Position numbers and translations under genes: made by a program. Below the pieces are notes generated by a model. The model was not told the origin of the DNA and did no database searches. It worked only from the letters and a program-made list of their open reading frames with translations. Of a stretch of DNA of 64,000 nucleotides, positions 1 through 64,000 are shown piece by piece. The DNA lies in NCBI GenBank assembly GCA_016869765.1, contig VGES01000002.1:59964-123963 (forward strand), given 5' to 3'. Origin of the DNA: Alphaproteobacteria bacterium. GTDB lineage: Bacteria > Pseudomonadota > Alphaproteobacteria > SHVP01. Numbering within the stretch: position 1 is the stretch's first letter; each line of letters starts with the position of its first letter.

Positions 1-1748
1 CCGATCAGGGGCGTCGAGATCGACTGATGCGCGCCGCCCTCGGGCGCCAGCGTCAGGCCCGACGGCGTCGCTACCAGCATGAAACGGGCATCTTGGTAAC
101 ACGCGTAGTTGAGCGCATCGAGGCCGCGCATGATGAACGGATCGTAGAGAGTCCCGATCGGCAACAACCGCCGGCCGAACAGCGACGCCGACAGGCCGGC
201 CGCCCCCAGGAACAGGAACAGGTTGTTCTCGGCAATCCCCAGTTCGAAGTGGTGGCCGCCGGAGGACATCGACCATTTCAGCGGCGACAGCACGTTCTCC
301 TGGCGGAACGCATCGGGGCGTTCGATTCGATCGAAGATTCCGCGATGGTTGATCCACGCCCCGAGGTTGGTCGAGACGGACACGTCGGGCGAGGCGGTGA
401 CGATGCTGGCGGCCAACGCGCTGTCGCCGCGCCCTAGCTCGTTGAGGATTCGACCGAACGCTTCCTGGGTTGCCATCGCTTTGCCAGTCGGCACCGGCAA
501 TCGGTCGGGCACCGCGACGCTCATCGCCTGGCGCACACGGTCGGGTCGCCGTGCAAACGGCACCGCCTTCAAGAACCGTTCGAGCACCGGCGGCGGCAGG
601 TCGAGTCCGGCGAAGAGATCCCACTCCGCGCCATCGTCGATCTTGAGGCGGCGACGGAACTCGGCCATTTGCTCCAGGGTCATGAGCCCCGCGTGATTGT
701 CCTTGTGGCCCGCGAACGGCAGGCCACGCCCCTTCACCGTGTAGGTAATGAAGCAGTTGGGTCGCTCGGGATCGGCCTGACGGAACCCTTGGAGGACGGA
801 TTCCATGTCGTGACCGGCCAAATCGGTCATCAAATCGTAAAGCGCCTGGTCGTCGTATTCGTCGAGCAGGGCTTTGATGCCAGCAACGTTGCCGATCTCG
901 TTTTTGAGATGCTCGCGAAAACCCTTGCCCCCCTTGTAGGTGAGCGCCGAGTAAAGCGAGTTCGGACAGTCGTCGATCCACTGGCGCAGGGCGTCGCCGC
1001 CGGGACGGCGGTAGGCGGCTTCGAGTTTCTTGCCGTACTTCAAGGTAATGACGTTCCACCCCGTGGTGCGGAAAATGTCGCCGAACCGGCCGAACAACCG
1101 GTCCGAGACCGTCGAGTCGAGGCTCTGACGGTTGTAGTCGATGAACCACCACAGGTTCCGCACGTCGTGCTTCCAGCCTTCGAGCATCGCCTCGAACACG
1201 TTGCCCTCGTCCAACTCGGCATCGCCCAGAAGCGCGATCATGCGTCCGGCCTCTTCTCCGAGCGGCAACTGCTTCTTGGTCACTAGGTAGTCCTGGATCA
1301 TCGACGCGAACAACGTCTGAGCGACTCCCAACCCGACCGATCCGGTGGAAAAGTCGACACCGTCGCTGTCCTTGGTGCGCGAGGGATAACTCTGGGCGCC
1401 CCCGAGGGCACGAAAGCGCTTGAGCTTGTCGACCGATTGACGGCCGAGGAGGTACATGATGGCGTGAAACACGGGGCTTGCATGCGGCTTCACCGCGACG
1501 CGGTCCTGCGCCTGCAACTCCTGGAAATAGAGCGCCGTCATCAGGGTGACGAGAGACGCGGAGGAGGCCTGGTGCCCGCCCACCTTCAACCCGTCCCGGT
1601 TCTCGCGGACATGGTTGGCGTGGTGAATGGTCCAGGTCGACAACCACAACACCTTCTGCTCGAGCGCCTTCAGCGCGGCGAAGTCGTCGGGACTGACCCC
1701 GGCGATCGTGTTGGCGGGCTGATGCGTACCGGAGTTCGAGGCGGTCAT
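1..1748 (-). CDS. aceE: Pyruvate/2-oxoacid dehydrogenase E1 component, homodimeric AceE type (partial; C-terminal part lies beyond window start)
   Basis: Minus-strand frame starting at ATG 1748 and running open to position 1. The translation (MTASNSGTHQPANTIAGVSPDDFAALKALEQKVLWLSTW...LKVGGHQASSASLVTLMTALYFQELQAQDRVAVKPHASPVFHAIMYLLGRQSVDKLKRFRALGG...) aligns with the E. coli AceE core (LELGGHMASFQSSATIYDVCFNHFFRA...GHISPGVYARAFLEGRLT). It is absent from the ORF track because it runs off the window edge. Confidence 0.7.
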   Translation of the reverse strand, partial: MTASNSGTHQPANTIAGVSPDDFAALKALEQKVLWLSTWTIHHANHVRENRDGLKVGGHQASSASLVTLMTALYFQELQAQDRVAVKPHASPVFHAIMYLLGRQSVDKLKRFRALGGAQSYPSRTKDSDGVDFSTGSVGLGVAQTLFASMIQDYLVTKKQLPLGEEAGRMIALLGDAELDEGNVFEAMLEGWKHDVRNLWWFIDYNRQSLDSTVSDRLFGRFGDIFRTTGWNVITLKYGKKLEAAYRRPGGDALRQWIDDCPNSLYSALTYKGGKGFREHLKNEIGNVAGIKALLDEYDDQALYDLMTDLAGHDMESVLQGFRQADPERPNCFITYTVKGRGLPFAGHKDNHAGLMTLEQMAEFRRRLKIDDGAEWDLFAGLDLPPPVLERFLKAVPFARRPDRVRQAMSVAVPDRLPVPTGKAMATQEAFGRILNELGRGDSALAASIVTASPDVSVSTNLGAWINHRGIFDRIERPDAFRQENVLSPLKWSMSSGGHHFELGIAENNLFLFLGAAGLSASLFGRRLLPIGTLYDPFIMRGLDALNYACYQDARFMLVATPSGLTLAPEGGAHQSISTPLI

Positions 1749-1871
1749 CGGCGGTTCCCTGGAAGGCCAGTGGATGCTACCAGCGCGGGACGGACAGGAG
1801 CTTGCGAACTTGCCGAATAGCAGCAAATTAGTGCAATATTTCGTCGTTTGTTACAGAATTGGCGCAATAAA

Positions 1872-2405
1872 ATGCCTATATTGAGCCTAGATACGACTGA
1901 TCTCCGAATCCTGGCGGCGCTGCAGGCGCGCGCGCGCCAAAGCAACGTTGAGCTGGCCGAGGCCGTCGGATTGTCGCAATCGGCGACGCTGCGCCGGGTT
2001 CGCGATCTCGAAGATCGGGGGACGCTGACGGGGTACGTCGCCCTGGTCGATCCTGCGGCGGTTGGCCTTGGCGTTTCCGTCATGGTCAACGTGTCGCTCG
2101 AACGTCAGGGCGAAACCACGCTCCAAGTGTTCGAAACCGCGATCCGCGGCTGGCCCGAGGTCATGGAGTGCTACCTGATGACCGGTGACGCCGACTACTT
2201 GCTACGGATCGTCGTCCCCGATCTGCCGGCCTACGAACGCTTCCTCATGGACCGCCTGACCCGCGTTCCCGGGGTCGCCAGCATCAAGTCGTCGTTTGCG
2301 CTGAAGCAGGTCGTTCACCGAACAGCTTTGCCGATGACGCACTTGGCGGATCGTCGTCCGCGGCGTCCACCGCTTGCAACCGCTGCGGGTCAGGCGACCA
2401 AATAA
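1872..2405 (+). CDS. Lrp/AsnC family transcriptional regulator
   Basis: N-terminus MPILSLDTTDLRILAALQARARQSNVELAEAVGLSQSATLRRVRDLE (helix-turn-helix) followed by an RAM-like C-terminal domain. Divergent to the E1 gene. An in-frame upstream ATG at 1848 is an alternative start. Confidence 0.85.
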   Translation: MPILSLDTTDLRILAALQARARQSNVELAEAVGLSQSATLRRVRDLEDRGTLTGYVALVDPAAVGLGVSVMVNVSLERQGETTLQVFETAIRGWPEVMECYLMTGDADYLLRIVVPDLPAYERFLMDRLTRVPGVASIKSSFALKQVVHRTALPMTHLADRRPRRPPLATAAGQATK

Positions 2406-3700
2406 TAGGCGACGCCGGCCGCAGCAGACCCGAGGAGCGTGGCCGGCATGCCGATGCGAAAGCGCAACAGAGCGAGAGACGCGGCCACGCACAACGACAA
2501 CGCCACCAGATCGACCGTGGCAATTGCCGGCCAATCGAAGCGCAAGCCGACGGGTGCTTCGATCGTGCGGACGACCCCGAAAACCGTGTGGAGGGCAAAC
2601 CACAGACTCAAATTGAGGATCACGCCGACGACGGCGGCGCTGATGGCGCCGAGCGCGCCATCGAGCCGCGGCCGCCCCCGCAACAGTTCGACGTAGGGGG
2701 CACCGACAAAGATCCAGAGGAAACTGGGTGCGAATGTGACGTAGATCGTGAGGACCGCGCCGAAGATGCCGGCGAGCCAGGGATCGACACCGGTGGCGCC
2801 GCGGAAGGCCGCGAGAAATCCGACGAATTGGTTGACGAGGATGAGCGGCCCAGGGGTGGTCTCCGCCAACGCCAGTCCATCGATCATTTCGCGCGGCGTC
2901 AGCCAGCCATAAACGTCGACGGCCTGTTGCGCGACATAAGAGAGAACCGCGTAGGCGCCCCCGAACGTCACCACCGCCATCACGGAGAAGAACCGCGCGA
3001 TGGCGCTGAACACGTGATCGACGCCGAGCACCGCCGTGATCGCCGCCACGGGGACCAACCACATCGCCAGCCAAAGCGTCGCGGTCTTGATCGTGTGAGG
3101 AACGTCGACCCTGATCGCGGGCGGCGGGATGCTCGTGCCAACGCCGAGAAGACCCGGGCGAAGCCGCGCCAGACCATAGCCAACGGCCCCGGCAGAAACC
3201 ACAATCCAAGGAAAGGGCACTTGGAAGAAATAGATCGCAGCGAAGCCAGCCGCGGCGATCGCGTAGTGCGTCGATGACTTGAGCGCGCGTCGCGCGATCC
3301 GCCATAGCGCCTCGGCGACCAAGGCCAGCACCGCCGCTTTGAGGCCGAAGAACGCGGCCTGCACCACCGGGACTTGGGCGTATCCCGCATAGAGGACGCT
3401 CAGCGCCAACACGACCAACGCACCCGGCAACACGAACAGGATGCCGGCCACGAGGCCGCCGCGTGTTCCGTGCAGCATCCAGCCGACGTAGGTCGCGAGT
3501 TGTTGCGCTTCCGGGCCCGGCAACAGCATGCAGAAATTGAGCGCATGCAAATACCGGGGCTCGTCGATCCACTTCTTCTCGTCGACGACCAGGCGATGCA
3601 TCAACGCGATCTGCCCGGCCGGACCACCGAAGCCCAGGCACCCGACCTTAAGCCACAGGCGCCAGGCTTCGGCGAACGGAACCGCGGATCGCTCGTTCAC
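2390..3700 (-). CDS. chrA: Chromate ion transporter ChrA (CHR family, two-domain)
   Basis: 436 aa with WLKVGCLGFGGPAGQIALMHRLVVDEKKWIDE and an internal duplication typical of long ChrA. Polytopic membrane protein. Confidence 0.85.
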   Translation of the reverse strand: MNERSAVPFAEAWRLWLKVGCLGFGGPAGQIALMHRLVVDEKKWIDEPRYLHALNFCMLLPGPEAQQLATYVGWMLHGTRGGLVAGILFVLPGALVVLALSVLYAGYAQVPVVQAAFFGLKAAVLALVAEALWRIARRALKSSTHYAIAAAGFAAIYFFQVPFPWIVVSAGAVGYGLARLRPGLLGVGTSIPPPAIRVDVPHTIKTATLWLAMWLVPVAAITAVLGVDHVFSAIARFFSVMAVVTFGGAYAVLSYVAQQAVDVYGWLTPREMIDGLALAETTPGPLILVNQFVGFLAAFRGATGVDPWLAGIFGAVLTIYVTFAPSFLWIFVGAPYVELLRGRPRLDGALGAISAAVVGVILNLSLWFALHTVFGVVRTIEAPVGLRFDWPAIATVDLVALSLCVAASLALLRFRIGMPATLLGSAAAGVAYYLVA

Positions 3701-4170
3701 GACACCGCGGCGGGCGCATAGGCGGCGTCAGTCCAAGTGTGGGTCTCACCCTTGGACTGACGCAGCCAGGCGTAGAGCGCGTCGTAGATGACCATTCCGC
3801 GTGACAGCATCGCATAGTCGCTGCGATAAAGCGTGGACAGGCCGAGCGACACGGCGAGCAATCCGGCCGATTGCGGCGTCAGTTCGAGCGCCCCGGTGTC
3901 GGCACCGCGCACGATCCTGGCCAACTCGTGCAGCGCCGGGTCGCTCAAGTTGTAGTACGCGAGGAACGCATCGAACGAACAATGCGACCCGTGATGCGAC
4001 ATGGCGACATCGGGAACGTCGAACGGTATTGCTCCCGTTTCCCTGGCCGTCGCCAGCACACGCTCGGCCGGCACGAACAGGAATTCCGGGACGCGATCGA
4101 TGAAACGCGCGATCAACCACGGACAAGCGATACGATCGATCTTGGGACGCTCGCGAGTAACCCACTTCAT
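3697..4170 (-). CDS. ChrB C-terminal-domain-like chromate resistance accessory protein (short form)
   Basis: KIDRIACPWLIARFID motif. Sits immediately upstream of chrA on the same strand with a 4-bp overlap. The start is set at the MKWVTRERPK Met; the ORF-track start at 4206 is the alternative. Confidence 0.5.
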   Translation of the reverse strand: MKWVTRERPKIDRIACPWLIARFIDRVPEFLFVPAERVLATARETGAIPFDVPDVAMSHHGSHCSFDAFLAYYNLSDPALHELARIVRGADTGALELTPQSAGLLAVSLGLSTLYRSDYAMLSRGMVIYDALYAWLRQSKGETHTWTDAAYAPAAVS

Positions 4171-4390
4171 GGATTTCTCCCTCTCGGTCCCGCCGAAACA
4201 GCCCATGCCGGACGCGCCGTGCCGAGCCGCCCCGTGCGGGGTGGTTCAGGCAGCGCTTGGACGGATCGCCGTCTTGGGAAGACCGGGCGGCTGCCGCCAG
4301 CCCGATCGGGGGTACGTTAGCACTCTGCATCGAGCCGCGAAAGGCCCGTCGCCGCGCGGCGCACCGGTGACTCGGCTACACTCGCCGCCC

Positions 4391-5404
4391 ATGTCAACCC
4401 GCCTTCCTCTCACCTACGCCGGTTGCGACTACTGGGATCGAACTCGGTCACTGATGGACGGCTCCGTCCGGCCGGCTGGGCTCGAACTCACCTTCATCAC
4501 CGGCTACCCACGCGATCTCTTCCGGCGCATGGCGCAATACGCCGAGTTCGACGCCAGCGAGATGTCGCTCTCGACCTACATTGCGATGATCGCCCGCGGC
4601 GATCGCCGGTTTGTCGCCATCCCCGTGTTTCCCTCGCGCAACTTCCGCCACGGTTACATCTTCGTGAACCGCCGCGCCGGCATCACGCGACCCGAGGACT
4701 TGAAGGGCAAGCGAATCGGGGTGCCCGAATACCAGATGACGGCGGCGCTGTGGATTCGTGGCTTCTTGCAACACGACCATGGCATCGCCCCGCGTGACAT
4801 GACGTGGTTCACGGGCGCCATGGACGAACACGGCTTCGACGAACGCTATGCGCTGTCGCTGCCGACCGACGTGCGCCTGACTACGATCGGGCGCGGGGAG
4901 ACGCTGGAGGCGATGCTCGAGTCAGGCGCGATCGATGCCTTGATCATGGCGGCGCGTCCAAAATTGGCGGGCCAGTCGGACACCGCGATCGCCCGTCTGT
5001 TTCCCGACTTCCCGAGGGTCGAGCAGGACTATTACCGGCGAACCGGACTGTTCCCGATCATGCACACGGTCGTGGTCCGGCGCGATCTCTACGAGCGCCA
5101 CCCGTGGATCGCAACCAGCCTGTTCGAGGCCTTCGAACTCGCCAAGCGTGAGGGCCGGGCTCGCATCCGAATCACCGGACCGCTCGCCGTCGCCCTGCCC
5201 TGGCTACCGGCCCATCTTGAAGAGGTCGAAGCGACGTTCGGCGGCCACGACCCGTGGGTCTATGGGATCGAGCCCAACCGGTCGGTGCTTGAAACGATGG
5301 TCCGTTACTCGGTCGAACAGGGGCTGGCGACCCGTGCGGTCGGCCTCGATGAATTGTTCGCGCGTGAGACCTTCGTGCCCCCGGCGATCGGACGCGTCGC
5401 TTAA
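4391..5404 (+). CDS. NMT1/THI5-like (SsuA-like periplasmic-binding fold) protein; members are often annotated 4,5-dihydroxyphthalate decarboxylase-like
   Basis: MSTRLPLTYAGCDYWDRTRSLMDG...KGKRIGVPEYQMTAALWIRGFL. ATG at 4391 is in frame with the longer track ORF. The upstream part of the track ORF overlaps chrB on the other strand and is likely untranslated. Confidence 0.55.
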   Translation: MSTRLPLTYAGCDYWDRTRSLMDGSVRPAGLELTFITGYPRDLFRRMAQYAEFDASEMSLSTYIAMIARGDRRFVAIPVFPSRNFRHGYIFVNRRAGITRPEDLKGKRIGVPEYQMTAALWIRGFLQHDHGIAPRDMTWFTGAMDEHGFDERYALSLPTDVRLTTIGRGETLEAMLESGAIDALIMAARPKLAGQSDTAIARLFPDFPRVEQDYYRRTGLFPIMHTVVVRRDLYERHPWIATSLFEAFELAKREGRARIRITGPLAVALPWLPAHLEEVEATFGGHDPWVYGIEPNRSVLETMVRYSVEQGLATRAVGLDELFARETFVPPAIGRVA

Positions 5405-6414
5405 GCGGCGATCAGCACCCAGGCGTATCCATCCGGCGCCACGCAGCGGAACGCCGGAGCGCCGAACTCGTCGGTGACGATCCCGCCGACCTCGCCGGTG
5501 CTTCCTCTCACCTTCTCGTGCATTTCCGCGATCGGACGCACCAGCGCGGTGTAGAGCACGAGCCCGAGGTTGCCGGGCCCCGACAGTTGCCGGCGGTCGG
5601 CCACCGAGCGACCTTCGAGAAAGCGAATGATCTTGAGCCTCCCGGAGCGGCGTGTGGCGAGCGTGTCTCCCGAGCGCGGATCGTCGAAGTCGATGACGTG
5701 GAAATTCTCTCCCGGCGCGAGATCGAAAATCTTCTTGCCGCCGACGGCACGATCCCCGACCGCCTCGGCCTCTGAGGCTCGTTTCATGCCGAGGACCTGA
5801 TCGTAGAACGTCAGCGCTTTTCTCGAATCATCCTGGTGCACCAGACAAACATGCGTGAACTGGCTGGTTTCGAACAGCGACTGGCGATCGATCTGCCCAT
5901 ACGCCGGCATCTCGTAACCGACGAGTTCGATGAACACGCGCCGCCAATAAGGCTCCATCACCGTCATCTCGCGAACACCGGCGATTGGCTCGAGAAACGG
6001 TTGCAGGCGGTCGGGCGGCGCAAACGGGACGAAGAATGGCGCCACGCCCGTGATCGGCCCGCCCTTGGCGCGAGCCAGTTCGACGTGATCGAAAAGGCGC
6101 GTCATGTTGAGTGTCTTCGTCCCGACCCAGCGCGATCCCAGCCCACGAAACGGCGCCTGCGCCAGCCCGGGCCCAAGACGCTGCCGCCAAGACATGAGGC
6201 GGACGAGCCCATGGTCCGAGGTTTGGTGGCCCAAACGAACGGACTCGAGATCGGCATCGACACCGTAGAGCGCTCGCGACGCGGCCGAATCGATCCGACC
6301 GCTCCGGGCGACCCGATAGCCGAAGCGTTGCCAATAGCGGATGCCCTCGATCAGGTCGGGGACGGCGAACACGGCCTCGTAGATGCCGCCAACAATCGAC
6401 GGGTCGCTACTCAT
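5401..6414 (-). CDS. VOC (glyoxalase/bleomycin-resistance/dioxygenase) family protein, two-module
   Basis: MSSDPSIVGGIYEAVFAVPDL... and ...FTHVCLVHQDDSRKALTFYDQVLGMK give two beta-alpha-beta-beta-beta modules. The Arg/Ser-rich N-terminal extension in the track ORF (start 6786) is judged spurious. Confidence 0.6.
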   Translation of the reverse strand: MSSDPSIVGGIYEAVFAVPDLIEGIRYWQRFGYRVARSGRIDSAASRALYGVDADLESVRLGHQTSDHGLVRLMSWRQRLGPGLAQAPFRGLGSRWVGTKTLNMTRLFDHVELARAKGGPITGVAPFFVPFAPPDRLQPFLEPIAGVREMTVMEPYWRRVFIELVGYEMPAYGQIDRQSLFETSQFTHVCLVHQDDSRKALTFYDQVLGMKRASEAEAVGDRAVGGKKIFDLAPGENFHVIDFDDPRSGDTLATRRSGRLKIIRFLEGRSVADRRQLSGPGNLGLVLYTALVRPIAEMHEKVRGSTGEVGGIVTDEFGAPAFRCVAPDGYAWVLIAA

Positions 6415-6454
6415 CCTCCACCCCTCACATCCGGCCGCCTCGCACGCGCCGCTG

Positions 6455-7840
6455 TCAACCCGGCACACTGAGCGCCCGGTCGATTCCAAGCGCGTAATAG
6501 ACCAGAAATTCGTCTTCCCCGCTCGCGGCTGCGACCTGAATCGAAGTCGGTAGCCCTTTGGCATCGACGCCGCTGGGAAACGCAAATCCCGGTAGATTGA
6601 AAAAATTTCCGAGCGCGGTGTTGCGCAGAACCAGGGCGTTGGTCGCCATGAACCGCTCCTCGTCGGCTTCCAAGGGCCCGAGTTCCGGGGCGACGATCGC
6701 AACCGTCGGCAGGGCGAGAAACCGCGGCCCTTTGAGGAGCGCGTTGACGTCGCTCTGGAGGCGCTTGCGCGCCTCACGGATGGCAATGAACGCCGCGGCG
6801 CTGATCCCGCGTCCGGCCTCGATGCGTCGCACGATGCGGCGGTCCATCTTCGCCCGGGATGGACCGTCGATCTTCTCTTGATGCAGGTAGAACGCCTCGA
6901 TCGGGGTGATCGCTCCGTATTTCGCCGTCAACCCGTTGAGCGCGTCGAACGCCGGGATTGGGCGCCGCTCGATTGCCACGCCGGTCCGGGCGAGCCGCTC
7001 AAGGGCGCGCTCGAAGTTCTCGACGACCGCCGCCTCCGCCTGCTCGAACACGACGTTCTGCGGCACCACCAACGTCATGTCGTGGAGTCCCGCCGCCCGA
7101 GGCACGACCACGAGATCCCGTCGCAGGGCGCGCTCCAACAACACACAGTCGGCCGCCGAGCGGGCGATCGGTCCGACGACATCGAGCGTGAGCGACAGCG
7201 GTTGTACCCCCGCCGTCGGAACGCGCCCCTCCGAGGGCTTGTAGCCGACGAGTCCGTTGAATGCGGCAGGAATTCGGATCGATCCGCCCGTGTCCGTCCC
7301 GACGGCGATCGGCACCAGACCGGCCGCGACGGCCACGGCCGAACCGGACGACGATCCGCCCGGTGCGCGCGAGCGGTCGACCGGATTCTGGGGTGTTCCG
7401 TAGTGTGGATTGGCGCCGATCCCGGAGAAGGCGAACTCGGACAGATTGGTCTTACCGAGCGTGACCAGGCCAGCGGCGGCGGCGTTAGCGACCACGGCGG
7501 CATCCGTCGCCGCTGGCGGACGATCCCGGTAGAGCGCCGAACCGCACGTCGTCGTCGTGCCCGCGATGTCGATCAGGTCCTTCCACACCAAGGGCACGCC
7601 GTCGAGCGGTCCTCGGGAATGGCCTTCGACGTAACGGGCGGCGCTGGCCCGGGCCTCGGCGCGGGCTCGTTCGGCGGTCGTCGTGATGCACACGCTCGGG
7701 TCCGGATGGCGCGCCAGGCGATCGAGAAAGAACTCCGTGACTTCGACGGCATCGAGCTTGCGCTCGAGAAGGGCGCGGCCGATCGCAGCGGCCGTCATGA
7801 CGGAAAGATCGGGAGACCCAGACACAGGATGTACTCGCAT
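6455..7840 (-). CDS. Amidase (amidase-signature family)
   Basis: Amidase-signature region GGSSSGSAVAVAAGLVPIAVGTDTGGSIRIPAAFNGLVGYKPSEGRV. An alternative start lies at the MTAAAIG Met (7798). Confidence 0.85.
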   Translation of the reverse strand: MRVHPVSGSPDLSVMTAAAIGRALLERKLDAVEVTEFFLDRLARHPDPSVCITTTAERARAEARASAARYVEGHSRGPLDGVPLVWKDLIDIAGTTTTCGSALYRDRPPAATDAAVVANAAAAGLVTLGKTNLSEFAFSGIGANPHYGTPQNPVDRSRAPGGSSSGSAVAVAAGLVPIAVGTDTGGSIRIPAAFNGLVGYKPSEGRVPTAGVQPLSLTLDVVGPIARSAADCVLLERALRRDLVVVPRAAGLHDMTLVVPQNVVFEQAEAAVVENFERALERLARTGVAIERRPIPAFDALNGLTAKYGAITPIEAFYLHQEKIDGPSRAKMDRRIVRRIEAGRGISAAAFIAIREARKRLQSDVNALLKGPRFLALPTVAIVAPELGPLEADEERFMATNALVLRNTALGNFFNLPGFAFPSGVDAKGLPTSIQVAAASGEDEFLVYYALGIDRALSVPG

Positions 7841-7967
7841 AAGGGGCAGGGCCGGGATCGGACGATCCGACGGCGCACTCTAGCATGCCGTCGCCCAGCA
7901 GCAGCCGCTCGCGCTAGGATCGGATGTTGCGCCGCTCCCGCGGCAACCCCAACCAGATAGGTGTCTC

Positions 7968-8291
7968 ATGGTTATCGATTTTCGCGCGTACACGTTTCGT
8001 CCGGGTGGCGTGCCCACGTTTCTCGAACTCGCCGAGCGCGAGGGCGTGCCAACCCAGAAGCGCCACCTCGGCAACTTCATCGGCATGTTTCGGACCGAAT
8101 TCGGCGACATCAATCAGGTGATCCACATGTGGGGATACGAGAGCGTGGCCGAGCGCGAGCGCCGACGGGCCCTGTGTGCGGCCGATCCCGCGTTTCAGGC
8201 GTACGGCAAGAAAGCGCGGGAATTGATCGTCGCTCAGGAAGTGCGACTCCTCGTCCCGACCGCGTTCTCTCCCGATCTCGGCAAACTCTAG
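7968..8291 (+). CDS. NIPSNAP family protein
   Basis: 107 aa, MVIDFRAYTFRPGGVPTFLELAE...INQVIHMWGYESVAERERRR (dimeric alpha/beta barrel NIPSNAP signature). Confidence 0.8.
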   Translation: MVIDFRAYTFRPGGVPTFLELAEREGVPTQKRHLGNFIGMFRTEFGDINQVIHMWGYESVAERERRRALCAADPAFQAYGKKARELIVAQEVRLLVPTAFSPDLGKL

Positions 8292-8372
8292 GATAGGCTG
8301 TCGCGCCGCCCTTTTCCGGCCGCCGCTCCGCGGCGACCGATCACTACAATTCCGTGAGGAGACGGACGAATC

Positions 8373-9038
8373 ATGAAGCTCGTTTTCACGCCCAACCCCG
8401 AATACATCCACAAGGTCCTGGTCGCGGCCTATGAGGCGGGCGTCCTCGATCGACTGCACATGGAGCGCCAGGTGCCCTTCGACGAAGACACCGGCATCTG
8501 GCGCTACAACCCGCTCGGCAAGGTGCCGTCGTTCATCATGGACAACGGCAAACCGCTGTTCGGCGGCTTGGTCATTTGCGAATACCTCGACTCCTTCAAC
8601 AAGAAGGCGCCGCTGTTCCCGAGGGACGAGACACGCTGGCAGGTGTTGCGTCAGATGATCACCGGCGACGGCATCTTCGACGCGACGACGCTGATCCGCG
8701 TCGAAAGCTGGCGCGACCGCAGCGTGTGGAATATCAAATACATGTTGCGGGAGCGCCGTAAGGTCATGGGCGCCCTGCGCCTCCTCGAGGAGGACGCCAA
8801 AGAGTGGGTGCGTCAGCCCGACGTGTTCCACATCGGCCACGTTTGCACCGCCGGCGCGCTTTCGTACCTCGCTTTGCGCAATCCGATTCTCGACTGCAAG
8901 CTGGAGCCGGGCGATGAGAGCTTCGACTGGCGCAAGGCATCACCGACGCTCGCGACCTGGTTCGACAAGATCGTTCAGCGTCCGTCGATGAAGTTCCGAC
9001 TGTCCAAGGAGGACATCGGCCAGTATCCGAAGAAGTGA
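8373..9038 (+). CDS. Glutathione S-transferase family protein
   Basis: GST N-terminal thioredoxin fold (PLGKVPSFIMDNGKPLFGGLVICEYL) and C-terminal helical domain. GAGGAG ribosome-binding site upstream. Confidence 0.8.
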   Translation: MKLVFTPNPEYIHKVLVAAYEAGVLDRLHMERQVPFDEDTGIWRYNPLGKVPSFIMDNGKPLFGGLVICEYLDSFNKKAPLFPRDETRWQVLRQMITGDGIFDATTLIRVESWRDRSVWNIKYMLRERRKVMGALRLLEEDAKEWVRQPDVFHIGHVCTAGALSYLALRNPILDCKLEPGDESFDWRKASPTLATWFDKIVQRPSMKFRLSKEDIGQYPKK

Positions 9039-9054
9039 CGAGGTCCCTGGCAGG

Positions 9055-9077
9055 GGCGCCGCTGACGCGGCGGCGCC
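9055..9077. terminator. GC-rich imperfect hairpin at convergent GST/SDR junction (possible bidirectional terminator, no U-tract)
   Basis: GGCGCCGC-tgac-GCGG(CGG)CGCC between stop codons 9038 (+) and 9077 (-). Confidence 0.25.
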
Positions 9078-9868
9078 TAGGCCAGGTCCTTGGTCCAGCC
9101 GCCGTCGACCGTGATGGAGCGCCCGGTCATGTAGCTCGCGGCATCCGAACACATGAACACGATGGGTCGCGCCATCTCGATCGCTTCGGCGACGCGACCC
9201 ATCGGAATTTGATCCATGAAGCGGCGCTCCATCTCCTTGGCGCTGTATTTCGTATCTCGCGCCAGGCCTTGCATCAAACGGTCCCAGTGTTCGGTTCGCG
9301 TCGGGCCGGGCTGAAGCGCGTTGATGACGATGCCAAAGCGCATCACCTCTTCGGACAGCCCCTTGGTGAACGACAGGAGCGCGGCATTCGTCGCGGAGCC
9401 CGGGAGCAGGCGCGGATGAGGCTGTCGCCCAGTGTTGCCCGTGACATTGACGATACGACCGTAGCGTTGGCGACGCATCGCCGGCAGCACTGCGCGGACC
9501 ATGCGCACGGCGCCGAGGAATTTGAGCTGGATGGCGCTCTCCCAAGTGGCCTCACCGATCTCCCAAAAAACACCGCCCTGCGAAGAGCCGGCGGAATTGA
9601 TCAGGATATCGATACGACCGAATTGCTCGAGAGTCCGGGCGGCGACCTCCTCCGCCGGGCCGGGCTTCGACATATCGGCGGCAACGCAGGCAACGTCGGT
9701 GCCATAGGCCCGCGACAGCCGCGCGGCGAGTTTCTCGAGCGCCTTGAGCCGCCGCGACACCAGGACGACCTTGGTCCCTTCCTCGGCGAGCAGTTCGGCG
9801 CATGCTGCGCCGATCCCTTTGCTCGCGCCCGTCACGATCGCGATCTTTCCGCGCAACCCGAGATCCAT
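9077..9868 (-). CDS. SDR family oxidoreductase
   Basis: GKIAIVTGASKGIG Rossmann motif; NSAG; YxxxK (YSAKE). Confidence 0.85.
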   Translation of the reverse strand: MDLGLRGKIAIVTGASKGIGAACAELLAEEGTKVVLVSRRLKALEKLAARLSRAYGTDVACVAADMSKPGPAEEVAARTLEQFGRIDILINSAGSSQGGVFWEIGEATWESAIQLKFLGAVRMVRAVLPAMRRQRYGRIVNVTGNTGRQPHPRLLPGSATNAALLSFTKGLSEEVMRFGIVINALQPGPTRTEHWDRLMQGLARDTKYSAKEMERRFMDQIPMGRVAEAIEMARPIVFMCSDAASYMTGRSITVDGGWTKDLA

Positions 9869-9926
9869 GGAAATCACCCTACAACTTGCACGATCGGCGG
9901 GCTTTGCCGATGATGCCGCACACCTT

Positions 9927-10751
9927 ATGACGATATCCGTTCATCGACTACACGAGTCGCTCGGCGCCGAGATTCGCGGCATCGACCTTTCGCGCCCGCT
10001 CGACGATACGTCTTTCGCGACGATCGCGACGGCATTCCTCGATCACCAGGTGATCGTGCTCCGCGGCCAACAGCTTCCGCCGGAACGGCACATCGCGTTG
10101 ACGCGACGCTTCGGCAATCCCGAGATTCACATCCTCGAGCAGTTTCACCTCGTGGGGCATCACGAAATCCTCGTGCTGTCGAATCGCAAACATGCCGACG
10201 GCACCCCTGTCGGTCTCGAAGATGCCGGTCGGTATTGGCACACCGATGTCTCGTTCTGGCCCGAACCTTCCACGGCCTCACTGCTCTATTCGCTTGAGGT
10301 GCCACCCGAAGGCGGCGACACGATGTTCACCAACCAGTACGCCGCTTACGACGCGCTACCGGACGAACTGCGGCGCCAGCTCGATGGACGTCGCCTGTTG
10401 CACGGTCTCAACCGGGTCGTCGCCCCGAAGTTCACCGACGAACAACTCGCTCGCGTCGTCCCGGTTTCCCATCCGGCATTCCGCACGCACCCGGGCACGG
10501 GGCGCAAGGCCGTGTTCGCCGGAGCCTTCGCCATGGGAATCGAGGGCATGACCGACGCCGCGGCACGTCCGATCCTCGATGCCCTCTACGCCCATTGCGG
10601 GGAGGATCGCTTTCGCTACGTGCACCGTTGGCGAGCCGGCGACCTCGTGATGTGGGACAACCGCTGCGTCCTGCACCACGCCACCCCGTTCGATCCTGCA
10701 TATGCACGGCACATGCACCGAACGACCGTATCCGGCGGTCGACCGATCTGA
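9927..10751 (+). CDS. TauD/TfdA family Fe(II)/2-oxoglutarate-dependent dioxygenase
   Basis: MTISVHRLHESLGAEIRGIDL...HTDVSFWPEPSTASLLYSLEVPPEGGDTMFTN...HHATPFD; HxD...H facial triad context. ATG 9927 is in frame with track ORF 9744. Confidence 0.85.
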   Translation: MTISVHRLHESLGAEIRGIDLSRPLDDTSFATIATAFLDHQVIVLRGQQLPPERHIALTRRFGNPEIHILEQFHLVGHHEILVLSNRKHADGTPVGLEDAGRYWHTDVSFWPEPSTASLLYSLEVPPEGGDTMFTNQYAAYDALPDELRRQLDGRRLLHGLNRVVAPKFTDEQLARVVPVSHPAFRTHPGTGRKAVFAGAFAMGIEGMTDAAARPILDALYAHCGEDRFRYVHRWRAGDLVMWDNRCVLHHATPFDPAYARHMHRTTVSGGRPI

Positions 10752-10783
10752 CGGTCCCGACCGATTCTCCCGAGGAGGCCCCC

Positions 10784-11620
10784 TTGACGACCGTCACGCT
10801 TCGCGATGGTTCCGTGGTCTGGTACCGGCGTCTCGGTCAGGGGCCGGCGATCCTGCAGATCCACGGCTCGGCTTTCGGCCACCGCAACTTCGAGAAGCTC
10901 ACCCCCGAGATGCAGCATGGCTGCGAGGTCATCGACTTCGACCTACCGGGGTTCGGCGACAGCCGACCGGGGAAAACCCCGTTTCGCAGCATGGAGGATC
11001 TCGCTGCCCTCGTGGCCGAGGTGATCCGAGCCCTCGGGCTCGAACGTGTCCATGTCCACGGGACGTCCTATGGCGCAATGATCGGCCTGGCGCTCGCCGC
11101 CCGTCACCCGGAGGTTGTCGATCATCTCGTGCTGAGTTGCTTCATCGCGCGCTGGGACCGGGCCGCTGCGATGATGCGGGCGACCTGGAAGCGGGCCGCA
11201 AAGGATAGCGGCATGTCGGCCGTCGCCGATCTCACCGCTGTGGTGGGCTTCGCGCGCAGTTACTTCGAGCGACCCGAGGCTCAGGCGCAACTCGAGTCGA
11301 TGCGCGAGGCCTTCAGCCGAACTGCGCCCGCGGCGTTCATCGCGAGCGTCGAGGCGGCCGAGCGGGCCGACCTCACGCCGTTTGCGCGCCAGATCCAGGC
11401 GCCGACGCTCATTCTGGCGGGAGAAAACGACGCCATGACTCCGCTACACGCGGCGGCCAGCGGTGTCGGACTCGCCGAAGCCGCCAAGTTGATCCCGGGT
11501 TGCAAAGAGGTCCACGTCGTCAAAGACAGCGGCCACTACCTCGTAATCGAGCAGCCCGCGGCCGTCGCGAGAAAGATCCGGGCGTTTCTCGGAGTCGCCG
11601 ATCCGGGGAATCGGGCCTGA
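10784..11620 (+). CDS. Alpha/beta hydrolase fold protein
   Basis: HGSAFGHRNF...VHGTSYGAMIGLALAARHPEVVDHLVL (GxSxG nucleophile elbow)...DSGHY. A TTG start at 10784 is preceded by a GAGGAGG ribosome-binding site. An ATG further upstream would overlap the TauD gene. Confidence 0.75.
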   Translation: MTTVTLRDGSVVWYRRLGQGPAILQIHGSAFGHRNFEKLTPEMQHGCEVIDFDLPGFGDSRPGKTPFRSMEDLAALVAEVIRALGLERVHVHGTSYGAMIGLALAARHPEVVDHLVLSCFIARWDRAAAMMRATWKRAAKDSGMSAVADLTAVVGFARSYFERPEAQAQLESMREAFSRTAPAAFIASVEAAERADLTPFARQIQAPTLILAGENDAMTPLHAAASGVGLAEAAKLIPGCKEVHVVKDSGHYLVIEQPAAVARKIRAFLGVADPGNRA

Positions 11621-11651
11621 TCCGCCCATAGCTCCTCACGGCAGTCGCTGT

Positions 11652-11736
11652 GAGGAGCTGGCGAAACGGTAGACGCAGCGCATTGCCAGTGCGTGGGGGC
11701 ACCTGTCCCGTAAGGGTTCGAATCCCTTGCTCCTCA
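11652..11736 (+). tRNA. tRNA-like gene with type II (long variable arm) Leu/Tyr-like scaffold but anticodon GCC (Gly); possible noncanonical or pseudo tRNA
   Basis: Manual cloverleaf fold. Acceptor GAGGAGC/GCTCCTC with discriminator A73. 3-bp D stem GCG/CGC with loop AAACGGTAGA (Leu-like). Anticodon stem GCGCA/TGCGT with loop TTGCCAG. 17-nt variable arm. T arm AAGGG-TTCGAAT-CCCTT. No encoded CCA. Not run through tRNAscan. Confidence 0.35.
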
Positions 11737-11873
11737 CACCTCCACGTTCTAGCCTTCGTCGAGGTTCCTCCGAGGGGCGCGACTGGCCGTATCGGGACGA
11801 TTGCCCGCCGCCGCGCCCACTGGCACCACCGATCCCAAGAGCGCCGGCCAAGGCCGAGGAATCGCCCGCGCTC

Positions 11874-13274
11874 CTATTTTGCGACCAGCTTGGCCGCGTT
11901 CTCTCCCGCCAAACGCCCGAGATTGGTCGCCATGAACAAGCCTGACCCCGACAGATAGCCCCAATCGGACGGCCCGGAGAGACCACGAGCAGCACCGCCT
12001 CCGGCGAACAAATTTGGGAACGGCTTGCCGTCCATCTTGAGAACCCGGGCTTCGGTGTTCACTTCGAGGCCGCCCTGCGTGTGAAACAGCGCCCCCATGA
12101 TCTTGGCCATGTAGTAGGGCGCCTTGAGCGCGGGTTTGGTCGAGAAGTCACGGCCGAAGGAGTCCTTTTTCTTCTTATTGGCGACGTCGGCCACGTCGCC
12201 GAGGGTGGCGCCGAGCGTCGCGGCGTCGCAGCCGATCACCCTGGCCATTTCGGCCACCGAATCGTAGCGCTTGATTGCTCCGGCTTTGAGCGCCTCCTGG
12301 TGGCTGTGCATCTGGATCGCAACGTCCTGGCAACGCGCGTCCCAGATCGTCCACGCCACATGTTCGGGCTGACGCACGACATTGAGCGCCTGTTCCGAAT
12401 ATCCGGCGTTTTCGTTCGAGAAGCGCTTGCCGTATTTGTTGACCTGAAATCCGCCTTCGGTGATCGACGGCCAGCCCAGATGAATCGCATGCGGCGTGCA
12501 AACCGCGCCGTGACCCTGGAACGATCCCATGTCCTTGATCGAGGCGCCGAGGTCCTCGCCCCATTTCACGGCGTCGCCTTGGTTGCCGACATGACCGTGG
12601 TAATGCGCGTTGACGATCTCTGGAATGTACTTGGCGAGCATCGCCTTGTTACCGCCGTAGCCGTTGCAGGCGAGCACCAAGGCCTTGCAGCCGATGTCTT
12701 CCGCCTTGCCGTCGGGACGCGTGACCCGCACGCCATGAATGCGCTTGGCCGAATCAGCATAGAGATCGGTGACGTACGCCGACGTGGCGATGGGGATCCC
12801 TTCCTTCTCGACCGCCGCCACGAACACCGTGAGAAGTTCCGCACCGAAGCGCGATGGCGAGGCGTGCATGTGCGGCTTGGAATGGCCGGGATAACGAAAA
12901 TCCAGAATGCACGACAACGGCAGCTGGTAGCGATCGACGAGCCAGTCCACGGTCTTTGCCGATTCCTTGGCGAGAAATCGTGCGAGATCCTGGTCGCATT
13001 CTCCGTGCGCCTTGTTGATGAGGTCCTTGGCCAAGATCTCCGGCGTGTCGTCGAGCAGCCCCGCGGCACGCTGCAGCTTGGTTCCGGCGGCGGGAATCTG
13101 GCCGCCCGACAGCGAGGTGTTGCCACGCGGCTTGGCGTCACGTTCCAGGATCAGCACGTCCGCGCCCGCTTCATTGGCGGCGAGCGCCGCCGTGCAGCCG
13201 CAGGCTCCGGCTCCGATGATCAGCAGGTCGGCGCTGGTGTCGAACGATTTTCCCTCGGCCTTCAGAATCGGCAT
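11874..13274 (-). CDS. FAD-binding flavoprotein of the fumarate reductase/succinate dehydrogenase flavoprotein-like family (TcuA-like/3-ketosteroid dehydrogenase-like)
   Basis: DLLIIGAGACGCTAALAANEAGADVLILER (FAD Rossmann)...C-terminal GLFAGGGAARGLSG... Size ~467 aa. Track start 13289 is the alternative. Confidence 0.75.
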   Translation of the reverse strand: MPILKAEGKSFDTSADLLIIGAGACGCTAALAANEAGADVLILERDAKPRGNTSLSGGQIPAAGTKLQRAAGLLDDTPEILAKDLINKAHGECDQDLARFLAKESAKTVDWLVDRYQLPLSCILDFRYPGHSKPHMHASPSRFGAELLTVFVAAVEKEGIPIATSAYVTDLYADSAKRIHGVRVTRPDGKAEDIGCKALVLACNGYGGNKAMLAKYIPEIVNAHYHGHVGNQGDAVKWGEDLGASIKDMGSFQGHGAVCTPHAIHLGWPSITEGGFQVNKYGKRFSNENAGYSEQALNVVRQPEHVAWTIWDARCQDVAIQMHSHQEALKAGAIKRYDSVAEMARVIGCDAATLGATLGDVADVANKKKKDSFGRDFSTKPALKAPYYMAKIMGALFHTQGGLEVNTEARVLKMDGKPFPNLFAGGGAARGLSGPSDWGYLSGSGLFMATNLGRLAGENAAKLVAK

Positions 13275-13416
13275 GGTGTCCCTCCCCATCGGTTTGCACG
13301 AGCTTGCGAGCCTTTGCCGGCCTGATCAAGGGTCCGGACAACGTGCGGAATCGGTTTGACTCGCTTCCTGCTCCTCGCTTATCCGTCAGAGAACCAGAAG
13401 GCGAGGGGGAACTCCG

Positions 13417-14259
13417 ATGGCCAAGGCCAAAAGCAACACACGTCGCAAGAAGAAAGTCCTGGTGCTCGTCCCATTCCCCATGTCGGGCGAACATCTCGAG
13501 GCGCGACGCGAGCAGAGCGTCAAACTCGATCTCGGGCCGGATATCGAATTCCACTACCGGCCGACGAAATGGGCCGGAACCAACTTCGTCGGCCCCTACG
13601 ATTACGCGCTCGGCGACTTCACCATGCTCGAAGCCGGCCTGTCGGCGCAGGACGACGGCTATGACGCGGTTTGCATCGACACCATGAGCGACTCGGGCGT
13701 CGCAGCCCTGCGCGCGGCGCTCGACATTCCGGTGATCGGGCCGGGTCGCACGACGATCCTCACCGCCATGATGCTCGGCGACAAGTTCGGCATGCTCGTG
13801 ATGTGGGAGCGCTGGCTCGGGCTCTACAAAAAGGTGATGGATGAGCTCGGCGTCTGGCACAAGTATGCCGGCTACCAGTCGATCGGCGTCGCTCCCGACC
13901 GGTTCTCGCTCCTCGGCGGCGAGGAGAAGGTGATCTTCCCTAAGCTGCTGGCGGCGGGAAAGAAACTGATCGAAGAGAACGGCGCCGACGTCATCATCCT
14001 GGGCTCGACTTCGATGCATCAGGCCCACGGATTCCTGTCCGAGAATTTGCCAGTCCCGGTGATCAGTCCCGGCCCCTTGTCCTACGGCATCGCCCAGATG
14101 TTGCTCAACGTGGGCCTCAAGCACAGCCGCAAGTCCTACCCGCAGCCGGTCGCGCGCAGCGATCATTACATCCACACCATGCTCGAGGCCGCGGCCGCCG
14201 AGGCCAAGAAGGGTCCGAAACTGGTCGGCGCCGAAGGCCTCAAGAAGAAAAAGAAATAG
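13417..14259 (+). CDS. Asp/Glu/hydantoin racemase family protein (HyuE-like), paralog 1, with Lys-rich N- and C-terminal tails
   Basis: VLVLVPFPMSGEH...YDAVCIDTMSDSGVAALRAALDIPVIGPGRTT...IILGSTSMHQ. Termini MAKAKSNTRRKKK... and ...EGLKKKKK. Confidence 0.75.
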   Translation: MAKAKSNTRRKKKVLVLVPFPMSGEHLEARREQSVKLDLGPDIEFHYRPTKWAGTNFVGPYDYALGDFTMLEAGLSAQDDGYDAVCIDTMSDSGVAALRAALDIPVIGPGRTTILTAMMLGDKFGMLVMWERWLGLYKKVMDELGVWHKYAGYQSIGVAPDRFSLLGGEEKVIFPKLLAAGKKLIEENGADVIILGSTSMHQAHGFLSENLPVPVISPGPLSYGIAQMLLNVGLKHSRKSYPQPVARSDHYIHTMLEAAAAEAKKGPKLVGAEGLKKKKK

Positions 14260-14282
14260 TCGTCACCCCTGGGGAGGTTCCG

Positions 14283-15098
14283 ATGGCCAAAGTCCTCGTA
14301 CTCGTACCCTTCGCGATGGATCGCAAAGGGGTCGCCAACCGGCGGGCTCAGCTCAAGGGAGTCAAACTCGGGCCCAAGATCGAATTCGACTTCCGTCCGG
14401 TGACCGCCGGGCCGCAAATGTACATGAGCGCCCACGACTTCGCGTTCATGGACATAGCGATCTTCGAAGCGGGCATGGACGCCGAGAAAGAAGGCTATGA
14501 CGCCGTGTGCATCGACACCATGAGCGACTCGGGCATGGATGCGTTGCGTTCGGTCCTCGATATCCCGGTGATCTCACCGGGCAAGGCCTCGATGCTGTTC
14601 GCACTCACGCTCGGCAACAAGTTCGGCCTGATGGCGGCGTGGGAGCCGGCGGCGATCCGGACGCGCAAATTCGTCAAGAGCCTCGGGCTCGATCCGTTTT
14701 GTGCCTCCGTCGAGGTCTATGACGTGCCGCCCGACTACATCAATTTGATGGCCGGCAAGGAAGACAAGACGTTGCCCAAGATGCTCGCGGCGTGCAAACG
14801 GGCCGTCGACAAGGGGGCCGATGTGATGATCCTGGGCTCGACGACGATGCATCAGGCGCACGCCTACCTTTCGGAGAAGCTGCCGATCCCGGTCGTCAAC
14901 CCGGGCCCGCTCACGTACAAGCTCGTCGAGACCGTGCTCGCGATGAAGCTGTCGCACTCGCGCCAGCCCTACCCCAAGCCGATCGTCGGCCATCAGGACG
15001 TGATCCACGCCATGTTCCACAAGGCGGGCGAACTGATGAACTCGCCCACGCTCAAGCTCAAGGAAGAGCTGGCGAAGAAGAAAAAGAAGCGGCGCTAG
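14283..15098 (+). CDS. Asp/Glu/hydantoin racemase family protein (HyuE-like), paralog 2, Lys-rich C-terminal tail
   Basis: Collinear paralog of the previous gene (YDAVCIDTMSDSGMDALRSVLDIPVISPGKAS...MILGSTTMHQ). Ends ...ELAKKKKKRR. Confidence 0.75.
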   Translation: MAKVLVLVPFAMDRKGVANRRAQLKGVKLGPKIEFDFRPVTAGPQMYMSAHDFAFMDIAIFEAGMDAEKEGYDAVCIDTMSDSGMDALRSVLDIPVISPGKASMLFALTLGNKFGLMAAWEPAAIRTRKFVKSLGLDPFCASVEVYDVPPDYINLMAGKEDKTLPKMLAACKRAVDKGADVMILGSTTMHQAHAYLSEKLPIPVVNPGPLTYKLVETVLAMKLSHSRQPYPKPIVGHQDVIHAMFHKAGELMNSPTLKLKEELAKKKKKRR

Positions 15099-15112
15099 CC
15101 CCTCGCCCTACC

Positions 15113-15164
15113 CTCTCCCCGCGCCAAGCGCGGGGAGAGCGGGGACCCGACGCGAAGCGTCGGG
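15113..15164. terminator. Two tandem GC-rich hairpins at a convergent gene junction (putative bidirectional terminator, no U-tract)
   Basis: Perfect 12-bp stem CTCTCCCCGCGC-caa-GCGCGGGGAGAG (15113-15139), followed by an 8-bp stem CCCGACGC-gaa-GCGTCGGG. Lies between the stop of racemase-2 (+) and the stop of the methyltransferase (-). Confidence 0.35.
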
Positions 15165-15180
15165 GGGTGAGGGCTGTTGG

Positions 15181-16359
15181 CTATTTGATCCCCTGAATGA
15201 CGAAGAAGTACTCGTCGCGGCCACGATTCCCCTGCGGGTGGCAATCGGCGCCCTTGGGCTTAAGGCCCAGCGACGTACGGTCCCGCGCCGGATCATCGGC
15301 TCGCCGCATATAGCCCGACGCGGTCGAGGAGAAGCCGATGGCCTTGGCCATGGCGGCCGTGTCAATCGAATTGATCTGCGCCCAGAACGGCTCGGCATTG
15401 TTGTAGGTCTGCCAATCGTGGATCACCTGTTCATAGAGATCCATGTCGCGATAGGGCAGGCCCAGTTCGAGATGCAGCATCATCCCACCCGGCCTGAGCA
15501 GGCGCAGGCATTCGCGCAGAATGTTGGGAACGGCCTTCGACGAGGTTTCGTGGAACAGGAGGTGCGAAACGATCAGGTCAAAGGAGCCCGATGCGAAGTT
15601 GGTCTTCTCGGCGTTCTGTTGCGAGAAATGGATGCGTCGGCCGACCGATTCGGCCCGCGCGTGGGCGTAGCGGAGAAGCGGCGCCGCGACGTCGATCGCG
15701 AACACCTCGGCCTTGGGAAAGTACTTGGGGTAGGGCAACGTGCCCTGTCCGATCGAACACCCGAGGTCGAGAATGCGTTTTGGCGCAAAGCTCGCATAGT
15801 TGGTGCGCAAGTATGAGACGACGGTCCGCCCGCGGGCATCATGCAATGGACCCTGGGTGCCGCAAACGTTGATAAACGTCCCGCGATCGAACAACGCACC
15901 GGTGCGCATGTCATTGCCCGTGACTTCCGCCGTGTAGCCGCCCGGCATGGCGTGGATATCGACCGCCGACATGTAGCGCGGCGGGGACAGCGTCGGGTCG
16001 AGCGTGAGTGTCCCACCAACGCCTTTCACCGTCCGCGAGCGTGCATCGAGCGCCGGCAACTGCCGCGAGACACTTTCTTCGACCGAGTCCCACATCACTT
16101 CCTGGGCGAGGCGCGTGAGCGAGCCCCACATCTGGTGATAGCCGTTTCGCTCCATCGCGGAACGCAGCTCGTGACGCGTCTTGGGTGCGCGCCCATTGGT
16201 GCGTCGGAACGCCGGCAACACTTCGTTTTCGGCGACGTTGCGATTGCCAGGCGTGATATCGCTGGAGATGTGCGACTTGAACGCAAATGTGAACTCCTGG
16301 CGTGCCTGTTCGTCGTGGTTAGCCCGCGGCAAGACGGCATGGACCTGTTGGTTGATCAT
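15181..16359 (-). CDS. Class I SAM-dependent methyltransferase
   Basis: ILDLGCSIGQGT (motif I) and LLRPGGMM (post I/II). ATG 16359 is preceded by GAGGGAG. Track start 16431 is the alternative. Confidence 0.75.
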   Translation of the reverse strand: MINQQVHAVLPRANHDEQARQEFTFAFKSHISSDITPGNRNVAENEVLPAFRRTNGRAPKTRHELRSAMERNGYHQMWGSLTRLAQEVMWDSVEESVSRQLPALDARSRTVKGVGGTLTLDPTLSPPRYMSAVDIHAMPGGYTAEVTGNDMRTGALFDRGTFINVCGTQGPLHDARGRTVVSYLRTNYASFAPKRILDLGCSIGQGTLPYPKYFPKAEVFAIDVAAPLLRYAHARAESVGRRIHFSQQNAEKTNFASGSFDLIVSHLLFHETSSKAVPNILRECLRLLRPGGMMLHLELGLPYRDMDLYEQVIHDWQTYNNAEPFWAQINSIDTAAMAKAIGFSSTASGYMRRADDPARDRTSLGLKPKGADCHPQGNRGRDEYFFVIQGIK

Positions 16360-16523
16360 TGGTGGACTCCCTCGCTTCTGGCCCAAAGGATAGCGCCTGG
16401 CTTCGAATACGCCAATTCGTTGCATTGGCATCGCTGGCGGAGGATCGCTAGTATCGACGGCGATTGGCGGTCAGTGCGCCCGCCGGGAAGCCCGGCGCAC
16501 AACCAGGGGAGGTGATCGGTCTC

Positions 16524-17567
16524 ATGAACAGTAAGATTTCGCGCCGTTCGGCGCTCAAGACGACCGGTGCCGTGTTGGCGGGGGCCGCCAGCGGGGCAAT
16601 GGGATTTCCGGCGTTGGTCCGCTCGCAGCAGCAAAAGCGGCTGCTGAAGCCCGTCGTGGCCGGCCTAAACGGCAAAGAAGGTGACCCGACCTACATGTCG
16701 ATCTCGCTCGTGCCGAAAATTTTGCGCGAGAAGTACGACGTGCAGGTCGACTTCCAGATCCACCCGTCATCGTCGCTCGGCACCGATCTGTCGCAGCTCG
16801 ATGCGGTGCAGACCGGTTTCATCGACATCACATCGAATGTGACGGCGCAGTTCTCGCAGTACGACAGATCGTTCGACGTGCTCGATCTGCCCTACATCGT
16901 CAGCGACTGGGACATGGCGGCGCGAGTCGTCAAGTCCGAGTTGTGGCAGAAGCAATCCAAGGCCTTCGAGTCGAAGGTTCCGGTCAAGGTGTTGCCACCC
17001 GTCGGCGCCGGCGGCTTCCGGTTGTTGTCCAACAACGTCCGCGCGTTGCCGACGCCGGACGCGGTGCAAGGCCTCAAGTTCCGCTCCGTGACCTCGCCGC
17101 TCGACATCGAATTGATCAAGGCGTGGGGTGGCAACCCGACGCCGATGGCGTGGGCGGAGACCTACACCGCCCTGCAGCAGAAGGTCGTCCAGGGTTATCA
17201 CGTGCAACCGATCTGGACCTTCAACTTCAAAGGCTACGAGGTGCTCAAGTACGCGACGGAAGTGAAGGCGATCTTCGCCATTCAGTTCCAGGTCATGAAC
17301 ATGAACACTTGGAAGTCGCTGCCCGAGGCGATCCAGAAGCCGATGATGATGGCCTTCGAGGAGGCGGCGGCTATCGGCAATGCCGAGGACCGCAAGGCCG
17401 AGGACACCTTCAAGGAAGAGCTCAAGAAGAAGGGCATGGAGATCTACACGCCCTCCGCCGCCGAACTCGCGAAGTGGCGCGAGAAGGGCGAGTCGATTTG
17501 GGCCACCGCGGGCAAGGATGTGCCGCGCGGCTTGATCGACGAAGTGCGGGCATTGCGCACGGCCTAG
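16524..17567 (+). CDS. TRAP transporter solute-binding protein DctP family (paralog 1), Tat/Sec signal
   Basis: MNSKISRRSALKTTGAVLAGAASGAMGFPALVRSQQ signal region. The DctP fold is conserved alongside the other two paralogs (LSQLDAVQTGFIDITSN, VKVLPPVGAGGFR). Confidence 0.9.
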   Translation: MNSKISRRSALKTTGAVLAGAASGAMGFPALVRSQQQKRLLKPVVAGLNGKEGDPTYMSISLVPKILREKYDVQVDFQIHPSSSLGTDLSQLDAVQTGFIDITSNVTAQFSQYDRSFDVLDLPYIVSDWDMAARVVKSELWQKQSKAFESKVPVKVLPPVGAGGFRLLSNNVRALPTPDAVQGLKFRSVTSPLDIELIKAWGGNPTPMAWAETYTALQQKVVQGYHVQPIWTFNFKGYEVLKYATEVKAIFAIQFQVMNMNTWKSLPEAIQKPMMMAFEEAAAIGNAEDRKAEDTFKEELKKKGMEIYTPSAAELAKWREKGESIWATAGKDVPRGLIDEVRALRTA

Positions 17568-17590
17568 TTCGCGTCGAATTGGTATGGAAA

Positions 17591-17618
17591 GCGGCGGCCC
17601 TCGGCCGCCGCTTTTTTT
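17591..17618 (+). terminator. Rho-independent terminator after dctP paralog 1
   Basis: GCGGCGGCC-ctc-GGCCGCCGC stem followed by TTTTTTT. Confidence 0.6.
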
Positions 17619-17756
17619 GATTCCCGCCCACGCCTCGTTCACTCAACAAAAACTTGATGGACGGCCTAGCGAAGGGCGGTTAGCGTCCATGGCAAGGTCG
17701 GCCCTGGGTTCCGACCCGCGCGTGTTTTCATCGCAACACTTTGGGAGGAGATATCC

Positions 17757-18803
17757 GTGAGCAACAACAAATTCAGTCGGCGTTCGCTGCTCAAGGGCAG
17801 CGCGACCGTGGCCACGGGCGCCGCCATCGGTGGGCTCGGGTTCCCGGCGCTGGTGCGCTCGCAGCAGCAGAAGAGAATGTTGAAGCCGATCGTGGCCGGC
17901 CTCAACGGTCGGGAAGGCGATCCGACCGACATGTCGATCCGCCTGATCCCGAAGATTTTGAAGGAAAAGTACGACGTCGAGGTGAACATGCAGATTCACC
18001 CAGCCTCGGCGCTCGGCACCGATCTGTCGCAGCTCGATGCGGTGCAGACTGGCTTCATCGACATCACTTCGAATACGACGACCCAGTTCGTGCAGTATTC
18101 GCCGGACTTCGCCTACGTCGATCTCCCCTACGTCATCGCCGACTGGGACATGGCGTTGCGCTACTTCAAGTCCGACCAATGGAACAAGACGGCAGCCAAC
18201 TTCGAGAAGAAGGTTCCGGTCAAGGTGTTGCCGCCGGTCGGCGCGGGTGGCTATCGCATGCTGTGGAACAACGTGCGGGCGTTGCCCGAGCCCGGCGTGG
18301 TCAACGGTCTCAAGATTCGGTCGTCGACAGCCCAACTCGAAATCGATTTGATCAAAGCCTGGGGTGGCAACGCAACGCCGATGGCCTGGACCGAAACCTA
18401 CACTGGCCTGCAGACCAAGGTCGTCCAGGGCTTCCACGTTCAACCGATCTGGACCTTCCAGTTCAAGATGTACGAGCAGCTCAAGTTCGCGACCAAGGTC
18501 CAGGCACTCTACGCCATCCAGTTCCAGGTCATGAACGCGGCTACGTTCAAGGCGATGCCGGAATCGATCCAGAAGCCGTTCCTGCTCGCGGCGCAGGAGG
18601 CTGCCGATATCGCCAACCAGAAGGATCGCGAACTCGAGGCGCACTTCGAGGGCGAACTCAAGAAGGTCGGCATGGAGATCTACACGCCGTCTTCGGCCGA
18701 GATGCAGAAATGGCGTTCCGCCGGCGAAAAGCTCTGGGACGGCGCCAAGGGCATCAACAAGGGTGACGTCGACGCGATGGTCGCGTTGCGCCGCTCGACC
18801 TGA
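17757..18803 (+). CDS. TRAP transporter solute-binding protein DctP family (paralog 2)
   Basis: GTG start preceded by GGAGGAG. MSNNKFSRRSLLKGSATVATGAAIGGLGFPALVRSQQQKRMLKP; ~70% identical to paralog 1. Confidence 0.9.
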   Translation: MSNNKFSRRSLLKGSATVATGAAIGGLGFPALVRSQQQKRMLKPIVAGLNGREGDPTDMSIRLIPKILKEKYDVEVNMQIHPASALGTDLSQLDAVQTGFIDITSNTTTQFVQYSPDFAYVDLPYVIADWDMALRYFKSDQWNKTAANFEKKVPVKVLPPVGAGGYRMLWNNVRALPEPGVVNGLKIRSSTAQLEIDLIKAWGGNATPMAWTETYTGLQTKVVQGFHVQPIWTFQFKMYEQLKFATKVQALYAIQFQVMNAATFKAMPESIQKPFLLAAQEAADIANQKDRELEAHFEGELKKVGMEIYTPSSAEMQKWRSAGEKLWDGAKGINKGDVDAMVALRRST

Positions 18804-18825
18804 CGTCGCTGTCGGTTCGAGGATT

Positions 18826-18858
18826 GGGCCCTGGTGCGAGCCGGGGCCCTTTCTTTTT
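18826..18858 (+). terminator. Putative intrinsic terminator/attenuator after dctP paralog 2
   Basis: GGGCCC-N12-GGGCCC self-complementary stem followed by TTTCTTTTT. Confidence 0.5.
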
Positions 18859-18987
18859 CACGTTGTCTGGGCTGCTGAAGGCCCCTACCATCCGCCGCGA
18901 CCCGCCGGGTGAGCCCGAGGCCCGGCGACAACAACAAAACGTCGGTCGAGGGGGTCGGGCATCGCGCGGCGGTTCCCGCTGCGCCGT

Positions 18988-19521
18988 TTGGGTTCGATGA
19001 GTCACCTCAGCCGCATCATCGACGGAATCGACACGATTGCTCGCGTGTTCGTGACCGTGGCCGTCTCGGTCATCACGATCGTGATGCTGGCCCAAGTGTT
19101 CTTCCGCTATGTGATCAACGACTCGTTGCAGTGGTCTGAGGAATTCTCGATCTACACCATGGTGTGGACGGTGTTCATTGGCGCTGTGATCTTGATCCGA
19201 AACTGGGAACACATCGCGATCCCGTCGTTCTTGAACCTTTTGCCGTTCCCGGCGCGCGGCTGGATGTTTGTCTTCGCCAAGGTGCTTTGCGTCGTCTTTT
19301 TCGTCATGGTGGCGTACTGGGGCTTCGAGTTCGTCGATCAACGCGTACACGCCCGCTCGCCTTCCATGGGTTTCTCGACGCGCTGGGTCAAGTTGTCGAT
19401 TCCGGTCGGCGCTACGTTGATGGTGCTGTTCACGATCAACGAGATCCTGCGCGACATCCTGGCGATCCGCTCCAAGGACACCGGCTACTTCGCCCGTCTG
19501 GGTGAAGGCGGCAGCCTCTAG
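18988..19521 (+). CDS. dctQ: TRAP transporter small permease DctQ
   Basis: ~175 aa with four transmembrane segments. ARVFVTVAVSVITIVMLAQVFFRYVINDSLQWSEEFSIYTMVWTVFIGAV. An alternative start lies at MSHLS (18997). Confidence 0.85.
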   Translation: MGSMSHLSRIIDGIDTIARVFVTVAVSVITIVMLAQVFFRYVINDSLQWSEEFSIYTMVWTVFIGAVILIRNWEHIAIPSFLNLLPFPARGWMFVFAKVLCVVFFVMVAYWGFEFVDQRVHARSPSMGFSTRWVKLSIPVGATLMVLFTINEILRDILAIRSKDTGYFARLGEGGSL

Positions 19522-20851
19522 CGCCATGGAGATCGTCGCCCTCTATCTGCTGCTGCCCCTGTTCGTGCTTCTGGTGTTGGGCGTGCCGATCGCGATCAGC
19601 CTCGGGCTCTCCTCGGCGTTCTTCCTCTACCTGATGAACATTCCCGAGCTCGAGCTCGCGGCCCGGCCGATCCCGATCATGACGCTGGTCACCGAGATGT
19701 TCACCGGGGTCAACCAGTTTGCGCTGCTCGCGCTGCCGATGTTCGTGCTGTCGGGCGAGTTGATGAACCGGTTCAACATCGTCGATCGCCTGATCGACCT
19801 CGCGCGCTACTCGATCGGGTGGGTGCGGGGCGGCATGGCGCACGTCACGATCGCGGCCAGCACCATGTTCGCGTTCATCTCGGGCTCGGCGCTGGCGACG
19901 GCCGCCTCGATCGGGCCGATCATGATCCCGGCAATGATCAAGGAAAAGTACCCGAACGCCTTCGCCGCGGCCCTCGTGGCGGCGGCCGCGATGTTGGGGC
20001 CGATCATTCCGCCCTCGACACCGATGATCATTGTCGGCAGCCAGCTTGGAATCTCGATCGGCGGCATGTTTGCGGGCGGTATCTTGCCGGGCCTGATGAT
20101 CAGCGCCGTCCTTATGATCATGTCCTATCTCATCGCCCGTCGCCGCAACATGGGGGAGGTCCACAAGTTCGAGGGCGTGCCGGCGATCACGCGCAGCATC
20201 TTCCGCGCGCTGCCGGCGATTTCGGTCCCTGCCCTGTTGTTGATCGGGATTATCGGCGGCGTGTTCACGCCGACCGAAGCCGGGGCGGTCACGGTCGCCT
20301 ACGCCCTCTTCCTGGGTACGTTCTATTTCCGCACGGCGGAACGCAGCAAAATCCTCGGAGCGCTGTGGTCCACCGCGAAGATCACGGCCTCGGTGTTGTT
20401 CATCGTCGCCTGCGCGCTCGTCTTCAACCGGATCATGACCTACTTCCAGGTCCCGCAGAACCTCGTGAAGCTCATGGTCAGCATCTCGAGTGATCCGGTC
20501 GTGCTGGTGATCATCATCATCGCGTTCCTGCTGTTCGTCGGCACGTTCATGGACGAGCTTTCGAACCTGATCATTCTCGGGCCCCTCTTGATGCCGGTGT
20601 GCACCCAGGTGGTCGGGATGCACCCAATCCAGTACGGGCTCTTCCTGATGGTGGGCATCCTGCTTGGCCTGCTGACCCCGCCACTGAGCCTGTTGCTCAA
20701 CGTCGCGGCGCCAATCGGCAGGGTTTCCGTAGGACGGGTGTCGGTCGTCGTACTGCCGTTCTTCTTCGCCCAAGTCTTGATCGTTGCGGCCATCGCCTTC
20801 ATCCCAGCCATCACCCTGGCCCTCCCGCGGCTGTTCGGGTTCGTTGACTAG
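19502..20851 (+). CDS. dctM: TRAP transporter large permease DctM
   Basis: ~440 aa polytopic DctM. Overlaps dctQ by 20 nt. An alternative start lies at MEIVALYLLL (19526). Confidence 0.9.
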   Translation: MKAAASSAMEIVALYLLLPLFVLLVLGVPIAISLGLSSAFFLYLMNIPELELAARPIPIMTLVTEMFTGVNQFALLALPMFVLSGELMNRFNIVDRLIDLARYSIGWVRGGMAHVTIAASTMFAFISGSALATAASIGPIMIPAMIKEKYPNAFAAALVAAAAMLGPIIPPSTPMIIVGSQLGISIGGMFAGGILPGLMISAVLMIMSYLIARRRNMGEVHKFEGVPAITRSIFRALPAISVPALLLIGIIGGVFTPTEAGAVTVAYALFLGTFYFRTAERSKILGALWSTAKITASVLFIVACALVFNRIMTYFQVPQNLVKLMVSISSDPVVLVIIIIAFLLFVGTFMDELSNLIILGPLLMPVCTQVVGMHPIQYGLFLMVGILLGLLTPPLSLLLNVAAPIGRVSVGRVSVVVLPFFFAQVLIVAAIAFIPAITLALPRLFGFVD

Positions 20852-20985
20852 CGGTCGCTTCACCGCCCCTTCAAGAATCCGCTGCCGGACCCCAGATTGC
20901 CGTTGTCAGCCGAGCGCATTTGTCCTTGAATCCGGGCCGTTTCGTGCCCGGGGGAGCGTGGCGCGAACGAGGTGAGGGACGGGCG

Positions 20986-22095
20986 ATGGCGGGGCGTCGG
21001 GCTACGCGCCGTGACGTGATCGGGGGGGCCGCAGCAGCAATCGCGGCGGGGATTGCGACTCTGTCCGCGGCGTCCGCGCAGCAGACCTCCCCCCCCAAGG
21101 CGCCAGCGACGACAACTCCGCCGCCGGCGCGCCGCGGCAAACCGCCCGGCAAACTCCTACGCACGTATCACCGCCCCATCGTCGTCGGGCTGAACGCCCA
21201 GCCGGGCGAACCCACCTACCAGTCGATCGCCGACATCCCGAAGATCCTCAAAGACAAGTACGACATCGTGATGGAATTCCAAATCCATCCCGGGTCGACG
21301 CTCGGCACCGATCTCTCCCAGCTCGAGGCCGTGCAGGCTGGCTATCTCGACATCACGAGCAACACGACGTCGCAGTTCTCGGTATTCGACGACTCGTTTG
21401 CCTTCGTCGATCTGCCGCATTTGATTTCGAGTTGGGACACGGCGCTGCGGTTGTTCCGTTCACCGCTGTGGCAGCAGCAGGCGGCGGCGTTCGAGAAGGT
21501 CGTGCCGGTCAAGGTGTTGCCGCCGGCCACCGCCGGTGGTTTCCGCCGCGTCGCCAACAGCAAACGCCGGGCCACTGTCCCCGCGGACCTCAAAGGCCTC
21601 AAGCTTCGTGCCACACGATCCCCGATCGAACAGGCGCTGATCCGCCAGTGGGGGGCCGAGCCTGTGGCCTTGCCATGGGTCGAAACGTACGCGAGCTTGG
21701 CGCAGGGTGCGATCGACGGCATCCACGTCCAGCCGATCTGGATGTCGCGCTTCAAGATGCACGAGCAGATCAAGTTCGTGACCGACGTCGTCTCGCTGTT
21801 CACCGTTCAGCTTCAGGTGATGAACACGAAGACCTGGGAAGAGATGCCCCCCGAGATCCAGGATCCGTTTCTGCGTGCCGCCCAGGAGGCGGCGGACCGC
21901 GCCAATACGCGCGACCGGGCGATGGAGACCGCCGCCCTCGACGAACTCAAGAAGGCCGGTGTCGAGGTCTATACCCCGACCGCCGACGAAGCGGCGCAAT
22001 GGCGCGCGGCCGGCGACAAAGTGCTCACCGCCCTCGGGGCGCAGATCGACAAGAAAATCGTCGACGGAGTGACCGCCCTCGCCCGCGGCGCGTAG
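20986..22095 (+). CDS. TRAP transporter solute-binding protein DctP family (paralog 3) with Pro/Thr-rich linker after signal peptide
   Basis: MAGRRATRRDVIGGAAAAIAAGIATLSAASAQQTSPPKAPATTTPPPARRGKPP followed by the DctP domain (LSQLEAVQAGYLDITSN, VKVLPPATAGGFR). GAGG ribosome-binding site before ATG 20986. Confidence 0.85.
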   Translation: MAGRRATRRDVIGGAAAAIAAGIATLSAASAQQTSPPKAPATTTPPPARRGKPPGKLLRTYHRPIVVGLNAQPGEPTYQSIADIPKILKDKYDIVMEFQIHPGSTLGTDLSQLEAVQAGYLDITSNTTSQFSVFDDSFAFVDLPHLISSWDTALRLFRSPLWQQQAAAFEKVVPVKVLPPATAGGFRRVANSKRRATVPADLKGLKLRATRSPIEQALIRQWGAEPVALPWVETYASLAQGAIDGIHVQPIWMSRFKMHEQIKFVTDVVSLFTVQLQVMNTKTWEEMPPEIQDPFLRAAQEAADRANTRDRAMETAALDELKKAGVEVYTPTADEAAQWRAAGDKVLTALGAQIDKKIVDGVTALARGA

Positions 22096-22123
22096 CCTGC
22101 ACAGCCTACCCCCGGAGTAACTG

Positions 22124-22906
22124 CTACTTCTTCGCCGACACCCCGCCGTCGACCAAAAGGCCGACGCCGGTGACGTAGCTCGCCTCGTCGCTCGCGAGAA
22201 ACAGAATCGGGCGCGCCACTTCCTCCGGCGCAGCGTAGCGCTTCAGCGGCACGTGGTCGACCCCCGCGCGCCCATCGCCGCCCACCAATTGACGCCCCGG
22301 AGGGCGCAGCATCGGTGTATCGATCGGTCCCGGAAGGACCGCGTTGCACCGGATGTTCCAACCCTGTTGCGCGCAATGCCGGGCGATCGTTTTGGTGTAC
22401 TGCAGGACCGCCGCCTTGCTGGCGCCGTAGACCGCCCGCACCGGCCAGCCCTTGTTGGCGGCGATCGAGGAGACGTTGACGATGGCCCCGCCCCCGGCCG
22501 CGCGCATGGCGGCAATCGCGAGCCGGCACCCCAGGACCAGGCCCTCGACGTTGACCCCCTGAATCCAGCGCCAGGTCTCGAGCGTTACGGCCTCGGGCTC
22601 CTGGGCCGGCGTGTGATCGGGCCGAACGCCGTTGATGCCGGCGATGTTGGCGAGCACGTCGAGGCGACCAAATCGATCCGTGGCCGCCGCGAGGACCGCA
22701 CGCCACTGTTCTTCCTCGCGCACGTCGTGCTGGACGAACACCGCGCGGTGCTCGATCTCGGCCTCCCAGACGGCCTGGTCGACCGCTGCGACGTCGCTGC
22801 CGATCACCTTGGCGCCCTCGGCGGCGAACAACCGCGCCGTCGCCCGTCCGATACCCGACGCTGCCCCGGTGACGATCGCCACTTTGTCTCGAAGACGTCC
22901 GGTCAT
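22124..22906 (-). CDS. SDR family oxidoreductase
   Basis: DKVAIVTGAASGIGRATA...NIAG...YGASKAAV. Confidence 0.85.
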   Translation of the reverse strand: MTGRLRDKVAIVTGAASGIGRATARLFAAEGAKVIGSDVAAVDQAVWEAEIEHRAVFVQHDVREEEQWRAVLAAATDRFGRLDVLANIAGINGVRPDHTPAQEPEAVTLETWRWIQGVNVEGLVLGCRLAIAAMRAAGGGAIVNVSSIAANKGWPVRAVYGASKAAVLQYTKTIARHCAQQGWNIRCNAVLPGPIDTPMLRPPGRQLVGGDGRAGVDHVPLKRYAAPEEVARPILFLASDEASYVTGVGLLVDGGVSAKK

Positions 22907-23655
22907 GTCGCCGACAAACCGCCATCGACGAACAGCTCGGCCCCCGTGACATAGCTCGCATCGTCGCTGGCCAGGAACACGATGGCCGCGGCGACCTCCT
23001 CGGGCTCACCGTACCGCTGCATCGGGACGTGGGGCGCCTCGATCCCGCCCGCCCGGCCGCCGGTGAGCGGCCGGAAGGTCGCGGTCTTGATCCCCCCCGG
23101 ATGCACGCTATTGCACCGGATCGTCGCAACGCCCTCGGCGCTGTGGAGCGCCAGCGACTTGGTGTAGGACCAGATCGCAGCCTTGCTCGCCCCATACGCC
23201 GCATTCGCCGGAACACCGATGATCGCCGCGACCGAGGACAGGTTCACGATCGCCGCGTGCGATGAGCGGCGGAGCGTTGGCAATGCGATCTGGCAACCGA
23301 GCACGGTTCCCTCGACGTTGACCTCCTGCATGAGCCGCCAATGTTCGAGCGTTACGTGTTCGGGGTCATGACGCCCCGAGGGGGCCGCCCCGGGATTGAG
23401 GCCGGCACTGTTCACCAGGATATCGAGCCCACCGAAACGCTCGACGGCGGTGGCCACCGCCGTGTGCCATTGATCGGCGCGCCGAACATCGTGCACGAGG
23501 TCCACAAATCGGTCGTCGCTCGTTCGCCAGGCGATCGGTACGGCGTCTGTCGCCACGACACGTGCACCCTCGTGGAGGAACGCCCGCACCGTCGCCGCGC
23601 CGATCCCCGACGCCGCCCCAGTGACAAGGGCCACCCGATCCAGAAGCCGCGACAT
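22903..23655 (-). CDS. SDR family oxidoreductase
   Basis: DRVALVTGAASGIGAATV...NSAG...YGASKAAI. Overlaps the downstream SDR by 4 bp. Confidence 0.85.
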   Translation of the reverse strand: MSRLLDRVALVTGAASGIGAATVRAFLHEGARVVATDAVPIAWRTSDDRFVDLVHDVRRADQWHTAVATAVERFGGLDILVNSAGLNPGAAPSGRHDPEHVTLEHWRLMQEVNVEGTVLGCQIALPTLRRSSHAAIVNLSSVAAIIGVPANAAYGASKAAIWSYTKSLALHSAEGVATIRCNSVHPGGIKTATFRPLTGGRAGGIEAPHVPMQRYGEPEEVAAAIVFLASDDASYVTGAELFVDGGLSAT

Positions 23656-25303
<1,648 letters not shown>

Positions 25304-25659
25304 GATCCCCACCCCCGGACGGCCCCAAATCGGGCCGCTACTCCGACAATCTGATGAATTATGCCATGCGACCCCGCGTGTCCCAACTGGAACGCGATGT
25401 CCCAGCGACAGCAATTTCGATCAAGCATCGCCAGCGCGCTTCTGCACAACGGCTCCCACGCAGGAGACCTCGTGAGTTGCGTCCAGCGCGCGATCTGTCA
25501 ATGCGCCGGACTTCGAACGCTATGGCGAGACTTTCGACCCTGGAACGGGAGAAGGTGGCGTCGCGATTTGGATTCCGATCCATCGTTGATGCGTCAGGCG
25601 GGTTCTCAGCACGGGGCGGAGCGATCATAATCGGCGCCCTCGACCACGGGAGAACAACC

Positions 25660-26004
25660 ATGTCCGAAACGTTCGTTCGGCCACTGATGCGCAGCGCCGT
25701 CAAACACAATGGCGTGCTCTACCTGGCGGGCCAGGTCGCCTATGACCGTCCGGGGGCGCCGATCCGCGAACAGACGCAGGACGCCTTGGCCCATATCGAC
25801 AGGTTGCTGCGCGAGAACGGCAGCGACCGTAGCAAGCTTCTGTCCGCGCAGGTGTGGATCGTCGACATGAACGACTACAACGCCATGAACGAGGTCTGGA
25901 ACGCCTGGGTCGACCCCAAGGCCCCGCCGGTGCGAGCCTGCGTCCAGGCGACGCTGGCGCGCCCGGAATATCGCGTCGAGATCATGGTGACCGCGGCGTG
26001 CTGA
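25660..26004 (+). CDS. RidA/YjgF (endoribonuclease L-PSP) family protein
   Basis: MSETFVRPLMRSAVKHNGVLYLAGQVAYD...RACVQATLARPEYRVEIMVTAAC. GGGAGA ribosome-binding site 6 nt upstream. Confidence 0.8.
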   Translation: MSETFVRPLMRSAVKHNGVLYLAGQVAYDRPGAPIREQTQDALAHIDRLLRENGSDRSKLLSAQVWIVDMNDYNAMNEVWNAWVDPKAPPVRACVQATLARPEYRVEIMVTAAC

Positions 26005-26348
26005 CGCCGCTCGTCCTTCCCGTCCAACGCCTAGCGACCGTCGCTGCGGGCGTGGCGTTCCTTGCCGGGCAATACGCAGCCGATTGCCCCGCCGCGCCTA
26101 TCGCGGTGCAAGCACGCAACGCCCTTGATCGCCTGGATGGCATCCTGCCCACGATCGGCAGCACCCGGGACCGCCTGCTGTGGGTCCTCGTTTACCTGGC
26201 GGACATCGCGAGGGACCGCGAAGGCTTCACGCGGGTTTGGAATGATTGGATCGCCGGCCGCGCTGCGCCGTCCCTCACGATGGTTCAGGTCGGGCTGGCA
26301 GCGCCGGAATATCGCGTCGTCGTGTTGGCCACGGCCGCAGTCGACTGA
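25998..26348 (+). CDS. RidA/YjgF family protein (tandem paralog; GTG start overlapping previous stop)
   Basis: VLTPLVLPVQRLATVAAGVAFLAGQYAAD...MVQVGLAAPEYRVVVLATAAVD aligns residue-by-residue with the preceding RidA. GTG 25998 overlaps TGA 26002-26004. Confidence 0.6.
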   Translation: MLTPLVLPVQRLATVAAGVAFLAGQYAADCPAAPIAVQARNALDRLDGILPTIGSTRDRLLWVLVYLADIARDREGFTRVWNDWIAGRAAPSLTMVQVGLAAPEYRVVVLATAAVD

Positions 26349-26870
26349 CTACATCAGTCTGGTGCCAGGAGGCGGCGCCTCCTGTTCGGGGTCCTCGAGC
26401 TTCAACGAGAAACCCCATTTCGCCTTTTCGACGACCTTTTCGAGCAAGTGACAGAACGAGTGGATCGCCTTGTCGGGAAGCGTCAAGGTGATCGACTTCC
26501 CGTCCTTCGGGAACAATGTCAGGGCGTGCACCCCGGGCTTTGGCGTCGCGACCGTGAGCTTGGTGATCAGGATGGGCGTTTCGCCGAGCGGCAACGTGGC
26601 GGGCCTCGCCTGATAGGGCTTGCTGAAGTCGCTTTTGTCCACGGCATCCTTGTGCTTGAGGGCCATAACCGACTTGCGGGAGTCGGCCGGAACGTGCGCC
26701 ACCATCTGCGGGTTCGCCTCGAGCCGACGCATCAACACCATCCAAAGAAGTTGCGTGACCCGGCGCGTGAGCCAAATCCGCATTTCCTCGCCGGCCGTGG
26801 TGTTGACCCGCAGCAACACGCGATCCTCGACCGCGTCGTAGTTCAAATTGAATTGATGGAGCGATGCCAC
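26349..26870 (-). CDS. Hypothetical protein (no recognisable family)
   Basis: 173-aa ORF directly downstream of tRNA-Leu on the same strand. No motif recognised. Confidence 0.45.
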   Translation of the reverse strand: MASLHQFNLNYDAVEDRVLLRVNTTAGEEMRIWLTRRVTQLLWMVLMRRLEANPQMVAHVPADSRKSVMALKHKDAVDKSDFSKPYQARPATLPLGETPILITKLTVATPKPGVHALTLFPKDGKSITLTLPDKAIHSFCHLLEKVVEKAKWGFSLKLEDPEQEAPPPGTRLM

Positions 26871-26892
26871 GGGTGGCGTCCTAACGGCCCGG

Positions 26893-26979
26893 TGGTGCGG
26901 GTGGAGGGAATCGAACCCCCACTCCCCGAAGGGAACGAGATTTTGAGTCTCGCGCGTCTACCAGTTCCGCCACACCCGC
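26893..26979 (-). tRNA. tRNA-Leu (anticodon CAA), CCA encoded
   Basis: Reverse complement reads GCGGGTG-TG-GCGGAACTGGTAGACGC-G-CGAGA-CTCAAAA-TCTCG-(14-nt variable arm)-GGGGGTTCGATTCCCTC-CACCCGC-A-CCA. Canonical type II Leu cloverleaf. Confidence 0.85.
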
Positions 26980-27175
26980 GATCCGGGCAAGAAAACCCGC
27001 GGGCATCATAGGGAAGCGCCCCCCCGCGTCAATCCCGCGGTTCGCGGCGCTCGACCCCGTGGCGATTCCCGACGGTCGCCTCGGCGCCGGACGCCGCCCG
27101 GTATGTGTACACTCGCGGTTCGGTTGCTGGATAACGCGCCCGCCATCGGCTTAGATCGGGGCGACAGGGTCGTAC

Positions 27176-28081
27176 ATGGGCATGCTCAGGCGCGTTCTCG
27201 CGGTTGTTGCGGCGCTCGCCGTCGTCGCCGGCTGCTCCTCGATTCGCCTCGCGTACAACTACGCCGACGACTACGTCTACCACACGCTGGATCAAGCCTT
27301 CGGCCTCGACGACACCCAGCAGACCCGGGTATCGGCCAGCCTGCGCGACGTCCACGCCTGGCACCGTTCGACGCAACTCGACCTTTACCGTGAAAGCCTG
27401 GTGCTGGCGCGCGACCGACTGGCGGGGGATCCGACGCCCGCCGACGTCGAGGAGTTCCTGGCGCGGGTCCGTTCCCACACGCGCGTCCTCACCGAGCAGG
27501 CCGCCAGACCTCTGGCGCAACTCCTGATCTCGCTCCGGCCCGAACAGTTGACGCGAATCGAGGAACAATTCGCCCGCGACGCTGATCGCTTCGTGCGCGA
27601 GGCTCGGAAAGAAACGCATGAGGACCGCCTGAAGCGGCGCGTTGGCCGGGTCGAAGAGAGCTACCGCTTCTGGCTCGGGCGGTTGAGCGAGGCGCAGCTC
27701 GCACGCGTTCGGACGTTATGGCAGGACCGCACGAACCACCATGAAACCGCCTATGCGGAGCGCCAAGCGAGGCAGGCCGTGATGTTGACGCTGGTGCGCG
27801 ACTTGGCAACGACCCAGCCCCCGATCGAGGAAGCGGAGCAACGGGTCAAGGCCACAGCCATCCTTCTCGAGGCCAGCCAGGACCCGACTCGACGCGCGTA
27901 CTTCGAAAAACTCGGCGAGGACAGCGCTCGCATGATTTCGGATGTGCTGGTGCTGCGCAGCGAAGCGCAACGGCGCGCCCTCGACCGGCGTCTTGCAGGA
28001 CTAGCCGAAGATCTTGTGGCGCTGGCCAACCGTGGACGGCCTGGCCAGGCGGTCGCCGCAGAGGCCGAACCAAAGCGCTAG
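27176..28081 (+). CDS. Hypothetical lipoprotein (Arg/Glu-rich helical)
   Basis: Signal peptide plus lipobox (AVVAGC|SS), followed by a 280-aa charged helical region. Confidence 0.55.
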   Translation: MGMLRRVLAVVAALAVVAGCSSIRLAYNYADDYVYHTLDQAFGLDDTQQTRVSASLRDVHAWHRSTQLDLYRESLVLARDRLAGDPTPADVEEFLARVRSHTRVLTEQAARPLAQLLISLRPEQLTRIEEQFARDADRFVREARKETHEDRLKRRVGRVEESYRFWLGRLSEAQLARVRTLWQDRTNHHETAYAERQARQAVMLTLVRDLATTQPPIEEAEQRVKATAILLEASQDPTRRAYFEKLGEDSARMISDVLVLRSEAQRRALDRRLAGLAEDLVALANRGRPGQAVAAEAEPKR

Positions 28082-28101
28082 GTCCGCTGGGCGGTTTTGC
28101 G

Positions 28102-28719
28102 TTGCTGCGCCCGGTGCGCCCTGCTATTGCACCGCCCGTGCTGCGTGGTCTCTACGACTGGATGATGAACCAAGCGACGCGCCCCTATGCCGTGCGCTCG
28201 CTCGCGATCGTCTCGTTCCTGGAAAGCTCGATCTTCCCGATTCCGCCGGATGTCATGTTGCTTCCCATGTGCTTGGCCAATCGGGCACGGTCCTGGCACT
28301 ACGCAACCATCTGTACGATTGCCTCGGTGCTAGGCGGCTTCCTCGGGTATGCCGTGGGGTATTTCCTGATCGAAACGGTCGGCCGCTGGATCATCGATCT
28401 CTATGGCTACGCCGAGGCCTTCGCCGCCTATCAGGATGCCTATCGCGAGTGGGGCCTATGGATCATCCTGATCAAGGGGCTGACGCCGATCCCCTACAAG
28501 CTCGTGACCATTGCCAGCGGCGCGGCGGAGTTCAGTCTCGCCGTGTTCGCGATCGCGTCCGTTGCGACGCGTGGTGCACGCTTCTTCCTGGTTGCGGCTT
28601 TGCTTTGGCACTTCGGCGAACCGATTCGCGGCTTCGTCGAGCGCAACCTGACCTGGGTGACGACGATCTTCGCCATCGGCTTGGTCGGAGGTTTCGTCGT
28701 CGTGCGCTACTTCGTTTAG
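28102..28719 (+). CDS. YqaA/DedA-superfamily inner membrane protein
   Basis: SFLESSIFPIPPDVMLLPM motif typical of the YqaA family; four transmembrane segments. Confidence 0.75.
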   Translation: MLRPVRPAIAPPVLRGLYDWMMNQATRPYAVRSLAIVSFLESSIFPIPPDVMLLPMCLANRARSWHYATICTIASVLGGFLGYAVGYFLIETVGRWIIDLYGYAEAFAAYQDAYREWGLWIILIKGLTPIPYKLVTIASGAAEFSLAVFAIASVATRGARFFLVAALLWHFGEPIRGFVERNLTWVTTIFAIGLVGGFVVVRYFV

Positions 28720-28730
28720 GAGCACAAGAG

Positions 28731-29231
28731 ATGATCAGCATCGACCATGTCCGTCTGATGGCGAACTACAACCGCTGGCAAAACCAGAGCCTCTATCGCG
28801 CGGCGAACGGCATCGGTGACGACGAACGCCGGCGCGACCGCGGGGCATTCTTCGGTTCGATTCACGCGACGCTGAGCCACATCCTGTGGGCAGACCAGGT
28901 TTGGATGCATCGCCTCGTGGGCTGGGCCAAACCAACCGGGTCGGGCTTCGCCGATTCGCTCCGCCAGTGGCCGGAGTGGTCCGTGCTCGTCGCCGAGCGG
29001 CAGCGCACGGATGCGGCCTTGATCGACTGGAGCCAGCAGCTGACCCCGAACGAATTGGCCGGCGACTACGCATGGTATTCGGCGGCCGCTGGCCGCGACA
29101 TGCGAAAGCCGCGCTGGCTCTTGTTCACCCATATGTTCAATCACCAGACGCATCATCGCGGCCAGGTGCATGCGATGTTGACCCAGGCCGGCGCAAAGCC
29201 CGAAGACACGGACATTCCTCTGATGCCGTGA
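28731..29231 (+). CDS. DinB/YfiT-like family protein (putative metal-dependent hydrolase fold)
   Basis: MISIDHVRLMANYNRWQNQSLYRAA...FNHQTHHRGQVHAMLTQAG. AGGAG ribosome-binding site upstream of ATG 28731. Confidence 0.7.
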   Translation: MISIDHVRLMANYNRWQNQSLYRAANGIGDDERRRDRGAFFGSIHATLSHILWADQVWMHRLVGWAKPTGSGFADSLRQWPEWSVLVAERQRTDAALIDWSQQLTPNELAGDYAWYSAAAGRDMRKPRWLLFTHMFNHQTHHRGQVHAMLTQAGAKPEDTDIPLMP

Positions 29232-29268
29232 CATTGCCGGGCGCAGGCGCCCTGCCTACATTGCCGGC

Positions 29269-29781
29269 ATGGCATGGCTCGATCCCGTTCGATTTGCCTG
29301 GGTGCTGGCCACCGTCAGCGCGCTGTTGCTGTTCGGGGCGTTGGGCTTTCAGTACATCGGAGAAATGCCTCCCTGCGCCCTCTGCCACTACCAGCGCTAC
29401 CCGCACATTCTCGCCATCGGGATCGCTGCGATCGCGATTGCCCTCGGGCCCGGCGGCGAGGGGCGTAGCGCCCAGCTTGGGCTGATCGCGCTTGCCGGCA
29501 CCGCCCTCGCCGGCGGTACCGCCGTCGCGGGCTTTCATGTCGGCGTCGAGCAGAAGTGGTGGGCTGGGATTCAAGCCTGCGGCGGCGGCCTTACGACGAC
29601 CGGGCTTTCCCTCGAGGCCTTGCGCGATCAGCTGATGCGAACGCCGATCGTCCGCTGTGATCGCGTTCCGTGGGAGCTGTTCGGCATCTCGCTCGCCGGG
29701 TTCAATTTTCTGATTTCCCTGGCCCTGGCCGTTTCTAGCGCCTGGGCCATCGCGCTTTTCCGGGCCCGGAGAACGGCATGA
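29269..29781 (+). CDS. dsbB: Disulfide bond formation protein B
   Basis: CALCHYQRYPH first Cys pair; second pair C...C in the periplasmic loop; four transmembrane segments. Confidence 0.8.
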   Translation: MAWLDPVRFAWVLATVSALLLFGALGFQYIGEMPPCALCHYQRYPHILAIGIAAIAIALGPGGEGRSAQLGLIALAGTALAGGTAVAGFHVGVEQKWWAGIQACGGGLTTTGLSLEALRDQLMRTPIVRCDRVPWELFGISLAGFNFLISLALAVSSAWAIALFRARRTA

Positions 29782-30344
29782 CAGAGACCACCACGAAATC
29801 GAGCGGCGAGAACCGGCTGCCGGGCGATCCAAGTCCGGCCGCGATGATCGCGAGGATGATTCGCGTCGACCACGCCGGAGAATACGGTGCTCGACGGATC
29901 TATCAGGGCCAGCTCGCCGTGCTCGGCCGCGGCCGGCACGCCAAGACGTTGCGCCACATGGCGGCTCAGGAAGAAAAGCACCTGAAGGCTTTCGAGAGCC
30001 TATTGGTGGCAAGACGGGTGCGGCCGACGGTCCTGTCGCCGCTGTGGCATGTCGCGGGATTTGCAATCGGCGCCGGCACGGCCCTCATGGGCGACCGAGC
30101 CGCCATGGCCTGCACGGTCGCGGTCGAGGAAGCGATCGACGATCACTACCGGCGGCAATCGGAGTATTTGGGCGAAGACGAAGCCGCGCTCAAGAACACG
30201 ATCGACGAGGCACGCCGCGACGAGAACGACCATCGGCAAACGGCGCTCGCCGCGGATGCCGAACGCGCGCCCGCCTATCCACTCCTGCACGGCGCCATCA
30301 AGCGTGGCACGAAGCTCGCGATCTGGCTCTCGGAGCGATTCTGA
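29778..30344 (+). CDS. coq7: Demethoxyubiquinone hydroxylase family protein (COQ7)
   Basis: MIRVDHAGEYGARRIYQGQLAVL...EEKHL...EExDDHY di-iron ferritin-like motifs. Confidence 0.85.
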   Translation: MTETTTKSSGENRLPGDPSPAAMIARMIRVDHAGEYGARRIYQGQLAVLGRGRHAKTLRHMAAQEEKHLKAFESLLVARRVRPTVLSPLWHVAGFAIGAGTALMGDRAAMACTVAVEEAIDDHYRRQSEYLGEDEAALKNTIDEARRDENDHRQTALAADAERAPAYPLLHGAIKRGTKLAIWLSERF

Positions 30345-30357
30345 ACGACCCGAGCGG

Positions 30358-30963
30358 CTAAGGCTCGAGTTCGGAATCCCAATAGAGGAAGTCGTGCCAA
30401 CTGTGGTGCAAATAGTTGGGCGGGAACGACCGGCCATGCTCCTGTAACTCTTGCACCGTTGGCCGGTACGGTCGGGTCCGCGGGTGCATGTGGCACTCGT
30501 GGGCCAGCCGGCCACCTTTGGCGAGATTGCAGACCGAGCAGGCGGTGACCACGTTCTCCCAGGTGGTGCGCCCGCCGCGCGAGCGCGGCACGAGATGGTC
30601 GAAGGTCAGGTCGTCCGACGCGCCGCAGTACTGGCAGGCAAAATGGTCCCGCAGGAAGACGTTGAAACGCGTGAAGGCTGGTCGCTTGGCGGGCGGCACG
30701 TAACGCTTCAAGGCGACGACACTCGGCAAGCGCATGCTAAACGTCGGAGAACGGACCTCGCGGTCGTATTCGGAGACGATATCGACCCGGTCCATGAACA
30801 CGGCCTTGACCGCCTCGTGCCAGGGCCACAGGGACAAGGGGAAGTAGCTGAGCGGCCGGTAATCGGCGTTCAGAACGAGCGCGTGGCAGGAATTGAGTGG
30901 TACCAAGCGGAAGCTTCCCAAAACACGTTGCGCTTGTGGCCTTCGCCACAGCCGTAACAACAT
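30358..30963 (-). CDS. HNH endonuclease domain protein
   Basis: C-terminal CQYCGASDDLTFDHLVPRSRGGRTTWENVVTACSVCNLAKG (HNH with Zn-binding Cys pairs). N-terminal ~100 aa of unknown function. Confidence 0.8.
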   Translation of the reverse strand: MLLRLWRRPQAQRVLGSFRLVPLNSCHALVLNADYRPLSYFPLSLWPWHEAVKAVFMDRVDIVSEYDREVRSPTFSMRLPSVVALKRYVPPAKRPAFTRFNVFLRDHFACQYCGASDDLTFDHLVPRSRGGRTTWENVVTACSVCNLAKGGRLAHECHMHPRTRPYRPTVQELQEHGRSFPPNYLHHSWHDFLYWDSELEP

Positions 30964-31027
30964 CGTGTGGGAGGACTTCTGTCAAGCGGCGGACGCCGCT
31001 CGCCGATGACGATTCAACGACGGCGTC

Positions 31028-32866
31028 CTAGAGCAGCCGATAGACGAGAAGCGGTTGTTCCCGCCCCTTGACGCGTCGCTCGCCGACCGGTTCCAGAGGG
31101 GCAACCCCGGGCGGCAGCAATTTGGCGGTGTCCTCGCTCAGCAGCACGACGACATCCTCGCCAGGACTGACGACCTCTTTGCCGAGTTGTTCGAGACGTT
31201 GGCCCACGTTCACCGCGTCGCCGACGATGGTGTAATTCACGCGCCCAGGCGAGCCGATGTTGCCGACGACAACATCCCCGGTGTGCAATCCGAGGCGCAT
31301 CCGGATCGCCGTCAAACCTCTAGCGCGCCGTTGGGCGTTGTCATCGCGTACCGCACGGGTGATCGCCATGGCTGCTCGGAACGCACGTTCCGCGTGATCG
31401 GCTTGATGGCCAGGAGCTCCCCAGAACGCCATCATGCCGTCACCGATGTATTTGTCGATCGTTCCGCGCTCGGCCTCGACGCAAGCTGCGGTAAGTCGGA
31501 AGTGATCGTTGAGAAAATCCGCGACCTGATCGGCGGGCATGTCCTCGGATTGGGTCGTAAAACCGGCAATGTCGGTGAACATCACCGTGACCGTGCGACG
31601 CACCGAACGGAAACTCTCGCGCGACCCTCCCTCTTCCATCAGGCGCTTTACCAGGCGGCGCGGCACGTAATTCTGAAACCAATGGAGCCCGGTGATCATG
31701 CTGTTGAAGGCCCGGCTCTGATCGTCGATCTCGCGGATTCGTGAGGGCGGCAATGGGGCCACCTGGTCGAACTGGAACCCCGAGACGAGATTGGCCGCGT
31801 TCGCCACGCGTTGGATCGGCCGGGCCATCCTTCGCCCAATGACGATCGCGGCGCCGACCGCCATCAGCAACACCACGAGTCCCGCCGCCATGGCCCCGAG
31901 GAGACGGGTCAGCTCGTCCTGGAACCCGGTCATCGCAACGTACGTACCGACGTACCAAGGCGTCGCGCCGAACTCGTCGGTCCTGCGGTAGAGGAACAGA
32001 TAGTCGACCCCAGAGATATTTTGCACGTGCGCCCCGATACCGCGACGTTCTAGCTCGCCGCGGTTGCCGGCAATCGCCTCGGTCAGGACCGTTCTGTTGC
32101 TGCGGTCCCAGATCGACGCCAACACCGGATCGCCGATATCGGCCAGCTCGGGTACGACGTGGAACGGAGTCTTCCGTTTGAAGCCGCCGCGCAGCAGCCG
32201 GTGCGCCAGGACGAAGTCCTCCCCATAGAGAACGAACACGTTGCCGCCCACCTGCGATCCGAGTTCATCGACGAAGCGGGAGAGCTGGCTGACCGAGACC
32301 GCCACCACGAGCCCCCCGACAAACTCGTCATCGACGAACACCGGCAGACGAAGGTTGACCAGCGAACCGGAGCGCTCGTCGAGGGCCGGAATAAGCTCGC
32401 CCCAAACGGCGACCTTGCCGCGCCGTGCACGTTCGACCTGCTCGCGAACGCCTGGTACGTCACTCCAATCCTCGCTGACGACCATCGGCGGCTGGTCGAG
32501 GCCCCGTCGCACCGCCAAGATGCGCAACTCGGAGTCGACGAACGTCAGCGAGCCGATCTGCGGTGCCGCCGCCATCGCCCCCAGCATCACGTCGGTCATC
32601 TGCCGGCGGTTGGTCGGATTGAGGCGACCCAAAGCGATCATGTCGCGCACGTACTCGACCTGATGCCGCGCGGGTGCCATTTCGAGTTCGATCAAGTCAC
32701 CGGCTGACGTCACCGTCGTGATGGCCCATTCCCGCAACAAACTCGCAGTATTTCGTTGAGCGCTGTTCAGACCGAGGGCCAAAACCACGAGGATGCCGAT
32801 CGCGACCAGCGCTCCCATGGCAAGCGCCAGCGTGAACGTGATCGAGTATGTGCGCCGATGGGCCAT
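31028..32866 (-). CDS. Membrane sensor adenylate/guanylate cyclase (class III) with periplasmic sensor and HAMP domains
   Basis: N-terminal transmembrane segment, ~280-aa periplasmic region, second transmembrane segment, HAMP. Then FTDIAGFTTQSE...KYIGDGMMAFWGAP cyclase homology domain. Confidence 0.85.
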   Translation of the reverse strand: MAHRRTYSITFTLALAMGALVAIGILVVLALGLNSAQRNTASLLREWAITTVTSAGDLIELEMAPARHQVEYVRDMIALGRLNPTNRRQMTDVMLGAMAAAPQIGSLTFVDSELRILAVRRGLDQPPMVVSEDWSDVPGVREQVERARRGKVAVWGELIPALDERSGSLVNLRLPVFVDDEFVGGLVVAVSVSQLSRFVDELGSQVGGNVFVLYGEDFVLAHRLLRGGFKRKTPFHVVPELADIGDPVLASIWDRSNRTVLTEAIAGNRGELERRGIGAHVQNISGVDYLFLYRRTDEFGATPWYVGTYVAMTGFQDELTRLLGAMAAGLVVLLMAVGAAIVIGRRMARPIQRVANAANLVSGFQFDQVAPLPPSRIREIDDQSRAFNSMITGLHWFQNYVPRRLVKRLMEEGGSRESFRSVRRTVTVMFTDIAGFTTQSEDMPADQVADFLNDHFRLTAACVEAERGTIDKYIGDGMMAFWGAPGHQADHAERAFRAAMAITRAVRDDNAQRRARGLTAIRMRLGLHTGDVVVGNIGSPGRVNYTIVGDAVNVGQRLEQLGKEVVSPGEDVVVLLSEDTAKLLPPGVAPLEPVGERRVKGREQPLLVYRLL

Positions 32867-32869
32867 CGG

Positions 32870-33526
32870 TCAGGCCGGCAACTTGGCCTTGAGGAACGCA
32901 GCGGCGCGCCGCAACCCCTCCGGGTCGATCGCGTGCGGCAGGCCTGGACGGATCTCCCACTCGACGGCCACCTCAGCCGCTTTCAGGCCGCGCACGGCGT
33001 CGTGCAGCGCCAGCACAGGCACCAGGGGATCGGCCGACCCGTGGACGAGCAGGACCGGGGGGTGCGCGCGCCCACGCGCGATCGTGTCGGCGCCGACGAG
33101 GGTGCCGGAGAAGCCCACAATTGCCGCCAGCGGTTGCGAACGTCGCAAACCGACGTAGAGCGACATCATCGTGCCCTGGGAAAATCCGACGAGGGCCACC
33201 TGGGAATCATCGAGGTCGTAACGATCGCGTTCGGCCTCGATGAAGCGCTCCAGCGATGGCGCCGCATCCTGCACACCGGCCAGCATCGCGGCTGGCATCA
33301 AATTCGTGATCGGAAACCACTGATAACCGAAACCGGCACCGCAGGGTTCCGGCGCATGGGGCGAAGCGAACGCCGCGTCGGGCAATGAGCGCGCGAGTTC
33401 CGGCACCAAACCGAACAAGTCGTCGCCATCCGCGCCGTAGCCGTGCAGCAGTATGACGAGCTGCCGGACGGGGCCTCCCGCGGCCGGCTTGGCCCGCGGG
33501 CCATCGAGCAGAACTGTTCGGGTCAT
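32870..33526 (-). CDS. Phospholipase/carboxylesterase family alpha/beta hydrolase
   Basis: LVILLHGYGADGDD...VALVGFSQGTMMS...VLLVHGSADPLV. Confidence 0.75.
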   Translation of the reverse strand: MTRTVLLDGPRAKPAAGGPVRQLVILLHGYGADGDDLFGLVPELARSLPDAAFASPHAPEPCGAGFGYQWFPITNLMPAAMLAGVQDAAPSLERFIEAERDRYDLDDSQVALVGFSQGTMMSLYVGLRRSQPLAAIVGFSGTLVGADTIARGRAHPPVLLVHGSADPLVPVLALHDAVRGLKAAEVAVEWEIRPGLPHAIDPEGLRRAAAFLKAKLPA

Positions 33527-33592
33527 CGCCTCACTTCTACGAAAACCGCGGGATGGTGACACCAGGCCCGAAGGTTGTCACGGTAGAAGGCA

Positions 33593-34447
33593 ATGATGGC
33601 TGTCGTCACCCGCTTTGCGCCGAGCCCCACGGGGCTATTGCACCTAGGCCACGCCTACGCCGCGTGGTTCGCGGCCGACGCCGCGCGGGCCGGCGACGGA
33701 CGGTTCCTACTGCGTCTCGAGGACATCGACCGGAGCCGCTGTCGTCCAGAGTTCGAGGCGGAGATCTTCGAGGATCTTCGATGGCTTGGCCTGACGTGGC
33801 CCGAGCCGGTTCGCCGACAATCGGCGCACTTCGATGACTACCGTCGAGCGCTGACACTCCTCGAGGGTCGCGGCCTGTTGTACCCGTGCTTCTGTACCCG
33901 GGCCGACATTCGCCGCGAGATCGAGCGGAGTCCGACGGCGCCGCATGGACCGGACGGGCCGCTCTACAGCGGCCGCTGCCGAGCCTTGAGCCAGTCCGAG
34001 CGCAGCGCCCGCATGGCCGGGGGTGAGAGTTACGCGCTTCGCCTCGATTTGGAGCAGGCGCTTTCCGCCGGTGGCAACAATCTGACGTTCCACGACCGTG
34101 CCCGCGGGGCAATCCGTTGCGACCCGCGCCCGTTCGGAGACGTCGTGCTCGCGCGCAAGGACACGCCGGCGAGCTACCATCTCGCCGTCACGTTCGATGA
34201 CGATGCCCAAGGAGTAACGTTGGTGACACGCGGCGAGGATTTGCTCCCTTCCACCCATGTTCACCGCCTACTCCAGGCGCTGCTCGGACTGGCGACTCCG
34301 GAGTACCACCATCACCGGCTGCTGATCGGACCGGACGGCAAACGCTTTGCCAAGCGCGACCAGGCCGCGACCTTGCAAAGTCTGAGAAACCAGGGACACT
34401 CGCCCGAGGAGTTGCGCGCCATGGTGGGGCTCGATCGTGGGACTTGA
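33593..34447 (+). CDS. gluQ: tRNA glutamyl-Q(34) synthetase GluQRS
   Basis: VTRFAPSPTGLLHLGHAYAAWFA (HIGH-type)...truncated GluRS catalytic domain of ~280 aa without an anticodon-binding domain. Confidence 0.85.
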   Translation: MMAVVTRFAPSPTGLLHLGHAYAAWFAADAARAGDGRFLLRLEDIDRSRCRPEFEAEIFEDLRWLGLTWPEPVRRQSAHFDDYRRALTLLEGRGLLYPCFCTRADIRREIERSPTAPHGPDGPLYSGRCRALSQSERSARMAGGESYALRLDLEQALSAGGNNLTFHDRARGAIRCDPRPFGDVVLARKDTPASYHLAVTFDDDAQGVTLVTRGEDLLPSTHVHRLLQALLGLATPEYHHHRLLIGPDGKRFAKRDQAATLQSLRNQGHSPEELRAMVGLDRGT

Positions 34448-35042
34448 AGCCACTTGCCACGCCGTGGTGGGCAAACAGAACGGTACCGTCAAAGCCCACC
34501 TCGACAAGGACGTGCTCCAGTTGCGCGGCGATTTCCGACTCGATCTGCCGCTCGCCCAACTCGATCAGGTCATGGCTAAGGGCGGTGTCCTGCACGGTCG
34601 ATGGCAAGGCAAGTCCTGGCGGCTGGAACTCGGGACCAGTGCCGATCGCTGGGCCCTCAATATCCGCTATCCACGTTCTCGCCTGGAGAAATTGGGCGTT
34701 GCGCCCGGTGGCCGCCTGGTCGTCGACAAAATCGACGACTCGTCGTTCGCACGAGAACTCGACGATCACGGCGTAAAGACCGGCTCGTTGCGGGCGAAAA
34801 GCCTGGATCTCGTCGTCTTCGGCGCTGAAGATGCCAAGCGTCTGCATCAGATTGCCGCGATCCGATCGCGGATCACTCCGACGGGGGCCCTTTGGATCGT
34901 CTACCCCAAAGGACAGAAGCACATCACCGAGGCGATGGTGCGGACCGCCGGTCGGGATGCTGGGCTGGTCGACGTCAAGATCATGGCCTTCTCGGAGCGC
35001 CTCACCGGCCTCAAGTTCATGATCCGACGCCGCGATCGCTAG
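34437..35042 (+). CDS. Hypothetical protein
   Basis: 201-aa ORF overlapping the gluQ 3' end by 11 nt. Conserved-looking but unassigned. Confidence 0.45.
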   Translation: MGLEATCHAVVGKQNGTVKAHLDKDVLQLRGDFRLDLPLAQLDQVMAKGGVLHGRWQGKSWRLELGTSADRWALNIRYPRSRLEKLGVAPGGRLVVDKIDDSSFARELDDHGVKTGSLRAKSLDLVVFGAEDAKRLHQIAAIRSRITPTGALWIVYPKGQKHITEAMVRTAGRDAGLVDVKIMAFSERLTGLKFMIRRRDR

Positions 35043-36225
35043 AGCGGCGCCCCCACCACACGAGCGTCAGCGCCAATAGGCTCGAGCACGCGCAGCCGCT
35101 GACCATGTAGGCCATCGGCATCTCGTCGACCTGCGGGATCAGGCCGAGGGCCGTGGTCGCCAGTGCTGCCGTCAGCATTTGCAGGAAACCGTTGAGCGAC
35201 GAGGCCGTCCCCGCGCGATCCGCAAACAGACTGATGGCCCCTTGGGTGGAGCTCGAGAACATCACCGAGCCCCCGGTACTGATCAGGCACATCGGTCCGA
35301 TGACGGTTGCGACACTCAACGCGCCCGCCAGCGCGAGCCCGAGCATGGACAAGCCACCGACCGCCGTGATCGTGGCCCCGAGGACCACCACCCGATCGCC
35401 ACCCAGTCGCGTCATGAGCCGGGCCGAAATCGAAGCGCCGACGAAATTGAACAGGGTCGGAATCGCGGCGTACCAACCGTAGATATCCGGGGCCACCCCG
35501 ACCAATTCGATCAGCACGAACGGTGTCGCGGCGACATATACGAACGCACTCGCCATCGAGAAGCCGGTGTTGAGCGAATAGCCCATGAAGACGACAGAGC
35601 GCAGAAGCCGCGGATAGGCGAGCCAAACCTGCAGCAGGTTGCCCGCCGTGGTGCGCAGCGGACTGACGTGCGTTTCTTCGAGAAAGTACGCGTTGAGTGC
35701 CAAGACGAGCCCACCCACGAGTGTCAGCGCCCAGAAGATCGACGGCCACCCGAAGTGAACCTGCAGGTAGCCGCCGGCCACGGGTGCAAACGCCGGGGCG
35801 ATCGCCATCACCATGCCGACGAAGGACATCACACGCGCCGCCTGATCGCGCGGGAACAGGTCGCGGACCATCGCACGTGCGAGCGTCGGCCCCGCGCACC
35901 CACCGATCGCCTGAACGATGCGAGCGAGCGTCAACGTCGTTACGTCGGTTGCCAGGGCGCATGCCGCGCTGCCGAGGATGTAGATCGACAAGCCGATGAG
36001 GAGCGGCAGTCGTCGGCCCCATCGATCCGACAACGGACCATAGATCAACTGACCGACGGCGAAGGCCGCGACATAGCCGCTGAAGGTGATTTGCACCTCG
36101 CCCACCGAGGCGCCGAGCGACTGGGCGATTGCCGGCATCGACGGCGAGTAGATTCCCGCCGACGCATAGGCCACCGCCATGAGGCCGACGATCAGGGCAA
36201 CCAGAAGCCCGATGCGGTCCTTCAT
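35017..36225 (-). CDS. MFS transporter (Bcr/CflA-type drug efflux)
   Basis: MKDRIGLLVALIVGL...GPLSDRWGRR (MFS motif A). 12 transmembrane segments. The track ORF extends spuriously to 36960 in the same frame. Confidence 0.8.
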   Translation of the reverse strand: MKDRIGLLVALIVGLMAVAYASAGIYSPSMPAIAQSLGASVGEVQITFSGYVAAFAVGQLIYGPLSDRWGRRLPLLIGLSIYILGSAACALATDVTTLTLARIVQAIGGCAGPTLARAMVRDLFPRDQAARVMSFVGMVMAIAPAFAPVAGGYLQVHFGWPSIFWALTLVGGLVLALNAYFLEETHVSPLRTTAGNLLQVWLAYPRLLRSVVFMGYSLNTGFSMASAFVYVAATPFVLIELVGVAPDIYGWYAAIPTLFNFVGASISARLMTRLGGDRVVVLGATITAVGGLSMLGLALAGALSVATVIGPMCLISTGGSVMFSSSTQGAISLFADRAGTASSLNGFLQMLTAALATTALGLIPQVDEMPMAYMVSGCACSSLLALTLVWWGRRSSDRGVGS

Positions 36226-37439
36226 TGGGCGGAACTCGGCGCCGACCTCGACCAACGCCATTGCCAGAAACTGACGGCCCCAGCAGCGAACATGGCGAGC
36301 GAACAGACCCAGGCAAAGGGCAGGTGCGAACGCGATTCGAAGAGCCCAAGGACGGAAATCGCGACCGCTGCCGCTCCCATCTGAAGAAATCCGTAGAGCG
36401 CCGACGCGGTTCCGGCGATGCGCGGCTTGATGCTGACGGCCCCGGCCATCGTGCCCGGAAACATGATCGACATTCCGACCGACATCACCGTGAGGGGACC
36501 GAACACGTTGAGCGCGCTCGCCGGCATCGTTAGGGCGAGGGTCAGGAACACCGCTGCGCCGAACACGACGGCCAGCATGCCGATCGGGACCATGGCATCG
36601 ACGCCAGTGCTGTGCGTGAGGCGCCCTGCAATGAACGAGCCCACCATGTAGGCGAGGATCGGCGCCGCCGAGAACCAGCCGTAATCGGCTGCCGTGTATC
36701 CGAGCAAGTCGACGATGACGAACGGTCCGGCTGTCTGGAACGTGAACATCCCGCCATAGACCAGGGATCCGACGAGGACGAAGGCCATGAAATCGCGCGA
36801 GCGAACGAGCTCCGCAAATCCGCCGACCATGCCAACCACCGACTCCTGAGTGTTGACCCCACGATACGTGTTGGTCTCCTTGAGGGCGGCGAGAGTGGCC
36901 ACCAGCACGACCAACACGAATCCGAGGGTCACCAGGAACGATGCGCGCCAGTCGAACCACTCCTCGAGATGTCCGCCCAAAACGGGAGCGAACGCCGGGG
37001 CCAACCCCATCGCCATGGCAACGTAGGCCATCACTCGCGCCGTTTCCTCCCGCGAGTACAGGTCACGCGTGATCGCTCGTCCCATGACAGGGCCTGCACA
37101 AGCCCCAAGGGCTTGGAGAGCACGACACAGGATCAGAACCTCGATCGAGGGAAACAGGGTCGCGAGGACGACGCTGCCCAGGGTCGTCACGGCATACACG
37201 ATCAAGCCACCGATCAGTACGGTTCGGCGCCCGTAACGATCGGACAGCGGGCCATAGAGAAGCTGGCCAAACGCGAAGGCGATCAGAAACACGCTGACGG
37301 TTGCCTGGACGCTGGCCGCCGAGGCGTCGAAGTAGGCTGCCATCGCCGGAAGCGACGGAGCGTACATGTTGGTCGAGATGTGGCCGGAAGCAATGAGTCC
37401 GGTGAGGTAGGCGATGACCCACAGGGGGTGCCACGTCAT
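36222..37439 (-). CDS. MFS transporter (Bcr/CflA-type), tandem paralog
   Basis: GPLSDRYGRR motif A. Overlaps the downstream MFS by 4 bp. Confidence 0.85.
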   Translation of the reverse strand: MTWHPLWVIAYLTGLIASGHISTNMYAPSLPAMAAYFDASAASVQATVSVFLIAFAFGQLLYGPLSDRYGRRTVLIGGLIVYAVTTLGSVVLATLFPSIEVLILCRALQALGACAGPVMGRAITRDLYSREETARVMAYVAMAMGLAPAFAPVLGGHLEEWFDWRASFLVTLGFVLVVLVATLAALKETNTYRGVNTQESVVGMVGGFAELVRSRDFMAFVLVGSLVYGGMFTFQTAGPFVIVDLLGYTAADYGWFSAAPILAYMVGSFIAGRLTHSTGVDAMVPIGMLAVVFGAAVFLTLALTMPASALNVFGPLTVMSVGMSIMFPGTMAGAVSIKPRIAGTASALYGFLQMGAAAVAISVLGLFESRSHLPFAWVCSLAMFAAGAVSFWQWRWSRSAPSSAQ

Positions 37440-37587
37440 GGGTTGGGTCCAGCCGTTTCGAGGGCGCGCATCTTAGGGTTTTCGCTTGGACCCACAATTG
37501 CCGATGACGCAACCCTGGACGCCCCCCGCACTTGCGCTTTCCTCACCGCGCCCGCTGCTTTATTGGTGAGCGCCGGAGAGCCCCGAT

Positions 37588-37767
37588 ATGAAGCTTATCC
37601 TTACCGTCTTCCTGGGCATTGCCATTCTGGCCGCAATAGTGTCGCTGTTTGCTGGCCTGTTCACGATGGGCGGAAAGCATTCGAACCTGTTGATGCGCGC
37701 CAGGATCATCAGCCAACTCTCCGCGGTCGGACTGATGGCGCTCTATTTCCTGCTCTACGGTCTGTGA
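37588..37767 (+). CDS. Small membrane protein (59 aa, two predicted transmembrane helices; twin-TM small-protein-like)
   Basis: MKLILTVFLGIAILAAIVSLFAGLFTMGGKHSNLLMRARIISQLSAVGLMALYFLLYGL. GGAGAG ribosome-binding site 7 nt upstream. Below the 60-aa track cutoff. Confidence 0.4.
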   Translation: MKLILTVFLGIAILAAIVSLFAGLFTMGGKHSNLLMRARIISQLSAVGLMALYFLLYGL

Positions 37768-37774
37768 CCACCCG

Positions 37775-38335
37775 ATGGTCCGCCTGACCAAGATCTACAC
37801 CCGTGGCGGCGACGGCGGAGAAACGTCCCTGGTCGGAGGCGATCGCGTGCCCAAACACAGCGCGCGAGTGGCCGCCTACGGCACCGTCGATGAGACGAAC
37901 GCCGCAATCGGCATCGTCCGCCTGCATACGAGCGATGAGCCGGACGCCATGCTCGGACGGATTCAGGATGATTTGTTCGATCTCGGCGCGGACTTGGGAA
38001 ACCCCGGCACCGATCTTTCGCCGCAGTCCTTGCGCATCGTGCAGGCCCAGGTCGATCGCCTGGAGCGCGAGATCGACGCCATGAACGAAACCCTGGCTCC
38101 ACTCAACTCCTTCGTCTTGCCTGGTGGTACCGCCGCATCGGCCTATCTGCATCTGGCGCGAACGGTGTGTCGGCGTGCCGAACGGTGCGCCACGGAACTC
38201 GCGGCCATCGAGTTCGTCAACCCGGCCGCAATCAAGTACTTGAACCGGCTGTCCGACCACCTGTTCGTGCTCGGGCGACACCTGAACGACCGCGGCCAGC
38301 GCGACGTCCTGTGGCGGCCCGGCGCCAATCGTTAA
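37775..38335 (+). CDS. Cob(I)yrinic acid a,c-diamide adenosyltransferase (PduO-type ATP:corrinoid adenosyltransferase)
   Basis: MVRLTKIYTRGGDGGETSL...; PduO-type N-terminal domain, 186 aa. Confidence 0.85.
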   Translation: MVRLTKIYTRGGDGGETSLVGGDRVPKHSARVAAYGTVDETNAAIGIVRLHTSDEPDAMLGRIQDDLFDLGADLGNPGTDLSPQSLRIVQAQVDRLEREIDAMNETLAPLNSFVLPGGTAASAYLHLARTVCRRAERCATELAAIEFVNPAAIKYLNRLSDHLFVLGRHLNDRGQRDVLWRPGANR

Positions 38336-38345
38336 CGCCCTCGCG

Positions 38346-38375
38346 TTGACTTCGCACCCGCACCATCTTTATGCT
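38346..38375 (+). promoter_or_regulatory. Putative sigma-70-like promoter upstream of etfB
   Basis: TTGACT -35 element, 17-nt spacer, TTATGC/TATGCT -10-like element, ~90 nt upstream of the etfB ATG. Confidence 0.25.
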
Positions 38376-38465
38376 GCACCGCCGCAAAATCGAAGGATGG
38401 CCGGCCGCGCCACGTTCCTGGCCGCCTGATAACCCCGTCAGCCAACGTCCGAGGAGGCCCCCGAC

Positions 38466-39218
38466 ATGAAAGTGCTTGTCGCGGTAAAACGCGTGGTAGA
38501 CGCCAACGTCAAAGTTCGCGTCAAAGCCGACAAGACCGGCGTCGAACTCGCCAACATCAAGATGGCGATGAATCCGTTCTGCGAGATCGCCGTAGAAGAG
38601 GCCGTTCGCCTTAAGGAAAAAGGCAAGGCGACGGAGATCGTCGCCGTTTCCATGGGCCCCCAGAGTTGCCAGGAGACGATCCGTACGGCGCTGGCCATGG
38701 GAGCGGACCGCGGTGTCCACGTCAAAACCGACGCCGAACTCCAACCGTTGGCCGTGGCCAAAATGCTCAAGGCAATCGTGGAAGCCGAGAAACCCGGCCT
38801 CGTCATTCTTGGTAAGCAGGCGATCGACAATGATTGCAACCAAACCGGCCAGATGCTCGCCGGTCTGCTCGGTTGGCCGCAAGGCACGTTTGCCTCGAAG
38901 ATCGATATCGGTGACGGCAAGATCGACGTCACGCGGGAGATCGACGGCGGGCTCGAAACCGTGTCGCTCAAGGCACCGGCCCTGGTCACGACGGACCTTC
39001 GCCTCAACGAGCCGCGTTACGCCTCGCTGCCCAACATCATGAAGGCGAAGAAGAAACCAATCGAAGAGAAGACCCCCGAGGCGCTCGGGGTCGACGTGAC
39101 TCCCCGGCTGAAGACGCTCAAGGTCGAGGAGCCGCCGAAGCGCAAAGGCGGCGTGAAGGTGGCGAGCATCCAGGAGCTGGTCGACAAGCTGAAGGCCGAA
39201 GCGGGAGTGATCCAATGA
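38466..39218 (+). CDS. etfB: Electron transfer flavoprotein subunit beta
   Basis: [12 protein letters not shown]...canonical EtfB. Confidence 0.9.
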
Positions 39219-40161
39219 GCGCCCTCGTCCTCGCGGAACACGACAACAACGCCATTCGCTCGGCGACCCTGAACACGATCAGTGCCGCAGCCAAGGTCGA
39301 CGCCGACGTTCACGTGCTCGTCGCCGGCAAGGGTTGCGACGGCGCCGCCAAGGCGGCGGCGCAGATTCCGGGCGTCAAGAAAGTGCTCAAGGCCGACGAC
39401 GCCCGCTACGACCATCAGTTGGCCGAGCCGGTGGCCGCCCTGCTCGCCACCGTCGGCAAGAACTACGCCGCGATCCTCGCTCCGGCCGATACGTTCGGTA
39501 AGAACGTCCTGCCGCGCGCCGCCGCACTCCTCGATGTCGCCCAGATCTCCGACATCATTGCCGTCGTTTCGAGCGACACGTTCGTGCGACCGATCTATGC
39601 CGGCAACGCCATGGCGACCGTGCAGAGCGGCGACAAGATCAAGGTGATCACCGTCCGGACGACGGGGTTCCCGGCCGCGGCCACGACCGGCGGCAGCGCC
39701 ACGATCGAAGCGCTCGCGGCCGCAGCCGACCCCGGAGTGTCGAACTTCGTGAAACAGGAACTCTCGAAGTCCGAACGGCCGGAACTGACCAGCGCTAAGG
39801 TCATCGTCTCCGGCGGACGCGGCATGCAGTCGGGCGACAATTTCAAGAAGGTGCTCGAACCGTTGGCCGACGTGCTCGGTGCAGCAGTCGGTGCCAGCCG
39901 GGCGGCCGTCGATTCGGGATTCGTCCCGAACGATTTCCAGGTCGGCCAGACCGGCAAGATCGTCGCCCCCGAACTCTACATCGCTGTCGGCATCTCGGGC
40001 GCTATCCAGCACCTCGCCGGCATGAAGGACTCGAAGGTCATCGTCGCGATCAACAAGGACGAGGAGGCCCCGATCTTCCAGGTGGCCGACTTCGGAATCG
40101 TCGGCGACCTGTTCAAACTGGTCCCCGAACTCGAAGCCGAACTCAAGCGTAGGGCTGCGAA

Positions 40162-40165
<4 letters not shown>
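39215..40165 (+). CDS. etfA: Electron transfer flavoprotein subunit alpha
   Basis: [11 protein letters not shown]...; FAD-binding C-terminal domain [24 protein letters not shown]. 4-bp overlap with etfB. Confidence 0.9.
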
Positions 40166-41073
<908 letters not shown>

Positions 41074-41171
41074 CGGGCGCATAGCGCCCAACATCGTTCG
41101 GGCAGGTCTAGCCCGCCCGAGTCCCCCGCTTGTATGATGCGGCGCGCCGCCAGGACGCGCCGATCGCGATC

Positions 41172-42590
41172 ATGACCAAGAAAACCCCGACTTCGGCCGC
41201 CACCGGTGCGGCCGCCAACGCCCTATGGGGCGGCCGCTTTGCCGCCGGCCCCGCGGCGGTCATGCAGGAGATCAACGCCTCGATCGACTTCGACCGCCGC
41301 TTATACCGTCAGGATTTGGCGGGATCCCGGGCGCACTGCCGGATGCTCGTCGCGCAGAAGATTATCAGTGCCGAAGATGGCGCGGCGATCCTGCGCGGAC
41401 TCGACGAGATCGAGCACCAGATCGATTCGGGCACGTTCGTATTCGCCGCGGCGCTCGAAGATATCCATTTGAATATCGAGGCCCGTCTCAAGGAGCGGAT
41501 CGGAGACGCCGCCGGTCGGCTGCACACCGCCCGCTCGCGCAATGACCAGGTGGCCACCGACTTTCGCTTGTGGGTCCGTGATGCCATCGATGGGCTCACC
41601 ACCTCGATCATCGCGCTTCAACGTGCGCTACTCGCCAAGGCCGAAGCACATGTCGACACTGTCCTGCCCGGTTACACCCACCTGCAGGCTGCGCAGCCCG
41701 TGACCTTCGGGCATCACCTCCTGGCCTACGCCGAGATGCTCGATCGCGACCGCAGCCGCTTCGCCGATTGCCGCAAGCGCCTCAATGAATCACCGTTGGG
41801 TGCGGCCGCGTTGGCCGGAACGTCGTTCCCGATTGACCGCCACCAGACGGCGGCCGCCTTGGGCTTCGAGCGGCCGATGGCCAACTCGATGGACGCCGTG
41901 TCGGCGAGGGACTTTGCGGCCGAATTCCTTTCCGTCTGCGCTATCTCCGGTGTTCACCTGTCGCGCCTGGCCGAGGAAATCACGATCTGGATGAGCCCAG
42001 CGTTCGGCTTCATCGCCCTGTCGGACGCGTTTTCGACCGGCTCCTCGATCATGCCGCAGAAGCGCAATCCGGACGCGGCCGAGCTGATTCGCGCCAAGGC
42101 CGGCCGGATGATCGGCGACCTCGCAACCCTGTTGATCGCGCTCAAGGGTCTCGCCCTCACCTATGCCAAAGACATGCAGGAGGACAAGGAGCCGGTGTTC
42201 GACGCGGCCGACACACTCCACCTCGGGCTCACGGCGATGGCGGGAATGATTGGCGATATGACCGTGAACGCGACCGCGATGCGAGCGGCCGCGGAGCGCG
42301 GGTTCATGACGGCGACCGATCTCGCCGATTGGCTCGTCCGCCGGCTCGGCTTACCGTTCCGGCGCGCTCACGAGGTCGCCGGACGACTCGTCCGGGTGGC
42401 CGAGACCAAAGGCTGTGATCTCGCCGCGCTTTCGCTCGCCGACATGCAGGCTGTCGAAAGCGGCATCACCCGCGAGGTCTATGACGTGATCACGATCGAG
42501 CGCGCCGTCGCGAGTCGCACGAGTTACGGTGGCACCGCGCCCGCGCGTGTGCGCGAGGCGATCGCTGCTTTCAAGGAGCGTCTGCCGTGA
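41172..42590 (+). CDS. argH: Argininosuccinate lyase
   Basis: [37 protein letters not shown]...[12 protein letters not shown] (fumarate lyase signature). Confidence 0.9.
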
Positions 42591-42715
42591 ACCGTTGGTT
42601 GGCCCTGCTGCTCGCCGTTCTGATCGCGGGCGGCGTGCTCAATGCCTGTGGCAAGAAGGGGCCACTGAAGCCGCCCGAGGACTCGCGCGAGACGCGGAAG
42701 GAACAGGAGCGCTAG
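42587..42715 (+). CDS. Tiny lipoprotein (LptM/YifL-like), 42 aa
   Basis: GTG start overlapping the argH stop. AAGGAG ribosome-binding site 8 nt upstream. [21 protein letters not shown]|[12 protein letters not shown]... has a lipobox and the GxKGPL motif shared with E. coli YifL/LptM. Confidence 0.5.
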
Positions 42716-42719
42716 CGCG

Positions 42720-43997
42720 ATGGACCATTTCGTCTACCGCGGCGGCGCGCTGCATGCCGAGGACGTTGCCCTCGCAACGATCGCCGAACACGTGGGAACG
42801 CCGTTTTACTGCTATGCCGCGGCGACGCTGCGCCGCCACTACCGCGTTTTTCGCGACGCCCTGGCGGGAGTCGACTCGCAGGTCTTCTACGCGCTCAAGG
42901 CCAATTCGAATCTGGCCGTCGTCGCCCTGCTGGCGGCCGAAGGAGCCGGCGCCGATGTCGTGTCGGAGGGGGAGATCCGGCGAGCCCTGGCCGCCGGCGT
43001 TCCGCCCGAGCGCATCGTGTTCTCCGGCGTAGGCAAGTCCGAGAGCGAAATCGCCTTCGCGCTCGATTCGCGCATCCATCAGTTCAACGTCGAATCCGAG
43101 CCCGAGTTGATCGTGCTCAGTCGACTCGCGGCCGCGCGCCAAGTCACGGCCGATATAGCGATCCGGATCAACCCGGATGTCGACGCCGCAACCCACGCCA
43201 AGATCACCACGGGTAAACGCGAGAATAAGTTCGGCATCGCCTGGCCTTACGCGCGCGAAGTCTACCGCCGGGCGGCCGCGCTGCCGGCAATTGCCGTCCG
43301 TGGCATCGCCGTACATATCGGCTCGCAGCTCACCGACCTCGGACCGTTCGAAGCAGCGTTCCGCATCGTCGCCGATGCCGTACGCATGTTGCGTCAAGAC
43401 GGCCACCGGATCGATCGCCTCGACTTTGGCGGGGGCCTCGGTGTCCCCTACGGCGAGGAGGCCCCCCCTAGCCCCGCCGCCTATGGCGCCGCCGTCAAGC
43501 GGATCGCAGGCCAGCTCGGGTGCAGGCTGATGTTCGAGCCCGGGCGGCTGCTGGTCGCCAACGCTGGGATCCTCGTTACCCGCGTCATCTACGTGAAGAA
43601 AAGCGATGATCGCACGTTCGTGATCGTCGACGCCGCGATGAACGACCTCATCCGGCCTACGCTGTATGAGGCCAAACACACCGTCGTGACCGTCCGCGAA
43701 CGACCAGCAGGCGCCGAATCGAGCCGCGTCGACGTGGTAGGCCCGGTTTGCGAGACCGGGGACTACCTGGCCCTCGACCACCCACTTCCGACAGTGCACG
43801 CAGGCGAGTTGCTCGCGATCCGCACGGCGGGCGCCTATGGTGCGGTAATGGCCTCCAGCTATAATAGTCGGCCGATTGTGCCGGAAGTCTTGGTCAGCGC
43901 CGGGCGGTATTCCGTCGTTCGATCGCGGCCAAGCTATCGGGATATGTTGTCAGGTGAATCGATTCCGGACTGGGCTCGATCGGAGGCCAGCCGGTAA
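42720..43997 (+). CDS. lysA: Diaminopimelate decarboxylase
   Basis: FYALKANSNLAV (PLP Lys)...GGGLGVPY...CETGDYLA. Confidence 0.9.
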   Translation: MDHFVYRGGALHAEDVALATIAEHVGTPFYCYAAATLRRHYRVFRDALAGVDSQVFYALKANSNLAVVALLAAEGAGADVVSEGEIRRALAAGVPPERIVFSGVGKSESEIAFALDSRIHQFNVESEPELIVLSRLAAARQVTADIAIRINPDVDAATHAKITTGKRENKFGIAWPYAREVYRRAAALPAIAVRGIAVHIGSQLTDLGPFEAAFRIVADAVRMLRQDGHRIDRLDFGGGLGVPYGEEAPPSPAAYGAAVKRIAGQLGCRLMFEPGRLLVANAGILVTRVIYVKKSDDRTFVIVDAAMNDLIRPTLYEAKHTVVTVRERPAGAESSRVDVVGPVCETGDYLALDHPLPTVHAGELLAIRTAGAYGAVMASSYNSRPIVPEVLVSAGRYSVVRSRPSYRDMLSGESIPDWARSEASR

Positions 43998-44002
43998 CGG
44001 GA

Positions 44003-46477
44003 GTGCGAATGAACGATACGACCGGCGCGACTCGCCGGACCCTCGCCTACCGCGCCCGTCTGGTCGTCTCCAAACTGGTCCTGACGTGGGAACAGCTTTG
44101 GCCACCGGTATGGCCGGCGGCGGCGTTGGCCGCGATCTACGCGGCCACCGCACTGTTCGGTTTCTTCACCAACATGGCGGCATGGCTGCACGCGATCGTG
44201 CTGTCGATCGGTGCGATCGGGGGCGCGTTTCTGTTGCTTCGGGGCTGGCGGCAGGTCCGGTGGCCTGGACGGGACCGTGCGCGACGGCGCCTCGAGGTCG
44301 CCTCGGCCGTCGTCCATCGGCCGCTCGCCGCTGTCGAAGACCGCCTGGCAACGGGTGATGGCAGCGACCCGTTGATGACCGCGCTGTGGAACGAACATCG
44401 CCGGCGTATGGCCGCCGCCGCGCGAGATATTCGCCTGTCGTTGCCCAACGCGGGCTGGGGGCGGCGCGTCGATCCGTTCGGTGCACGGGCAATCGTCGCC
44501 GTGGTGCTCGTCGGCGGATTCTTGTTTGCCGGCAGTGATGCCGAACGCCGGTTGCTGGACGGCCTGCGTCCGAATTTCGCCCGGGCCCAGGCCGCGAGCA
44601 CGACGTTCGATGCCTGGATCACGCCACCCTCCTACACCGGCATGGCGCCCGTGTTCCTGCGCGCCGAAGCGAGCGGTGGCGAGTTGTCGGTTCCGACCGG
44701 CAGCATCCTCGTGGCTCGAATCCATGGCGGCCGACGCGCACCGGAATTGCACGTCGATAGCGAACGGAAGCCGTTCCAACCGATCGGGCGCCAGGACTAC
44801 GAAATCGAGCACAAGATCGTCGATGGGCGCGCTCTATCGTTGCACCACGGTAGTGCGACGATCGGCCGGTGGACGCTGAGCGTCATACCCGACGTGGCGC
44901 CGACGATCGAGTTCGCGGAACCCCCATCGACGAGTGCGCGCGAGGCCCTGCGCATTTCCTACGATGCGCGCGACGACTATGGCCTTGCCAAGGTCGAAGC
45001 CATAGTCAAACGCCAGGACACCGACGAGACGATGACCATCGAATTGCCGCTGGCAAGGTCGACCAACGGCTCATCGGCCGAAACCAGCTATCACGACCTG
45101 ACGCCGCACCCCTGGGCGGGGTTGCCGGTCATCCTGCAGCTGTCGGCAACCGATGAGATCGGCCAGAACGGCGTCTCGGAAGAAGCCGAGGTGACGCTGC
45201 CCGAGCGACGTTTCACCCACCCCATCGCCAAGGCGATCGTGGAACAACGCAAGGTGCTGGCCCTCGCGCCGCACCACCGTGAGCCCGTCGCCCGAGCGCT
45301 GGCGCGCATCGCGTCCGAACCACAACGCTTCTACGACGACACCACCGCGTTCCTCGCGCTGCGCGTCGCGATTTCGCGCCTGATGCGGGGCGAAAAGACC
45401 AAGGCGGTCGCCGATGAGGTCGTCGATCTCCTGTGGAGCACGGCGCTACGCATCGAAGACGGCAACCTGTCGCTCGCCGAGGCCGAGTTGCGAGCCGCGC
45501 AGGACCGGCTGCTCGACGCCCTGTCGCGCAACGCCGACGACGAAGAGATCGAACAGCGCATGGCCGAGGTGCGCGAGGCCCTGGAGAAATTCCTCAGGGC
45601 CCTGGCCGAACGGGCGCTCCAGAACCGCCAGCTCGGCGAACTAATGCCGCAGAACCTGCCGCCAAACTCGCTGATCGATTCGGAGCAGTTGAAGAACCTG
45701 CTCGACCGCGCGCTCGATCTCAGCCGGACCGGCTCCAAGGACGCCGCCCGCGAACTTCTAGCCCAGCTCCGGGAGTTGCTCGAGAACCTCCGCGAAGGGC
45801 TGATGTCGGGCGAAATGATGTCCGGGATGCCCGGCGAGGAACTGCTGCAAGACCTCAACGACCTGATGCGCATGCAGCAGGAGTTGCTCGACGAGGCCTT
45901 TCGCGAGGGCCAACAGCAACGCGGCCAAGGGCAACAGGGCCAGGGAGATCCCAACCAGCGCGGCCGACCGCAGCAGGGCCAGGGCCAGGGGCCAGGTCAA
46001 GGGATGTCCGACCGCCAGGAGAACCTGCGGCGGATGCTGGGTGAGATCATGCGTCGGCTCGGCGAAGGCGGCTCCGACATTCCGGGGGCCTTCGGCAAGG
46101 CCGAGCGCAACATGAACGACGCCCGAAGTGAACTCGAGGCCCGGCGCCCGGGCTCCGCTGTCGGCCCGATGACCGATGCCCTCGACGCTCTGCGTCAGGG
46201 AGCCAATGCGGTCATCCGCGAAATGCTCGAGGCGATGGGCGTCGATCCCGGGCTCGACGGAACTGGCGCCAACCCGTTCACGCGGGTCGGGCGCGATCCG
46301 TTGGGCCGGCCGCAGTCGGGATTCGGTATTTTCGACGATGAGCGGATCGCGATCCCCGACGAATCCGACGTGCAGCGTGCCCGCGACATCCTGCGCGAAC
46401 TGCACCGTCGCGCCGGCGACCGCAACCGCCCGAAGGTCGAACTCGACTACATCGAACGGCTGCTGCGACGCTTCTAA
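44003..46477 (+). CDS. TIGR02302/DUF4175 family membrane protein
   Basis: 824 aa with N-terminal transmembrane segments and a large Ala/Arg/Glu-rich helical body with a Gln/Gly-rich tract. Conserved position downstream of lysA in alphaproteobacteria. Confidence 0.7.
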   Translation: MRMNDTTGATRRTLAYRARLVVSKLVLTWEQLWPPVWPAAALAAIYAATALFGFFTNMAAWLHAIVLSIGAIGGAFLLLRGWRQVRWPGRDRARRRLEVASAVVHRPLAAVEDRLATGDGSDPLMTALWNEHRRRMAAAARDIRLSLPNAGWGRRVDPFGARAIVAVVLVGGFLFAGSDAERRLLDGLRPNFARAQAASTTFDAWITPPSYTGMAPVFLRAEASGGELSVPTGSILVARIHGGRRAPELHVDSERKPFQPIGRQDYEIEHKIVDGRALSLHHGSATIGRWTLSVIPDVAPTIEFAEPPSTSAREALRISYDARDDYGLAKVEAIVKRQDTDETMTIELPLARSTNGSSAETSYHDLTPHPWAGLPVILQLSATDEIGQNGVSEEAEVTLPERRFTHPIAKAIVEQRKVLALAPHHREPVARALARIASEPQRFYDDTTAFLALRVAISRLMRGEKTKAVADEVVDLLWSTALRIEDGNLSLAEAELRAAQDRLLDALSRNADDEEIEQRMAEVREALEKFLRALAERALQNRQLGELMPQNLPPNSLIDSEQLKNLLDRALDLSRTGSKDAARELLAQLRELLENLREGLMSGEMMSGMPGEELLQDLNDLMRMQQELLDEAFREGQQQRGQGQQGQGDPNQRGRPQQGQGQGPGQGMSDRQENLRRMLGEIMRRLGEGGSDIPGAFGKAERNMNDARSELEARRPGSAVGPMTDALDALRQGANAVIREMLEAMGVDPGLDGTGANPFTRVGRDPLGRPQSGFGIFDDERIAIPDESDVQRARDILRELHRRAGDRNRPKVELDYIERLLRRF

Positions 46478-47004
46478 CGCTGCGACAGCGTCCCGATATA
46501 CGGCAATTCGCGGTGGCGATGAGCATGATCGAGCCCGTAGCCGACCACGAATACCTCGGGGCAATCGAACCCCACGAAATCGGCCTCGAGTTCGACCTTG
46601 CGTTTGTGTGGCTTGTCGAGCAGGACGGCAATCCGCACTTGGGCAGCCCCTCGCTTCTTCAGGAGATCGCGGGCGAAGCCTAGCGTTCGGCCCGACTCGA
46701 GGATGTCGTCCACGAGAAGGACATGGCGGCCCGCGACCGGTTGTTCGAGGTCGTGGCGAACGACAACCCGACCCGAACTCTCCGTGCCTTCGCGGTAGCT
46801 TTCGAGCATGACGAAATCGACCTCGGGCCGCGCCCCAGCGCGCCCGACGGCCCGGATGAGGTCGGCGGCAAAGACGAAGCCGCCCTTGAGCACAGCGACT
46901 ACGACCAAGTCGGGCGGCATCGATGTCCCAATCTCGCGGCCCATGGCCTCCACCCGCTCAGCGATGGCTTTGGCGCTGAAGAGTTCTTTGGGGGCAAGTG
47001 TCAT
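46474..47004 (-). CDS. hpt: Hypoxanthine phosphoribosyltransferase
   Basis: HVLLVDDILESGRTL PRPP-binding motif. Start taken at MTLAPKELF (47004); the track ORF extends to 47070. Confidence 0.85.
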   Translation of the reverse strand: MTLAPKELFSAKAIAERVEAMGREIGTSMPPDLVVVAVLKGGFVFAADLIRAVGRAGARPEVDFVMLESYREGTESSGRVVVRHDLEQPVAGRHVLLVDDILESGRTLGFARDLLKKRGAAQVRIAVLLDKPHKRKVELEADFVGFDCPEVFVVGYGLDHAHRHRELPYIGTLSQR

Positions 47005-47035
47005 GGCTGGCGCTCGTACGTCAGGCCAGCCCGAC

Positions 47036-47713
47036 CTAGCCGCCGCCAGCCGAGGGATCGAAGGTGACAACCAGGCTGTTGCCGTCGGAACGTGGCTTGT
47101 CGAGCTTGCGCGTGAACGCGACGCGCTCCCCCGGGTCGAGGGCCCCGACCGGCGGCGGGAACGTCCACGACTGGAGTTCGCGGCGGTTGTTGAACAGGGT
47201 CGCCCGCATCGGCGGAACCTTGCGGCTGGTGCTCGAAACGTTGACGACCTCGCCCGAGATTTCGATGGCGCTGCCGTCGGCGTTCGGCGCGACCTTGACC
47301 TCGCGCACCTCCAGGCCCGAACCCGGCGCCTCGGCGAGCCCGATCAACTCGTAAAGCGTCGTGGCCGGGGGAAAGACCCGCATGACGGTGTCGCCGGCAA
47401 AAAGCAGTCCCGATATCAGGCCAAAGAACACGAGGGCGAAGGCGCCCCAGGCGGCCAGGGTCCCTGTATTGCTCGACGGCTGTGGGCGCCGGCGAGCGAC
47501 CGGCGCGGGCCGCCGGGGCGTCGGACGCGGCCGCTCGGTCCCGAAATCCGGAACGACCTCGGGCTCGGGCGTCGCGACCGGCCGTCCTGCCGTTGGTGGC
47601 CGTTCCGTCCAGCTGTGCGCGCACTTGACGCAACGTAGTCGCCGCCCATTCGGGATCAGGACTTCCGGCTCAAGCTGAAAGCGCGTGCCACAGTTTGGGC
47701 AAGTAACGATCAT
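47036..47713 (-). CDS. MJ0042-type zinc-ribbon domain protein (DUF3426-like), upstream of ftsEX
   Basis: MIVTCPNCGTRFQLEPEVLIPNGRRLRCVKCAHSW zinc ribbon. Pro-rich linker, transmembrane segment and C-terminal domain. Confidence 0.7.
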   Translation of the reverse strand: MIVTCPNCGTRFQLEPEVLIPNGRRLRCVKCAHSWTERPPTAGRPVATPEPEVVPDFGTERPRPTPRRPAPVARRRPQPSSNTGTLAAWGAFALVFFGLISGLLFAGDTVMRVFPPATTLYELIGLAEAPGSGLEVREVKVAPNADGSAIEISGEVVNVSSTSRKVPPMRATLFNNRRELQSWTFPPPVGALDPGERVAFTRKLDKPRSDGNSLVVTFDPSAGGG

Positions 47714-47841
47714 GCTAGCCGTTTGATTCTGCGCCAGAATCCTTATAGGGCCTGACCGGAATCGGCGCAAGCGTAGCGCCTTTACGCTTTGGCGGGCCCG
47801 TGCGATTCTGCGCCACCCGCGGCGCCCCGGAGTTCGTCTTG

Positions 47842-48561
47842 GTGGTTCGTTTCGAACACGTCGGCTTGCGCTACGAAAACGGGCCCAATGTGCTCGACGA
47901 CGTCTCGTTCACGCTCGAGCCCGGCTCGTTTCACTTCCTGACCGGCCCCAGCGGCGCCGGCAAGACCTCGCTGCTCAAGCTCATGTATCTGGCCCAGCGC
48001 CCAACCAAGGGGCGGATCGTCATGTTCGACCGCGACGTCACCGCAGCGAAGCGCCGCGACTTACCGGGGCTGCGCCGGCGGATCGGCGTCGTATTCCAGG
48101 ATTTTCGCCTGCTCAACCACCTGACCGCCCTGGAAAACGTCGCCCTGCCCCTGCGTATTGCCGGCGCCAAGCGGCGCCAGATCGAGGCTCACGTCTCGGA
48201 ACTCCTCGCCTGGGTCGGCCTGTCTGGTCAACTCGAGGCCAAGCCGCCGACCCTTTCGGATGGCGAAAAGCAACGCGTGGCGATCGCCCGCGCCGTCATC
48301 GGCCGGCCACGGCTGCTGCTGGCCGACGAACCCACCGGCAACATCGACCTCGATCAGGGCCTGCGTGTGCTCCGCCTGTTCGAGGAACTCAACAAGATCG
48401 GCACCACCGTGGTGATCGCGACACACGATCGCTCGCTCGTCAGCACCATCCGCCTGCCTGAACTCCGCCTCGCCGAGGGGAGACTGACTGTGCACCAGCC
48501 GGCCCGGGCGCAACCGACCGAAGGTTCGACCCGCGCCGTACCCTCGCGCGGCGGCCTATGA
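47842..48561 (+). CDS. ftsE: Cell division ATP-binding protein FtsE
   Basis: GPSGAGKTSL Walker A; LSDGEKQRVAIARA signature; LLLADEPTGNID Walker B. GTG start at VVRFEHVGL proposed; the track ORF begins at 47800. Confidence 0.85.
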   Translation: MVRFEHVGLRYENGPNVLDDVSFTLEPGSFHFLTGPSGAGKTSLLKLMYLAQRPTKGRIVMFDRDVTAAKRRDLPGLRRRIGVVFQDFRLLNHLTALENVALPLRIAGAKRRQIEAHVSELLAWVGLSGQLEAKPPTLSDGEKQRVAIARAVIGRPRLLLADEPTGNIDLDQGLRVLRLFEELNKIGTTVVIATHDRSLVSTIRLPELRLAEGRLTVHQPARAQPTEGSTRAVPSRGGL

Positions 48562-49445
48562 GCCTCGCCCGTTCCGAACTGCAACTGCACCGCGACCCCA
48601 CCCGACGTATGGTCGGGTTTCTGATCGGCGCCATGGTCTACCTGGCCGCGCTTGCCGTGACGGGCGGCCTCATGGTCGGAACGACGATCAACCGTTGGAG
48701 CGATGACCTGCGGGGCAACCTGACGGTCCAGTTGCCTGGGGTCACCGCGGCCGGGGCGGCTGAGGCGACCGGCCGGATTGATACGGTGGTCTCGACCCTG
48801 CTCGAAACCCAGGGCGTGGCGGGCGCTCGCGCCCTGCCGCGCCGCGAGCTCCTGTCGCTGCTCGAGCGCTGGCTTGGCCGCGGCAACATCCCGGATGATC
48901 TGCCGATTCCCGCCCTGATCGACGTCACCCTGGAGCCGGGCGTTCGGATCGATCTCGACGACCTGCAGCGGCGTTTGGCCCGCGAGGTACCGGGCGCTCG
49001 GATCAGCGACAACGGAATCGTGCTCGATCGCCTGGTGCGGCTGGCGCACTCCGTCCAGGCGGCCGCCCTCGCCATCGTGCTTCTGGTCGGGTTGGCCGCC
49101 GTCGCGATCATCACGTTCGTGACGCGGGCGGGGCTCGCCATGCACCACGAGACCATCGAGCTTCTGCACCTGATCGGGGCGCGCAACAACTACATCGCAC
49201 GCCAGTTCGTCCGCCACGTCGTCGGCGTCGCCCTTGTCGGTGGAATCCTCGGGCTCCTGGCAGCGGCCGGCACGATCCTCGGACTGGCCCGAGTCGCCGC
49301 CGATATCGACGTGTTTCGCTGGCCGACCATTTCGCTCGCCGATCCGCAACTGGTCGCACTACTGACGTTGCCGCTGGTCGCTGCGGTCATCGCCATGGTG
49401 ACGGCCCGTCTCACCGTGGCCGGGGCCCTGCGCCGACTGCCCTGA
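48558..49445 (+). CDS. ftsX: Cell division permease FtsX
   Basis: Four-transmembrane FtsX topology with a periplasmic loop. 4-bp overlap with ftsE. Confidence 0.8.
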   Translation: MSLARSELQLHRDPTRRMVGFLIGAMVYLAALAVTGGLMVGTTINRWSDDLRGNLTVQLPGVTAAGAAEATGRIDTVVSTLLETQGVAGARALPRRELLSLLERWLGRGNIPDDLPIPALIDVTLEPGVRIDLDDLQRRLAREVPGARISDNGIVLDRLVRLAHSVQAAALAIVLLVGLAAVAIITFVTRAGLAMHHETIELLHLIGARNNYIARQFVRHVVGVALVGGILGLLAAAGTILGLARVAADIDVFRWPTISLADPQLVALLTLPLVAAVIAMVTARLTVAGALRRLP

Positions 49446-49988
49446 ATGTTGATCTTGCTCGACCGTGACGGGGTGCTCAACGAAGAGCGCCGCGACTACG
49501 TCAAATCGGTGGACGAAATCGTTCTCCTGCCTGGGGCGGCCGAGGCCGTGGCGGTTCTCAACCGCGCCGGGCATCATGTCGTGGTCGTCAGCAATCAATC
49601 GGCGGTCGGCCGAGGCATGATCTCGCAGGCTCAGCTCGACGAGATCATGGCCGCGTTGGTTCGACGGTTGGAGCGTACCGGCGCTCGGCTCGACGCTGTT
49701 CTGTTCTGCACCGACCCGCCATGGGCGGCGACCGATCGCCGCAAACCCGGCCCCGGCATGCTGATCGAGGCCATGGCGCGCTTCGATACGCCGGCGCACG
49801 ACACGATCATGATCGGCGACAGCCTGCGCGATCTTCAAGCGGCCGTCCGCGCCGGTTGCCGGCGGGCCCTCGTGCGCACCGGGAACGGTCGCGACACCGA
49901 GGCCAAAGGACTGCCGGCCGATATCCTCCCGTGTCCGATCTACGACGACCTGGCGGCGTTCGCGCGTGCTCTGGGACCGGCCTCGTGA
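49446..49988 (+). CDS. HAD-IIIA family hydrolase (GmhB-like heptose bisphosphate/histidinol phosphatase family)
   Basis: LILLDRDGVLNEE (DxDGT/V motif I)...VVVVSNQS...GDSLRD. Confidence 0.7.
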   Translation: MLILLDRDGVLNEERRDYVKSVDEIVLLPGAAEAVAVLNRAGHHVVVVSNQSAVGRGMISQAQLDEIMAALVRRLERTGARLDAVLFCTDPPWAATDRRKPGPGMLIEAMARFDTPAHDTIMIGDSLRDLQAAVRAGCRRALVRTGNGRDTEAKGLPADILPCPIYDDLAAFARALGPAS

Positions 49989-50725
49989 ACCCATTCCCGC
50001 GCGAGGCACCGGTTTTCCGTTCGGTTCTGTTTCAGGTCGCTTTCTGGCTGTGGTCGGTCGTCATGAACCTCGCATGGCTACCGGCCCTGCTGTTGCCACC
50101 ACGGGCCACGGTCATCGGCCAGACCGTGTGGGCCAAGGGCGTCATGACGCTCCTGCGCTGGATCGTGGGCACGCGGGTCGAGATCCGCGGCCGAACGCAC
50201 CTCCCGTCTGGGCCGGTGATCGTCGCCTCCAAGCATCAGTCCGCCTGGGACACGATCATCTTCCACATCGTCACCGACGATCCCGCCATCGTGATGAAGC
50301 GGGAACTGATGTGGATTCCGGTCTACGGCTGGTACTGCCTCAAGACGCGGATGATCGCGATCGACCGCGGGTCGGGGCCCAAGGCGCTGCGTGGCTTGAT
50401 CGGAGCCGCCGAAACGGCCGTGAAATCCGGCCGGCCGATCGTGATCTTTCCACAGGGCACGCGTGTCGCTCCCGGGACGAAGGCGCCCTACTTGCCGGGG
50501 GCGGCGGCCCTCTACAACAAACTGCAGGTTCCCGTCGTACCGGTTGCGCTCAATTCCGGAGTATTTTGGCCGCGCCGCAGCTGGCGCCGCCGCCAGGGCA
50601 CGATCGTGCTCGAATTCCTGCCCGCCATTCCGCCGGGGCTAGATCGCCGCTTCTTCGCTCGTCGCCTGGAGGACACACTCGAACGCGAGAGCCAACGCTT
50701 GGTCGATGAAGCCCGGCGTGGCTAG
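49985..50725 (+). CDS. plsC: 1-acyl-sn-glycerol-3-phosphate acyltransferase (PlsC family)
   Basis: GTG start overlapping the upstream stop. VASKHQSAWDT (HxxxxD acyltransferase motif)...IFPQGTR. Confidence 0.75.
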   Translation: MNPFPREAPVFRSVLFQVAFWLWSVVMNLAWLPALLLPPRATVIGQTVWAKGVMTLLRWIVGTRVEIRGRTHLPSGPVIVASKHQSAWDTIIFHIVTDDPAIVMKRELMWIPVYGWYCLKTRMIAIDRGSGPKALRGLIGAAETAVKSGRPIVIFPQGTRVAPGTKAPYLPGAAALYNKLQVPVVPVALNSGVFWPRRSWRRRQGTIVLEFLPAIPPGLDRRFFARRLEDTLERESQRLVDEARRG

Positions 50726-50772
50726 CCTCGGCTGCAGGTCGTAACATCGCGCGAGCAACGCGGGAGGGGCCC

Positions 50773-51900
50773 ATGGCGCGGCGTAGTCGTTCTCTCATCA
50801 TCGATGCCGATTCTCACGTCGAAGAAGCGGAAGAGTGCTGGGCTTACCTCGAACCGGAGTTCCGGCACCGCCGGCCGGTCGTGCTCGAACGCAAAGATGT
50901 TCGCCCCGGCAAGGGCCCCTACGTCCAAGACGCCTTCTGGCTGATCGACGGCCACACCTTCCCGCGACCCTATGGCCACGGCGCGCTGATGTTCGGCACA
51001 CCCGTCACCTCGAGCTTCGCCAAGGGCAAGAAGTTCTCCCGCGCGAGCCAAACGTTGGTCCCGCCAGCCGCCCGGGTGAAGGACATGGATCGCCTCGGCA
51101 TCGATATCCAGATTCTCTATCCGACGATCTTCCTCGACACGCTGGCGCTCGACATCCGGTTCGAAGCTGCGCTGATGCGGAGCTACAACACGTGGCTCGC
51201 CAAGACCTGTGCCCAGTTCCCCAACCGGCTGAAATGGGCGGCGGCGATCCCGGTGCGGAGCGCGGCCGAAGGCGCCGCCGAGATCAAACGCACCAAGAAG
51301 CTCGGCGCCGTGGCCGCCCTGATCTACGGCACAGCCGGCGAACGCATGTTGCACGAGCCCGAGTGCGACGAGATGTGGGCCGCCGCCCAGAAGGCCGACA
51401 TGGCGATCGCGATCCACACCGGTTGGAACATGCAGTCGCTGCTCAACAAGATGGACAGCTTCTACTGCTCGACGGCGCTCGGCGTCATGCCCTCGATGAT
51501 GGGTCTGTTTTCGATGTTGGGGGGCGGCATCCTCGGTCGCTTCCCCAAATTGCGCGTCGGGTTCTTCGAGGCCGGCGCCGACTGGCTACCCTACATGATC
51601 AACCGCATGGAACGACTCTGGGAGGTCTACTCCAGGAACAAATGGCCCGGGCTGACCAAACACCGGCCGTCCGATTGGTTACGAGGCGGGAACGTATACT
51701 TCTGCTGCGAGGGCGATGAACGGTTCCTGCCCGTCGTCGCCGAACTCCTGGGCGACGACCACATCATCACGTCGGCCGACTTGCCGCACGACGAGGCGCT
51801 CGACGAAGCCATCAAGAAGATCCACGAACGACCCGATCTCTCGGATCGGCTCAAGAGCAAGATCCTCAACGCCAACCCGGCGCGGTTTTACGGCCTGTAG
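50773..51900 (+). CDS. Amidohydrolase-2 family (TIM-barrel metal-dependent hydrolase/decarboxylase, ACMSD-like)
   Basis: IIDADSHVEE...IAIHTGW...GFFEAGADWLPY...SADLPHDE. Confidence 0.75.
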   Translation: MARRSRSLIIDADSHVEEAEECWAYLEPEFRHRRPVVLERKDVRPGKGPYVQDAFWLIDGHTFPRPYGHGALMFGTPVTSSFAKGKKFSRASQTLVPPAARVKDMDRLGIDIQILYPTIFLDTLALDIRFEAALMRSYNTWLAKTCAQFPNRLKWAAAIPVRSAAEGAAEIKRTKKLGAVAALIYGTAGERMLHEPECDEMWAAAQKADMAIAIHTGWNMQSLLNKMDSFYCSTALGVMPSMMGLFSMLGGGILGRFPKLRVGFFEAGADWLPYMINRMERLWEVYSRNKWPGLTKHRPSDWLRGGNVYFCCEGDERFLPVVAELLGDDHIITSADLPHDEALDEAIKKIHERPDLSDRLKSKILNANPARFYGL

Positions 51901-52345
51901 GAGCACTGCGCCCGAGGGCGCGCGGCACCAGCCCGTGCACCAGGCCGCCCGCGATGAGGAGCGTGCCAAGCACGGGCGCGAGCGCCCCGAAACCCAGCAG
52001 CTGGCCGAGCTGACCCGTTGCCGCCGCGGCAAGGCCGGCATAGGACCACGCCATGAAGTAGGCATGAGTCGGCCGCCACCATCGGATTCTCCGACGGAGC
52101 AACGCCATGCCGAGGCCGCAGCCGATCGAAACGAGGCTGACAATCGCCAACGCGTGAAACACGGTCGGCGCGCCCGAAATCTCGTAAATGGTCAACGCCG
52201 AACCGTTGACCAGCGCCATCGTCGCGACGTAGAGGCGCCCGATCCAGCGGTGCGAGCGCGTGCCCTTGGGTAGCCAGACGACGACAGCCCCAGCGACAAG
52301 CGCCACGACAGCAACCGACAGATGCAGAAATCCCATGCCCGTCAT
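51866..52345 (-). CDS. Membrane protein (DUF2306-like), four transmembrane segments
   Basis: MTGMGFLHLSVAVVALVAGAVVVWLP... Convergent with the upstream amidohydrolase and overlapping its 3' end by ~35 nt. Confidence 0.45.
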   Translation of the reverse strand: MTGMGFLHLSVAVVALVAGAVVVWLPKGTRSHRWIGRLYVATMALVNGSALTIYEISGAPTVFHALAIVSLVSIGCGLGMALLRRRIRWWRPTHAYFMAWSYAGLAAAATGQLGQLLGFGALAPVLGTLLIAGGLVHGLVPRALGRSAPTGRKTAPGWR

Positions 52346-52413
52346 CGACGGCCAGTGTAGGTGCGGTCTCGGTTCATCGCTAGAGTGGCGGCCCAGCGAC
52401 GGAGGCAACTGCC

Positions 52414-53529
52414 ATGGCCGGCAAGACCGGGATGATCATCGATGCCGACTCCCACATCGAAGAACCCGACGAGGTTTGGAACTTCATCGACGAACCCTAC
52501 CGCTATCGCCGACCCGTGGCGGTCAAGCGCCCGAACCTGACCGGACCGTTCGCCCAGGACATGTTCTGGCTGATCGACGGACAGGCCTACCCGCGGCCGC
52601 TCGGCTACGGGCCATCGCTCTACGGCACGCCCGTGTCTTCGACGTTCGCAAAGTCGAAGAAGTTCTCGATCGAGAGTCAGACCCTGGTGCCCGCCAGCGC
52701 CCGGATCGCGGACATGGATAGACTCGGCATCGACCTGCAGGTGTTGTTCCCCACGTTGTTCCTGGACCTGATGTCGCCGGACGTCGGCCTGGAGGCGGCC
52801 CTGATGCGGAGCTACAACACCTGGCTCGCGCAGACCTGTGCGCCCCACACCAAACGGCTCAAGTGGGTGGCGATCATCCCCGTGCGCAGTCCGCCGGCCG
52901 CGGTCGAGGAATTGCGCCGCGTCAAGGCGTTGGGCGCCGTCGCCATGTTGGTCCTGGGCACGGCCGGCGACTCGTTCCTGCACGAACCGGCTTTCGATGC
53001 CGTCTGGGCCGAGGCCGAGCGCCTCAACATGCCGATCGCCATGCACGTCGGTTGGAGCATGCAGTCGCTGCACAGCAAGATGAACACGATCTTCTGCTCC
53101 ACCACCTTCGTCGCCGTGCCGATGATGTTCGGTTTGTTCAGCATGGTGGGCGGCGGCGTGCTCGATCGCTTTCCCAGGTTGCGGGTCGGATTCTTCGAAG
53201 CGGGGGCCGACTGGTTGCCCTACATGGCGCCGCGCATGGAGCGCTACTGGCAGGTCTACACCGCGAAACAATGGCCGGGCACGCCCAGGCGCAACCCCGT
53301 CGACTGGTTTTCCGGCGGCAACATCTATTTCAGTTGCGAGGGCGATGAGCGCTTCCTGCCGCAGGTGGCCGAACTCCTCGGCGAAGATCACCTGATGACG
53401 TCCGCCGACCTGCCCCACGAGGAGGCGCTCGAAGATTCGATCCGGGAGATTCGCGAGCGCGGCGATATCTCCGAAACGCTCAAGCGCAAGATTCTCGACG
53501 ACAACCCCTCGCGGTTTTTCGGGTTCTAG
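52414..53529 (+). CDS. Amidohydrolase-2 family protein (paralog of 50773-51900)
   Basis: IIDADSHIEE...IAMHVGW...GFFEAGADWLPY...SADLPHEE; ~65% identical to its paralog. Confidence 0.75.
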   Translation: MAGKTGMIIDADSHIEEPDEVWNFIDEPYRYRRPVAVKRPNLTGPFAQDMFWLIDGQAYPRPLGYGPSLYGTPVSSTFAKSKKFSIESQTLVPASARIADMDRLGIDLQVLFPTLFLDLMSPDVGLEAALMRSYNTWLAQTCAPHTKRLKWVAIIPVRSPPAAVEELRRVKALGAVAMLVLGTAGDSFLHEPAFDAVWAEAERLNMPIAMHVGWSMQSLHSKMNTIFCSTTFVAVPMMFGLFSMVGGGVLDRFPRLRVGFFEAGADWLPYMAPRMERYWQVYTAKQWPGTPRRNPVDWFSGGNIYFSCEGDERFLPQVAELLGEDHLMTSADLPHEEALEDSIREIRERGDISETLKRKILDDNPSRFFGF

Positions 53530-53556
53530 GGCCCAGGCGATTGGCAGGAGTGAAAT

Positions 53557-54393
53557 ATGAAACGGGCCTTCCACCAACTTGACGTCTTCAGCGCTGCGCC
53601 ACTCGGGGGCAATCCTTTGGCCGTGGTCCACGACGCCGATGGCCTCGACGAGGCGACGATGGCCGCGTTCGCCCGTTGGACCAATCTGTCCGAAACGACC
53701 TTCCTGCTCCGCCCAACGGTGGCGGCCGCCGACTATCGTGTCCGCATTTTCACGCCGGGCGGCGAACTTCCCTTTGCCGGGCACCCGACCTTGGGAAGCT
53801 GCCAAGCCTGGATCAACGCCGGAGGACGTGCGAAACAGACCGAAACGATCGTGCAGGAATGCGGCGTCGGCCTCGTCCGCATCCGGCGCACCGGGACGCG
53901 ACTGGCGTTCGCGGCGCCACCGTTGCAGCGGAGTGGCCCGCTCGAGTCAGAGGTCCTTGCGCAGATCGCGCGCGGACTTCGCGTGCGCCAGGCCGACATC
54001 GTTCACCACCAGTGGGTAGCGAACGGCCCGGCGTGGGCGGCGGTGATGTTGCCGTCGGCGGCCGCGGTGCGCGCTCTCGAGCCCGACTGGGCGGCCCTCC
54101 GAGACCTCAAGGTCGGCGCGTTCGGCCCGCAGCCTCCGGGAAGCGACAGCGCCTTCGAAGTGCGCGCCTTCGCCCCGGGGGTGGGCGTGCCAGAGGACCC
54201 TGTGACGGGCAGCCTCAACGCCGGGCTCGCGATATGGCTGATCGGCGCGGGCCTCGCGCCCGCGCGCTACGTCGCTGCGCAGGGCAGTGCGCTCGGGCGC
54301 CAAGGGCGGGTCTACGTGGAGAAAGCCGGCGAGGACATTTGGATTGGCGGCGATGTGACCACCTGTGTCGCGGGAACCCTCGACCTCGGCTAG
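53557..54393 (+). CDS. PhzF family phenazine-biosynthesis-like isomerase
   Basis: FHQLDVFSAAPLGGNPLAVV...SETTFL...two-domain PhzF/DapF fold. Confidence 0.85.
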   Translation: MKRAFHQLDVFSAAPLGGNPLAVVHDADGLDEATMAAFARWTNLSETTFLLRPTVAAADYRVRIFTPGGELPFAGHPTLGSCQAWINAGGRAKQTETIVQECGVGLVRIRRTGTRLAFAAPPLQRSGPLESEVLAQIARGLRVRQADIVHHQWVANGPAWAAVMLPSAAAVRALEPDWAALRDLKVGAFGPQPPGSDSAFEVRAFAPGVGVPEDPVTGSLNAGLAIWLIGAGLAPARYVAAQGSALGRQGRVYVEKAGEDIWIGGDVTTCVAGTLDLG

Positions 54394-54418
54394 CCCTTGA
54401 CCGATCGCTCGCTGATAC

Positions 54419-54434
54419 TTAACCTAATGGTTAA
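54419..54434. promoter_or_regulatory. AT-rich inverted repeat TTAACC-taat-GGTTAA upstream of the DUF899 gene (putative operator)
   Basis: Perfect 6-4-6 inverted repeat in an AT-rich island ~17 nt upstream of the ATG, in an otherwise 65% GC context. Confidence 0.3.
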
Positions 54435-54450
54435 TTAATAGGAGGGCTCT

Positions 54451-55185
54451 ATGGACCATGCCGTCGTCTCGCGCCGCGAATGGGTGAACGCTCGCAAATC
54501 GCTGCTCGCCAAGGAGAAAGAATTCTCGAAGCAGCGCGACCAGTTGAACGCCGAGCGCCGAGCGCTGCCCTGGGTGCGGCTCGACAAGGACTACGTGTTC
54601 GCAGGCCCGAAGGGCGCGGTGTCGCTTGCCGATCTCTTCGGCACGCACAATCAACTCGTGGTCTATCACTTCATGTTTGGCCCGACGTGGAAGGAGGGCT
54701 GCCCGAGCTGCTCGTTCTGGGCCGACCATTTCGACAGCATGATTCCGCATCTCGCCGCCCGTGACGTCGCATTGGCGGCGGTGTCCCGCGCGCCCTACAA
54801 GCGGTTCGCGCCGTTCAAGAAGCGCATGGGCTGGAAGTTCCCGTGGGTTTCGTCCAACGCCAACGACTTCAATTACGACTTTCAGGTCGCCCATCGCGAG
54901 GGCGAGAAGAAGGAGTACAACTACGCGCCGATGAGCGGCACGATGTCGGAGTTGCCCGGCGCCAGCATGTTCGTGAGAGACGAGTCGGGGGCGATCTACC
55001 ACACCTACTCGTGCTATGCGCGCGGCCTCGACATGCTGAACGGCACCTACCAATTATTGGATACGGTCGCCAAGGGACGCGACGAGGCAGGGTTACCCTG
55101 GGCGATGGCCTGGGTGCGCTACCACGACCGTTACGGCAAAGCGAAACCCGCGAAGAAACCGGCGCGGAAGGCAAAAAAGCGGTAG
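54451..55185 (+). CDS. DUF899 thioredoxin-like family protein with Lys/Ala/Pro-rich C-terminal tail
   Basis: LVVYHFMFGPTWKEGCPSCSFWADHF (DUF899 CxxC). Tail KAKPAKKPARKAKKR. Confidence 0.8.
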   Translation: MDHAVVSRREWVNARKSLLAKEKEFSKQRDQLNAERRALPWVRLDKDYVFAGPKGAVSLADLFGTHNQLVVYHFMFGPTWKEGCPSCSFWADHFDSMIPHLAARDVALAAVSRAPYKRFAPFKKRMGWKFPWVSSNANDFNYDFQVAHREGEKKEYNYAPMSGTMSELPGASMFVRDESGAIYHTYSCYARGLDMLNGTYQLLDTVAKGRDEAGLPWAMAWVRYHDRYGKAKPAKKPARKAKKR

Positions 55186-55201
55186 GGCTGCGATCGCCGT
55201 T

Positions 55202-55537
55202 CTATCGCGCGAATATCTCGGACAAGGCGTGCGCGAGTTGCGTCGTGGTGGGCTCTGTGAGCTTGCCCAGACGGCGCAGGATGCGTGTTCGGTCAACCGC
55301 TCGGAGTTGATCCAGTGCGATTTCACCTCGTTTGCCCTGGAAGCTCACCCCGACGCGGCTTGGAAATGACCGAAGCGCCGTTGTCATGGGTGCCACGATA
55401 ACTGTCCTGAGACTTTCGTTCATCTCGTCGGGCGAAATGATGACGCTTGGTCGCGTCTTCCGTATCTCTGACCCAACGGTCGGATCGAACTGAACCAAGA
55501 CCACGTCGTAGCGACGAAGCGGGTCTACCACCGCCAC
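55202..55537 (-). CDS. mazF: Type II toxin-antitoxin system toxin, PemK/MazF family
   Basis: YDVVLVQFDPTVGSEIRKTRPSVIISPDEMN...VIVAPMTT. Confidence 0.85.
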   Translation of the reverse strand: MAVVDPLRRYDVVLVQFDPTVGSEIRKTRPSVIISPDEMNESLRTVIVAPMTTALRSFPSRVGVSFQGKRGEIALDQLRAVDRTRILRRLGKLTEPTTTQLAHALSEIFAR

Positions 55538-55785
55538 TCGTCATCGTCCCATTCGTTCGACATATCTTCAGGAAACAGCAGCTCCTCTTCGCCCGCACCA
55601 GCCTTCTTGAACGCTTCCCGCCAGCCCGCGCGGACCTTGGTCTCGGCCGAAATCTGGACCGTGCGCCCTTTCACGGTCATCTCCACTCGATCGCCCAGGC
55701 CGCACTGTTCGATGATACTCTTGGGAATTCGCACCCCGCGAGAGTTACCGATCTTGACCAAGGAAGCCTTCATTGCCTTTGTCAT
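55525..55785 (-). CDS. mazE: Type II toxin-antitoxin system antitoxin, AbrB/MazE/SpoVT family
   Basis: MTKAMKASLVKIGNSRGVRIPKSIIEQ swapped-hairpin fold; acidic C-terminus. Overlaps mazF by 13 nt. Confidence 0.8.
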   Translation of the reverse strand: MTKAMKASLVKIGNSRGVRIPKSIIEQCGLGDRVEMTVKGRTVQISAETKVRAGWREAFKKAGAGEEELLFPEDMSNEWDDDEWRW

Positions 55786-55788
55786 GTG

Positions 55789-55801
55789 CTTACAAAGTAA
55801 G
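55789..55801. promoter_or_regulatory. Inverted repeat CTTAC-aaa-GTAAG immediately upstream of mazE (candidate toxin-antitoxin autoregulatory operator)
   Basis: 5-3-5 palindrome 4 nt upstream of the mazE start codon (minus strand). Confidence 0.25.
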
Positions 55802-55989
55802 TACTCCCGAAAACCAGCGCAATACTGTTTTCTGGTGCAAGGCCCCGTTCGTGGCTGACGTAGGAAGGCGAGTCTCTCATGTCCGCGGTCAAGGACTGAA
55901 GGCGTGAATCAGCGATCTGGTTTGGCCCAGACGCTAGTTGATGGCGGTGCACAAGCAGGAGGCAGGGTGTTGGACGTCGGTTGGTGAGG

Positions 55990-56793
55990 CTACTGCTTCG
56001 CCCCGGCGAGGAACGCCTTCAACTCGCTCGCGGGACGGAAGTCCAATGGCCCCCCGAAGTTGATGTAGGCGAGTCCGCCTTCGGGGCTTCGCGCGCGGGT
56101 TTGCAACGTGCCGGGCGGCTTGAAGGTGTAGCAGCCCGCCGTGTACTGCGTGCCATCGGCCAGTGCGATGGCACCCTCCAGGATGAAGGCCTCCTCGTAC
56201 ACCGTATGGAAATGCGACTCGTGGGGGCTGACCCAACCCGGGGCAAAGCGCACGAGCATCGCGCCCTCGCCCGTCTTCGGATCGCGGCTCAGAAGCCGAC
56301 GACTCAGTTGCAGGGCGCCCTTGGCGTCACGCACCTCCTGCCATTCCCCCGCCCGAGCATCGGCCAACACACAGACGCCGCGCATCGGCGAGGATCTGGC
56401 GAGGCTGAACGGTCGCTCCTCGCGAACCGGCTGTTCATAGAAGCAGAAGTCGAGTTCCTTGCTCACCCGCGAGATGAACCAGGACTCGGCACGCACCGCA
56501 CTCCTGAAGCCGTGCACCGTCTCGGCAGGATGGAAGCAATAGGCCATCGACCCGAGCCAATTCTTCGAATCGAACGACAGTTCGCCTTTGAGGACGAACA
56601 GCTCCTCGTCCATGTGGTGATAGTGCGGCTTGTCGGGCGGCGCGTAGCCAAACGCGGGGTCGATCCGCTGCAAGTGGGTCCGTGCGCCGGTCTCGGGGTC
56701 GAACGACAGTTTCTTGGAGAACAGCCCGACCATCGAGTCCTGCGGCTCCCAGGCCATCTTGGTGGTGTCGAGCAACGGAACGTGCGGACGCAT
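55990..56793 (-). CDS. Cupin domain protein (probable bicupin)
   Basis: Two repeats of the HxH...E cupin metal motif (HYHHMDEELFVLKGE and HFHTVYEEAFILEG). Confidence 0.6.
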   Translation of the reverse strand: MRPHVPLLDTTKMAWEPQDSMVGLFSKKLSFDPETGARTHLQRIDPAFGYAPPDKPHYHHMDEELFVLKGELSFDSKNWLGSMAYCFHPAETVHGFRSAVRAESWFISRVSKELDFCFYEQPVREERPFSLARSSPMRGVCVLADARAGEWQEVRDAKGALQLSRRLLSRDPKTGEGAMLVRFAPGWVSPHESHFHTVYEEAFILEGAIALADGTQYTAGCYTFKPPGTLQTRARSPEGGLAYINFGGPLDFRPASELKAFLAGAKQ

Positions 56794-56806
56794 GTGCTTC
56801 CTCCGC

Positions 56807-57685
56807 TCAGGGAATCATCGCCGGGACCCAATGCTCCCAGACGATCTTGCCGAAATCGAGATCCCACGACACATGGGCGTACCAGGCTCGGCCGATCTTC
56901 TTCGGGTTGAGCCGGCACACCGCCGAAAACGACTGCCCCGGCATCTCGCAGAACCCGCGACCCTGCCATATCGAGAACACCTTGAACGAGCCGCCGAGGC
57001 CGTGGTGAATGACCTGCTTCAAGGCGGGACGGTCGCGCTCGGGCATCTGCATCTTGCGCACCGAGAACCAGTTGCCTCCGAACGGCAGGTCGCGGAAGTT
57101 GCCGTGTTTCTCGAGCGTCACGGAGACGCGCAGCAGCGTCTCGCCGCGCCGCGTGATCCTCGACATCGCCTGACTGCCGACCTCCTGAATCTCGTTGTGG
57201 TCACACACGAGCTTGGGGCGGCCGGAGATCTCGCGCGCAGCGATCATCGCTTCGTCGGTCGAGGTCCAGATGTAGGGCGTGAAGCTGCCCGTCTGATTGC
57301 CGAATTTGACCGGCAACACGATCATGCCCTCCTGGAACTTCTGCGATGTCGGCATCTGCCGGTTGTCGCCACAGATCGCGACGCCCGGCCGATCGGGGAT
57401 GGCTTCGAGCGGGTAGGGCACGGCGTCAATCATCGCCTGCTGATCGGGCCAGAACTCGACGATGAGCATCTTCGCCGACTCCATCGGATGCGGCGGCTCG
57501 TTGTAGGGCGAGGATAGGAACGGCGCGCTCCAGCCCTCTGGTCGGCGACGTTCGGCATCGGTGGGGATGTAGGTGGGCTCACGCGGCGTGATCTGGGCCG
57601 ACGGCGGGAACACCGGCTTCGGGGCCTTGGACACGGTCTTGCTCGGGCGGCGCTTCGCCGCCGCCGGCTTCTTGTTGCTCGCCAC
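56807..57685 (-). CDS. Hypothetical protein, possibly acetoacetate decarboxylase (ADC)-family-like, with Lys/Pro-rich N-terminal tail
   Basis: N-terminus MASNKKPAAAKRRPSKTVSKAPKPVFPP, then a ~250-aa globular domain. Family assignment is tentative. Confidence 0.35.
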   Translation of the reverse strand: MASNKKPAAAKRRPSKTVSKAPKPVFPPSAQITPREPTYIPTDAERRRPEGWSAPFLSSPYNEPPHPMESAKMLIVEFWPDQQAMIDAVPYPLEAIPDRPGVAICGDNRQMPTSQKFQEGMIVLPVKFGNQTGSFTPYIWTSTDEAMIAAREISGRPKLVCDHNEIQEVGSQAMSRITRRGETLLRVSVTLEKHGNFRDLPFGGNWFSVRKMQMPERDRPALKQVIHHGLGGSFKVFSIWQGRGFCEMPGQSFSAVCRLNPKKIGRAWYAHVSWDLDFGKIVWEHWVPAMIP

Positions 57686-57758
57686 GATTCCTCCTCAAAG
57701 AAGACGGAACTCTATCGCCGATGGTCCAAGTGGGAAACCGCACGATCCCGTGGAAAAC

Positions 57759-57767
57759 TCGTGGATA
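57759..57767. promoter_or_regulatory. DnaA-box-like element (CGTGGATAA = reverse complement TTATCCACG, 8/9 to TTATCCACA) in the nrdJ 5' region, with GGATAAC direct repeat
   Basis: Pattern match only. Adjacent second copy GGGATAACC and an inverted repeat CCGGG-ataa-CCCGG. Confidence 0.3.
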
Positions 57768-57963
57768 ACTCCGGGATAACCCGGGGACAAAGGGGGGACG
57801 GCGAGTCCGCGATCCCGGGCATTCTCACGCCTCGATTCTGGACATCGGGGACAACAGAAATTCTCTCATCTGCTCAAATGCTTGCCTGTCGGCGATTTGT
57901 GAACGGAACAGGAACATTGCTGGCGCTGGTCGCCATCCTTAGAATGCGCGCTCCCTGAACGAC

Positions 57964-60900
57964 ATGCCCATGCACGCGCTCGCGCCAATCTCCCAGCAGA
58001 TCTGGGACATGAAGTATCGCCTCAAGGGGCCCGACGGAGCCCCCGTCGACGGCAGCATCATCGACACGTGGCGCCGCGTCGCGCGCGCCCTCGCGGCCGT
58101 CGAAAAAGGGTCGGCCCATTGGGAAGGGCGCTTCGCCGAGGCTCTCGCCGATTTCAAGTTCCTGCCCGCGGGACGGATCATTGCCGGTGCCGGAACCGAT
58201 CGTCGCGTCACGCTGTTCAACTGTTTCGTCATGGGCACGATCCAGGACGACATGGCGAGCATCTTCGAGAACCTCAAAGAAGCCGCGCTCACCATGCAGC
58301 AAGGAGGCGGCATCGGATTCGATTTCTCGACTCTGCGGCCGAAGGGCGCCCCGGTGCGTGGCGTCGGCGCGGATGCGTCGGGGCCGTTGTCGTTCATGGA
58401 TGTCTGGGACGCGATGTGCCGGACCATCATGTCCGCCGGCCATCGCCGCGGTGCCATGATGGCGACGCTGCGTTGCGATCATCCCGACATCGAGGCGTTC
58501 ATCGAAGCCAAGCGCGAGCCAGGCCGGCTGCGCATGTTCAATCTGTCGGTCCTCGTGAGCGATGCATTCATGGCCGCGGTCAAGGCCGATCAACCGTGGA
58601 CCCTGTCGTTCAAGGACGTCACCTATAAGACGCTGTCGGCGCGCGAACTGTGGGACAAGATCATGCGCGCGACCTACGGCTACGCCGAGCCGGGCGTGAT
58701 CTTCATCGACCGCATCAACCGTCTCAACAACCTCGCCTACGCCGAAACGATCAGCGCGACCAATCCTTGCGTGCCGGCCGATACCTGGGTGCAGACGACG
58801 GAGGGGCCCCGCCAGGTCGGTGAACTCATGGGGCGCCCGTTCGGTGCTGTCGTCGACGGTGTGGCCGCCGCCAGCGACGAGCGCGGCTTCTTCGCGACCG
58901 GTCGACGAAAGGTGCTGCGGCTGTCGACGGACGAAGGTTATGTGTTGCGTCTCACGGACAACCACCAAGTACGAATCGTCGCCGAACGCACCCGCGATCG
59001 CCAGACCTACGCGTGGATCGCCGCCGGGGACCTTCGCCCGGGGCAGCAGGTCGTCGTGCACGACCACCGCGAGGCTGCGACCTGGGCCGGGCAGGGCGAC
59101 GCCGATCAGGGCTATCTCCTCGGCCTGCTGATCGGCGATGGCACGCTCAAGGACGACAAGGCGGTGCTGTCGGCCTGGCCGGGCCTCCTGGTCGCAAACG
59201 GCACCTTCGAACGGCCGGGCATTGCCGGCGTCATGGATGCGGCCTTGGCGGCGGCGAGACAGCAGCCCCACCGCGCCGATTTCAAAGGTTGGATGGCCGT
59301 CCCCGGTCGTGGGGAATACCGGCTCGCGCTCGCCGCGGTCAAACACATGGCGGAACGCCTCGGGCTCGAGCCAGGACACAAGACCATTACCCCGGCAATC
59401 GAGCGTTGCTCGGCGGCGTTCTACCGCGGCTTCCTCCGCGGCCTGTTCGATGCCGATGGCAGCGTGCAAGGCAATCATGAGAAAGGCGTCAGCGTCCGAC
59501 TGGCCCAGAGTGATCCAGCCCTCCTGCGGGCTGCGCAACGAATGCTGCTGCGCCTCGGGATTTGCTCGCGCCTCTACGCCGAACGCCAACCGAGCGGGCT
59601 TCGCCCGATGCCTGATGGCAAAGGGGGAACGGCAATCTACCCCCATGCGGCCCAGCACGAACTCGTCATCAGCGGTGACAATCTCGCCGTGTTCGCCGAT
59701 CGCATCGGTTTCGCCGACACGGAGAAATCGGCGCGATTGACGGTCTGTCTCGGCCAATACCGGCGGGCGCTGAACCGCGAACGCTTTGTCGCCACCGTGG
59801 CCACCGTCGAGAACGACGGCGAAGAGGACGTGTTCGATGTCGCGATCCCCGGCATCAATGCGTTCGATGCCAACGGGCTCTACGTCCACAACTGCGGCGA
59901 GCAGCCGTTGCCTCCGTACGGGGCCTGCCTGCTGGGCTCGATCAACCTGGCGCAACTCGTGCGCCAACCGTTCACGAACGAGGCGGCACTCGACGAAACA
60001 GCCCTCGACGAACTTACCGGCCTCGCCGTACGGATGCTCGACAATGCGATCAGCGTCTCGCGATTTCCCCTGCCCGCCCAGGAACACGAAGCGCAGGCAA
60101 AACGGCGCATCGGGCTCGGGATCACGGGCTTGGCCGACGCCCTCATCATGGCCGGCCAGCGCTATGGCAGCGCGGAGGCCGTCGAAACGACGCGTCGCTG
60201 GCTGGCCCGGCTGCGGCGGGCGGCGTATCTCGCGTCGGCCGAACTCGCAGCCGAGAAAGGCGCTTTCCCGCTGTTCGATCGCGATCGCTATCTGGCTGGC
60301 GAAAACGTCCAACGCCTGGAAGACGACGTGCGCGACGCGATCGCCGCCAAGGGCATTCGCAACGCCCTTCTCACTTCGGTGGCCCCCACCGGCACCATCT
60401 CGCTCCTCGCCGACAACGTGTCCTCCGGCCTCGAACCGGTGTTCTCGTTCGTTTACAAGCGCAACGTGCTGATGCCGGACGGCAGCCGCAAGGAAGAGGA
60501 GGTCAGCGACCACGCCTATCGGCTGTTCCGCCGATCCGCCGGCGAGAACACCGCACTTCCCCCCGCCTTCGTCGATGCCCAACACCTGACCCCGGGCGAT
60601 CACGTGCGTATGCAGGCCGCGGTCCAGGAGTTCATCGATTCGGCGGTGTCCAAGACCGTGAACATCCCCGAGGACATGTCTTTCGCCGCGTTCAAGGACG
60701 TCTACATGTTGGCCTACGACACCGGCTGCAAGGGCATCACGACCTATCGCCCGAACCCGGTGACCGGCGCCGTGCTCGAAACCAAGACGGCCAAATCGAC
60801 CAAGCAGACCGAGCTGCCGTTCGAAAAGCCGGCCGCGCGGCCCGCCGATGCCTACGAGGCGGGCGGCGTTGTCTACATGACCAAGCCCTTGGATCGCCCC

Positions 60901-61413
60901 GGCGTGCTGCCCGGCAGCACCTACAAGGTGCGCTGGCCCGAGTCCGATCACGCGATCTACATCACGATCAACGACATCATTCAGGACAGCCGACGCCGGC
61001 CCTTCGAGGTGTTCATCAACTCGAAGAACATGGAGCACTACGCCTGGACGGTGGCATTGACACGCATGATATCGGCCGTGTTCCGCCGTGGCGGCGACGT
61101 CTCGTTCGTCGTCGAGGAACTCAAGGCGGTGTTCGACCCGCGCGGCGGCCACTGGGTCGACGGCCACTACGTACCGTCGCTCCTGGCCGCGATCGGCGAT
61201 GTCATCGAGCAGCATTTGGTCTCGATCGGCTTCATGGCCGCGCCCCACGGTCAGGAACACCAGGCTGTGGAACTGCGCCAGGCGGCGGGGATGGAAGAGA
61301 CGGGGCCCGGCGCCATGCGCCTGCGCCATTGCCCGCGCTGCAACCAGCCGGCACTGATCCGGCTGGAAAACTGCGACACCTGTACGAGCTGCGGCTACTC
61401 GAAGTGCACGTGA
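57964..61413 (+). CDS. nrdJ: Class II (adenosylcobalamin-dependent) ribonucleotide reductase NrdJ, interrupted in-frame by a 375-aa intein
   Basis: Extein sequence ...ETISATNP-C|GEQPLPPYGACLLGSINL restores the canonical NrdJ active-site block. C-terminal Cys-rich zinc ribbon CPRCNQ...CDTCTSCGYSKC. Mature size ~774 aa. Confidence 0.9.
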   Translation: MPMHALAPISQQIWDMKYRLKGPDGAPVDGSIIDTWRRVARALAAVEKGSAHWEGRFAEALADFKFLPAGRIIAGAGTDRRVTLFNCFVMGTIQDDMASIFENLKEAALTMQQGGGIGFDFSTLRPKGAPVRGVGADASGPLSFMDVWDAMCRTIMSAGHRRGAMMATLRCDHPDIEAFIEAKREPGRLRMFNLSVLVSDAFMAAVKADQPWTLSFKDVTYKTLSARELWDKIMRATYGYAEPGVIFIDRINRLNNLAYAETISATNPCVPADTWVQTTEGPRQVGELMGRPFGAVVDGVAAASDERGFFATGRRKVLRLSTDEGYVLRLTDNHQVRIVAERTRDRQTYAWIAAGDLRPGQQVVVHDHREAATWAGQGDADQGYLLGLLIGDGTLKDDKAVLSAWPGLLVANGTFERPGIAGVMDAALAAARQQPHRADFKGWMAVPGRGEYRLALAAVKHMAERLGLEPGHKTITPAIERCSAAFYRGFLRGLFDADGSVQGNHEKGVSVRLAQSDPALLRAAQRMLLRLGICSRLYAERQPSGLRPMPDGKGGTAIYPHAAQHELVISGDNLAVFADRIGFADTEKSARLTVCLGQYRRALNRERFVATVATVENDGEEDVFDVAIPGINAFDANGLYVHNCGEQPLPPYGACLLGSINLAQLVRQPFTNEAALDETALDELTGLAVRMLDNAISVSRFPLPAQEHEAQAKRRIGLGITGLADALIMAGQRYGSAEAVETTRRWLARLRRAAYLASAELAAEKGAFPLFDRDRYLAGENVQRLEDDVRDAIAAKGIRNALLTSVAPTGTISLLADNVSSGLEPVFSFVYKRNVLMPDGSRKEEEVSDHAYRLFRRSAGENTALPPAFVDAQHLTPGDHVRMQAAVQEFIDSAVSKTVNIPEDMSFAAFKDVYMLAYDTGCKGITTYRPNPVTGAVLETKTAKSTKQTELPFEKPAARPADAYEAGGVVYMTKPLDRPGVLPGSTYKVRWPESDHAIYITINDIIQDSRRRPFEVFINSKNMEHYAWTVALTRMISAVFRRGGDVSFVVEELKAVFDPRGGHWVDGHYVPSLLAAIGDVIEQHLVSIGFMAAPHGQEHQAVELRQAAGMEETGPGAMRLRHCPRCNQPALIRLENCDTCTSCGYSKCT
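58768..59892 (+). mobile_element. Intein (Hint domain plus LAGLIDADG homing endonuclease domain) inserted in nrdJ
   Basis: Starts with Cys (CVPADTWVQT...). Ends ...LYVHN followed by the +1 Cys. Two LAGLIDADG-type blocks (YLLGLLIGDGTL and GFLRGLFDADGSV). Length 375 aa, in frame. Confidence 0.8.
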
Positions 61414-61426
61414 GCGCGTTAGCGAC

Positions 61427-61981
61427 CTAACGCTCGGTCACCAGTTTCGCAAGCCGGTGGAGTCGCGGATCGCGGATTCCCAACTCGTCGAGATGCGCGA
61501 TGGTGTTCGCGAGGTAATCGCGGTTGGTGCCGGACTTTCCCATGGCGCCGCGCACGATTTCGGCGATCCGTTCCGGCCGAAGTTTTCCGGCGTAGTGCGG
61601 GTGATCGCGGTTGACCACGAAGCACGCCGCCGTGACCGATCGCTCATCGAGCGCGACCGGCAACCACTTGAGCCGATAGACCTCCACGGGATGCCCGAAC
61701 ATCTCCCGCTCGATCAAATAGGTGAGCGTGGTTTCGGCCGCCGCGGGACCGACACGAAACACGCGGCCGTGACATGAACCGCCGCGATCCAGGCCGAGAA
61801 CGAGGCCCCGGCGTTCCGGCGTCCCGCGGTAATGCTCGGAATAGAGGCAAAAGGCGCGATGGTACCCACGCAGCCGGGCCGGTGCGGCTGTGATGAAGGG
61901 AAACCCCGGGTTCCACATCAAGGACCCGTAGCCGAACACCCAGAGGTCGCCGTTTGCGTCGGTCTTCATCTGCGTCGCCAC
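61427..61981 (-). CDS. chaC: Gamma-glutamylcyclotransferase, ChaC family
   Basis: LWVFGYGSLMWNPGF (ChaC/GGCT YGSL motif)...184 aa. Confidence 0.8.
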   Translation of the reverse strand: MATQMKTDANGDLWVFGYGSLMWNPGFPFITAAPARLRGYHRAFCLYSEHYRGTPERRGLVLGLDRGGSCHGRVFRVGPAAAETTLTYLIEREMFGHPVEVYRLKWLPVALDERSVTAACFVVNRDHPHYAGKLRPERIAEIVRGAMGKSGTNRDYLANTIAHLDELGIRDPRLHRLAKLVTER

Positions 61982-62055
61982 GCCATAGCCGGAGGAGCGC
62001 CCGCGCTGCTATAGAGTAGCGCCATGGCCTATCGCAACAGGCGGCAGGGCGGCTG

Positions 62056-63162
62056 GTGACCCAACCGGCGCTCGACGCGGCGGTCCTCGAGCCCACGACC
62101 CCGCGGCGACGGTCGCGCTGGCGTTGGCTGATGCTCGCCGCAGGCCTGATCGTGATCGCCCTGGCCGCCGGCTGGACCGTACTGTGGTACACCCTGGCGC
62201 GCGACGTCGAACGGGTGGTCGACGATTGGGTCGCGGCCCGACGGACCGAAGGATATTTCATCGTCCTCGGGGCGCCCCACGTCAGCGGCTTTCCGTTCCG
62301 GTTGACGCTCCGGTTCGAGCTTCCGGTCGCCGCCTTGCGCGGCAGCAGCACGCTCTCCTGGCATGCCGACTGGATCGAGGCCTCGGCTCCGTTGTGGGCG
62401 CCGCAACAGATTCGCGTGCGCGTGCCCCGCAATCTCTTCACCTATTCGGTGCGCGGCGCCTCACGCGATATCCAGGTGATCAGCGAAGCGGCCCGTTTCG
62501 ATGTCACGGCCAACGGGTCCGGGCGGCCGGAAACCGCGGTGATCGCCTTGGCGCAGCCGCGCCTGCACATGAACCTGCTGGCACAGCCGATCGCCGCCCG
62601 GGACCTCGAGATCGCGCTCACCTGGCCGCAGCTGTTGCCGGGCGAACCGTTCCCGCGCGCGGCTGTTTCGCTCGCCGCCAGCGAAGTCACGTCGGCCCTG
62701 CCTCACTTCGCTGCTATCGGGCGAACCATTCAATCGCTTCGCGGCAACGTCGTCTTCCGCGGCACGTGGGACAATCAGGACTGGCGACGCGCCCTGGTCG
62801 CCTGGCGCGACAACGGCGGCACCATCGACCTTCAGGGTCTGCGCCTCGAGTGGGGCAACCTCAAGGTCGACGGCGATGGCACAGCGGCCCTCGATCGCGA
62901 ACTGCGGCCGATCGGTGCCGGGGCGCTCTGGGTGCTGGGGCTCCCCGAATTCATCGACAGCTTGCAGCGCCTGGGCGTCGTCAATGCGCGCGGAGCCGCC
63001 CTGTTCAAGCTCGCGCTCAGCGCGATGCCATCCAACGGCGGGAAGACCCAATTGCCGATTTCGGCCCAGGACGGGCGACTCTATCTCGGTCCGGTGGCCG
63101 TGGCCCCGCTGTGGTCGCTCGATTCGTTCTCGCTCGACGGCGTCCTGCGGCCGACGAACTAG
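62056..63162 (+). CDS. DUF2125 domain protein (alphaproteobacterial conserved, N-terminal transmembrane anchor)
   Basis: RRRSRWRWLMLAAGLIVIALAAGWTVLWY transmembrane segment, then a ~330-aa periplasmic domain. Confidence 0.65.
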   Translation: MTQPALDAAVLEPTTPRRRSRWRWLMLAAGLIVIALAAGWTVLWYTLARDVERVVDDWVAARRTEGYFIVLGAPHVSGFPFRLTLRFELPVAALRGSSTLSWHADWIEASAPLWAPQQIRVRVPRNLFTYSVRGASRDIQVISEAARFDVTANGSGRPETAVIALAQPRLHMNLLAQPIAARDLEIALTWPQLLPGEPFPRAAVSLAASEVTSALPHFAAIGRTIQSLRGNVVFRGTWDNQDWRRALVAWRDNGGTIDLQGLRLEWGNLKVDGDGTAALDRELRPIGAGALWVLGLPEFIDSLQRLGVVNARGAALFKLALSAMPSNGGKTQLPISAQDGRLYLGPVAVAPLWSLDSFSLDGVLRPTN

Positions 63163-64000
63163 CGCGCCTTCTTCTGGTCCTCGGGATCGGCCTGGCCGGC
63201 ATCGATGATGCCGCGGCGGATCGCCCTGGTTCGCGCGAAGAACTCTTCGAGCGTCCGGCCGTCACCCGACCGGATGGCGCGCGTCAGAACCGCGAGGTCC
63301 TCGTTGAAGCGACCGAGCATTTCCAGCACCGCCTCGCGGTTATTCAGGAAGACGTCGCGCCACATGATCGGGTCGGATGCCGCGATGCGCGTGAAGTCGC
63401 GAAACCCGCCAGCCGCGTATTTGATGACCTCGCCCTCGGTGACGCTCTCGAGGTCCTTAGCCGTCCCGACGATGTTGTAGGCGATCAGGTGCGGCAGGTG
63501 TGAGGTGATTGCCAGCACGAGATCATGGTGGGCCGGTTCCATCACGTCGACCCTGCTGCCCAAGCGCCGCCAAAACCCGATCAGGCGTTCGACCGCTTCG
63601 GGCCTCGCCGAGGCGGTTGGTGTGACGATGCACCAGCGCTCTTCGAACAACTCGGCGAATCCCGCGTCAGGGCCCGAGTGTTCGGTTCCAGCGACCGGAT
63701 GCGCCGGGACGAAGTCGACCCCGGCGGGGATATGCGGCCCGATATCGCGCACGACCGCCGCCTTGACCGAGCCCACGTCGGTCAACGTCGCCCCAGGTTT
63801 CAGCGCCGGGCCGATCACTCGACCCAGTTCGGCAAAAGTTCCGACCGGTGTTCCCAACACCACCAGGTCCGCATCGCGAACGGCTTCGGCCGGATCGGCG
63901 TACGTTCGCTCGACGAGATCGAGTTCGGTGGCGCGTCGCCGCGTCGCCTCGGACTTGGCACACGCAACGATCGAACGGGCGAGGCCGTGACGTTTGATCG
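63159..64000 (-). CDS. tyrC: Prephenate/arogenate (cyclohexadienyl) dehydrogenase, partial (N-terminus beyond window end)
   Basis: ...DLVVLGTPVGTFAELG...VDFVPAHPVAGTEHSGPDAGF...; the reading frame continues open past 63863 to 64000. Confidence 0.8.
   Translation of the reverse strand, partial: IKRHGLARSIVACAKSEATRRRATELDLVERTYADPAEAVRDADLVVLGTPVGTFAELGRVIGPALKPGATLTDVGSVKAAVVRDIGPHIPAGVDFVPAHPVAGTEHSGPDAGFAELFEERWCIVTPTASARPEAVERLIGFWRRLGSRVDVMEPAHHDLVLAITSHLPHLIAYNIVGTAKDLESVTEGEVIKYAAGGFRDFTRIAASDPIMWRDVFLNNREAVLEMLGRFNEDLAVLTRAIRSGDGRTLEEFFARTRAIRRGIIDAGQADPEDQKKAR

Follow-up and report, generated by a model that had tools for sequence, protein, structure and literature searches.

A tRNA gene with a leucine-type body and a glycine anticodon, flanked by segments antisense to it, in an alphaproteobacterial contig

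The locus and its genomic setting

The window, as the whole 64,000-nt stretch of contig VGES01000002.1 analysed here is called, contains a tRNA gene, tRNA(GCC), in the gap between an alpha/beta-hydrolase gene on the forward strand (gene call P0241, 100% identical) and the gene of a flavoprotein, an FAD-binding oxidoreductase, on the reverse strand (Table 1). The gap is convergent, as described in the original prediction made from this DNA. The hydrolase stop codon lies 31 nt upstream of the tRNA on the same strand, and owing to this proximity and common direction transcription probably enters the element from the hydrolase gene; no sigma-70-like promoter was found within 11300-12000. An exact-protein look-up yielded no record of the flavoprotein, and the closest relatives of the flanking genes come from alphaproteobacterial MAGs. 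Five independent assemblies carry the 259-nt intergenic element without a single difference, so it is not an assembly artefact.

The tRNA is a part of a conserved unit of ca. 250 nt, comprising a leader, the tRNA itself, a trailer, a degenerate, inverted copy of part of the tRNA, and a closing hairpin. In the window, as well as in the Rhizomicrobium clade, the element directly follows the stop codon of a co-directional gene, and in both contexts it occupies a variable genomic slot and is missing from the closest syntenic relatives. The tRNA is absent from the syntenic relatives of the window (L018-L022), and in L128 the slot is occupied by a HigB-like toxin–antitoxin pair. No synteny with the window was found in 11 genome matches, a comparison of filled and empty sites revealed neither a target-site duplication nor terminal repeats, no integrase gene was seen, and a blastn search of a plasmid collection gave no match.

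Table 1. Features of the tRNA(GCC) locus, with coordinates within the window
Feature	Position	Strand	Evidence
alpha/beta-hydrolase gene, 278 aa	10784..11620	+	Pfam Abhydrolase_1, 8e-27
Leader hairpin, arm 11630-11642 with 11647-11659 (includes tRNA nt 1-8, the 5' acceptor strand)	11630..11659	+	Repeat search
Hybrid tRNA with type II Leu-like body	11652..11736	+	ARAGORN, Rfam, covariation
Anticodon GCC within loop UUGCCAG (11683-11689)	11685..11687	+	ARAGORN, Rfam; GUC at this place in L127
3' trailer CCUCCACGU, complementary to tRNA nt 40-48 (11691-11699)	11739..11747	+	Helix covariation, RNAalifold
Degenerate, inverted copy of part of the tRNA (nt 33-59)	11793..11825	+	Repeat search, duplex z, covariation
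Terminal GC-rich hairpin (11839-11848 / 11864-11873), then CUAUUUU	11839..11880	+	Repeat search

The cloverleaf and its identity nucleotides

The element is a genuine tRNA-shaped gene, in which the body of a tRNA-Leu is combined with a glycine anticodon. ARAGORN calls it as an 86-nt tRNA-Gly(gcc) at 11652-11737, and the Rfam tRNA model RF00005 matches it at 11652-11736 over the full model (1-71) with 50.3 bits (E 5e-10), well above the gathering threshold of 29; the score was obtained for a 400-nt slice, the gathering-threshold scan of the whole window having overlooked the gene through its speed filters. This combined search, proposed originally as a check, bears out the predicted Leu/Tyr-like type II gene with a GCC anticodon. 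No tmRNA was found by ARAGORN, and of the Rfam tRNA-like families only RF00005 exceeded its threshold (mascRNA reached 17.7 vs. 42.5).

The predicted parts of the cloverleaf were all found in their places: an acceptor stem of 7 bp (GAGGAGC at 11652-11658 with GCTCCTC at 11729-11735), the discriminator A73 at 11736, a 3-bp D stem with the loop AAACGGTAGA, a variable region of 17 nt with a 5-bp stem, and a canonical T arm with the loop UUCGAAU, in which U54-A58, U55, and C56 are present. The anticodon stem, described originally as a perfect one of 5 bp, is indeed fully paired, but it includes a G27-U43 wobble, so not all of its pairs are Watson–Crick. The D arm, UGGCG-AAACGGUAGA-CGC, has a Leu-type loop (A14, A15, G18G19, U20-A20a, UAGA) and is near-identical to that of the genuine tRNA-Leu(CAA) of the window, the D loop being 1 nt shorter in tRNA(GCC). 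The Levitt partner U48 precedes the T stem (..CCCGU-AAGGG), while the anticodon loop, TTGCCAG, is of the tRNA-Gly type, with 7 nt, U33, and a purine at position 37. Unlike in tRNA-Leu(CAA), CCA is not encoded. The acceptor/T-stem geometry is 7/5 according to the Rfam alignment and the covariation count, and 9/5 if two further pairs (GT/AC), which lengthen the acceptor stem to the 9-mer pointed out originally, are added.

Homologues of the gene constitute a small alphaproteobacterial family comprising the window, L004, L007/L012 (identical to each other), L127, and L132. In the four homologues the cloverleaf is paired in 97 of 97 cells, with compensatory changes in five pairs, which is the outcome of a conservation and covariation check that had also been suggested; selection acting on the cloverleaf is supported by this sequence comparison. 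The 3' acceptor strand is shorter by 1 nt in L004 and L127. The length of the D loop differs within the family as well (10 vs. 12 nt), and recognition by LeuRS may thus be affected.

In E. coli, LeuRS relies on A73, A15-U48, G18G19, A20a, and D/T-loop pairs, and uses neither the anticodon nor the variable arm (PMC9976931). The A73, U48, D-loop, and T-loop parts of this set are present in tRNA(GCC). A leucine anticodon (NAG or YAA, with A35) is missing, tRNA(GCC) having C35 and its relatives GCC or GUC, and as LeuRS does not read the anticodon, charging with leucine would be expected. The identity set of the bacterial GlyRS comprises U73, G1-C72, C2-G71, C35, and C36, the anticodon bases being strong glycine determinants (PMC9976931). 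The presence of G1-C72, C35, and C36, together with an anticodon loop of the tRNA-Gly(GCC) type, would agree with a harmless extra glycine tRNA, charged with glycine by GlyRS and causing no mistranslation. Such a tRNA is nevertheless improbable: A73 stands in place of the bacterial U73, the second acceptor pair is A2-U71 (G2-C71 in the relatives) and not C2-G71, the class I body of tRNA-Gly, with its variable loop of 4-5 nt, is replaced by a type II one, C35 is lost in L127, which carries GUC (Asp) instead of GCC, and the antisense flanks described below would be left without a reason. Moreover, a nematode analogue points to leucine. The nev-tRNAs are weakly expressed class II tRNAs derived from tRNA-Leu, with an anticodon for Gly (CCC) or Ile; they accept leucine alone, and a Gly codon is read by them as Leu in vitro (PMC3333845). 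A reassignment of the GGC codon is excluded; GGC makes up 4.2% of the codons and encodes invariant glycines.

Flanks antisense to the tRNA and their conservation

The 9-mer GCTCCTCAC occurs at 11631-11639 and again at 11729-11737, exactly as had been reported, and its upstream copy was proposed to pair with the 5' acceptor strand into a terminator-like hairpin. The hairpin is real, with arms longer than claimed (13 nt, 92% complementary); in the window it exceeds chance (z -3.5; 3/300 shuffled leaders) and appears in the MFE structure of every precursor fold. Its likeness to a terminator is not supported, as no U-run follows and a terminator scan gave no result. In the relatives, shuffling rendered the leader hairpin indistinguishable from chance.

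The trailer is directed against the 3' side of the anticodon stem and the 5' side of the variable arm. Its helix is paired in 35 of 35 cells and has two compensatory pairs, whereas controls slid along the sequence are paired in 36-57%; at position 44, G-C is changed to C-G in L007. The same helix is selected in the RNAalifold consensus of the full unit.

The distal inverted copy was recovered independently as two inverted repeats (11684-11698 / 11811-11825 and 11697-11710 / 11793-11806). Within it, CACUGGCA (11818-11825) is complementary to U33-G40 of the tRNA, with a codon-like GGC (11822-11824) opposite the anticodon. The duplex of the tRNA with this copy is significant in the window (z -3.6, 0/300 shuffles), L004 (-4.7), L132 (-3.8), and L012 (-2.4), compared with z of +0.5 and -1.6 for genuine tRNA-Leu controls. 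In the helix of the anticodon loop with the facing block, four pairs are changed on both sides and the core is paired in 25 of 25 cells. The covariation is drawn from five alphaproteobacterial sequences, and for the trailer and block helices the observed values are matched by shuffles in 6-42 of 500 trials. Position 35 shows a double change from C-G to U-A in L127, and position 37 one from A-U to G-C in L132, while position 38 is G-C in the window vs. A-U. The codon-like triplet tracks the anticodon, being GGC with GCC and GAC with GUC, and the fact that the block follows the anticodon change in L127 suggests selection on the pairing and not on the codon read. When metagenome contigs were searched with an anticodon-free pattern of the family, only L012 was returned, which points to either a rare family or an overly strict pattern.

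The terminal hairpin together with CUAUUUU is likely the 3' end of the unit, and homologous units also end in equivalent hairpins; in the window this end and the stop codon of the convergent flavoprotein gene overlap. A simple terminator scan did not flag it. Three other readings of the extension were rejected: a small conserved ORF, because of frame shifts and a stop in L127; a second tRNA ending in the downstream block (GCACCA-like), there being no T arm upstream of it; and an attenuator in the Rhizomicrobium clade, formed by alternate pairing of the trailer with a downstream copy of GGCGUGGAG, the 2:3 pairing of which is broken in L012 and which has no equivalent in the window.

In the precursor MFE structures as well as in the unbiased alignment consensus, the acceptor, anticodon, and variable-arm stems give way to the helices formed by the leader and the trailer, with the proviso that ViennaRNA energies leave out tRNA tertiary structure and co-transcriptional folding. 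The mutual exclusion of hairpin and cloverleaf put forward in the original prediction is upheld by these folds, in which alternative flank-to-body pairings compete with the cloverleaf, and the competition is wider than was then seen, the trailer and the distal inverted copy masking the tRNA too.

Outside this family, a Leu-type tRNA(GCC) followed by a 3' extension antisense to it was found in independent lineages, namely four Gemmatimonadota, one acidobacterium, and one viral contig (L006 and the viral contig L015 belong here). In the four Gemmatimonadota loci the duplex has 37-41 bp, -56 to -61 kcal/mol, and 3-9 G-U pairs, and the z value of the anticodon arm is -5.7 to -6.5, while that of ca. 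60 control tRNAs is at least -2.8. In most lineages the anticodon loop is the exact tRNA-Gly(GCC) loop UUGCCAA, and Rfam tRNA scores amount to 44-55 bits in three lineages. A provisional group of self-masked tRNAs was delineated, in which a Leu-type tRNA has a long arm and an anticodon other than one for Leu; downstream on its strand come a 3' extension significantly antisense to the anticodon/variable region of that tRNA and then a hairpin. The window belongs to it (z -3.6, 0/300 shuffles); the feature is common to L004, L012, L132, L003, L010, L008, L009, L006, and L015, and absent from L001, L002, L005, and L011.

The extension in Gemmatimonadota approaches a full inverted copy of the tRNA gene, and the distribution is patchy and mobile-looking, as could be anticipated for a palindrome acting at the DNA level (a foldback/cruciform or a recombination site) whose arms are kept matched by gene conversion. 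Its G-U pairs, however, are A-C mismatches on the other strand, so the complementarity is tuned for the sense transcript. Moreover, the matches in the family of the window are degenerate, 5-15 nt long, and 80-110 nt apart, a poor substrate for gene conversion, and the inverted copy, read on the opposite strand, does not make a tRNA. A DNA-level function is accordingly given very little credence. Hardly probable either is a decaying tRNA-Leu pseudogene or integration debris, with the repeats as leftovers of an att-site duplication, two options entertained originally. The variable slots, the absence from the closest syntenic relatives, the HigB-like pair in the L128 slot, and the 9-bp direct repeat flanking most of the tRNA speak for them. 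Integration at a tRNA gene leaves a repeat at the far end of the island; here the repeat is found upstream of the tRNA, with neither an integrase gene nor a target duplication in sight. Furthermore, no pair of the cloverleaf is broken, five pairs carry compensatory changes, covariation links the flanks to the body, and the Rfam score is high in all three lineages mentioned. Covariation and the recurrence of the same architecture in other phyla thus disfavour both options.

Possible function and comparison with known systems

The locus looks like a tRNA for the wrong amino acid that is normally locked, or else a tRNA-shaped regulator, of a kind not found described in the open-access literature, in which searches for a bacterial tRNA joining a Leu body to a Gly anticodon, and for an antisense trailer on any tRNA, found nothing.

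The explanation tentatively favoured is that of a structurally locked, conditionally released Gly-to-Leu missense tRNA. An accessory, patchily distributed gene of a tRNA of hybrid identity would give a transcript of ca. 250 nt, here probably by read-through from the hydrolase gene. In it the 5' acceptor strand is complementary to the leader, nt 40-48 are complementary to the trailer, and nt 33-59, anticodon included, to the distal copy. Because of these three antisense segments, the primary transcript is predicted to be locked in a non-cloverleaf fold. RNase P and 3' endo- and exonucleases, possibly along with RNase III acting on the duplex, would remove the flanks and allow the cloverleaf to form, after which CCA would be added, LeuRS would charge the tRNA with leucine, and GGC/GGU would be read as Leu. 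Given the share of GGC among the codons and the invariance of the glycines it encodes, unrestrained reading of Gly codons as Leu would come at a high cost, which would give a lock its purpose.

The proposed logic resembles the fold-back lock of the hok mRNA more closely than any described tRNA. In this type I toxin–antitoxin system the potentially toxic mRNA stays inert through pairing of its 3' segment with a 5' segment far away, until slow processing at the 3' end frees the active fold; the mRNA encodes a toxic peptide, and the separate antisense RNA is Sok. Of the systems compared, hok comes nearest in mechanism to a tRNA that its own extension masks, with the differences that the cargo here would be a tRNA and that no trans antisense gene is known for the tRNA(GCC) unit.

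Somewhat unlikely, but the foremost alternative to the locked missense tRNA, is a non-decoding, tRNA-shaped RNA of regulation or processing, in which the anticodon loop would be a strand of a long-range helix and never enter the ribosome; the cloverleaf would recruit RNase P/Z, the CCA-adding enzyme, LeuRS, or another binder, and the flanks would act as a bistable switch or as a 3'-end module of the upstream mRNA. Consistent with such an RNA, the change of GCC to GUC is compensated in the block opposite, and covariation of the same kind is seen at positions 37 and 38, so the pairing is conserved. CCA is not encoded, the element lies right behind a co-directional stop codon in the window and the Rhizomicrobium clade, and L132 carries a tandem duplication of the 3' extension module. 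Precedents exist as well in tRNA-like RNAs, the irregular tRNAs and tRNA-Other, that are charged but unused in translation (PMC5389517). On the other hand, all the features of a decoding loop are kept (7 nt, U33, purine 37, mostly the exact UUGCCAA), and so is every nucleotide engaged in the tertiary interactions of a working tRNA. A cis-regulatory target is not evident either, since no downstream gene is common to the different contexts and the copy in the window faces a convergent gene; the extension, moreover, matches no Rfam family, including the T-box. In the T-box riboswitch the specifier codon tracks its tRNA, and the U-GGC-A triplet similarly faces and tracks the anticodon of tRNA(GCC). 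The pairing in the tRNA(GCC) unit is, however, in cis, 5-17 bp long, and would unwind the anticodon stem, while neither a Stem I platform nor antiterminator logic was seen conserved across the lineages. The T-box model found no match at E up to 10 in the window (11500-11900) or at E up to 1 in L008 and L132.

Natural tRNAs whose anticodon conflicts with the charging identity are rare, the known cases being Candida tRNA-Ser(CAG), nev-tRNAs, allo-tRNAs, and tRNAProX, and each has altered views on the rigidity of the genetic code. The nev-tRNAs show the same mismatch of a Leu body with a Gly anticodon, but they are eukaryotic, encoded by nematode-specific nuclear genes, and carry CCC, whereas the tRNA(GCC) family is bacterial and patchy across phyla; no antisense flanks have been described for nev-tRNAs, while tRNA(GCC) lies within a self-complementary transcript. 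The allo-tRNAs of Acidobacteria, Clostridia, and Proteobacteria are rare tRNAs of soil bacteria and phages with a long variable arm and identity-mismatched anticodons. They are located near toxin–antitoxin genes and mobile DNA, and a role in missense suppression, in regulation as RNAs, or in both has been suggested for them; they are toxic upon overexpression, and the missense ones from soil bacteria are lethal to E. coli upon induction (PMC5389517). tRNA(GCC) shares with them the long variable arm and an anticodon not matching the identity elements. It differs in having the 7/5 geometry, A73, and a Leu-type D arm in place of the defining 12-bp acceptor branch split 8/4 or 9/3 and the mostly Ser identity (G73) of allo-tRNAs, and no self-antisense 3' extension is mentioned in the sections consulted on them (PMC5389517). 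In Streptomyces, tRNAProX, with a Pro body and Ala, Asn, or Thr anticodons, is accompanied by the gene of a dedicated synthetase, ProRSx (PMC11415595). It is likewise a bacterial encoded tRNA of dual identity, and one that mistranslates deliberately; the tRNA(GCC) element, in contrast, has a Leu-type body and no accompanying synthetase gene.

What is new here is a bacterial Leu/Gly hybrid present in several phyla, and, more unusual still, the inclusion in the predicted transcripts of self-antisense sequences whose changes are coupled to those of the anticodon loop. Should maturation be gated by the lock, this would represent a new route of control over a dangerous tRNA, and synthetic biology would find in it a natural template for missense or suppressor tRNAs that can be switched; an RNA that never decodes would found a new class of tRNA-shaped riboregulators. 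An extended version of the locked missense tRNA, more speculative and unlikely as it stands, assumes a toxic, Leu-charged tRNA reading Gly (or Asp) codons, scattered horizontally in soil bacteria and at least one phage, held inactive by its own antisense segments, and freed when RNA processing is altered under stress, infection, or plasmid loss. Such a caged tRNA would amount to a toxin–antitoxin-like or abortive-infection module built wholly of RNA.

A special preference for GCC among Leu-type tRNAs with mismatched anticodons is not supported on viral contigs, on which GCC accounts for 5/60, alongside many other anticodons.

The hybrid tRNA gene, its relatives and its setting

The original prediction described a type II tRNA-like gene with a GCC anticodon, a 9-bp repeat and a leader hairpin, and proposed ARAGORN and Rfam as checks; the sequence at 11621-11745 matches this description and both programs recover the gene. 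ARAGORN calls an 86-nt tRNA-Gly(gcc) at 11652-11737, and the Rfam tRNA model, run on a 400-nt slice, gives 50.3 bits (E 5e-10; gathering threshold 29). The search of the whole 64-kb window against Rfam at the gathering threshold missed the gene, which is an effect of the speed filters of the scan, by which unusual tRNAs can be lost. All five positions of the anticodon stem are indeed paired, although "perfect", as it was called, is too strong a word for a helix with a wobble. The gene is only 58% identical to the genuine tRNA-Leu(CAA) of the window, which rules out its being a recent local duplicate.

Coordinates and structural elements of the features discussed (in the window unless a locus is named)
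Feature	Position	Strand	Details
chrB-b RNA motif	4250-4305	-	Rfam RF03086, 56 bits (gathering 36.5)
Hydrolase gene	10784-11620		
Leader hairpin	11630-11642 / 11647-11659		13 bp
Hybrid tRNA	11652-11736	+	extent of the Rfam match
Acceptor stem			GAGGAGC/GCTCCTC, 7 bp; two further pairs GU/AC possible
D arm			GCG-AAACGGUAGA-CGC
Anticodon stem			five standard pairs, including the G27-U43 wobble
Anticodon loop			UUGCCAG
Variable arm			17 nt, stem of 5 bp
T arm			AAGGG-UUCGAAU-CCCUU
Discriminator	11736		A73
3' end			CCA not encoded
Trailer	11739-11747		faces tRNA nt 40-48
Degenerate inverted copy	11793-11825		of tRNA nt 33-59
Anti-anticodon block	11818-11825		CACUGGCA, opposite U33-G40
tRNA-Leu(CAA)	26893-26979	-	59.3 bits, CCA encoded
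L128, HigB-like pair	2677-3269		toxin gene and small partner
L132, tandem 3' modules	1640-1890		block of second copy GGGUGGCACCACCGA
L009, tRNA	4095-4184	-	apparent 8-bp acceptor stem with bulged U, G73, CCA encoded
L015, upstream tRNA	2755-2838		84 nt, long arm, GUU (Asn), G73-CCA
L015, Leu-type tRNA(GCC)	2939-3027		A73-CCA

A pattern combining a Leu-type D arm, a GCC loop, a long variable region and a T loop was searched for in 185,579 species genomes and returned 11 loci (four in Gemmatimonadota, three in Alphaproteobacteria, one each in an acidobacterium, a Chitinophagaceae MAG, Butyribacter and an unclassified MAG), all 11 of them tRNA-Gly(gcc) according to ARAGORN. Two of them, L004 of Rhizomicrobium and L007, are truly homologous to the window tRNA, with which they share 75-77% identity; the homology takes in the flanks. 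Two further family members were reached by gene-context walking: L127, with a GUC (Asp) anticodon and an upstream serine-hydrolase gene 89% identical to that of L007, and L132, with the anticodon loop UUGCCGA. Counted over four family members, the 25 cloverleaf pairs amount to 97 cells, and every cell is a standard pair, against 43-60% in slid controls. Changes of both partners occur in five pairs, of which the acceptor stem and the variable arm contribute two each and the anticodon stem one; judged by this pairing, selection acts on the cloverleaf. Five assemblies from different samples share the 259-nt intergenic element without any difference.

The gene has ordinary metabolic genes around it, its immediate neighbours encoding an alpha/beta-hydrolase (+) and an FAD-binding oxidoreductase (-). 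No sigma-70-like site was found near the window copy, and TATATG, conserved upstream of the Rhizomicrobium copies, is a candidate promoter. The closest syntenic relatives of the window context (L018-L022) and of the Rhizomicrobium context (L120-L126, L128-L131) lack the element, the latter having a hydrolase-P450 gap of 54-88 bp or, in L128, a HigB-like toxin-antitoxin pair; the element is thus an accessory insert, about 250-330 nt long, that occupies variable slots. Neither an integrase gene nor a target duplication nor a terminal repeat can be recognised at it, and its being a pseudogene or integration debris is highly improbable.

Several minor observations concern these slots. The HigB-like pair of L128, behind the serine-hydrolase gene, fills the slot in which L004, L012 (identical to L007), L127 and L132 have the tRNA element. 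The FAD-oxidoreductase/SDR slot also varies among close relatives, being empty in L019, occupied by an acetyltransferase and TauD in L018, and by TauD, the hydrolase and the tRNA element in the window. A palindrome resembling a repressor operator, CTGACAATTTGTCAG, is conserved just upstream of the P450 start codon at filled and empty sites (L004, L012, L120, L125, L129, L132). ChrB_C and chromate-transporter genes occur in L018 and L019 at the place matching the chrB-b motif of the window.

Antisense flanks

Past the tRNA, the window and the Rhizomicrobium clade remain homologous for ca. 135 nt, ending in a GC-rich hairpin; no conserved reading frame and no matching Rfam family were found in this 3' extension. 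The predicted leader hairpin is real and longer than was noted; in the window it beats shuffled leaders (z -3.5), and the pairing of the leader with the 5' acceptor strand, strong there, exists in the relatives, but not beyond chance. The trailer pairs with the tRNA in 35 of 35 cells, two pairs being compensated (slid controls 36-57%; value reached in 42 of 500 shuffles), and, as the cloverleaf leaves position 44 unpaired, the compensated change there is explained by the trailer helix alone.

The inverted copy, independently recovered by a repeat search (I2, I3), gives a predicted duplex with the tRNA at z -3.6 in the window (0/300), -4.7 in L004, -3.8 in L132, -2.4 in L012 and -0.9 in L127, whose extension is incomplete as the contig ends there; two genuine tRNA-Leu controls give +0.5 (the window's tRNA-Leu(CAA)) and -1.6. 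Core pairs 33-37 between the anticodon loop and the facing block are kept in 25 of 25 cells in five members (slid controls 24-46%). Pair 35 is C-G in four members and U-A in L127, the GUC variant; pair 37 is A-U in four and G-C in L132; pair 38 is A-U in three and G-C in the window. The covariation score (0.311 versus 0.206 for shuffles) is reached in 6 of 500 shuffles, such counts being suggestive, not decisive, because the sample comprises five alphaproteobacterial sequences, three of them closely related. By this covariation a codon-like triplet tracks the anticodon, GGC with GCC and GAC with GUC. L132 has two tandem copies of the extension module (spacer hairpin, anti-anticodon block, terminal hairpin), and the block of the second copy is similar to that of the window.

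The leader, trailer and inverted-copy helices are nested and mutually compatible. All three are present in predicted ViennaRNA MFE folds of the precursors, and the RNAalifold consensus of the whole unit favours the leader and trailer helices with the T arm over the acceptor, anticodon and variable stems, in energy models that take no account of tertiary structure, modifications or folding during transcription.

The 3' extension of the four Gemmatimonadota loci (L003, L008, L009, L010) repeats most of the tRNA as a degenerate inverted copy, and an intrinsic terminator comes after it. The anticodon arm alone pairs with the extension at -26 to -34 kcal/mol (z -5.7 to -6.5), whereas ca. 60 control long-arm tRNAs, among them genuine tRNA-Leu and viral ones with other anticodons, never fall under z -2.8. 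With the 5' 49 nt the extension forms duplexes of 37-41 bp (-56 to -61 kcal/mol) that include 3-9 G-U pairs; as these would be A-C mismatches on the other strand, the complementarity is tuned for the tRNA-sense transcript, and a palindrome acting at the DNA level is a most improbable explanation. The anticodon stems of L003 and L010 differ, and the facing blocks differ to match. An antisense extension is also present in L006 of the acidobacterium (z -3.2) and in L015, a 75-kb viral contig (z -4.0, the extension covering nt 36-50), and was not found in L001, L002, L005 and L011. The same pattern recurs in several phyla.

Identity elements and possible role

According to the rules in PMC9976931, LeuRS uses neither the anticodon nor the variable arm. 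Compared with them, the hybrid tRNA carries the LeuRS set of E. coli (A73, A14, the A15-U48 Levitt pair, G18G19, A20a), including its T-loop part (U54-A58, U55, C56). The bacterial GlyRS set is partly present (G1-C72, C35, C36), with mismatches at A73, where the set has U, and at A2-U71, where it has C2-G71 (PMC9976931); a harmless tRNA accepting Gly is a highly improbable reading. In the neighbouring genes GGC is the commonest Gly codon (4.2% of codons; 5.2% with GGU) and encodes the invariant glycines of Rossmann and G-x-S-x-G motifs, so the genetic code is standard here and reassignment of GGC is ruled out. Unrestrained Gly-to-Leu decoding would affect about one codon in 19.

Comparison of sequences shows that the element unites a selected tRNA fold, a Leu-type identity set, a Gly-type loop and antisense covarying flanks. 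We tentatively regard it as a structurally locked missense tRNA: the flanks would hold the precursor out of the cloverleaf, processing would free the tRNA, LeuRS would charge it, and the Leu-charged tRNA would read GGC/GGU as Leu. Nematode nev-tRNAs, Leu-derived with a Gly anticodon, are charged with Leu and decode Gly codons in vitro (PMC3333845). The decoding cost, together with the lethality of induced missense allo-tRNAs reported in PMC5389517, gives a reason for a lock. The main rival, a non-decoding tRNA-shaped regulator or processing module, is somewhat less likely; in its favour speak the switch from GCC to GUC with a compensating change, the unencoded CCA and the position of the element just past stop codons. 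For the locked missense tRNA the nearest mechanistic analogy is hok mRNA, which has a fold-back lock.

Conflict between anticodon and identity elements is common to the hybrid tRNA, allo-tRNAs, nev-tRNAs and tRNAProX. Allo-tRNAs have 8/4 or 9/3 geometry and G73, while the 7/5 geometry and A73 place the hybrid tRNA outside them; being bacterial, it is not one of the nematode nev-tRNAs, and it does not belong to tRNAProX, T-box or tmRNA either. The hybrid tRNA is real and constitutes a new variant among mismatched-identity tRNAs. In the open-access literature we found neither a bacterial tRNA that joins a Leu body to a Gly anticodon nor tRNA genes co-transcribed with antisense self-copies; the self-antisense architecture is apparently undescribed so far, though an earlier description may exist elsewhere.

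Mismatched Leu-type tRNAs in viral contigs and other loci

A survey of viral contigs for long-arm tRNAs of Leu type with a base other than A in the middle of the anticodon yielded ca. 60 well-folded ones, GCC accounting for 5/60 beside UUG, UGG, GUG, GUU, GUC, UUA and more, which gives no support to a special preference for GCC in these contigs; mismatched Leu-type tRNAs are thus a diffuse, rare class. The antisense extension is confined, in the sample examined, to the GCC/GUC group, and none was found among viral loci L023-L119, which include a UUG (Gln) family of 11, UGG (Pro) genes, several of them with A73, and genes with GUG, GUU, GUC, UUA and CUA. In L015 (IMGVR_UViG_3300047476_001538) the GUU and GCC long-arm tRNAs are 100 nt apart, so that two mismatched tRNAs stand side by side.

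The G73 of the Gemmatimonadota locus L009 contrasts with the A73 of other members. Loci L002, L013, L014, L016 and L017 (Butyribacter/prophage) combine a D arm of Leu type, a GCC loop and a T arm with an acceptor that barely pairs, and may represent a shortened tRNA-like element or what is left of an att site. The viral Leu-type genes with the acceptor AGTCAGG...CCTGACT (L034, L041, L054, L073, L084, L091 and others) carry 20-40 extra nt past the anticodon region, which could be introns or insertions.

Follow-up and report, generated by a model that had tools for sequence, protein, structure and literature searches.

The TRAP transporter locus of an uncultured freshwater alphaproteobacterium, contained in a 64 kb stretch of DNA that was analysed as a whole (the window), is a sound and orderly instance of a transporter type already described, the DctP-type TRAP transporter (TC 2.A.56), and not a novel kind of system. 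Three full-length DctP-family binding proteins (P1, P2 and P3) are encoded at 16524-22095 together with a single DctQ and a single DctM. Judged from the sequences, we lean on balance towards a single permease that receives related organic acids from several related binding proteins, an arrangement that would have arisen via duplication and the reshuffling and loss of membrane units.

TRAP gene content and transcript layout

The three predicted full-length DctP paralogs were borne out by Pfam PF03480 and by scores above the cut-off of NCBIfam TRAP_S1 (NF037995), and DctM exceeded the TIGR00786 cut-off of 268 bits (Table 1). The genes dctQ and dctM are placed between P2 and P3 on the same strand. 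That there is a single dctQ-dctM pair was confirmed locally: tblastn with P, Q and M returned no further TRAP P, Q or M genes in the 64 kb window, and neither DctQ nor DctM was called in the ~30 kb further left that are covered by a matching 96 kb metagenome contig. The original prediction had named extra dctQM pairs just outside the window, or pseudogenes among the binding proteins, as observations that would contradict it; no second QM was found within ~47 kb to the left and ~42 kb to the right of the locus, and the open reading frames of P1, P2 and P3 are intact with high third-position GC, giving no sign of pseudogenes. The order P2-Q-M-P3-SDR was assembled independently in eight metagenome contigs, with 1-4 mismatches per ~6-7 kb, and the gene arrangement is therefore not an assembly artefact.

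Strong intrinsic terminators, anticipated after the first two DctP genes and not for dctQM, were recovered by fold energies and z-scores. The hairpin proper spans 17586-17616 for P1, followed by the U7 run, and 18826-18849 for P2, followed by UUUCUUUUU; fold analysis of the 3' ends of dctM and P3 gave no comparable hairpin. P3 is read from the same strand as dctM and starts 134 bp after its end, with a good ribosome-binding site and no terminator in between. The equivalent binding-protein gene of the related locus L012 likewise ends in a strong terminator. The terminators after P1 and P2 fit a layout in which the binding-protein transcripts are separate and highly expressed.

Table 1 Features of the TRAP locus and its neighbourhood, with positions counted in the window
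Feature	Position	Strand	Description
SDR0	9077..9868	-	Short-chain dehydrogenase; Pfam adh_short; gene call in L001; left cluster edge
Dioxygenase	9927..10751	+	TauD/TfdA-family Fe(II)/2-oxoglutarate dioxygenase; Pfam TauD; syntenic in relatives
Hydrolase	10784..11620	+	Alpha/beta-fold hydrolase; Pfam Abhydrolase_1
Flavoprotein	11874..13274	-	FAD_binding_2; PF00890 E 1.4e-50; 1qo8, 6t85 E ~1e-50
rac1	13417..14259	+	Asp/Glu/hydantoin-racemase-fold protein without Cys-Cys dyad
rac2	14283..15098	+	Tandem rac1 paralogue with equal Thr/Ser substitutions; 47% identity to rac1
Methyltransferase	15181..16359	-	Class I, SAM-dependent; Methyltransf_25/11 at aa 220-318 of 416 aa ORF
P1	16524..17567	+	DctP-type binding protein; 347 aa; PF03480 E 3.5e-61
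P1 terminator	17586..17622	+	Intrinsic, 3' of P1; 14 bp stem, -25.2 kcal/mol, z -4.7, U7 tail
P2	17757..18803	+	DctP-type binding protein; 348 aa; PF03480 E 9.6e-52
P2 terminator	18826..18859	+	Intrinsic, 3' of P2; GC-rich 10 bp stem, -25.8 kcal/mol, z -4.2, U-rich tail
DctQ	18997..19521	+	Small membrane subunit; PF04290 E 5.6e-31
DctM	19526..20851	+	Large membrane subunit; PF06808 E 2.3e-103; TIGR00786 340.7 bits
P3	20986..22095	+	DctP-type binding protein; 369 aa; PF03480 E 3.2e-52
SDR1	22124..22906	-	adh_short_C2 E 1.8e-59; convergent with P3; syntenic in relatives
SDR2	22903..23655	-	Tandem SDR1 paralogue; 52% identity to SDR1; syntenic in relatives

Fold, export motifs and ligand pocket of the binding proteins

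P1 and P2 share 67% identity, and P3 is 46-53% identical to either. Twin-arginine-like N-terminal motifs followed by hydrophobic stretches were read from the sequences (SRRSALK in P1, SRRSLLK and TRRDVIG), and a Pfam TAT_signal match on P2 lies below threshold. The Pro/Thr-rich linker described for the third DctP corresponds to residues ~23-58, where disorder is predicted between the signal helix and a confident DctP fold (pLDDT >90 over residues 59-369); the P3 model superimposes on solved TRAP binding proteins with TM up to 0.94. The closest solved binding-protein structures are only ~22-30% identical to the proteins of the locus.

The choice of pocket positions follows homology with the SiaP and IseP sequences and does not draw on coordinates. 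SiaP R147 (IseP R177) is the conserved arginine that salt-bridges the acid group of the ligand, the anchor roles being taken from the IseP paper (PMC11668362). By alignment, SiaP R127, R147, N187, D49, N10 and F170 correspond to P1 R166, R187, Q228, D88, N49 and W210, and these positions are invariant across P1-P3 and kept in nearly all 38 subfamily members tabulated. The proposed check for the carboxylate-binding arginine thus found both R166 and R187 in all three proteins; the position of the SiaP asparagine is Gln228 throughout this DctP subfamily. Pocket-region columns are better conserved than the whole proteins, with 29 of 36 matching and 7 differing between P1 and P2 (67% identity overall) and 25 of 36 matching between P1 and P3 (46-50% overall). 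Signatures of the paralogue types, conserved across genomes, were found at positions 50, 106, 165, 189-190, 250 and 252 and align with the ligand contacts SiaP E67 and IseP S95, Y155 and D180. The very similar predicted pockets point to closely related ligands rather than distinct chemistries. A broadened substrate range, as originally suggested, is still the best reading, to be taken as a range of related ligands.

Related loci, phylogeny and selection

The suggested phylogeny of the paralogs, set up as recent duplicates against distinct specificities, yielded old types that form separate lineages across genomes. P1 grouped with the binding proteins from betaproteobacterial MAG loci that have a single P (L002-L004; bootstrap 98/100), and P3 formed a deep branch as the most divergent of the three copies, its best relative being an intact orthologue in L044 (61% identical). 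By identity (69-70%) and not by tree, P2 is nearest to the C-type P of L005, L006 and L012, whose gene sits between rac2 and the methyltransferase gene (MT). Between L005, L006, L009, L012 and L022, the three paralogue types had dN/dS values of 0.009-0.071; comparing P1 and P2 with their closest orthologues gave ~0.2, with synonymous sites near saturation. By these estimates, the old paralogue types are under strong purifying selection in the relatives.

Synteny was compared as proposed, and the cluster flavo-rac1-rac2-(MT)-P...Q-M-SDR1-SDR2 is conserved in L005, L006, L009, L010, L012 and L022, with its core in L016 and L018. Extra TRAP binding proteins had been called uncommon; within this DctP subfamily they are recurrent, six related loci carrying 2-3 copies each. 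Three combinations of P paralogues occur in the loci retrieved, {C,A}, {A,B} and {C,A,B}, and related MAGs have orthologous QM units next to differing sets; DctM is 93-100% identical among L006, L022, L009, L010 and L012. The DctQ of the window has 60% identity to that of L002 and 46-50% to alpha-MAG Q proteins, and its DctM 67-69% to those of L002/L003 and ~54% to alpha-MAG M proteins. In its enzymes, L044 is the nearest relative (86% identity for the flavoprotein, 89% for rac2), and its cluster contains a P3-like gene and no dctQM.

Flanking enzymes and cluster extent

Domain matches agreed with the predicted list of flanking genes (flavoprotein, two racemase-family paralogs, SAM methyltransferase and two SDRs). 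By gene order, the conserved neighbourhood is larger than earlier stated and includes SDR0, the TauD/RdpA-like dioxygenase and the alpha/beta hydrolase (9077-11620). SDR0 is syntenic in L009, L010, L016, L017 and L044, the closest solved structures for the dioxygenase are RdpA 6d1o (E 3e-50) and TauD 1gqw, and the hydrolase at this position is specific to this genome, L044 having a GNAT gene there.

The flavoprotein has a flavocytochrome-c/urocanate-reductase-like flavin domain without a cytochrome domain, and its active site is non-canonical. When aligned to Fcc3, whose active-site set we take to be His365, Arg402, His504 and Arg545, the equivalent of H365 is kept, and R402 is replaced by Tyr, H504 by Phe and R545 by Ser. 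It scored 264 for TIGR01813 (flavocytochrome c; cut-off 285.45) and 160.8 for TcuA NF006130 (cut-off 369), below both cut-offs, so that "TcuA/fumarate-reductase-like" stands at the level of fold and family and not for the active site, where three of four residues are missing.

The "HyuE-like racemase" assignment is qualified in a similar way. rac1 and rac2 are a tandem pair with the PF01177 fold and belong to the hydantoin-racemase subgroup; the Cys-Cys dyad is changed to Thr (IDTMSDSG) and Ser (LGST[ST]M) in both proteins and in all 15 related-locus orthologues, so the name fits at fold and family level only. In the racemase superfamily this dyad is described as conserved and essential, and in the relative OpaE, Cys-to-Ser changes abolish activity (PMC12661438). 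The methyltransferase gene is divergent from P1 and encodes an uncharacterised N-terminal region of ~190 aa; in a second cluster (L058), a full-length methyltransferase paralogue (48% identity) adjoins rac paralogues.

Interpretation of the three-to-one layout

Under the favoured reading, in which related binding proteins feed one permease, each would capture a slightly different member of one acid family, the ligands differing in substituent, stereochemistry or affinity range, and P1, P2 and P3 would each hand their ligand to the same DctQM, with the terminators leading to binding protein in excess over permease. The imported compound would be processed by the co-conserved flavoprotein, rac1/rac2, methyltransferase and paired SDRs, the paired enzyme paralogues being in keeping with related or stereoisomeric substrates that are handled in parallel. 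The layout would derive from old duplications followed by reshuffling and membrane-unit loss, and recent tandem duplication would not be its source. Counting against sharing are the usually unique pairings of TRAP binding proteins and permeases (PMC12599236), the low identity of P3 to P1/P2 and the cluster of the closest relative of P3 (L044) without dctQM.

These observations touch on another origin, rather unlikely in our view, by which P3 and possibly P2 would be orphans of a second tandem TRAP system with deleted membrane genes, not working with the local DctQM and having a permease elsewhere or lying idle. In L045, a fragment of a window-type DctM (58-71% identity) lies upstream of a complete cupin-P-Q-M set, so that two QM types existed in one locus, and P3 could accordingly be what is left of a second system since lost; the L044 cluster, the divergence of P3 and the subfamily binding proteins of L007 and L011 with no QM within 10 kb point in the same direction. 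However, P3 is intact, is preceded by a good ribosome-binding site, follows dctM at 134 bp on the same strand without a terminator, and has all anchor residues and a confident predicted DctP fold; the persistence of its intact orthologue in L044 argues for retained function, and the differing P sets beside orthologous QM units argue for interchangeable partners. An equally improbable case is that P1, P2 and P3 bind one ligand and the copies serve dosage, affinity ranges or different conditions, with no wider substrate range. The invariant anchors, the few pocket-region differences between P1 and P2, and the terminators, which point to high and separately set expression, would suit this, as would the general rule that binding proteins are typically produced in excess over permeases; yet the copies are only 46-67% identical, each type is a separate lineage with its own signature at ligand-contact positions and is under strong purifying selection, and copies kept simply for dosage should be recent and homogenised.

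A signalling role of the binding proteins, also raised in the original prediction, found no support, since the cluster has no sensor or chemoreceptor gene. That at least one of the extra binding proteins acts as a periplasmic sensor for a regulator or chemoreceptor, with no part in transport, is very improbable: binding proteins of other families are known to stimulate sensor kinases and chemoreceptors (PMC8050422; PMC5812351), and gene calls and Pfam revealed no transcription factor gene inside the cluster, leaving its regulation unexplained, but a signalling partner such as a sensor kinase or chemoreceptor was absent from the conserved neighbourhood, both in the window and in every related locus, and the P genes are interspersed with dctQM and catabolic genes.

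A bolder form of the favoured reading, which we regard as doubtful, is that three binding proteins with differing ligand or stereochemical preferences genuinely have one DctQM in common and that the system feeds an undescribed catabolic route, comprising a heteromer of racemase fold with Thr/Ser in place of the cysteines, a fumarate-reductase-like flavoprotein that lacks the arginines, and a methyltransferase directed at carboxyl groups, together with a hydrolase. If one DctQM is shared, the exchange of P paralogues among orthologous permeases would mean that TRAP pairing is modular and not strictly one-to-one. The locus is well suited for directly testing the sharing of binding proteins by a TRAP permease.

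Comparison with known systems

In common with the soluble fumarate reductases Fcc3/Ifc3, the urocanate reductase UrdA and the tricarballylate dehydrogenase TcuA, the flavoprotein has FAD_binding_2 flavin and capping domains that align over their full length, but it is without a cytochrome or FMN domain and without the Glu378/Arg381 proton path, in addition to the replaced active-site residues. Unlike the allantoin/hydantoin racemases HpxA/AllR and HyuE, rac1 and rac2 are without both catalytic cysteines (KpAllR C79 and C184, here Thr and Ser), and the rac genes form conserved tandem groups of two or three paralogues, adjoined by a methyltransferase paralogue in two of the three cases observed.

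With DctPQM of Rhodobacter capsulatus and SiaPQM of Haemophilus influenzae, the locus shares the three protein families, separate Q and M genes, a binding-protein gene leading the operon and the Arg-Arg-Asn/Gln anchor for the acid group. It differs in having three binding-protein genes per QM, where one is usual, in the third anchor, which is Gln in an HVQPIW motif and not Asn, and in its putative, twin-arginine-like signal peptides. Cross-talk between IctPQM and DctP in Pseudomonas aeruginosa is evidence that the membrane unit of a TRAP system can take a similar binding protein besides its own (PMC12599236). There, the second protein is non-cognate and comes from another complete system; in the present case, the additional binding proteins belong to one and the same locus, which has no second QM close by.

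HisJ and ArgT, working with HisQMP, are an example of several binding proteins on one ABC importer. The use of several binding proteins by some ABC importers is attributed to Thomas 2010, as cited in PMC12599236. The locus would resemble such importers in having paralogous binding proteins of related specificity per translocator, as proposed here, and in that extra genes can be separate transcription units; it belongs to another transporter superfamily with different energy coupling, and for TRAP systems such a mode is so far a proposal. In tripartite tricarboxylate transporters, TctC/Bug proteins likewise outnumber the membrane units, and sharing or signalling has been proposed for the 'orphans' (PMC5812351). 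The protein families are unrelated, and whereas Bug genes are scattered over the genome, those for the binding proteins of this locus sit together with a single permease and a single catabolic cluster.

Gene content of the locus

Gene order was established from a frame-bias gene call, Pfam and NCBIfam scans and the annotation of a metagenome contig of identical sequence, which together bore out the coordinates and gene list of the original prediction (window GC ~65%). The binding proteins P1, P2 and P3 are all full-length members of the DctP family (Pfam, E 1e-52 to 1e-61), and the membrane subunits DctQ and DctM, here called Q and M and jointly QM, were unambiguous. In NCBI, protein records for the locus genes are MBM3502497-504 (MAG 'Alphaproteobacteria bacterium'); rac1 and rac2, two paralogues of Asp/Glu/hydantoin-racemase fold, are without a protein accession in this record, and their neighbours are consecutively numbered. 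By its coordinates, the window extends ~9 kb beyond the right end of the matching 96 kb ENA contig and would thus stem from a longer assembly of this population, probably the 142.8 kb NCBI/JGI contig.

Features of the TRAP locus and its flanks, in window positions
Feature	Position	Strand	Family
SDR0 (short-chain dehydrogenase)	9077-9868	-	
TauD-family dioxygenase	9927-10751	+	
alpha/beta hydrolase	10784-11620	+	
tRNA	11652-11737	+	
FAD_binding_2 flavoprotein	11874-13274	-	
rac1	13417-14259	+	
rac2	14283-15098	+	
SAM methyltransferase (MT)	15181-16359	-	
P1	16524-17567	+	DctP family
P2	17757-18803	+	DctP family
dctQ	18997-19521	+	
dctM	19526-20851	+	
P3	20986-22095	+	DctP family
SDR1	22124-22906	-	
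SDR2	22903-23655	-	
glnK-amtB	23656-25210	-	

In the region 23656-26870 the SDR pair is followed by glnK-amtB, two RidA-family genes and a gene for a conserved 173 aa protein without Pfam match. From amtB onwards this order recurs in the alphaproteobacterial MAG relatives, either as mere chromosomal synteny or possibly as a sign of a link to nitrogen. At 57964-61413 (+), a 1149 aa ribonucleotide reductase is encoded, the barrel domain of which is split by a LAGLIDADG_3 homing-endonuclease domain (aa 486-582); it is probably an intein-containing enzyme.

The tRNA gene between the hydrolase and flavoprotein genes was called tRNA-Gly(GCC) by ARAGORN. It is 86 nt long and of class II, its long variable arm measuring 14 nt, has a tRNA-Leu-like D-arm and discriminator A, scored 50.3 bits with the Rfam tRNA model and shares 75% column identity with the syntenic tRNA-Leu(CAA) at 26893-26979. 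A Gly anticodon on a Leu-like body is unusual and could mark a pseudo-tRNA, a mis-decoding tRNA or what is left of an integration event. No tRNA was found at the matching position in the relatives; a metagenome pattern scan returned at least 120 stretches, at least five of them in comparable 'tRNA-Gly(GCC)' genes of 81-90 nt whose D-arms are Leu-like.

Number, age and integrity of the binding proteins

Searching the 64 kb window by tblastn gave no further P, Q or M matches, and no DctQ or DctM was present among the gene calls in two more stretches of the matching 96 kb contig, left of the window; the local P:QM ratio is therefore 3:1, as in the original prediction. The order P2-Q-M-P3-SDR1-SDR2 was recovered in eight independently assembled contigs (ENA, JGI, Logan) with 1-4 mismatches per ~6-7 kb, and because these assemblies agree, the layout is not an assembly artefact; the same eight copies were too clonal for population dN/dS. 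By its binding-protein fold, its DctQ and DctM subunits and its anchor arginines, the locus belongs to the DctP-type TRAP family.

Scanning genomes for this DctP subfamily gave 42 loci, and a tree was calculated by neighbour-joining with 100 bootstraps. P1 and P2 share 67% identity, and P3 is 46-53% identical to either. P1 falls into one clade (98/100) with binding proteins from three betaproteobacterial MAG loci that have a single P gene each, at 74-75% identity. For P2, identity is highest (69-70%) to a P gene flanked by rac2 and the methyltransferase in the alphaproteobacterial MAG loci L005, L006 and L012. Its tree placement is weak (35/100 with the P1 clade), and bootstrap values of only 22-48% were obtained for how the paralogue types, P2 among them, branch at depth. 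P3 forms a deep branch with at most 54% identity to any member of the tree set, and a single closer relative (61%) was returned by a protein-database search. From identities and tree placement it follows that the duplications are old, i.e. that the three genes are distinct lineages and not recent duplicates.

In relatives with two or three paralogue types, dN/dS per type was 0.009-0.071 at dS values of 0.8-1.9, which are near saturation, and the types are under strong purifying selection there. For P1 and P2 against their nearest orthologues, dN/dS was ~0.2. The AlphaFold model of P3 comprises a signal helix, disordered Pro/Thr-rich residues 23-58, corresponding to the linker predicted for this protein, and then the DctP fold (pLDDT above 90), which reached a TM of up to 0.94 against solved TRAP binding proteins. 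P1, P2 and P3 are intact and predicted to be exported, and none of them resembles a pseudogene.

Transcription signals

After P1, a hairpin with a perfect 14 bp stem and a U7 tail was found (-25.2 kcal/mol, z -4.7), and after P2 one with a GC-rich 10 bp stem ahead of a U-rich tail (-25.8 kcal/mol, z -4.2); no comparable structure was present in the 134 bp dctM-P3 gap or in the 28 bp separating P3 from SDR1, which is convergent with it. The folding energies thus agree with the terminators proposed after P1 and P2 and with their lack after dctM. Ribosome-binding sites are of the GGAGG type for P1, P2 and P3 and weak for dctQ. A strong terminator is also located 3' of the corresponding first P gene of L012, and the single-P locus L002 has no terminator between P and Q. 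These signals would fit extra binding-protein genes that are organised as separate, strongly expressed units. The intergenic regions gave no riboswitch or known small RNA, with sub-threshold matches only for the terminators, and comparison of the divergent MT-P1 region with relatives yielded no shared operator, a TTGGCA -35-like element and a ribosome-binding site being all that was common.

Ligand pockets

Pocket residues were mapped by HMMER pairwise alignments of P1 to the solved TRAP binding proteins SiaP and IseP (P1 numbering), using the ligand contacts of the isethionate-binding IseP and its relatives from PMC11668362. R166, R187 and Q228 align with the acid-anchoring Arg, Arg and Asn, D88 with the acidic residue and W210 with the aromatic floor of the reference pockets. 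P1-P3 are identical at these five and at several further positions, which are also nearly invariant in 38 subfamily members. Variation is concentrated at the neighbouring positions 50, 106, 165, 189-190, 250 and 252 and tracks paralogue type across genomes; position 106 aligns with SiaP E67 and IseP S95, and 189-190 adjoins the anchor Arg (IseP D180). Over 36 pocket-region columns, picked by sequence homology and not by coordinates, P1 and P2 differ at 7 and P1 and P3 at 11, in each case below the overall divergence of the pair. Because of this choice of columns, it is suggestive only that the ligands may share one scaffold with small differences. For 4n8g, the closest solved structure, no usable information on the ligand was found, and ~30% identity would in any case be too low for transfer.

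Flanking enzymes and possible substrates

The flavoprotein can be aligned over its whole length to the flavin domains of urocanate reductase and the fumarate reductases of Shewanella (E ~1e-50), which supports part of its description as TcuA/fumarate-reductase-like, but only the His365 equivalent is kept (Arg402 to Tyr, His504 to Phe, Arg545 to Ser), a cytochrome domain is lacking and neither the flavocytochrome c nor the TcuA cut-off of NCBIfam was reached; it was therefore rejected as a canonical fumarate reductase or TcuA. Likewise, rac1 and rac2 are tandem racemase-fold paralogues as proposed, but both catalytic cysteines of HyuE-like racemases are replaced, by Thr and Ser. Arylmalonate decarboxylase was rejected for them because this enzyme requires the second Cys (Cys188), which is Ser here. 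For the rac family, 2311 homologues were counted at E <= 1e-20, the majority of metagenomic origin; they go by the names 'allantoin racemase' or 'hydrogenase expression protein HupH' in databases. These names, as well as 'fumarate reductase-like', are probably misleading for the co-conserved enzymes.

The dioxygenase is closest to RdpA, the ether-cleaving (R)-phenoxypropionate dioxygenase, and TauD. The methyltransferase belongs to class I, with a ~190 aa N-terminal region lacking domain assignment and BioC-like matches far below cut-off. The paired paralogues, with identities of 47% for rac1/rac2 and 52% for SDR1/SDR2, would fit a parallel processing of related or stereoisomeric substrates.

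A second cluster of the same organism was located outside the window on the matching 96 kb contig (L058; ENA contig k141_664468, 65168-85956). It encodes a VdcCD-like pair of UbiD-type decarboxylase and 68 aa zinc-ribbon protein, a tandem of three rac paralogues (L058 9230-11569) and, at 48% identity, a methyltransferase paralogue of full length. Also present are a CoA ligase, a double alpha/beta hydrolase, Amidohydro_2, two isochorismatase-family proteins and an ABC system of the oligopeptide type. The methyltransferase has a third paralogue to the left of the window (L180 18149-19312), and rac-rac-methyltransferase(-hydrolase) is therefore a recurring module.

The gene neighbourhood points to the catabolism of some organic acid(s). 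Hydroxycinnamate-type aromatic acids, chiral 2-substituted propionates and methyl-esterified (masked) di-/tricarboxylates were considered as ideas only, among which the evidence does not discriminate; they were suggested by the RdpA-like dioxygenase, the VprA-like flavoprotein matches, the second cluster with its UbiD link and the pairing of methyltransferase and hydrolase.

Related loci

Related loci were compared by tblastn and ORF clustering. The alphaproteobacterial MAG loci L005, L006, L009, L010, L012 and L022 carry a conserved cluster with two or three P genes and one QM, in the order TauD - (DUF3095) - flavoprotein - rac1 - rac2 - (P) - MT - P - (ChrR-type cupin) - (P) - Q - M - SDR1 - SDR2 - Amt; L016 and L018 have the core flavoprotein - rac1 - rac2 - P - Q - M. 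Two of these genes are absent from the window: that of a DUF3095 protein adjoining the flavoprotein gene (L006 1599-2735) and that of a ChrR-type cupin/DUF4437 protein between P genes or directly upstream of dctQ (L006 11146-12000), both also found in L009, L010, L012 and L022. More distant members of the P subfamily are accompanied by PrpD/MmgE - HyuB - HyuA - PrpD modules, amidases, CoA-transferases and HMG-CoA-lyase-like genes.

DctM is 93-100% identical across L006, L022, L009, L010 and L012, but the P sets present in the locus sequences compared, by paralogue types A, B and C, are {C,A} for L006/L022, {A,B} for L009/L010 and {C,A,B} for L012. The paralogue combination thus varies beside orthologous permeases, the best indirect evidence that binding-protein partners may be interchangeable. 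The window QM is of another type, M being 67-69% and Q 60% identical to betaproteobacterial loci, against ~54% and 46-50% to the alpha-MAG type. At L045 4-655 (GCA_038148335.1, JAYQVF010000011.1), a frameshifted C-terminal DctM fragment, 58-71% identical to the window DctM, is cut by the contig end; a complete cupin-P-Q-M of the other QM type lies downstream.

The closest relative by enzymes, L044 (GCA_009694165.1, SHVP01000009.1; flavoprotein 86%, rac1 86%, rac2 89%), has the amidase-NIPSNAP-GST-SDR0-TauD flank in common with the window. Its cluster contains no methyltransferase, P1, P2, dctQ or dctM; a 280 aa protein and a TPR protein fill the place of the membrane genes, and a P3-like binding protein (L044 10001-11149; 61% identity) is located immediately 3' of rac2. 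In L007 and L011, a binding protein of the subfamily is encoded, but QM genes are absent from the 10 kb around it. With one to three binding proteins and zero to two membrane units across related loci, the locus is evolutionarily fluid, and the 3:1 state of the window is most simply explained by old duplications together with reshuffling and loss of membrane units.

Possible function of the locus

In the proposed mechanism, P1, P2 and P3 would bind closely related acids and pass them all to the single DctQM, the terminators after P1 and P2 would yield binding protein in excess, and the imported compounds would enter the flavoprotein/rac/methyltransferase/SDR route. Two main rivals were weighed against it. 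P3 could be the orphan survivor of a lost second TRAP system, a reading favoured by its deep branching and the QM-less L044 cluster; or the three copies could share one ligand, with dosage or affinity as the only difference, the shared anchor residues speaking for this and the type-specific pocket positions against it. A signalling role of one or more binding proteins, also raised in the original prediction, is unsupported, since no related cluster encodes a sensor partner. The earlier observation is confirmed and its interpretation supported in part: the three intact binding proteins, the one local QM and the terminators stand.

Relation to known transport systems

Three old, selected paralogues with one permease provide a clean natural test of binding-protein sharing in TRAP transporters, to which the relatives add a comparative angle by their near-identical permeases beside differing paralogue sets. 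The locus also flags two large, uncharacterised and probably mis-annotated enzyme subfamilies; the basic picture of TRAP function is unchanged by it.

TRAP transporters are a major organic-acid uptake route in environmental bacteria, and one membrane unit per binding protein is usually assumed. Genome surveys have recorded TRAP operons in which several binding-protein genes occur. For ABC importers, the use of several binding proteins is well established. Several binding proteins per transporter were proposed for TTT systems (PMC5812351), and TRAP binding-protein/permease interactions were described as 'usually unique', a suspected DctP-IctQM cross-interaction being treated as a surprise (PMC12599236). 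In the literature searched, no explicit description or statistics of multi-binding-protein TRAP operons were found. The 3:1 arrangement of binding proteins and permease is rated as under-studied rather than unprecedented.

What the first reader, a model, noticed from the sequence alone, without database searches (positions are those of the whole stretch)
58768..59892. Large LAGLIDADG intein inserted at the catalytic NPC|GEQ block of class II RNR (nrdJ)
The 1149-aa nrdJ ORF contains a 375-aa in-frame insertion exactly between the conserved ...SATNP and CGEQPLPPYGAC blocks (the active-site Cys region). The insert begins with Cys, ends with His-Asn and is followed by Cys(+1), the canonical class 1 intein splice junctions. 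It carries two LAGLIDADG-like blocks (LLGLLIGDGTL, FLRGLFDADGSV), so it appears to be a full-size intein with a possibly active homing endonuclease. RNR active sites are known intein hotspots. The essential reductase here therefore depends on protein splicing, and the element is a selfish mobile feature worth checking for endonuclease integrity.
Basis: partly seen in the sequence, partly recalled or inferred. Interest (0 to 1): 0.7.

Follow-up and report, generated by a model that had tools for sequence, protein, structure and literature searches.

The report
Homing-endonuclease intein in NrdJ active site
The B12-dependent ribonucleotide reductase gene is interrupted, right before its catalytic cysteine, by a complete self-splicing intein carrying a homing endonuclease; this is real, but it is an ordinary member of the commonest known class of reductase inteins.

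Summary
The nrdJ ORF (57964..61413, +, 1149 aa) carries a 375-codon in-frame insert at 58768..59892. Two syntenic orthologs (89% and 85% extein identity) lack exactly these 1125 bp.

The insert has the expected intein and endonuclease features:
- Cys1, block B T-x-x-H, and a terminal His-Asn followed by Cys+1.
- Two LAGLIDADG motifs, both with their catalytic Asp.
- An AlphaFold model (pLDDT 94) whose best PDB matches are the endonuclease-bearing inteins TliVMA, PI-PfuI and PI-SceI.

Cys+1 aligns with the cysteine of the conserved NPCGE loop of T. maritima NrdJ. From my own knowledge that is the thiyl-radical cysteine, so the enzyme should need splicing to work.

The kind is well known. The literature calls this exact point the most frequent insertion site of contiguous inteins in class I/II reductases. 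The insert's family has 638 representative clusters (E<=1e-30), nearly all at the same NP|C site, including many viral contigs.

The distribution is patchy, and across bacterial classes intein divergence does not track host-gene divergence. In close relatives the endonuclease domain is under purifying selection (dN/dS about 0.1-0.2).

Verdict: a new member of a known kind, low interest. Splicing and cleavage activity are inferred, not shown.

The parts
57964..61413 (+). nrdJ precursor ORF (1149 aa plus stop). The real start may be the ATG at 57970, as in the orthologs and in the database copy P0001.
   Evidence: NCBIfam TIGR02504 NrdJ_Z scores 562 bits against a cut-off of 400.
57964..58767 (+). 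N-extein (ORF aa 1-268), ending ...ETISATNP.
   Evidence: It aligns without a gap to T. maritima NrdJ once the insert is removed.
58768..59892 (+). Intein, 375 aa.
   Evidence: Single 1125-bp indel against the empty-site orthologs L001 and L002. Pfam and NCBIfam hits. AlphaFold model with pLDDT 94.2. Foldseek matches to TliVMA, PI-PfuI and PI-SceI inteins.
58768..58770 (+). Cys1, the block A splicing nucleophile.
   Evidence: Invariant in 121 of 121 homologs.
58768..59082 (+). N-terminal part of the Hint splicing domain (intein aa 1 to about 105). The boundary is approximate and taken from the model.
   Evidence: Beta-rich secondary structure in the model. Weak TIGR01445, PF14890 and PF01079 hits.
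58954..58965 (+). Block B T-D-N-H (Thr63...His66).
   Evidence: Thr in 49 of 50 and His in 49 of 50 diverse relatives.
59083..59772 (+). LAGLIDADG (dodecapeptide) homing-endonuclease domain (intein aa about 106-335). Boundaries are approximate.
   Evidence: PF14528 E=1e-25. Helices 112-124 and 216-230 in the model. Foldseek matches to I-DmoI and I-Tsp061I.
59116..59142 (+). LAGLIDADG motif 1, LLGLLIGDG. The catalytic Asp124 codon is 59137..59139.
   Evidence: Asp or Glu in 48 of 50 relatives. GDG is at least 99% conserved in the 120 closest homologs.
59434..59460 (+). LAGLIDADG motif 2, LRGLFDADG. The catalytic Asp230 codon is 59455..59457.
   Evidence: Asp in 50 of 50 relatives.
59773..59892 (+). 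C-terminal part of the Hint domain with blocks F and G (...VFDVAIPGINAFDANGLYVHN). The terminal His-Asn is at 59887..59892.
   Evidence: It aligns to the C-terminus of the DnaB mini-intein 4o1r. His-Asn is invariant in 121 of 121 homologs.
59893..59895 (+). Cys+1, the first C-extein residue. It serves as the splice-junction nucleophile and, by homology, is the cysteine of the NPCGE active-site loop.
   Evidence: It aligns with position 322 of the T. maritima NrdJ chain, in TNPCGE. Invariant in 121 of 121 homologs. Its role as the thiyl-radical residue comes from my own knowledge and from PMC2677866.
59893..61413 (+). C-extein: the rest of the reductase barrel, the TSCPD domain and a Cys-rich tail, plus the stop codon.

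Best explanation
This is a full-size, class-1-type intein with an embedded double-motif LAGLIDADG homing endonuclease. It is inserted in frame in the class II (B12-dependent) ribonucleotide reductase gene nrdJ, between Pro268 and the cysteine of the conserved NPCGE active-site loop.

Proposed mechanism:
1. The gene is translated as a precursor of roughly 126 kDa (rough size estimate), in which the catalytic loop is split by 375 residues.
2. The Hint domain then splices itself out. The steps are an N-S acyl shift at Cys1, trans-thioesterification to Cys+1, cyclisation of Asn375 assisted by His374, and an S-N shift.
3. This releases a 774-aa NrdJ with a contiguous ...TNP-CGEQ... loop, plus a free intein of roughly 41 kDa.
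4. At the DNA level the free intein would act as a homing endonuclease. It would cut insert-free nrdJ alleles at the highly conserved sequence spanning the insertion point. Repair from the intein-bearing copy would then spread the element.

Shown here: the anatomy, the exact empty site, the conserved residues, the fold, the family-wide use of the same site, the patchy distribution, the cross-class decoupling from host divergence, and purifying selection on the endonuclease domain in relatives. Inferred: that splicing and DNA cleavage actually occur in this organism.
For: - **Exact indel.** There is a single 1125-bp indel against two orthologs with identical gene neighbourhoods: ADC, nrdJ, ChaC, DUF2125, PDH.
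- **Continuous extein.** The spliced-out sequence aligns without a gap across TNPCGE with T. maritima NrdJ 1xjk. NrdJ_Z resumes at residue 644 at profile position 282.
- **Splice residues.** Cys1, His-Asn and Cys+1 are invariant in 121 of 121 homologs. Block B T63-x-x-H66 is kept in 49 of 50 relatives.
- **Endonuclease signature.** LAGLIDADG_3 scores E=1e-25. Asp124 is Asp or Glu in 48 of 50 relatives, and Asp230 is Asp in 50 of 50.
- **Fold.** The model has pLDDT 94.2 and pTM 0.92. Its top Foldseek matches are TliVMA intein (E=4e-19), PI-PfuI, PI-SceI and PI-TkoII, followed by I-DmoI.
- **Family and site.** 638 representative clusters match at E<=1e-30, and nearly all of the 150 best sit at xNP|C...HN|C(G/A/S)E. 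The same holds for about 60 of 80 viral contigs.
- **Mobility signature.** The nearest exteins (89.6%, 85.6%, about 79% identity) are intein-free, while the nearest intein-bearing extein is 77.7% identical. At least 29 state changes are needed on a 238-taxon NJ tree. Intein identity stays at 55-62% while extein identity ranges from 43% to 83% across Alpha-, Beta- and Gammaproteobacterial hosts.
- **Selection.** The endonuclease domain has dN/dS of 0.11-0.18 in close pairs, similar to the Hint domain and the exteins.
[quoted passage not shown] PMC4760082 counts 211 bacterial reductase inteins.
Against: - The profile models of the splicing domain fall just below their curated cut-offs: PF14890 at 27-31 bits against 35.8, and TIGR01445 at 22.8 against 24.5.
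- No experiment shows splicing or cleavage.
- The closest known intein is only about 65% identical. No very recent transfer is visible among the 120 closest intein-bearing homologs, and no co-conversion tract is visible next to the insert. Current mobility of this particular copy is therefore unproven.
- Gain in this lineage cannot be told apart from ancestral presence with repeated precise loss in its sisters.
Confidence: 0.93

Rival explanations
1. The intein still splices, because it must for NrdJ to function, but its endonuclease is no longer active. On this view the element is an immobile resident that is inherited vertically and occasionally lost.
For: The window's intein is 57-66% identical to every other sampled intein, which indicates a long isolated lineage. 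There is no co-conversion tract in the flanks. Among the 120 intein-bearing homologs, no pair has a near-identical intein in diverged exteins. The ratio of intein to extein divergence among Alphaproteobacterial hosts is compatible with old vertical descent plus losses.
Against: Both catalytic Asp residues and both motifs are intact. All 120 closest homologs keep a full-length endonuclease domain, which is conserved about as well as the splicing domain: 30% against 27-42% of columns are at least 95% conserved. dN/dS of the domain is 0.11-0.18 in close pairs, so it is not decaying. Cross-class decoupling and dS excesses in Halomonas pairs point to real transfers within the family.
Confidence: 0.25
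2. The intein has been co-opted as a post-translational switch. Splicing, and therefore reductase activity, would respond to redox state or another signal, for example through a Cys1-Cys+1 disulfide. That benefit, not homing, would explain its retention.
For: The position at the catalytic cysteine means the precursor should be inactive until it is spliced. Both junction nucleophiles are cysteines. The intein is retained at full length across many Alphaproteobacteria. PMC4760082 argues in general that intein clustering suggests functional importance, and PMC4513877 describes condition-dependent splicing for a RadA intein.
Against: No data here bear on conditional splicing. The closest orthologs do without the intein in the same genomic context. 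Purifying selection on the endonuclease domain fits selfish homing better than a switch would. The distribution is very patchy.
Confidence: 0.07
3. The 375-aa segment is a lineage-specific NrdJ domain, or an assembly or annotation artefact, and not an intein.
For: None beyond the fact that Pfam Intein_splicing is below its gathering score.
Against: The same sequence occurs on independent contigs from two other metagenome sources at 99.9% nucleotide identity. The empty-site orthologs, the junction residues, the fold and the LAGLIDADG hits all contradict this reading.
Confidence: 0.01

Closest known systems
Contiguous reductase inteins inserted directly N-terminal to the thiyl-radical cysteine of class I/II ribonucleotide reductases. 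This is the InBase 'RIR1' allele that PMC2677866 describes as the most frequent reductase insertion point. It may correspond to the 'rir1-b' allele of PMC4071816, but I did not verify that.
   Same: The insertion point is the same (xNP|C-x-E) and the architecture is the same (Hint domain plus double LAGLIDADG). Sequence homology is clear: 35-66% identity to hundreds of relatives at that site.
   Different: The differences are sequence divergence (the nearest relative is about 65% identical) and the host lineage. The host is an uncultured alphaproteobacterium whose nearest NrdJ relatives lack the intein.
NCBI-annotated 'intein-containing adenosylcobalamin-dependent ribonucleoside-diphosphate reductase' and 'LAGLIDADG family homing endonuclease' NrdJ proteins of Rhodospirillales-like Alphaproteobacteria. 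Examples are P0003, and P0034 (Iodidimonas), P0073 (Oceanibaculum) and P0077 (Telmatospirillum).
   Same: They have the same host protein, the same site, the same length (about 1140-1180 aa) and the same Pfam architecture. Overall identity is 67-71%.
   Different: Their inteins are 57-66% identical to this one. Their exteins are more distant (at most 78%) than those of the intein-free sisters of the window's gene.
The structurally characterised LAGLIDADG inteins PI-SceI (yeast VMA1 intein), PI-PfuI (Pyrococcus furiosus), the TliVMA and PhoVMA inteins, and PI-TkoII.
   Same: They share the two-domain Hint plus LAGLIDADG fold: Foldseek E=4e-19 to 2e-09, probability 1.0, TM about 0.55-0.64. The splice-junction chemistry is the same kind (Cys1 ... 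His-Asn / Cys+1).
   Different: Sequence identity is only 11-15%. The hosts and target sites differ. This intein is smaller (375 aa) than PI-SceI, PI-PfuI (chains of 405-454 aa) and PI-TkoII (537 aa).
The bnrdE intein of Bacillus prophage SPbeta (class Ib NrdE).
   Same: It is a reductase large-subunit intein with a homing-endonuclease domain, carried by a phage. It was detected by tblastn over 87% of the query.
   Different: Identity is only 24%, and the host is a class Ib reductase of Firmicutes phages. I did not check its insertion site.
The NrdJ-1 split intein from metagenomic 'fractured genes' (PMC2677866).
   Same: It lies in the same host enzyme class and in the same active-site loop.
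   Different: It is inserted one residue further downstream (NPC|S). It is split into two genes with a free-standing endonuclease gene between them, and it has no LAGLIDADG domain inside the intein. A few contiguous relatives of the window's intein also use that shifted site (P0268, P0298, P0380).

Membership tests
Intein (class 1, Hint-fold protein-splicing element) | An in-frame insertion in a conserved host protein that is absent from orthologs (an empty-site allele exists). | tested here: met
   The syntenic orthologs L001 and L002 lack exactly nt 58768..59892. About 118 insert-free homologs of 763-795 aa were found.
Intein (class 1, Hint-fold protein-splicing element) | Block A: Cys or Ser as the first residue. 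| tested here: met
   Cys1 at 58768..58770. Invariant in 121 of 121 homologs.
Intein (class 1, Hint-fold protein-splicing element) | Block B T-x-x-H motif. | tested here: met
   T63-D-N-H66 at 58954..58965. Each residue is conserved in 49 of 50 relatives.
Intein (class 1, Hint-fold protein-splicing element) | Block G: penultimate His, terminal Asn, then Cys, Ser or Thr at +1. | tested here: met
   ...VHN|C at 59887..59895. Invariant in 121 of 121 homologs.
Intein (class 1, Hint-fold protein-splicing element) | Hint fold. | tested here: met
   The model has pLDDT 94.2. Full-length structural matches to the PI-SceI, PI-PfuI and TliVMA inteins, and a match to the GyrA mini-intein 1am2.
Intein (class 1, Hint-fold protein-splicing element) | Curated profile models of the splicing domain pass their cut-offs. 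| tested here: inconclusive
   PF14890 scores 27.3-30.9 bits against 35.8. PF01079 scores 20.6-21.9 against 29.7. TIGR01445 scores 22.8 against 24.5. All have significant E-values (down to 2.7e-07) but fall below the curated scores.
Intein (class 1, Hint-fold protein-splicing element) | Autocatalytic excision with ligation of the exteins. | not testable with these tools
   This needs expression with Western blot or mass spectrometry. It is inferred from the intact residues and from conservation of the interrupted host gene.
LAGLIDADG homing endonuclease (double-motif, monomeric, intein-borne) | The Pfam LAGLIDADG family model scores above its gathering score. | tested here: met
   PF14528 LAGLIDADG_3 scores 89.8 bits against 22.5, E=1.3e-25.
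LAGLIDADG homing endonuclease (double-motif, monomeric, intein-borne) | Two LAGLIDADG motifs, each ending in a catalytic acidic residue followed by Gly. | tested here: met
   LLGLLIGD124G and LRGLFDAD230G. Position 124 is Asp or Glu in 48 of 50 relatives and position 230 is Asp in 50 of 50.
LAGLIDADG homing endonuclease (double-motif, monomeric, intein-borne) | Pseudo-dimeric alpha-beta fold with the two motif helices at the interface. | tested here: met
   Helices 112-124 and 216-230 are each followed by beta strands in the model. Foldseek matches I-DmoI and I-Tsp061I with probability 1.0.
LAGLIDADG homing endonuclease (double-motif, monomeric, intein-borne) | Site-specific double-strand cleavage of the insert-free allele. 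| not testable with these tools
   Indirect support only: family-level dN/dS of 0.11-0.18 for this domain and the patchy, host-decoupled distribution.
Reductase intein allele at the thiyl-radical cysteine | Insertion immediately N-terminal to the cysteine of the N-x-C-x-E loop of a class I or II reductase catalytic subunit. | tested here: met
   The junction is ...TNP|CGEQ.... The Cys aligns with chain position 322 of T. maritima NrdJ in TNPCGE. PMC2677866 defines the site.
Reductase intein allele at the thiyl-radical cysteine | Sequence homology to other inteins at the same site (allelic inteins). | tested here: met
   Nearly all of the 150 best representatives (35-63% identity) are flanked by NP|C...HN|C-x-E. 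The viral copies are likewise.
Class II ribonucleotide reductase NrdJ (host protein) | The equivalog model scores above its cut-off, and the catalytic loop is contiguous after removal of the insert. | tested here: met
   TIGR02504 scores 562 bits against 399.95. The gapless alignment to 1xjk has E=1.7e-78.

The most novel reading that the evidence does not exclude
The intein is kept because it gates reductase maturation, not because it homes. Splicing at the Cys1/Cys+1 junction, where Cys+1 is by homology the radical-bearing residue, would respond to redox state or stress. dNTP supply would then be controlled after translation. The intein-free sister lineages would simply have lost this control.
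Probability: 0.07. Interest if true: 0.55.

Novelty: new member of a known kind. Interest (0 to 1): 0.15.

Why it matters
The element matters little beyond annotation. The gene should be annotated as an intein-containing NrdJ, not as a 'LAGLIDADG family homing endonuclease', which is the name several database relatives carry. Its mature product is a 774-aa reductase.

The locus is a clean natural trio of one filled site and two empty sites in conserved synteny. It could serve as a test substrate for the endonuclease and for studies of the homing cycle in uncultured Alphaproteobacteria.

The intein might also be screened as a protein-engineering tool, since it is a Cys/Cys-junction intein from a mesophile. 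Nothing about it challenges current understanding.

Tried and rejected
- **Co-conversion tract.** Sliding-window DNA identity of the window against L001 and L002 is average around the junction (0.83-0.89). The dips elsewhere are shared by the L001-L002 comparison. No tract was detected.
- **RNA elements or signals.** I looked in or near the insert and upstream of nrdJ. Rfam at E<=0.1 over 55000..64000 found nothing. There are no promoter-like sites, and terminator-like sites are at background level.
- **Carriers in reference collections.** Cultured phages and plasmids hold only remote relatives: the SPbeta bnrdE intein at 24% and a Miltoncostaea megaplasmid at 29%. Only the uncultured viral set gave good relatives.
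- **Gain versus loss in this lineage.** This stays unresolved. The NJ tree and the identities allow either a gain from an unsampled donor or ancestral presence with precise losses.
- **dN/dS for the window's own intein.** Synonymous sites are saturated against every relative that has DNA (dS 1.4-2.1). The near-identical copies L003 and L004 carry almost no differences. Selection could therefore be measured only in relatives.
- **Compositional foreignness.** The intein's GC3 is 0.789, against 0.808-0.869 for every extein window of equal size. This is suggestive but too small to be decisive.
- **'Conserved NrdJ domain' hypothesis.** Rejected.
- **Second intein or reductase paralog.** None was found in the 64-kb window.
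Full report
**1. The observation**

The window contains a 1149-codon ORF at 57964..61413 on the + strand. Residues 269-643 (nt 58768..59892, 375 aa) lie between ...ETISATNP and CGEQPLPPYGAC.... The segment begins with Cys, ends with His-Asn and is followed by Cys. The coordinates given in the finding are exact.

**2. It is an insertion, not a domain of NrdJ**

- NCBIfam's NrdJ equivalog model (TIGR02504) scores 562 bits against a cut-off of 400. It matches in two stretches, the second resuming at residue 644 at profile position 282.
- With the 375 residues removed, the protein aligns without interruption to the T. maritima NrdJ crystal-structure sequence across TNPCGE (E=1.7e-78).
- A search with the spliced sequence found about 118 homologs of 763-795 aa that lack the segment. 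The closest are 89%, 85% and about 79% identical.
- The contigs of the two closest (L001, from a JGI metagenome, and L002, an Alphaproteobacteria MAG, GCA_009694165.1) have the same gene order as the window: ADC-family gene, nrdJ, ChaC, DUF2125, prephenate dehydrogenase.
- A DNA alignment of these alleles shows one 1125-bp indel at exactly 58768..59892. This is the classical pair of a filled site and an empty site.
- Two independent metagenome contigs (L003, L004) carry the filled allele at 99.9% nucleotide identity, which excludes an assembly artefact.

**3. What the insert is**

- Pfam gives LAGLIDADG_3 at E=1e-25. It also gives weaker Intein_splicing and Hint hits. These are significant by E-value but fall below Pfam's gathering scores. 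TIGR01445 (intein N-terminal region) is likewise just under its cut-off.
- Sequence search of the PDB finds only the C-terminal F/G blocks of a DnaB mini-intein.
- The motif evidence is complete: Cys1, block B T63-D-N-H66, block F/G ...VFDVAIPGINAFDANGLYVHN, and Cys+1.
- In 120 full-length homologs, Cys1, His-Asn and Cys+1 are invariant.
- In a more diverse 50-sequence alignment, the block B Thr and His are each kept in 49 of 50. The first catalytic acidic residue (Asp124) is Asp or Glu in 48 of 50, and the second (Asp230) is Asp in 50 of 50.
- An AlphaFold2 model built on that alignment is very confident, with pLDDT 94.2 and pTM 0.92.
- Its best PDB matches are exactly the endonuclease-bearing inteins: TliVMA (E=4e-19), PI-PfuI, PI-SceI and PI-TkoII. 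These are followed by the free-standing monomeric LAGLIDADG enzymes I-Tsp061I and I-DmoI, and by mini-inteins such as the GyrA intein.
- The insert is therefore a two-domain intein, Hint plus double-motif LAGLIDADG.

**4. Where it sits**

Cys+1 aligns with position 322 of the T. maritima chain, in the N-P-C-G-E loop. From my own knowledge this is the thiyl-radical cysteine, flanked by the catalytic Asn and Glu. Dassa et al. [quoted passage not shown] Novikova et al. (PMC4760082) counted 211 reductase inteins in bacteria, the second most invaded bacterial protein in their survey. The site is thus a textbook one.

**5. The family**

- An exhaustive HMMER search of 1.84 billion representatives with the insert alone gave 2795 hits at E<=0.001 and 638 at E<=1e-30.
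- In nearly all of the 150 best, the match is flanked by xNP|C...HN|C(G/A/S/V)E. This holds in reductase backbones of very different lengths, and some matched proteins show three or four matched stretches.
- A handful use a site one residue downstream (NPC|S), which is the point reported for the NrdJ-1 split intein (PMC2677866).
- In named genomes, relatives occur in Alphaproteobacteria (Dongia, Ferrovibrio, Rhodospirillales MAGs), Gammaproteobacteria (Halomonas, Thiohalobacter, Wenzhouxiangella, Competibacteraceae) and Betaproteobacteria (Burkholderiales). More distant relatives occur in Parcubacteria and Dehalococcoidia.
- Cultured phage and plasmid collections hold only remote relatives, such as the SPbeta bnrdE intein at 24%.
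- The IMG/VR viral contigs hold at least 198 relatives, up to 49% identical and full length, and most are at the same site. Viral reductase genes are therefore plausible vehicles for spread.

**6. Is it behaving as a mobile element?**

Four lines of evidence bear on this.

(a) *Patchiness.* On the extein alignment, the 28 nearest relatives of the window's NrdJ are all intein-free. The nearest intein-bearing one is 77.7% identical, against 89.6% for the sister. An NJ tree of 238 exteins needs at least 29 gains or losses. That tree is unbootstrapped and the sample is biased, so the number should be read as 'tens'.

(b) *Decoupling.* Intein identity to the window stays at 55-62% whether the host extein is 67-83% identical (Alphaproteobacteria) or 42-63% identical (Gamma- and Betaproteobacteria). 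In the gammaproteobacterial hosts the intein is more similar than the C-extein. Within the 120 alphaproteobacterial intein-bearing homologs, intein and extein distances correlate only weakly (Spearman 0.20, Mantel p=0.001).

(c) *Selection.* In pairs close enough for synonymous sites to be informative, the endonuclease domain has dN/dS of 0.11-0.18. This is similar to the Hint domain (0.05-0.17) and the exteins (0.03-0.15). All 120 closest homologs keep a full-length endonuclease domain, conserved about as well as the splicing domain. The domain is being maintained, not decaying.

(d) *Allele replacement.* In some Halomonas pairs the intein's dS is 3-4 times that of the flanking exteins (for example L010-L013: 0.8-1.2 against 0.18-0.28). 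In others the two are equal (L014-L015). This suggests that intein alleles are occasionally replaced.

Several points argue against current mobility of this particular copy. Its nearest sampled intein is only about 65% identical. No co-conversion tract is visible. Its GC3 is only slightly lower than that of the host gene, 0.789 against 0.808-0.869. Whether this lineage gained the intein from an unsampled donor, or kept an ancestral one that its sisters lost precisely, cannot be decided from these data.

**7. Mechanism**

The mechanism in the best explanation follows standard intein chemistry, which is established knowledge. It comprises an acyl shift at Cys1, transfer to Cys+1, Asn375 cyclisation helped by His374, and rearrangement to a peptide bond that restores ...TNP-CGEQ.... 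Because the insert splits the catalytic loop at the cysteine that by homology carries the radical, the precursor should be inactive. A working NrdJ therefore implies splicing. The strong conservation of the exteins indicates that the gene is functional. The excised intein is predicted to cut empty nrdJ alleles at the conserved sequence spanning the junction and to spread through repair. Splicing and cleavage are inferred, not demonstrated. Whether NrdJ is the only reductase of this organism cannot be told from 64 kb. No other reductase or intein is present in the window.

**8. Verdict**

The element belongs to the commonest known class of reductase inteins. NCBI already names close relatives 'intein-containing adenosylcobalamin-dependent ribonucleoside-diphosphate reductase'. 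An identical protein is already in public metagenome collections (P0001). It is a new member of a known kind and of low interest. The most novel reading that is not excluded is conditional splicing as a switch on dNTP synthesis, which has no specific support here.

A more unusual thing surfaced outside the window. This is a family of free-standing proteins of about 374 aa, clearly derived from this intein family, sitting in a non-reductase context in Syntrophorhabdales-like genomes. It is listed under things noticed in passing.

Noticed in passing
L027:5001-6125, L028:5001-6125, L029:3721-4845 (outside the window; proteins P0462, P0468, P0469, P0473, P0474, P0479, P0480, P0482, P0483, P0490, P0334): This is a family of free-standing proteins of 372-390 aa, 42-44% identical to the window's intein over its full length. 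Their N-termini (MGEIxA(S/T)N(Q/H)(S/G/C)VT...) keep a vestige of the reductase N-extein (GEIxATNP|CVT). Cys1 is often replaced by Ser or Gly, and they stop 0-5 residues after ...VHN. Motif 1 has Glu in place of Asp, and motif 2 is intact. In L027-L029 the gene lies 4 nt after a 628-aa ORF and 6 nt before a 180-aa ORF. In L028, the locus tested, neither flanking ORF has any Pfam hit, so this is not a fractured reductase gene. It looks like an intein that escaped its host gene and became a stand-alone gene, reminiscent of yeast HO.
   Followed up: partly
Proteins P0268, P0298, P0380 (outside the window): A few contiguous relatives of this intein appear to be inserted one residue further downstream (NPC|C...(H/S)N|SE). 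This is the site previously reported for the NrdJ-1 split intein (PMC2677866), and it suggests site slippage within one intein family. The boundaries were extrapolated from BLAST ends and were not checked by hand.
   Followed up: no
L010, L012-L015, L018 (Halomonas nrdJ loci, outside the window): In several Halomonas species pairs, synonymous divergence of the intein (dS 0.8-1.4) is 3-4 times that of the flanking exteins (0.18-0.45). In other pairs the two are equal. This pattern is expected if intein alleles are sometimes replaced by homing or recombination.
   Followed up: partly
Proteins P0239 (1798 aa), P0243 (1621 aa), P0259 (1425 aa) and others (outside the window): These matched proteins show three or four separate stretches related to this intein, so they probably carry several related inteins in one gene.
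   Followed up: no
window 57964..57972: There are two in-frame ATG codons (MPMHALAP...). Orthologs and the database copy P0001 start at the second one (57970, MHALAP...), so the annotated start may be 6 nt too far upstream.
   Followed up: partly
window 57874..61329 (-): A 1151-aa ORF runs antisense to the whole of nrdJ. It is most likely a stop-codon-poor artefact of the 65% G+C content, not a gene.
   Followed up: no
window 61318..61410: The NrdJ C-terminus, downstream of the TSCPD domain (ORF aa 986-1085), ends in a Cys-rich tail (CPRC...C..C..C....C) that resembles a zinc ribbon.
   Followed up: no
window about 55200..55760, by correspondence with L003:233-792 (not checked directly in the window): A MazE-antitoxin and PemK-toxin gene pair lies a few genes upstream of nrdJ in the near-identical contig L003. 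It coincides with a dip in G+C to 0.57-0.60 in the window. The upstream neighbours called in the intein-free loci L001 and L002 differ from this, but those flanks were not checked for the pair.
   Followed up: no
window 4250..4305 (-), 11652..11737 (+), 26893..26979 (-): An Rfam chrB-b cis-regulatory RNA (56 bits against a gathering score of 36.5), a tRNA-Gly(GCC) and a tRNA-Leu(CAA). ARAGORN finds the tRNA-Gly, but Rfam's gathering-score scan does not report it.
   Followed up: no
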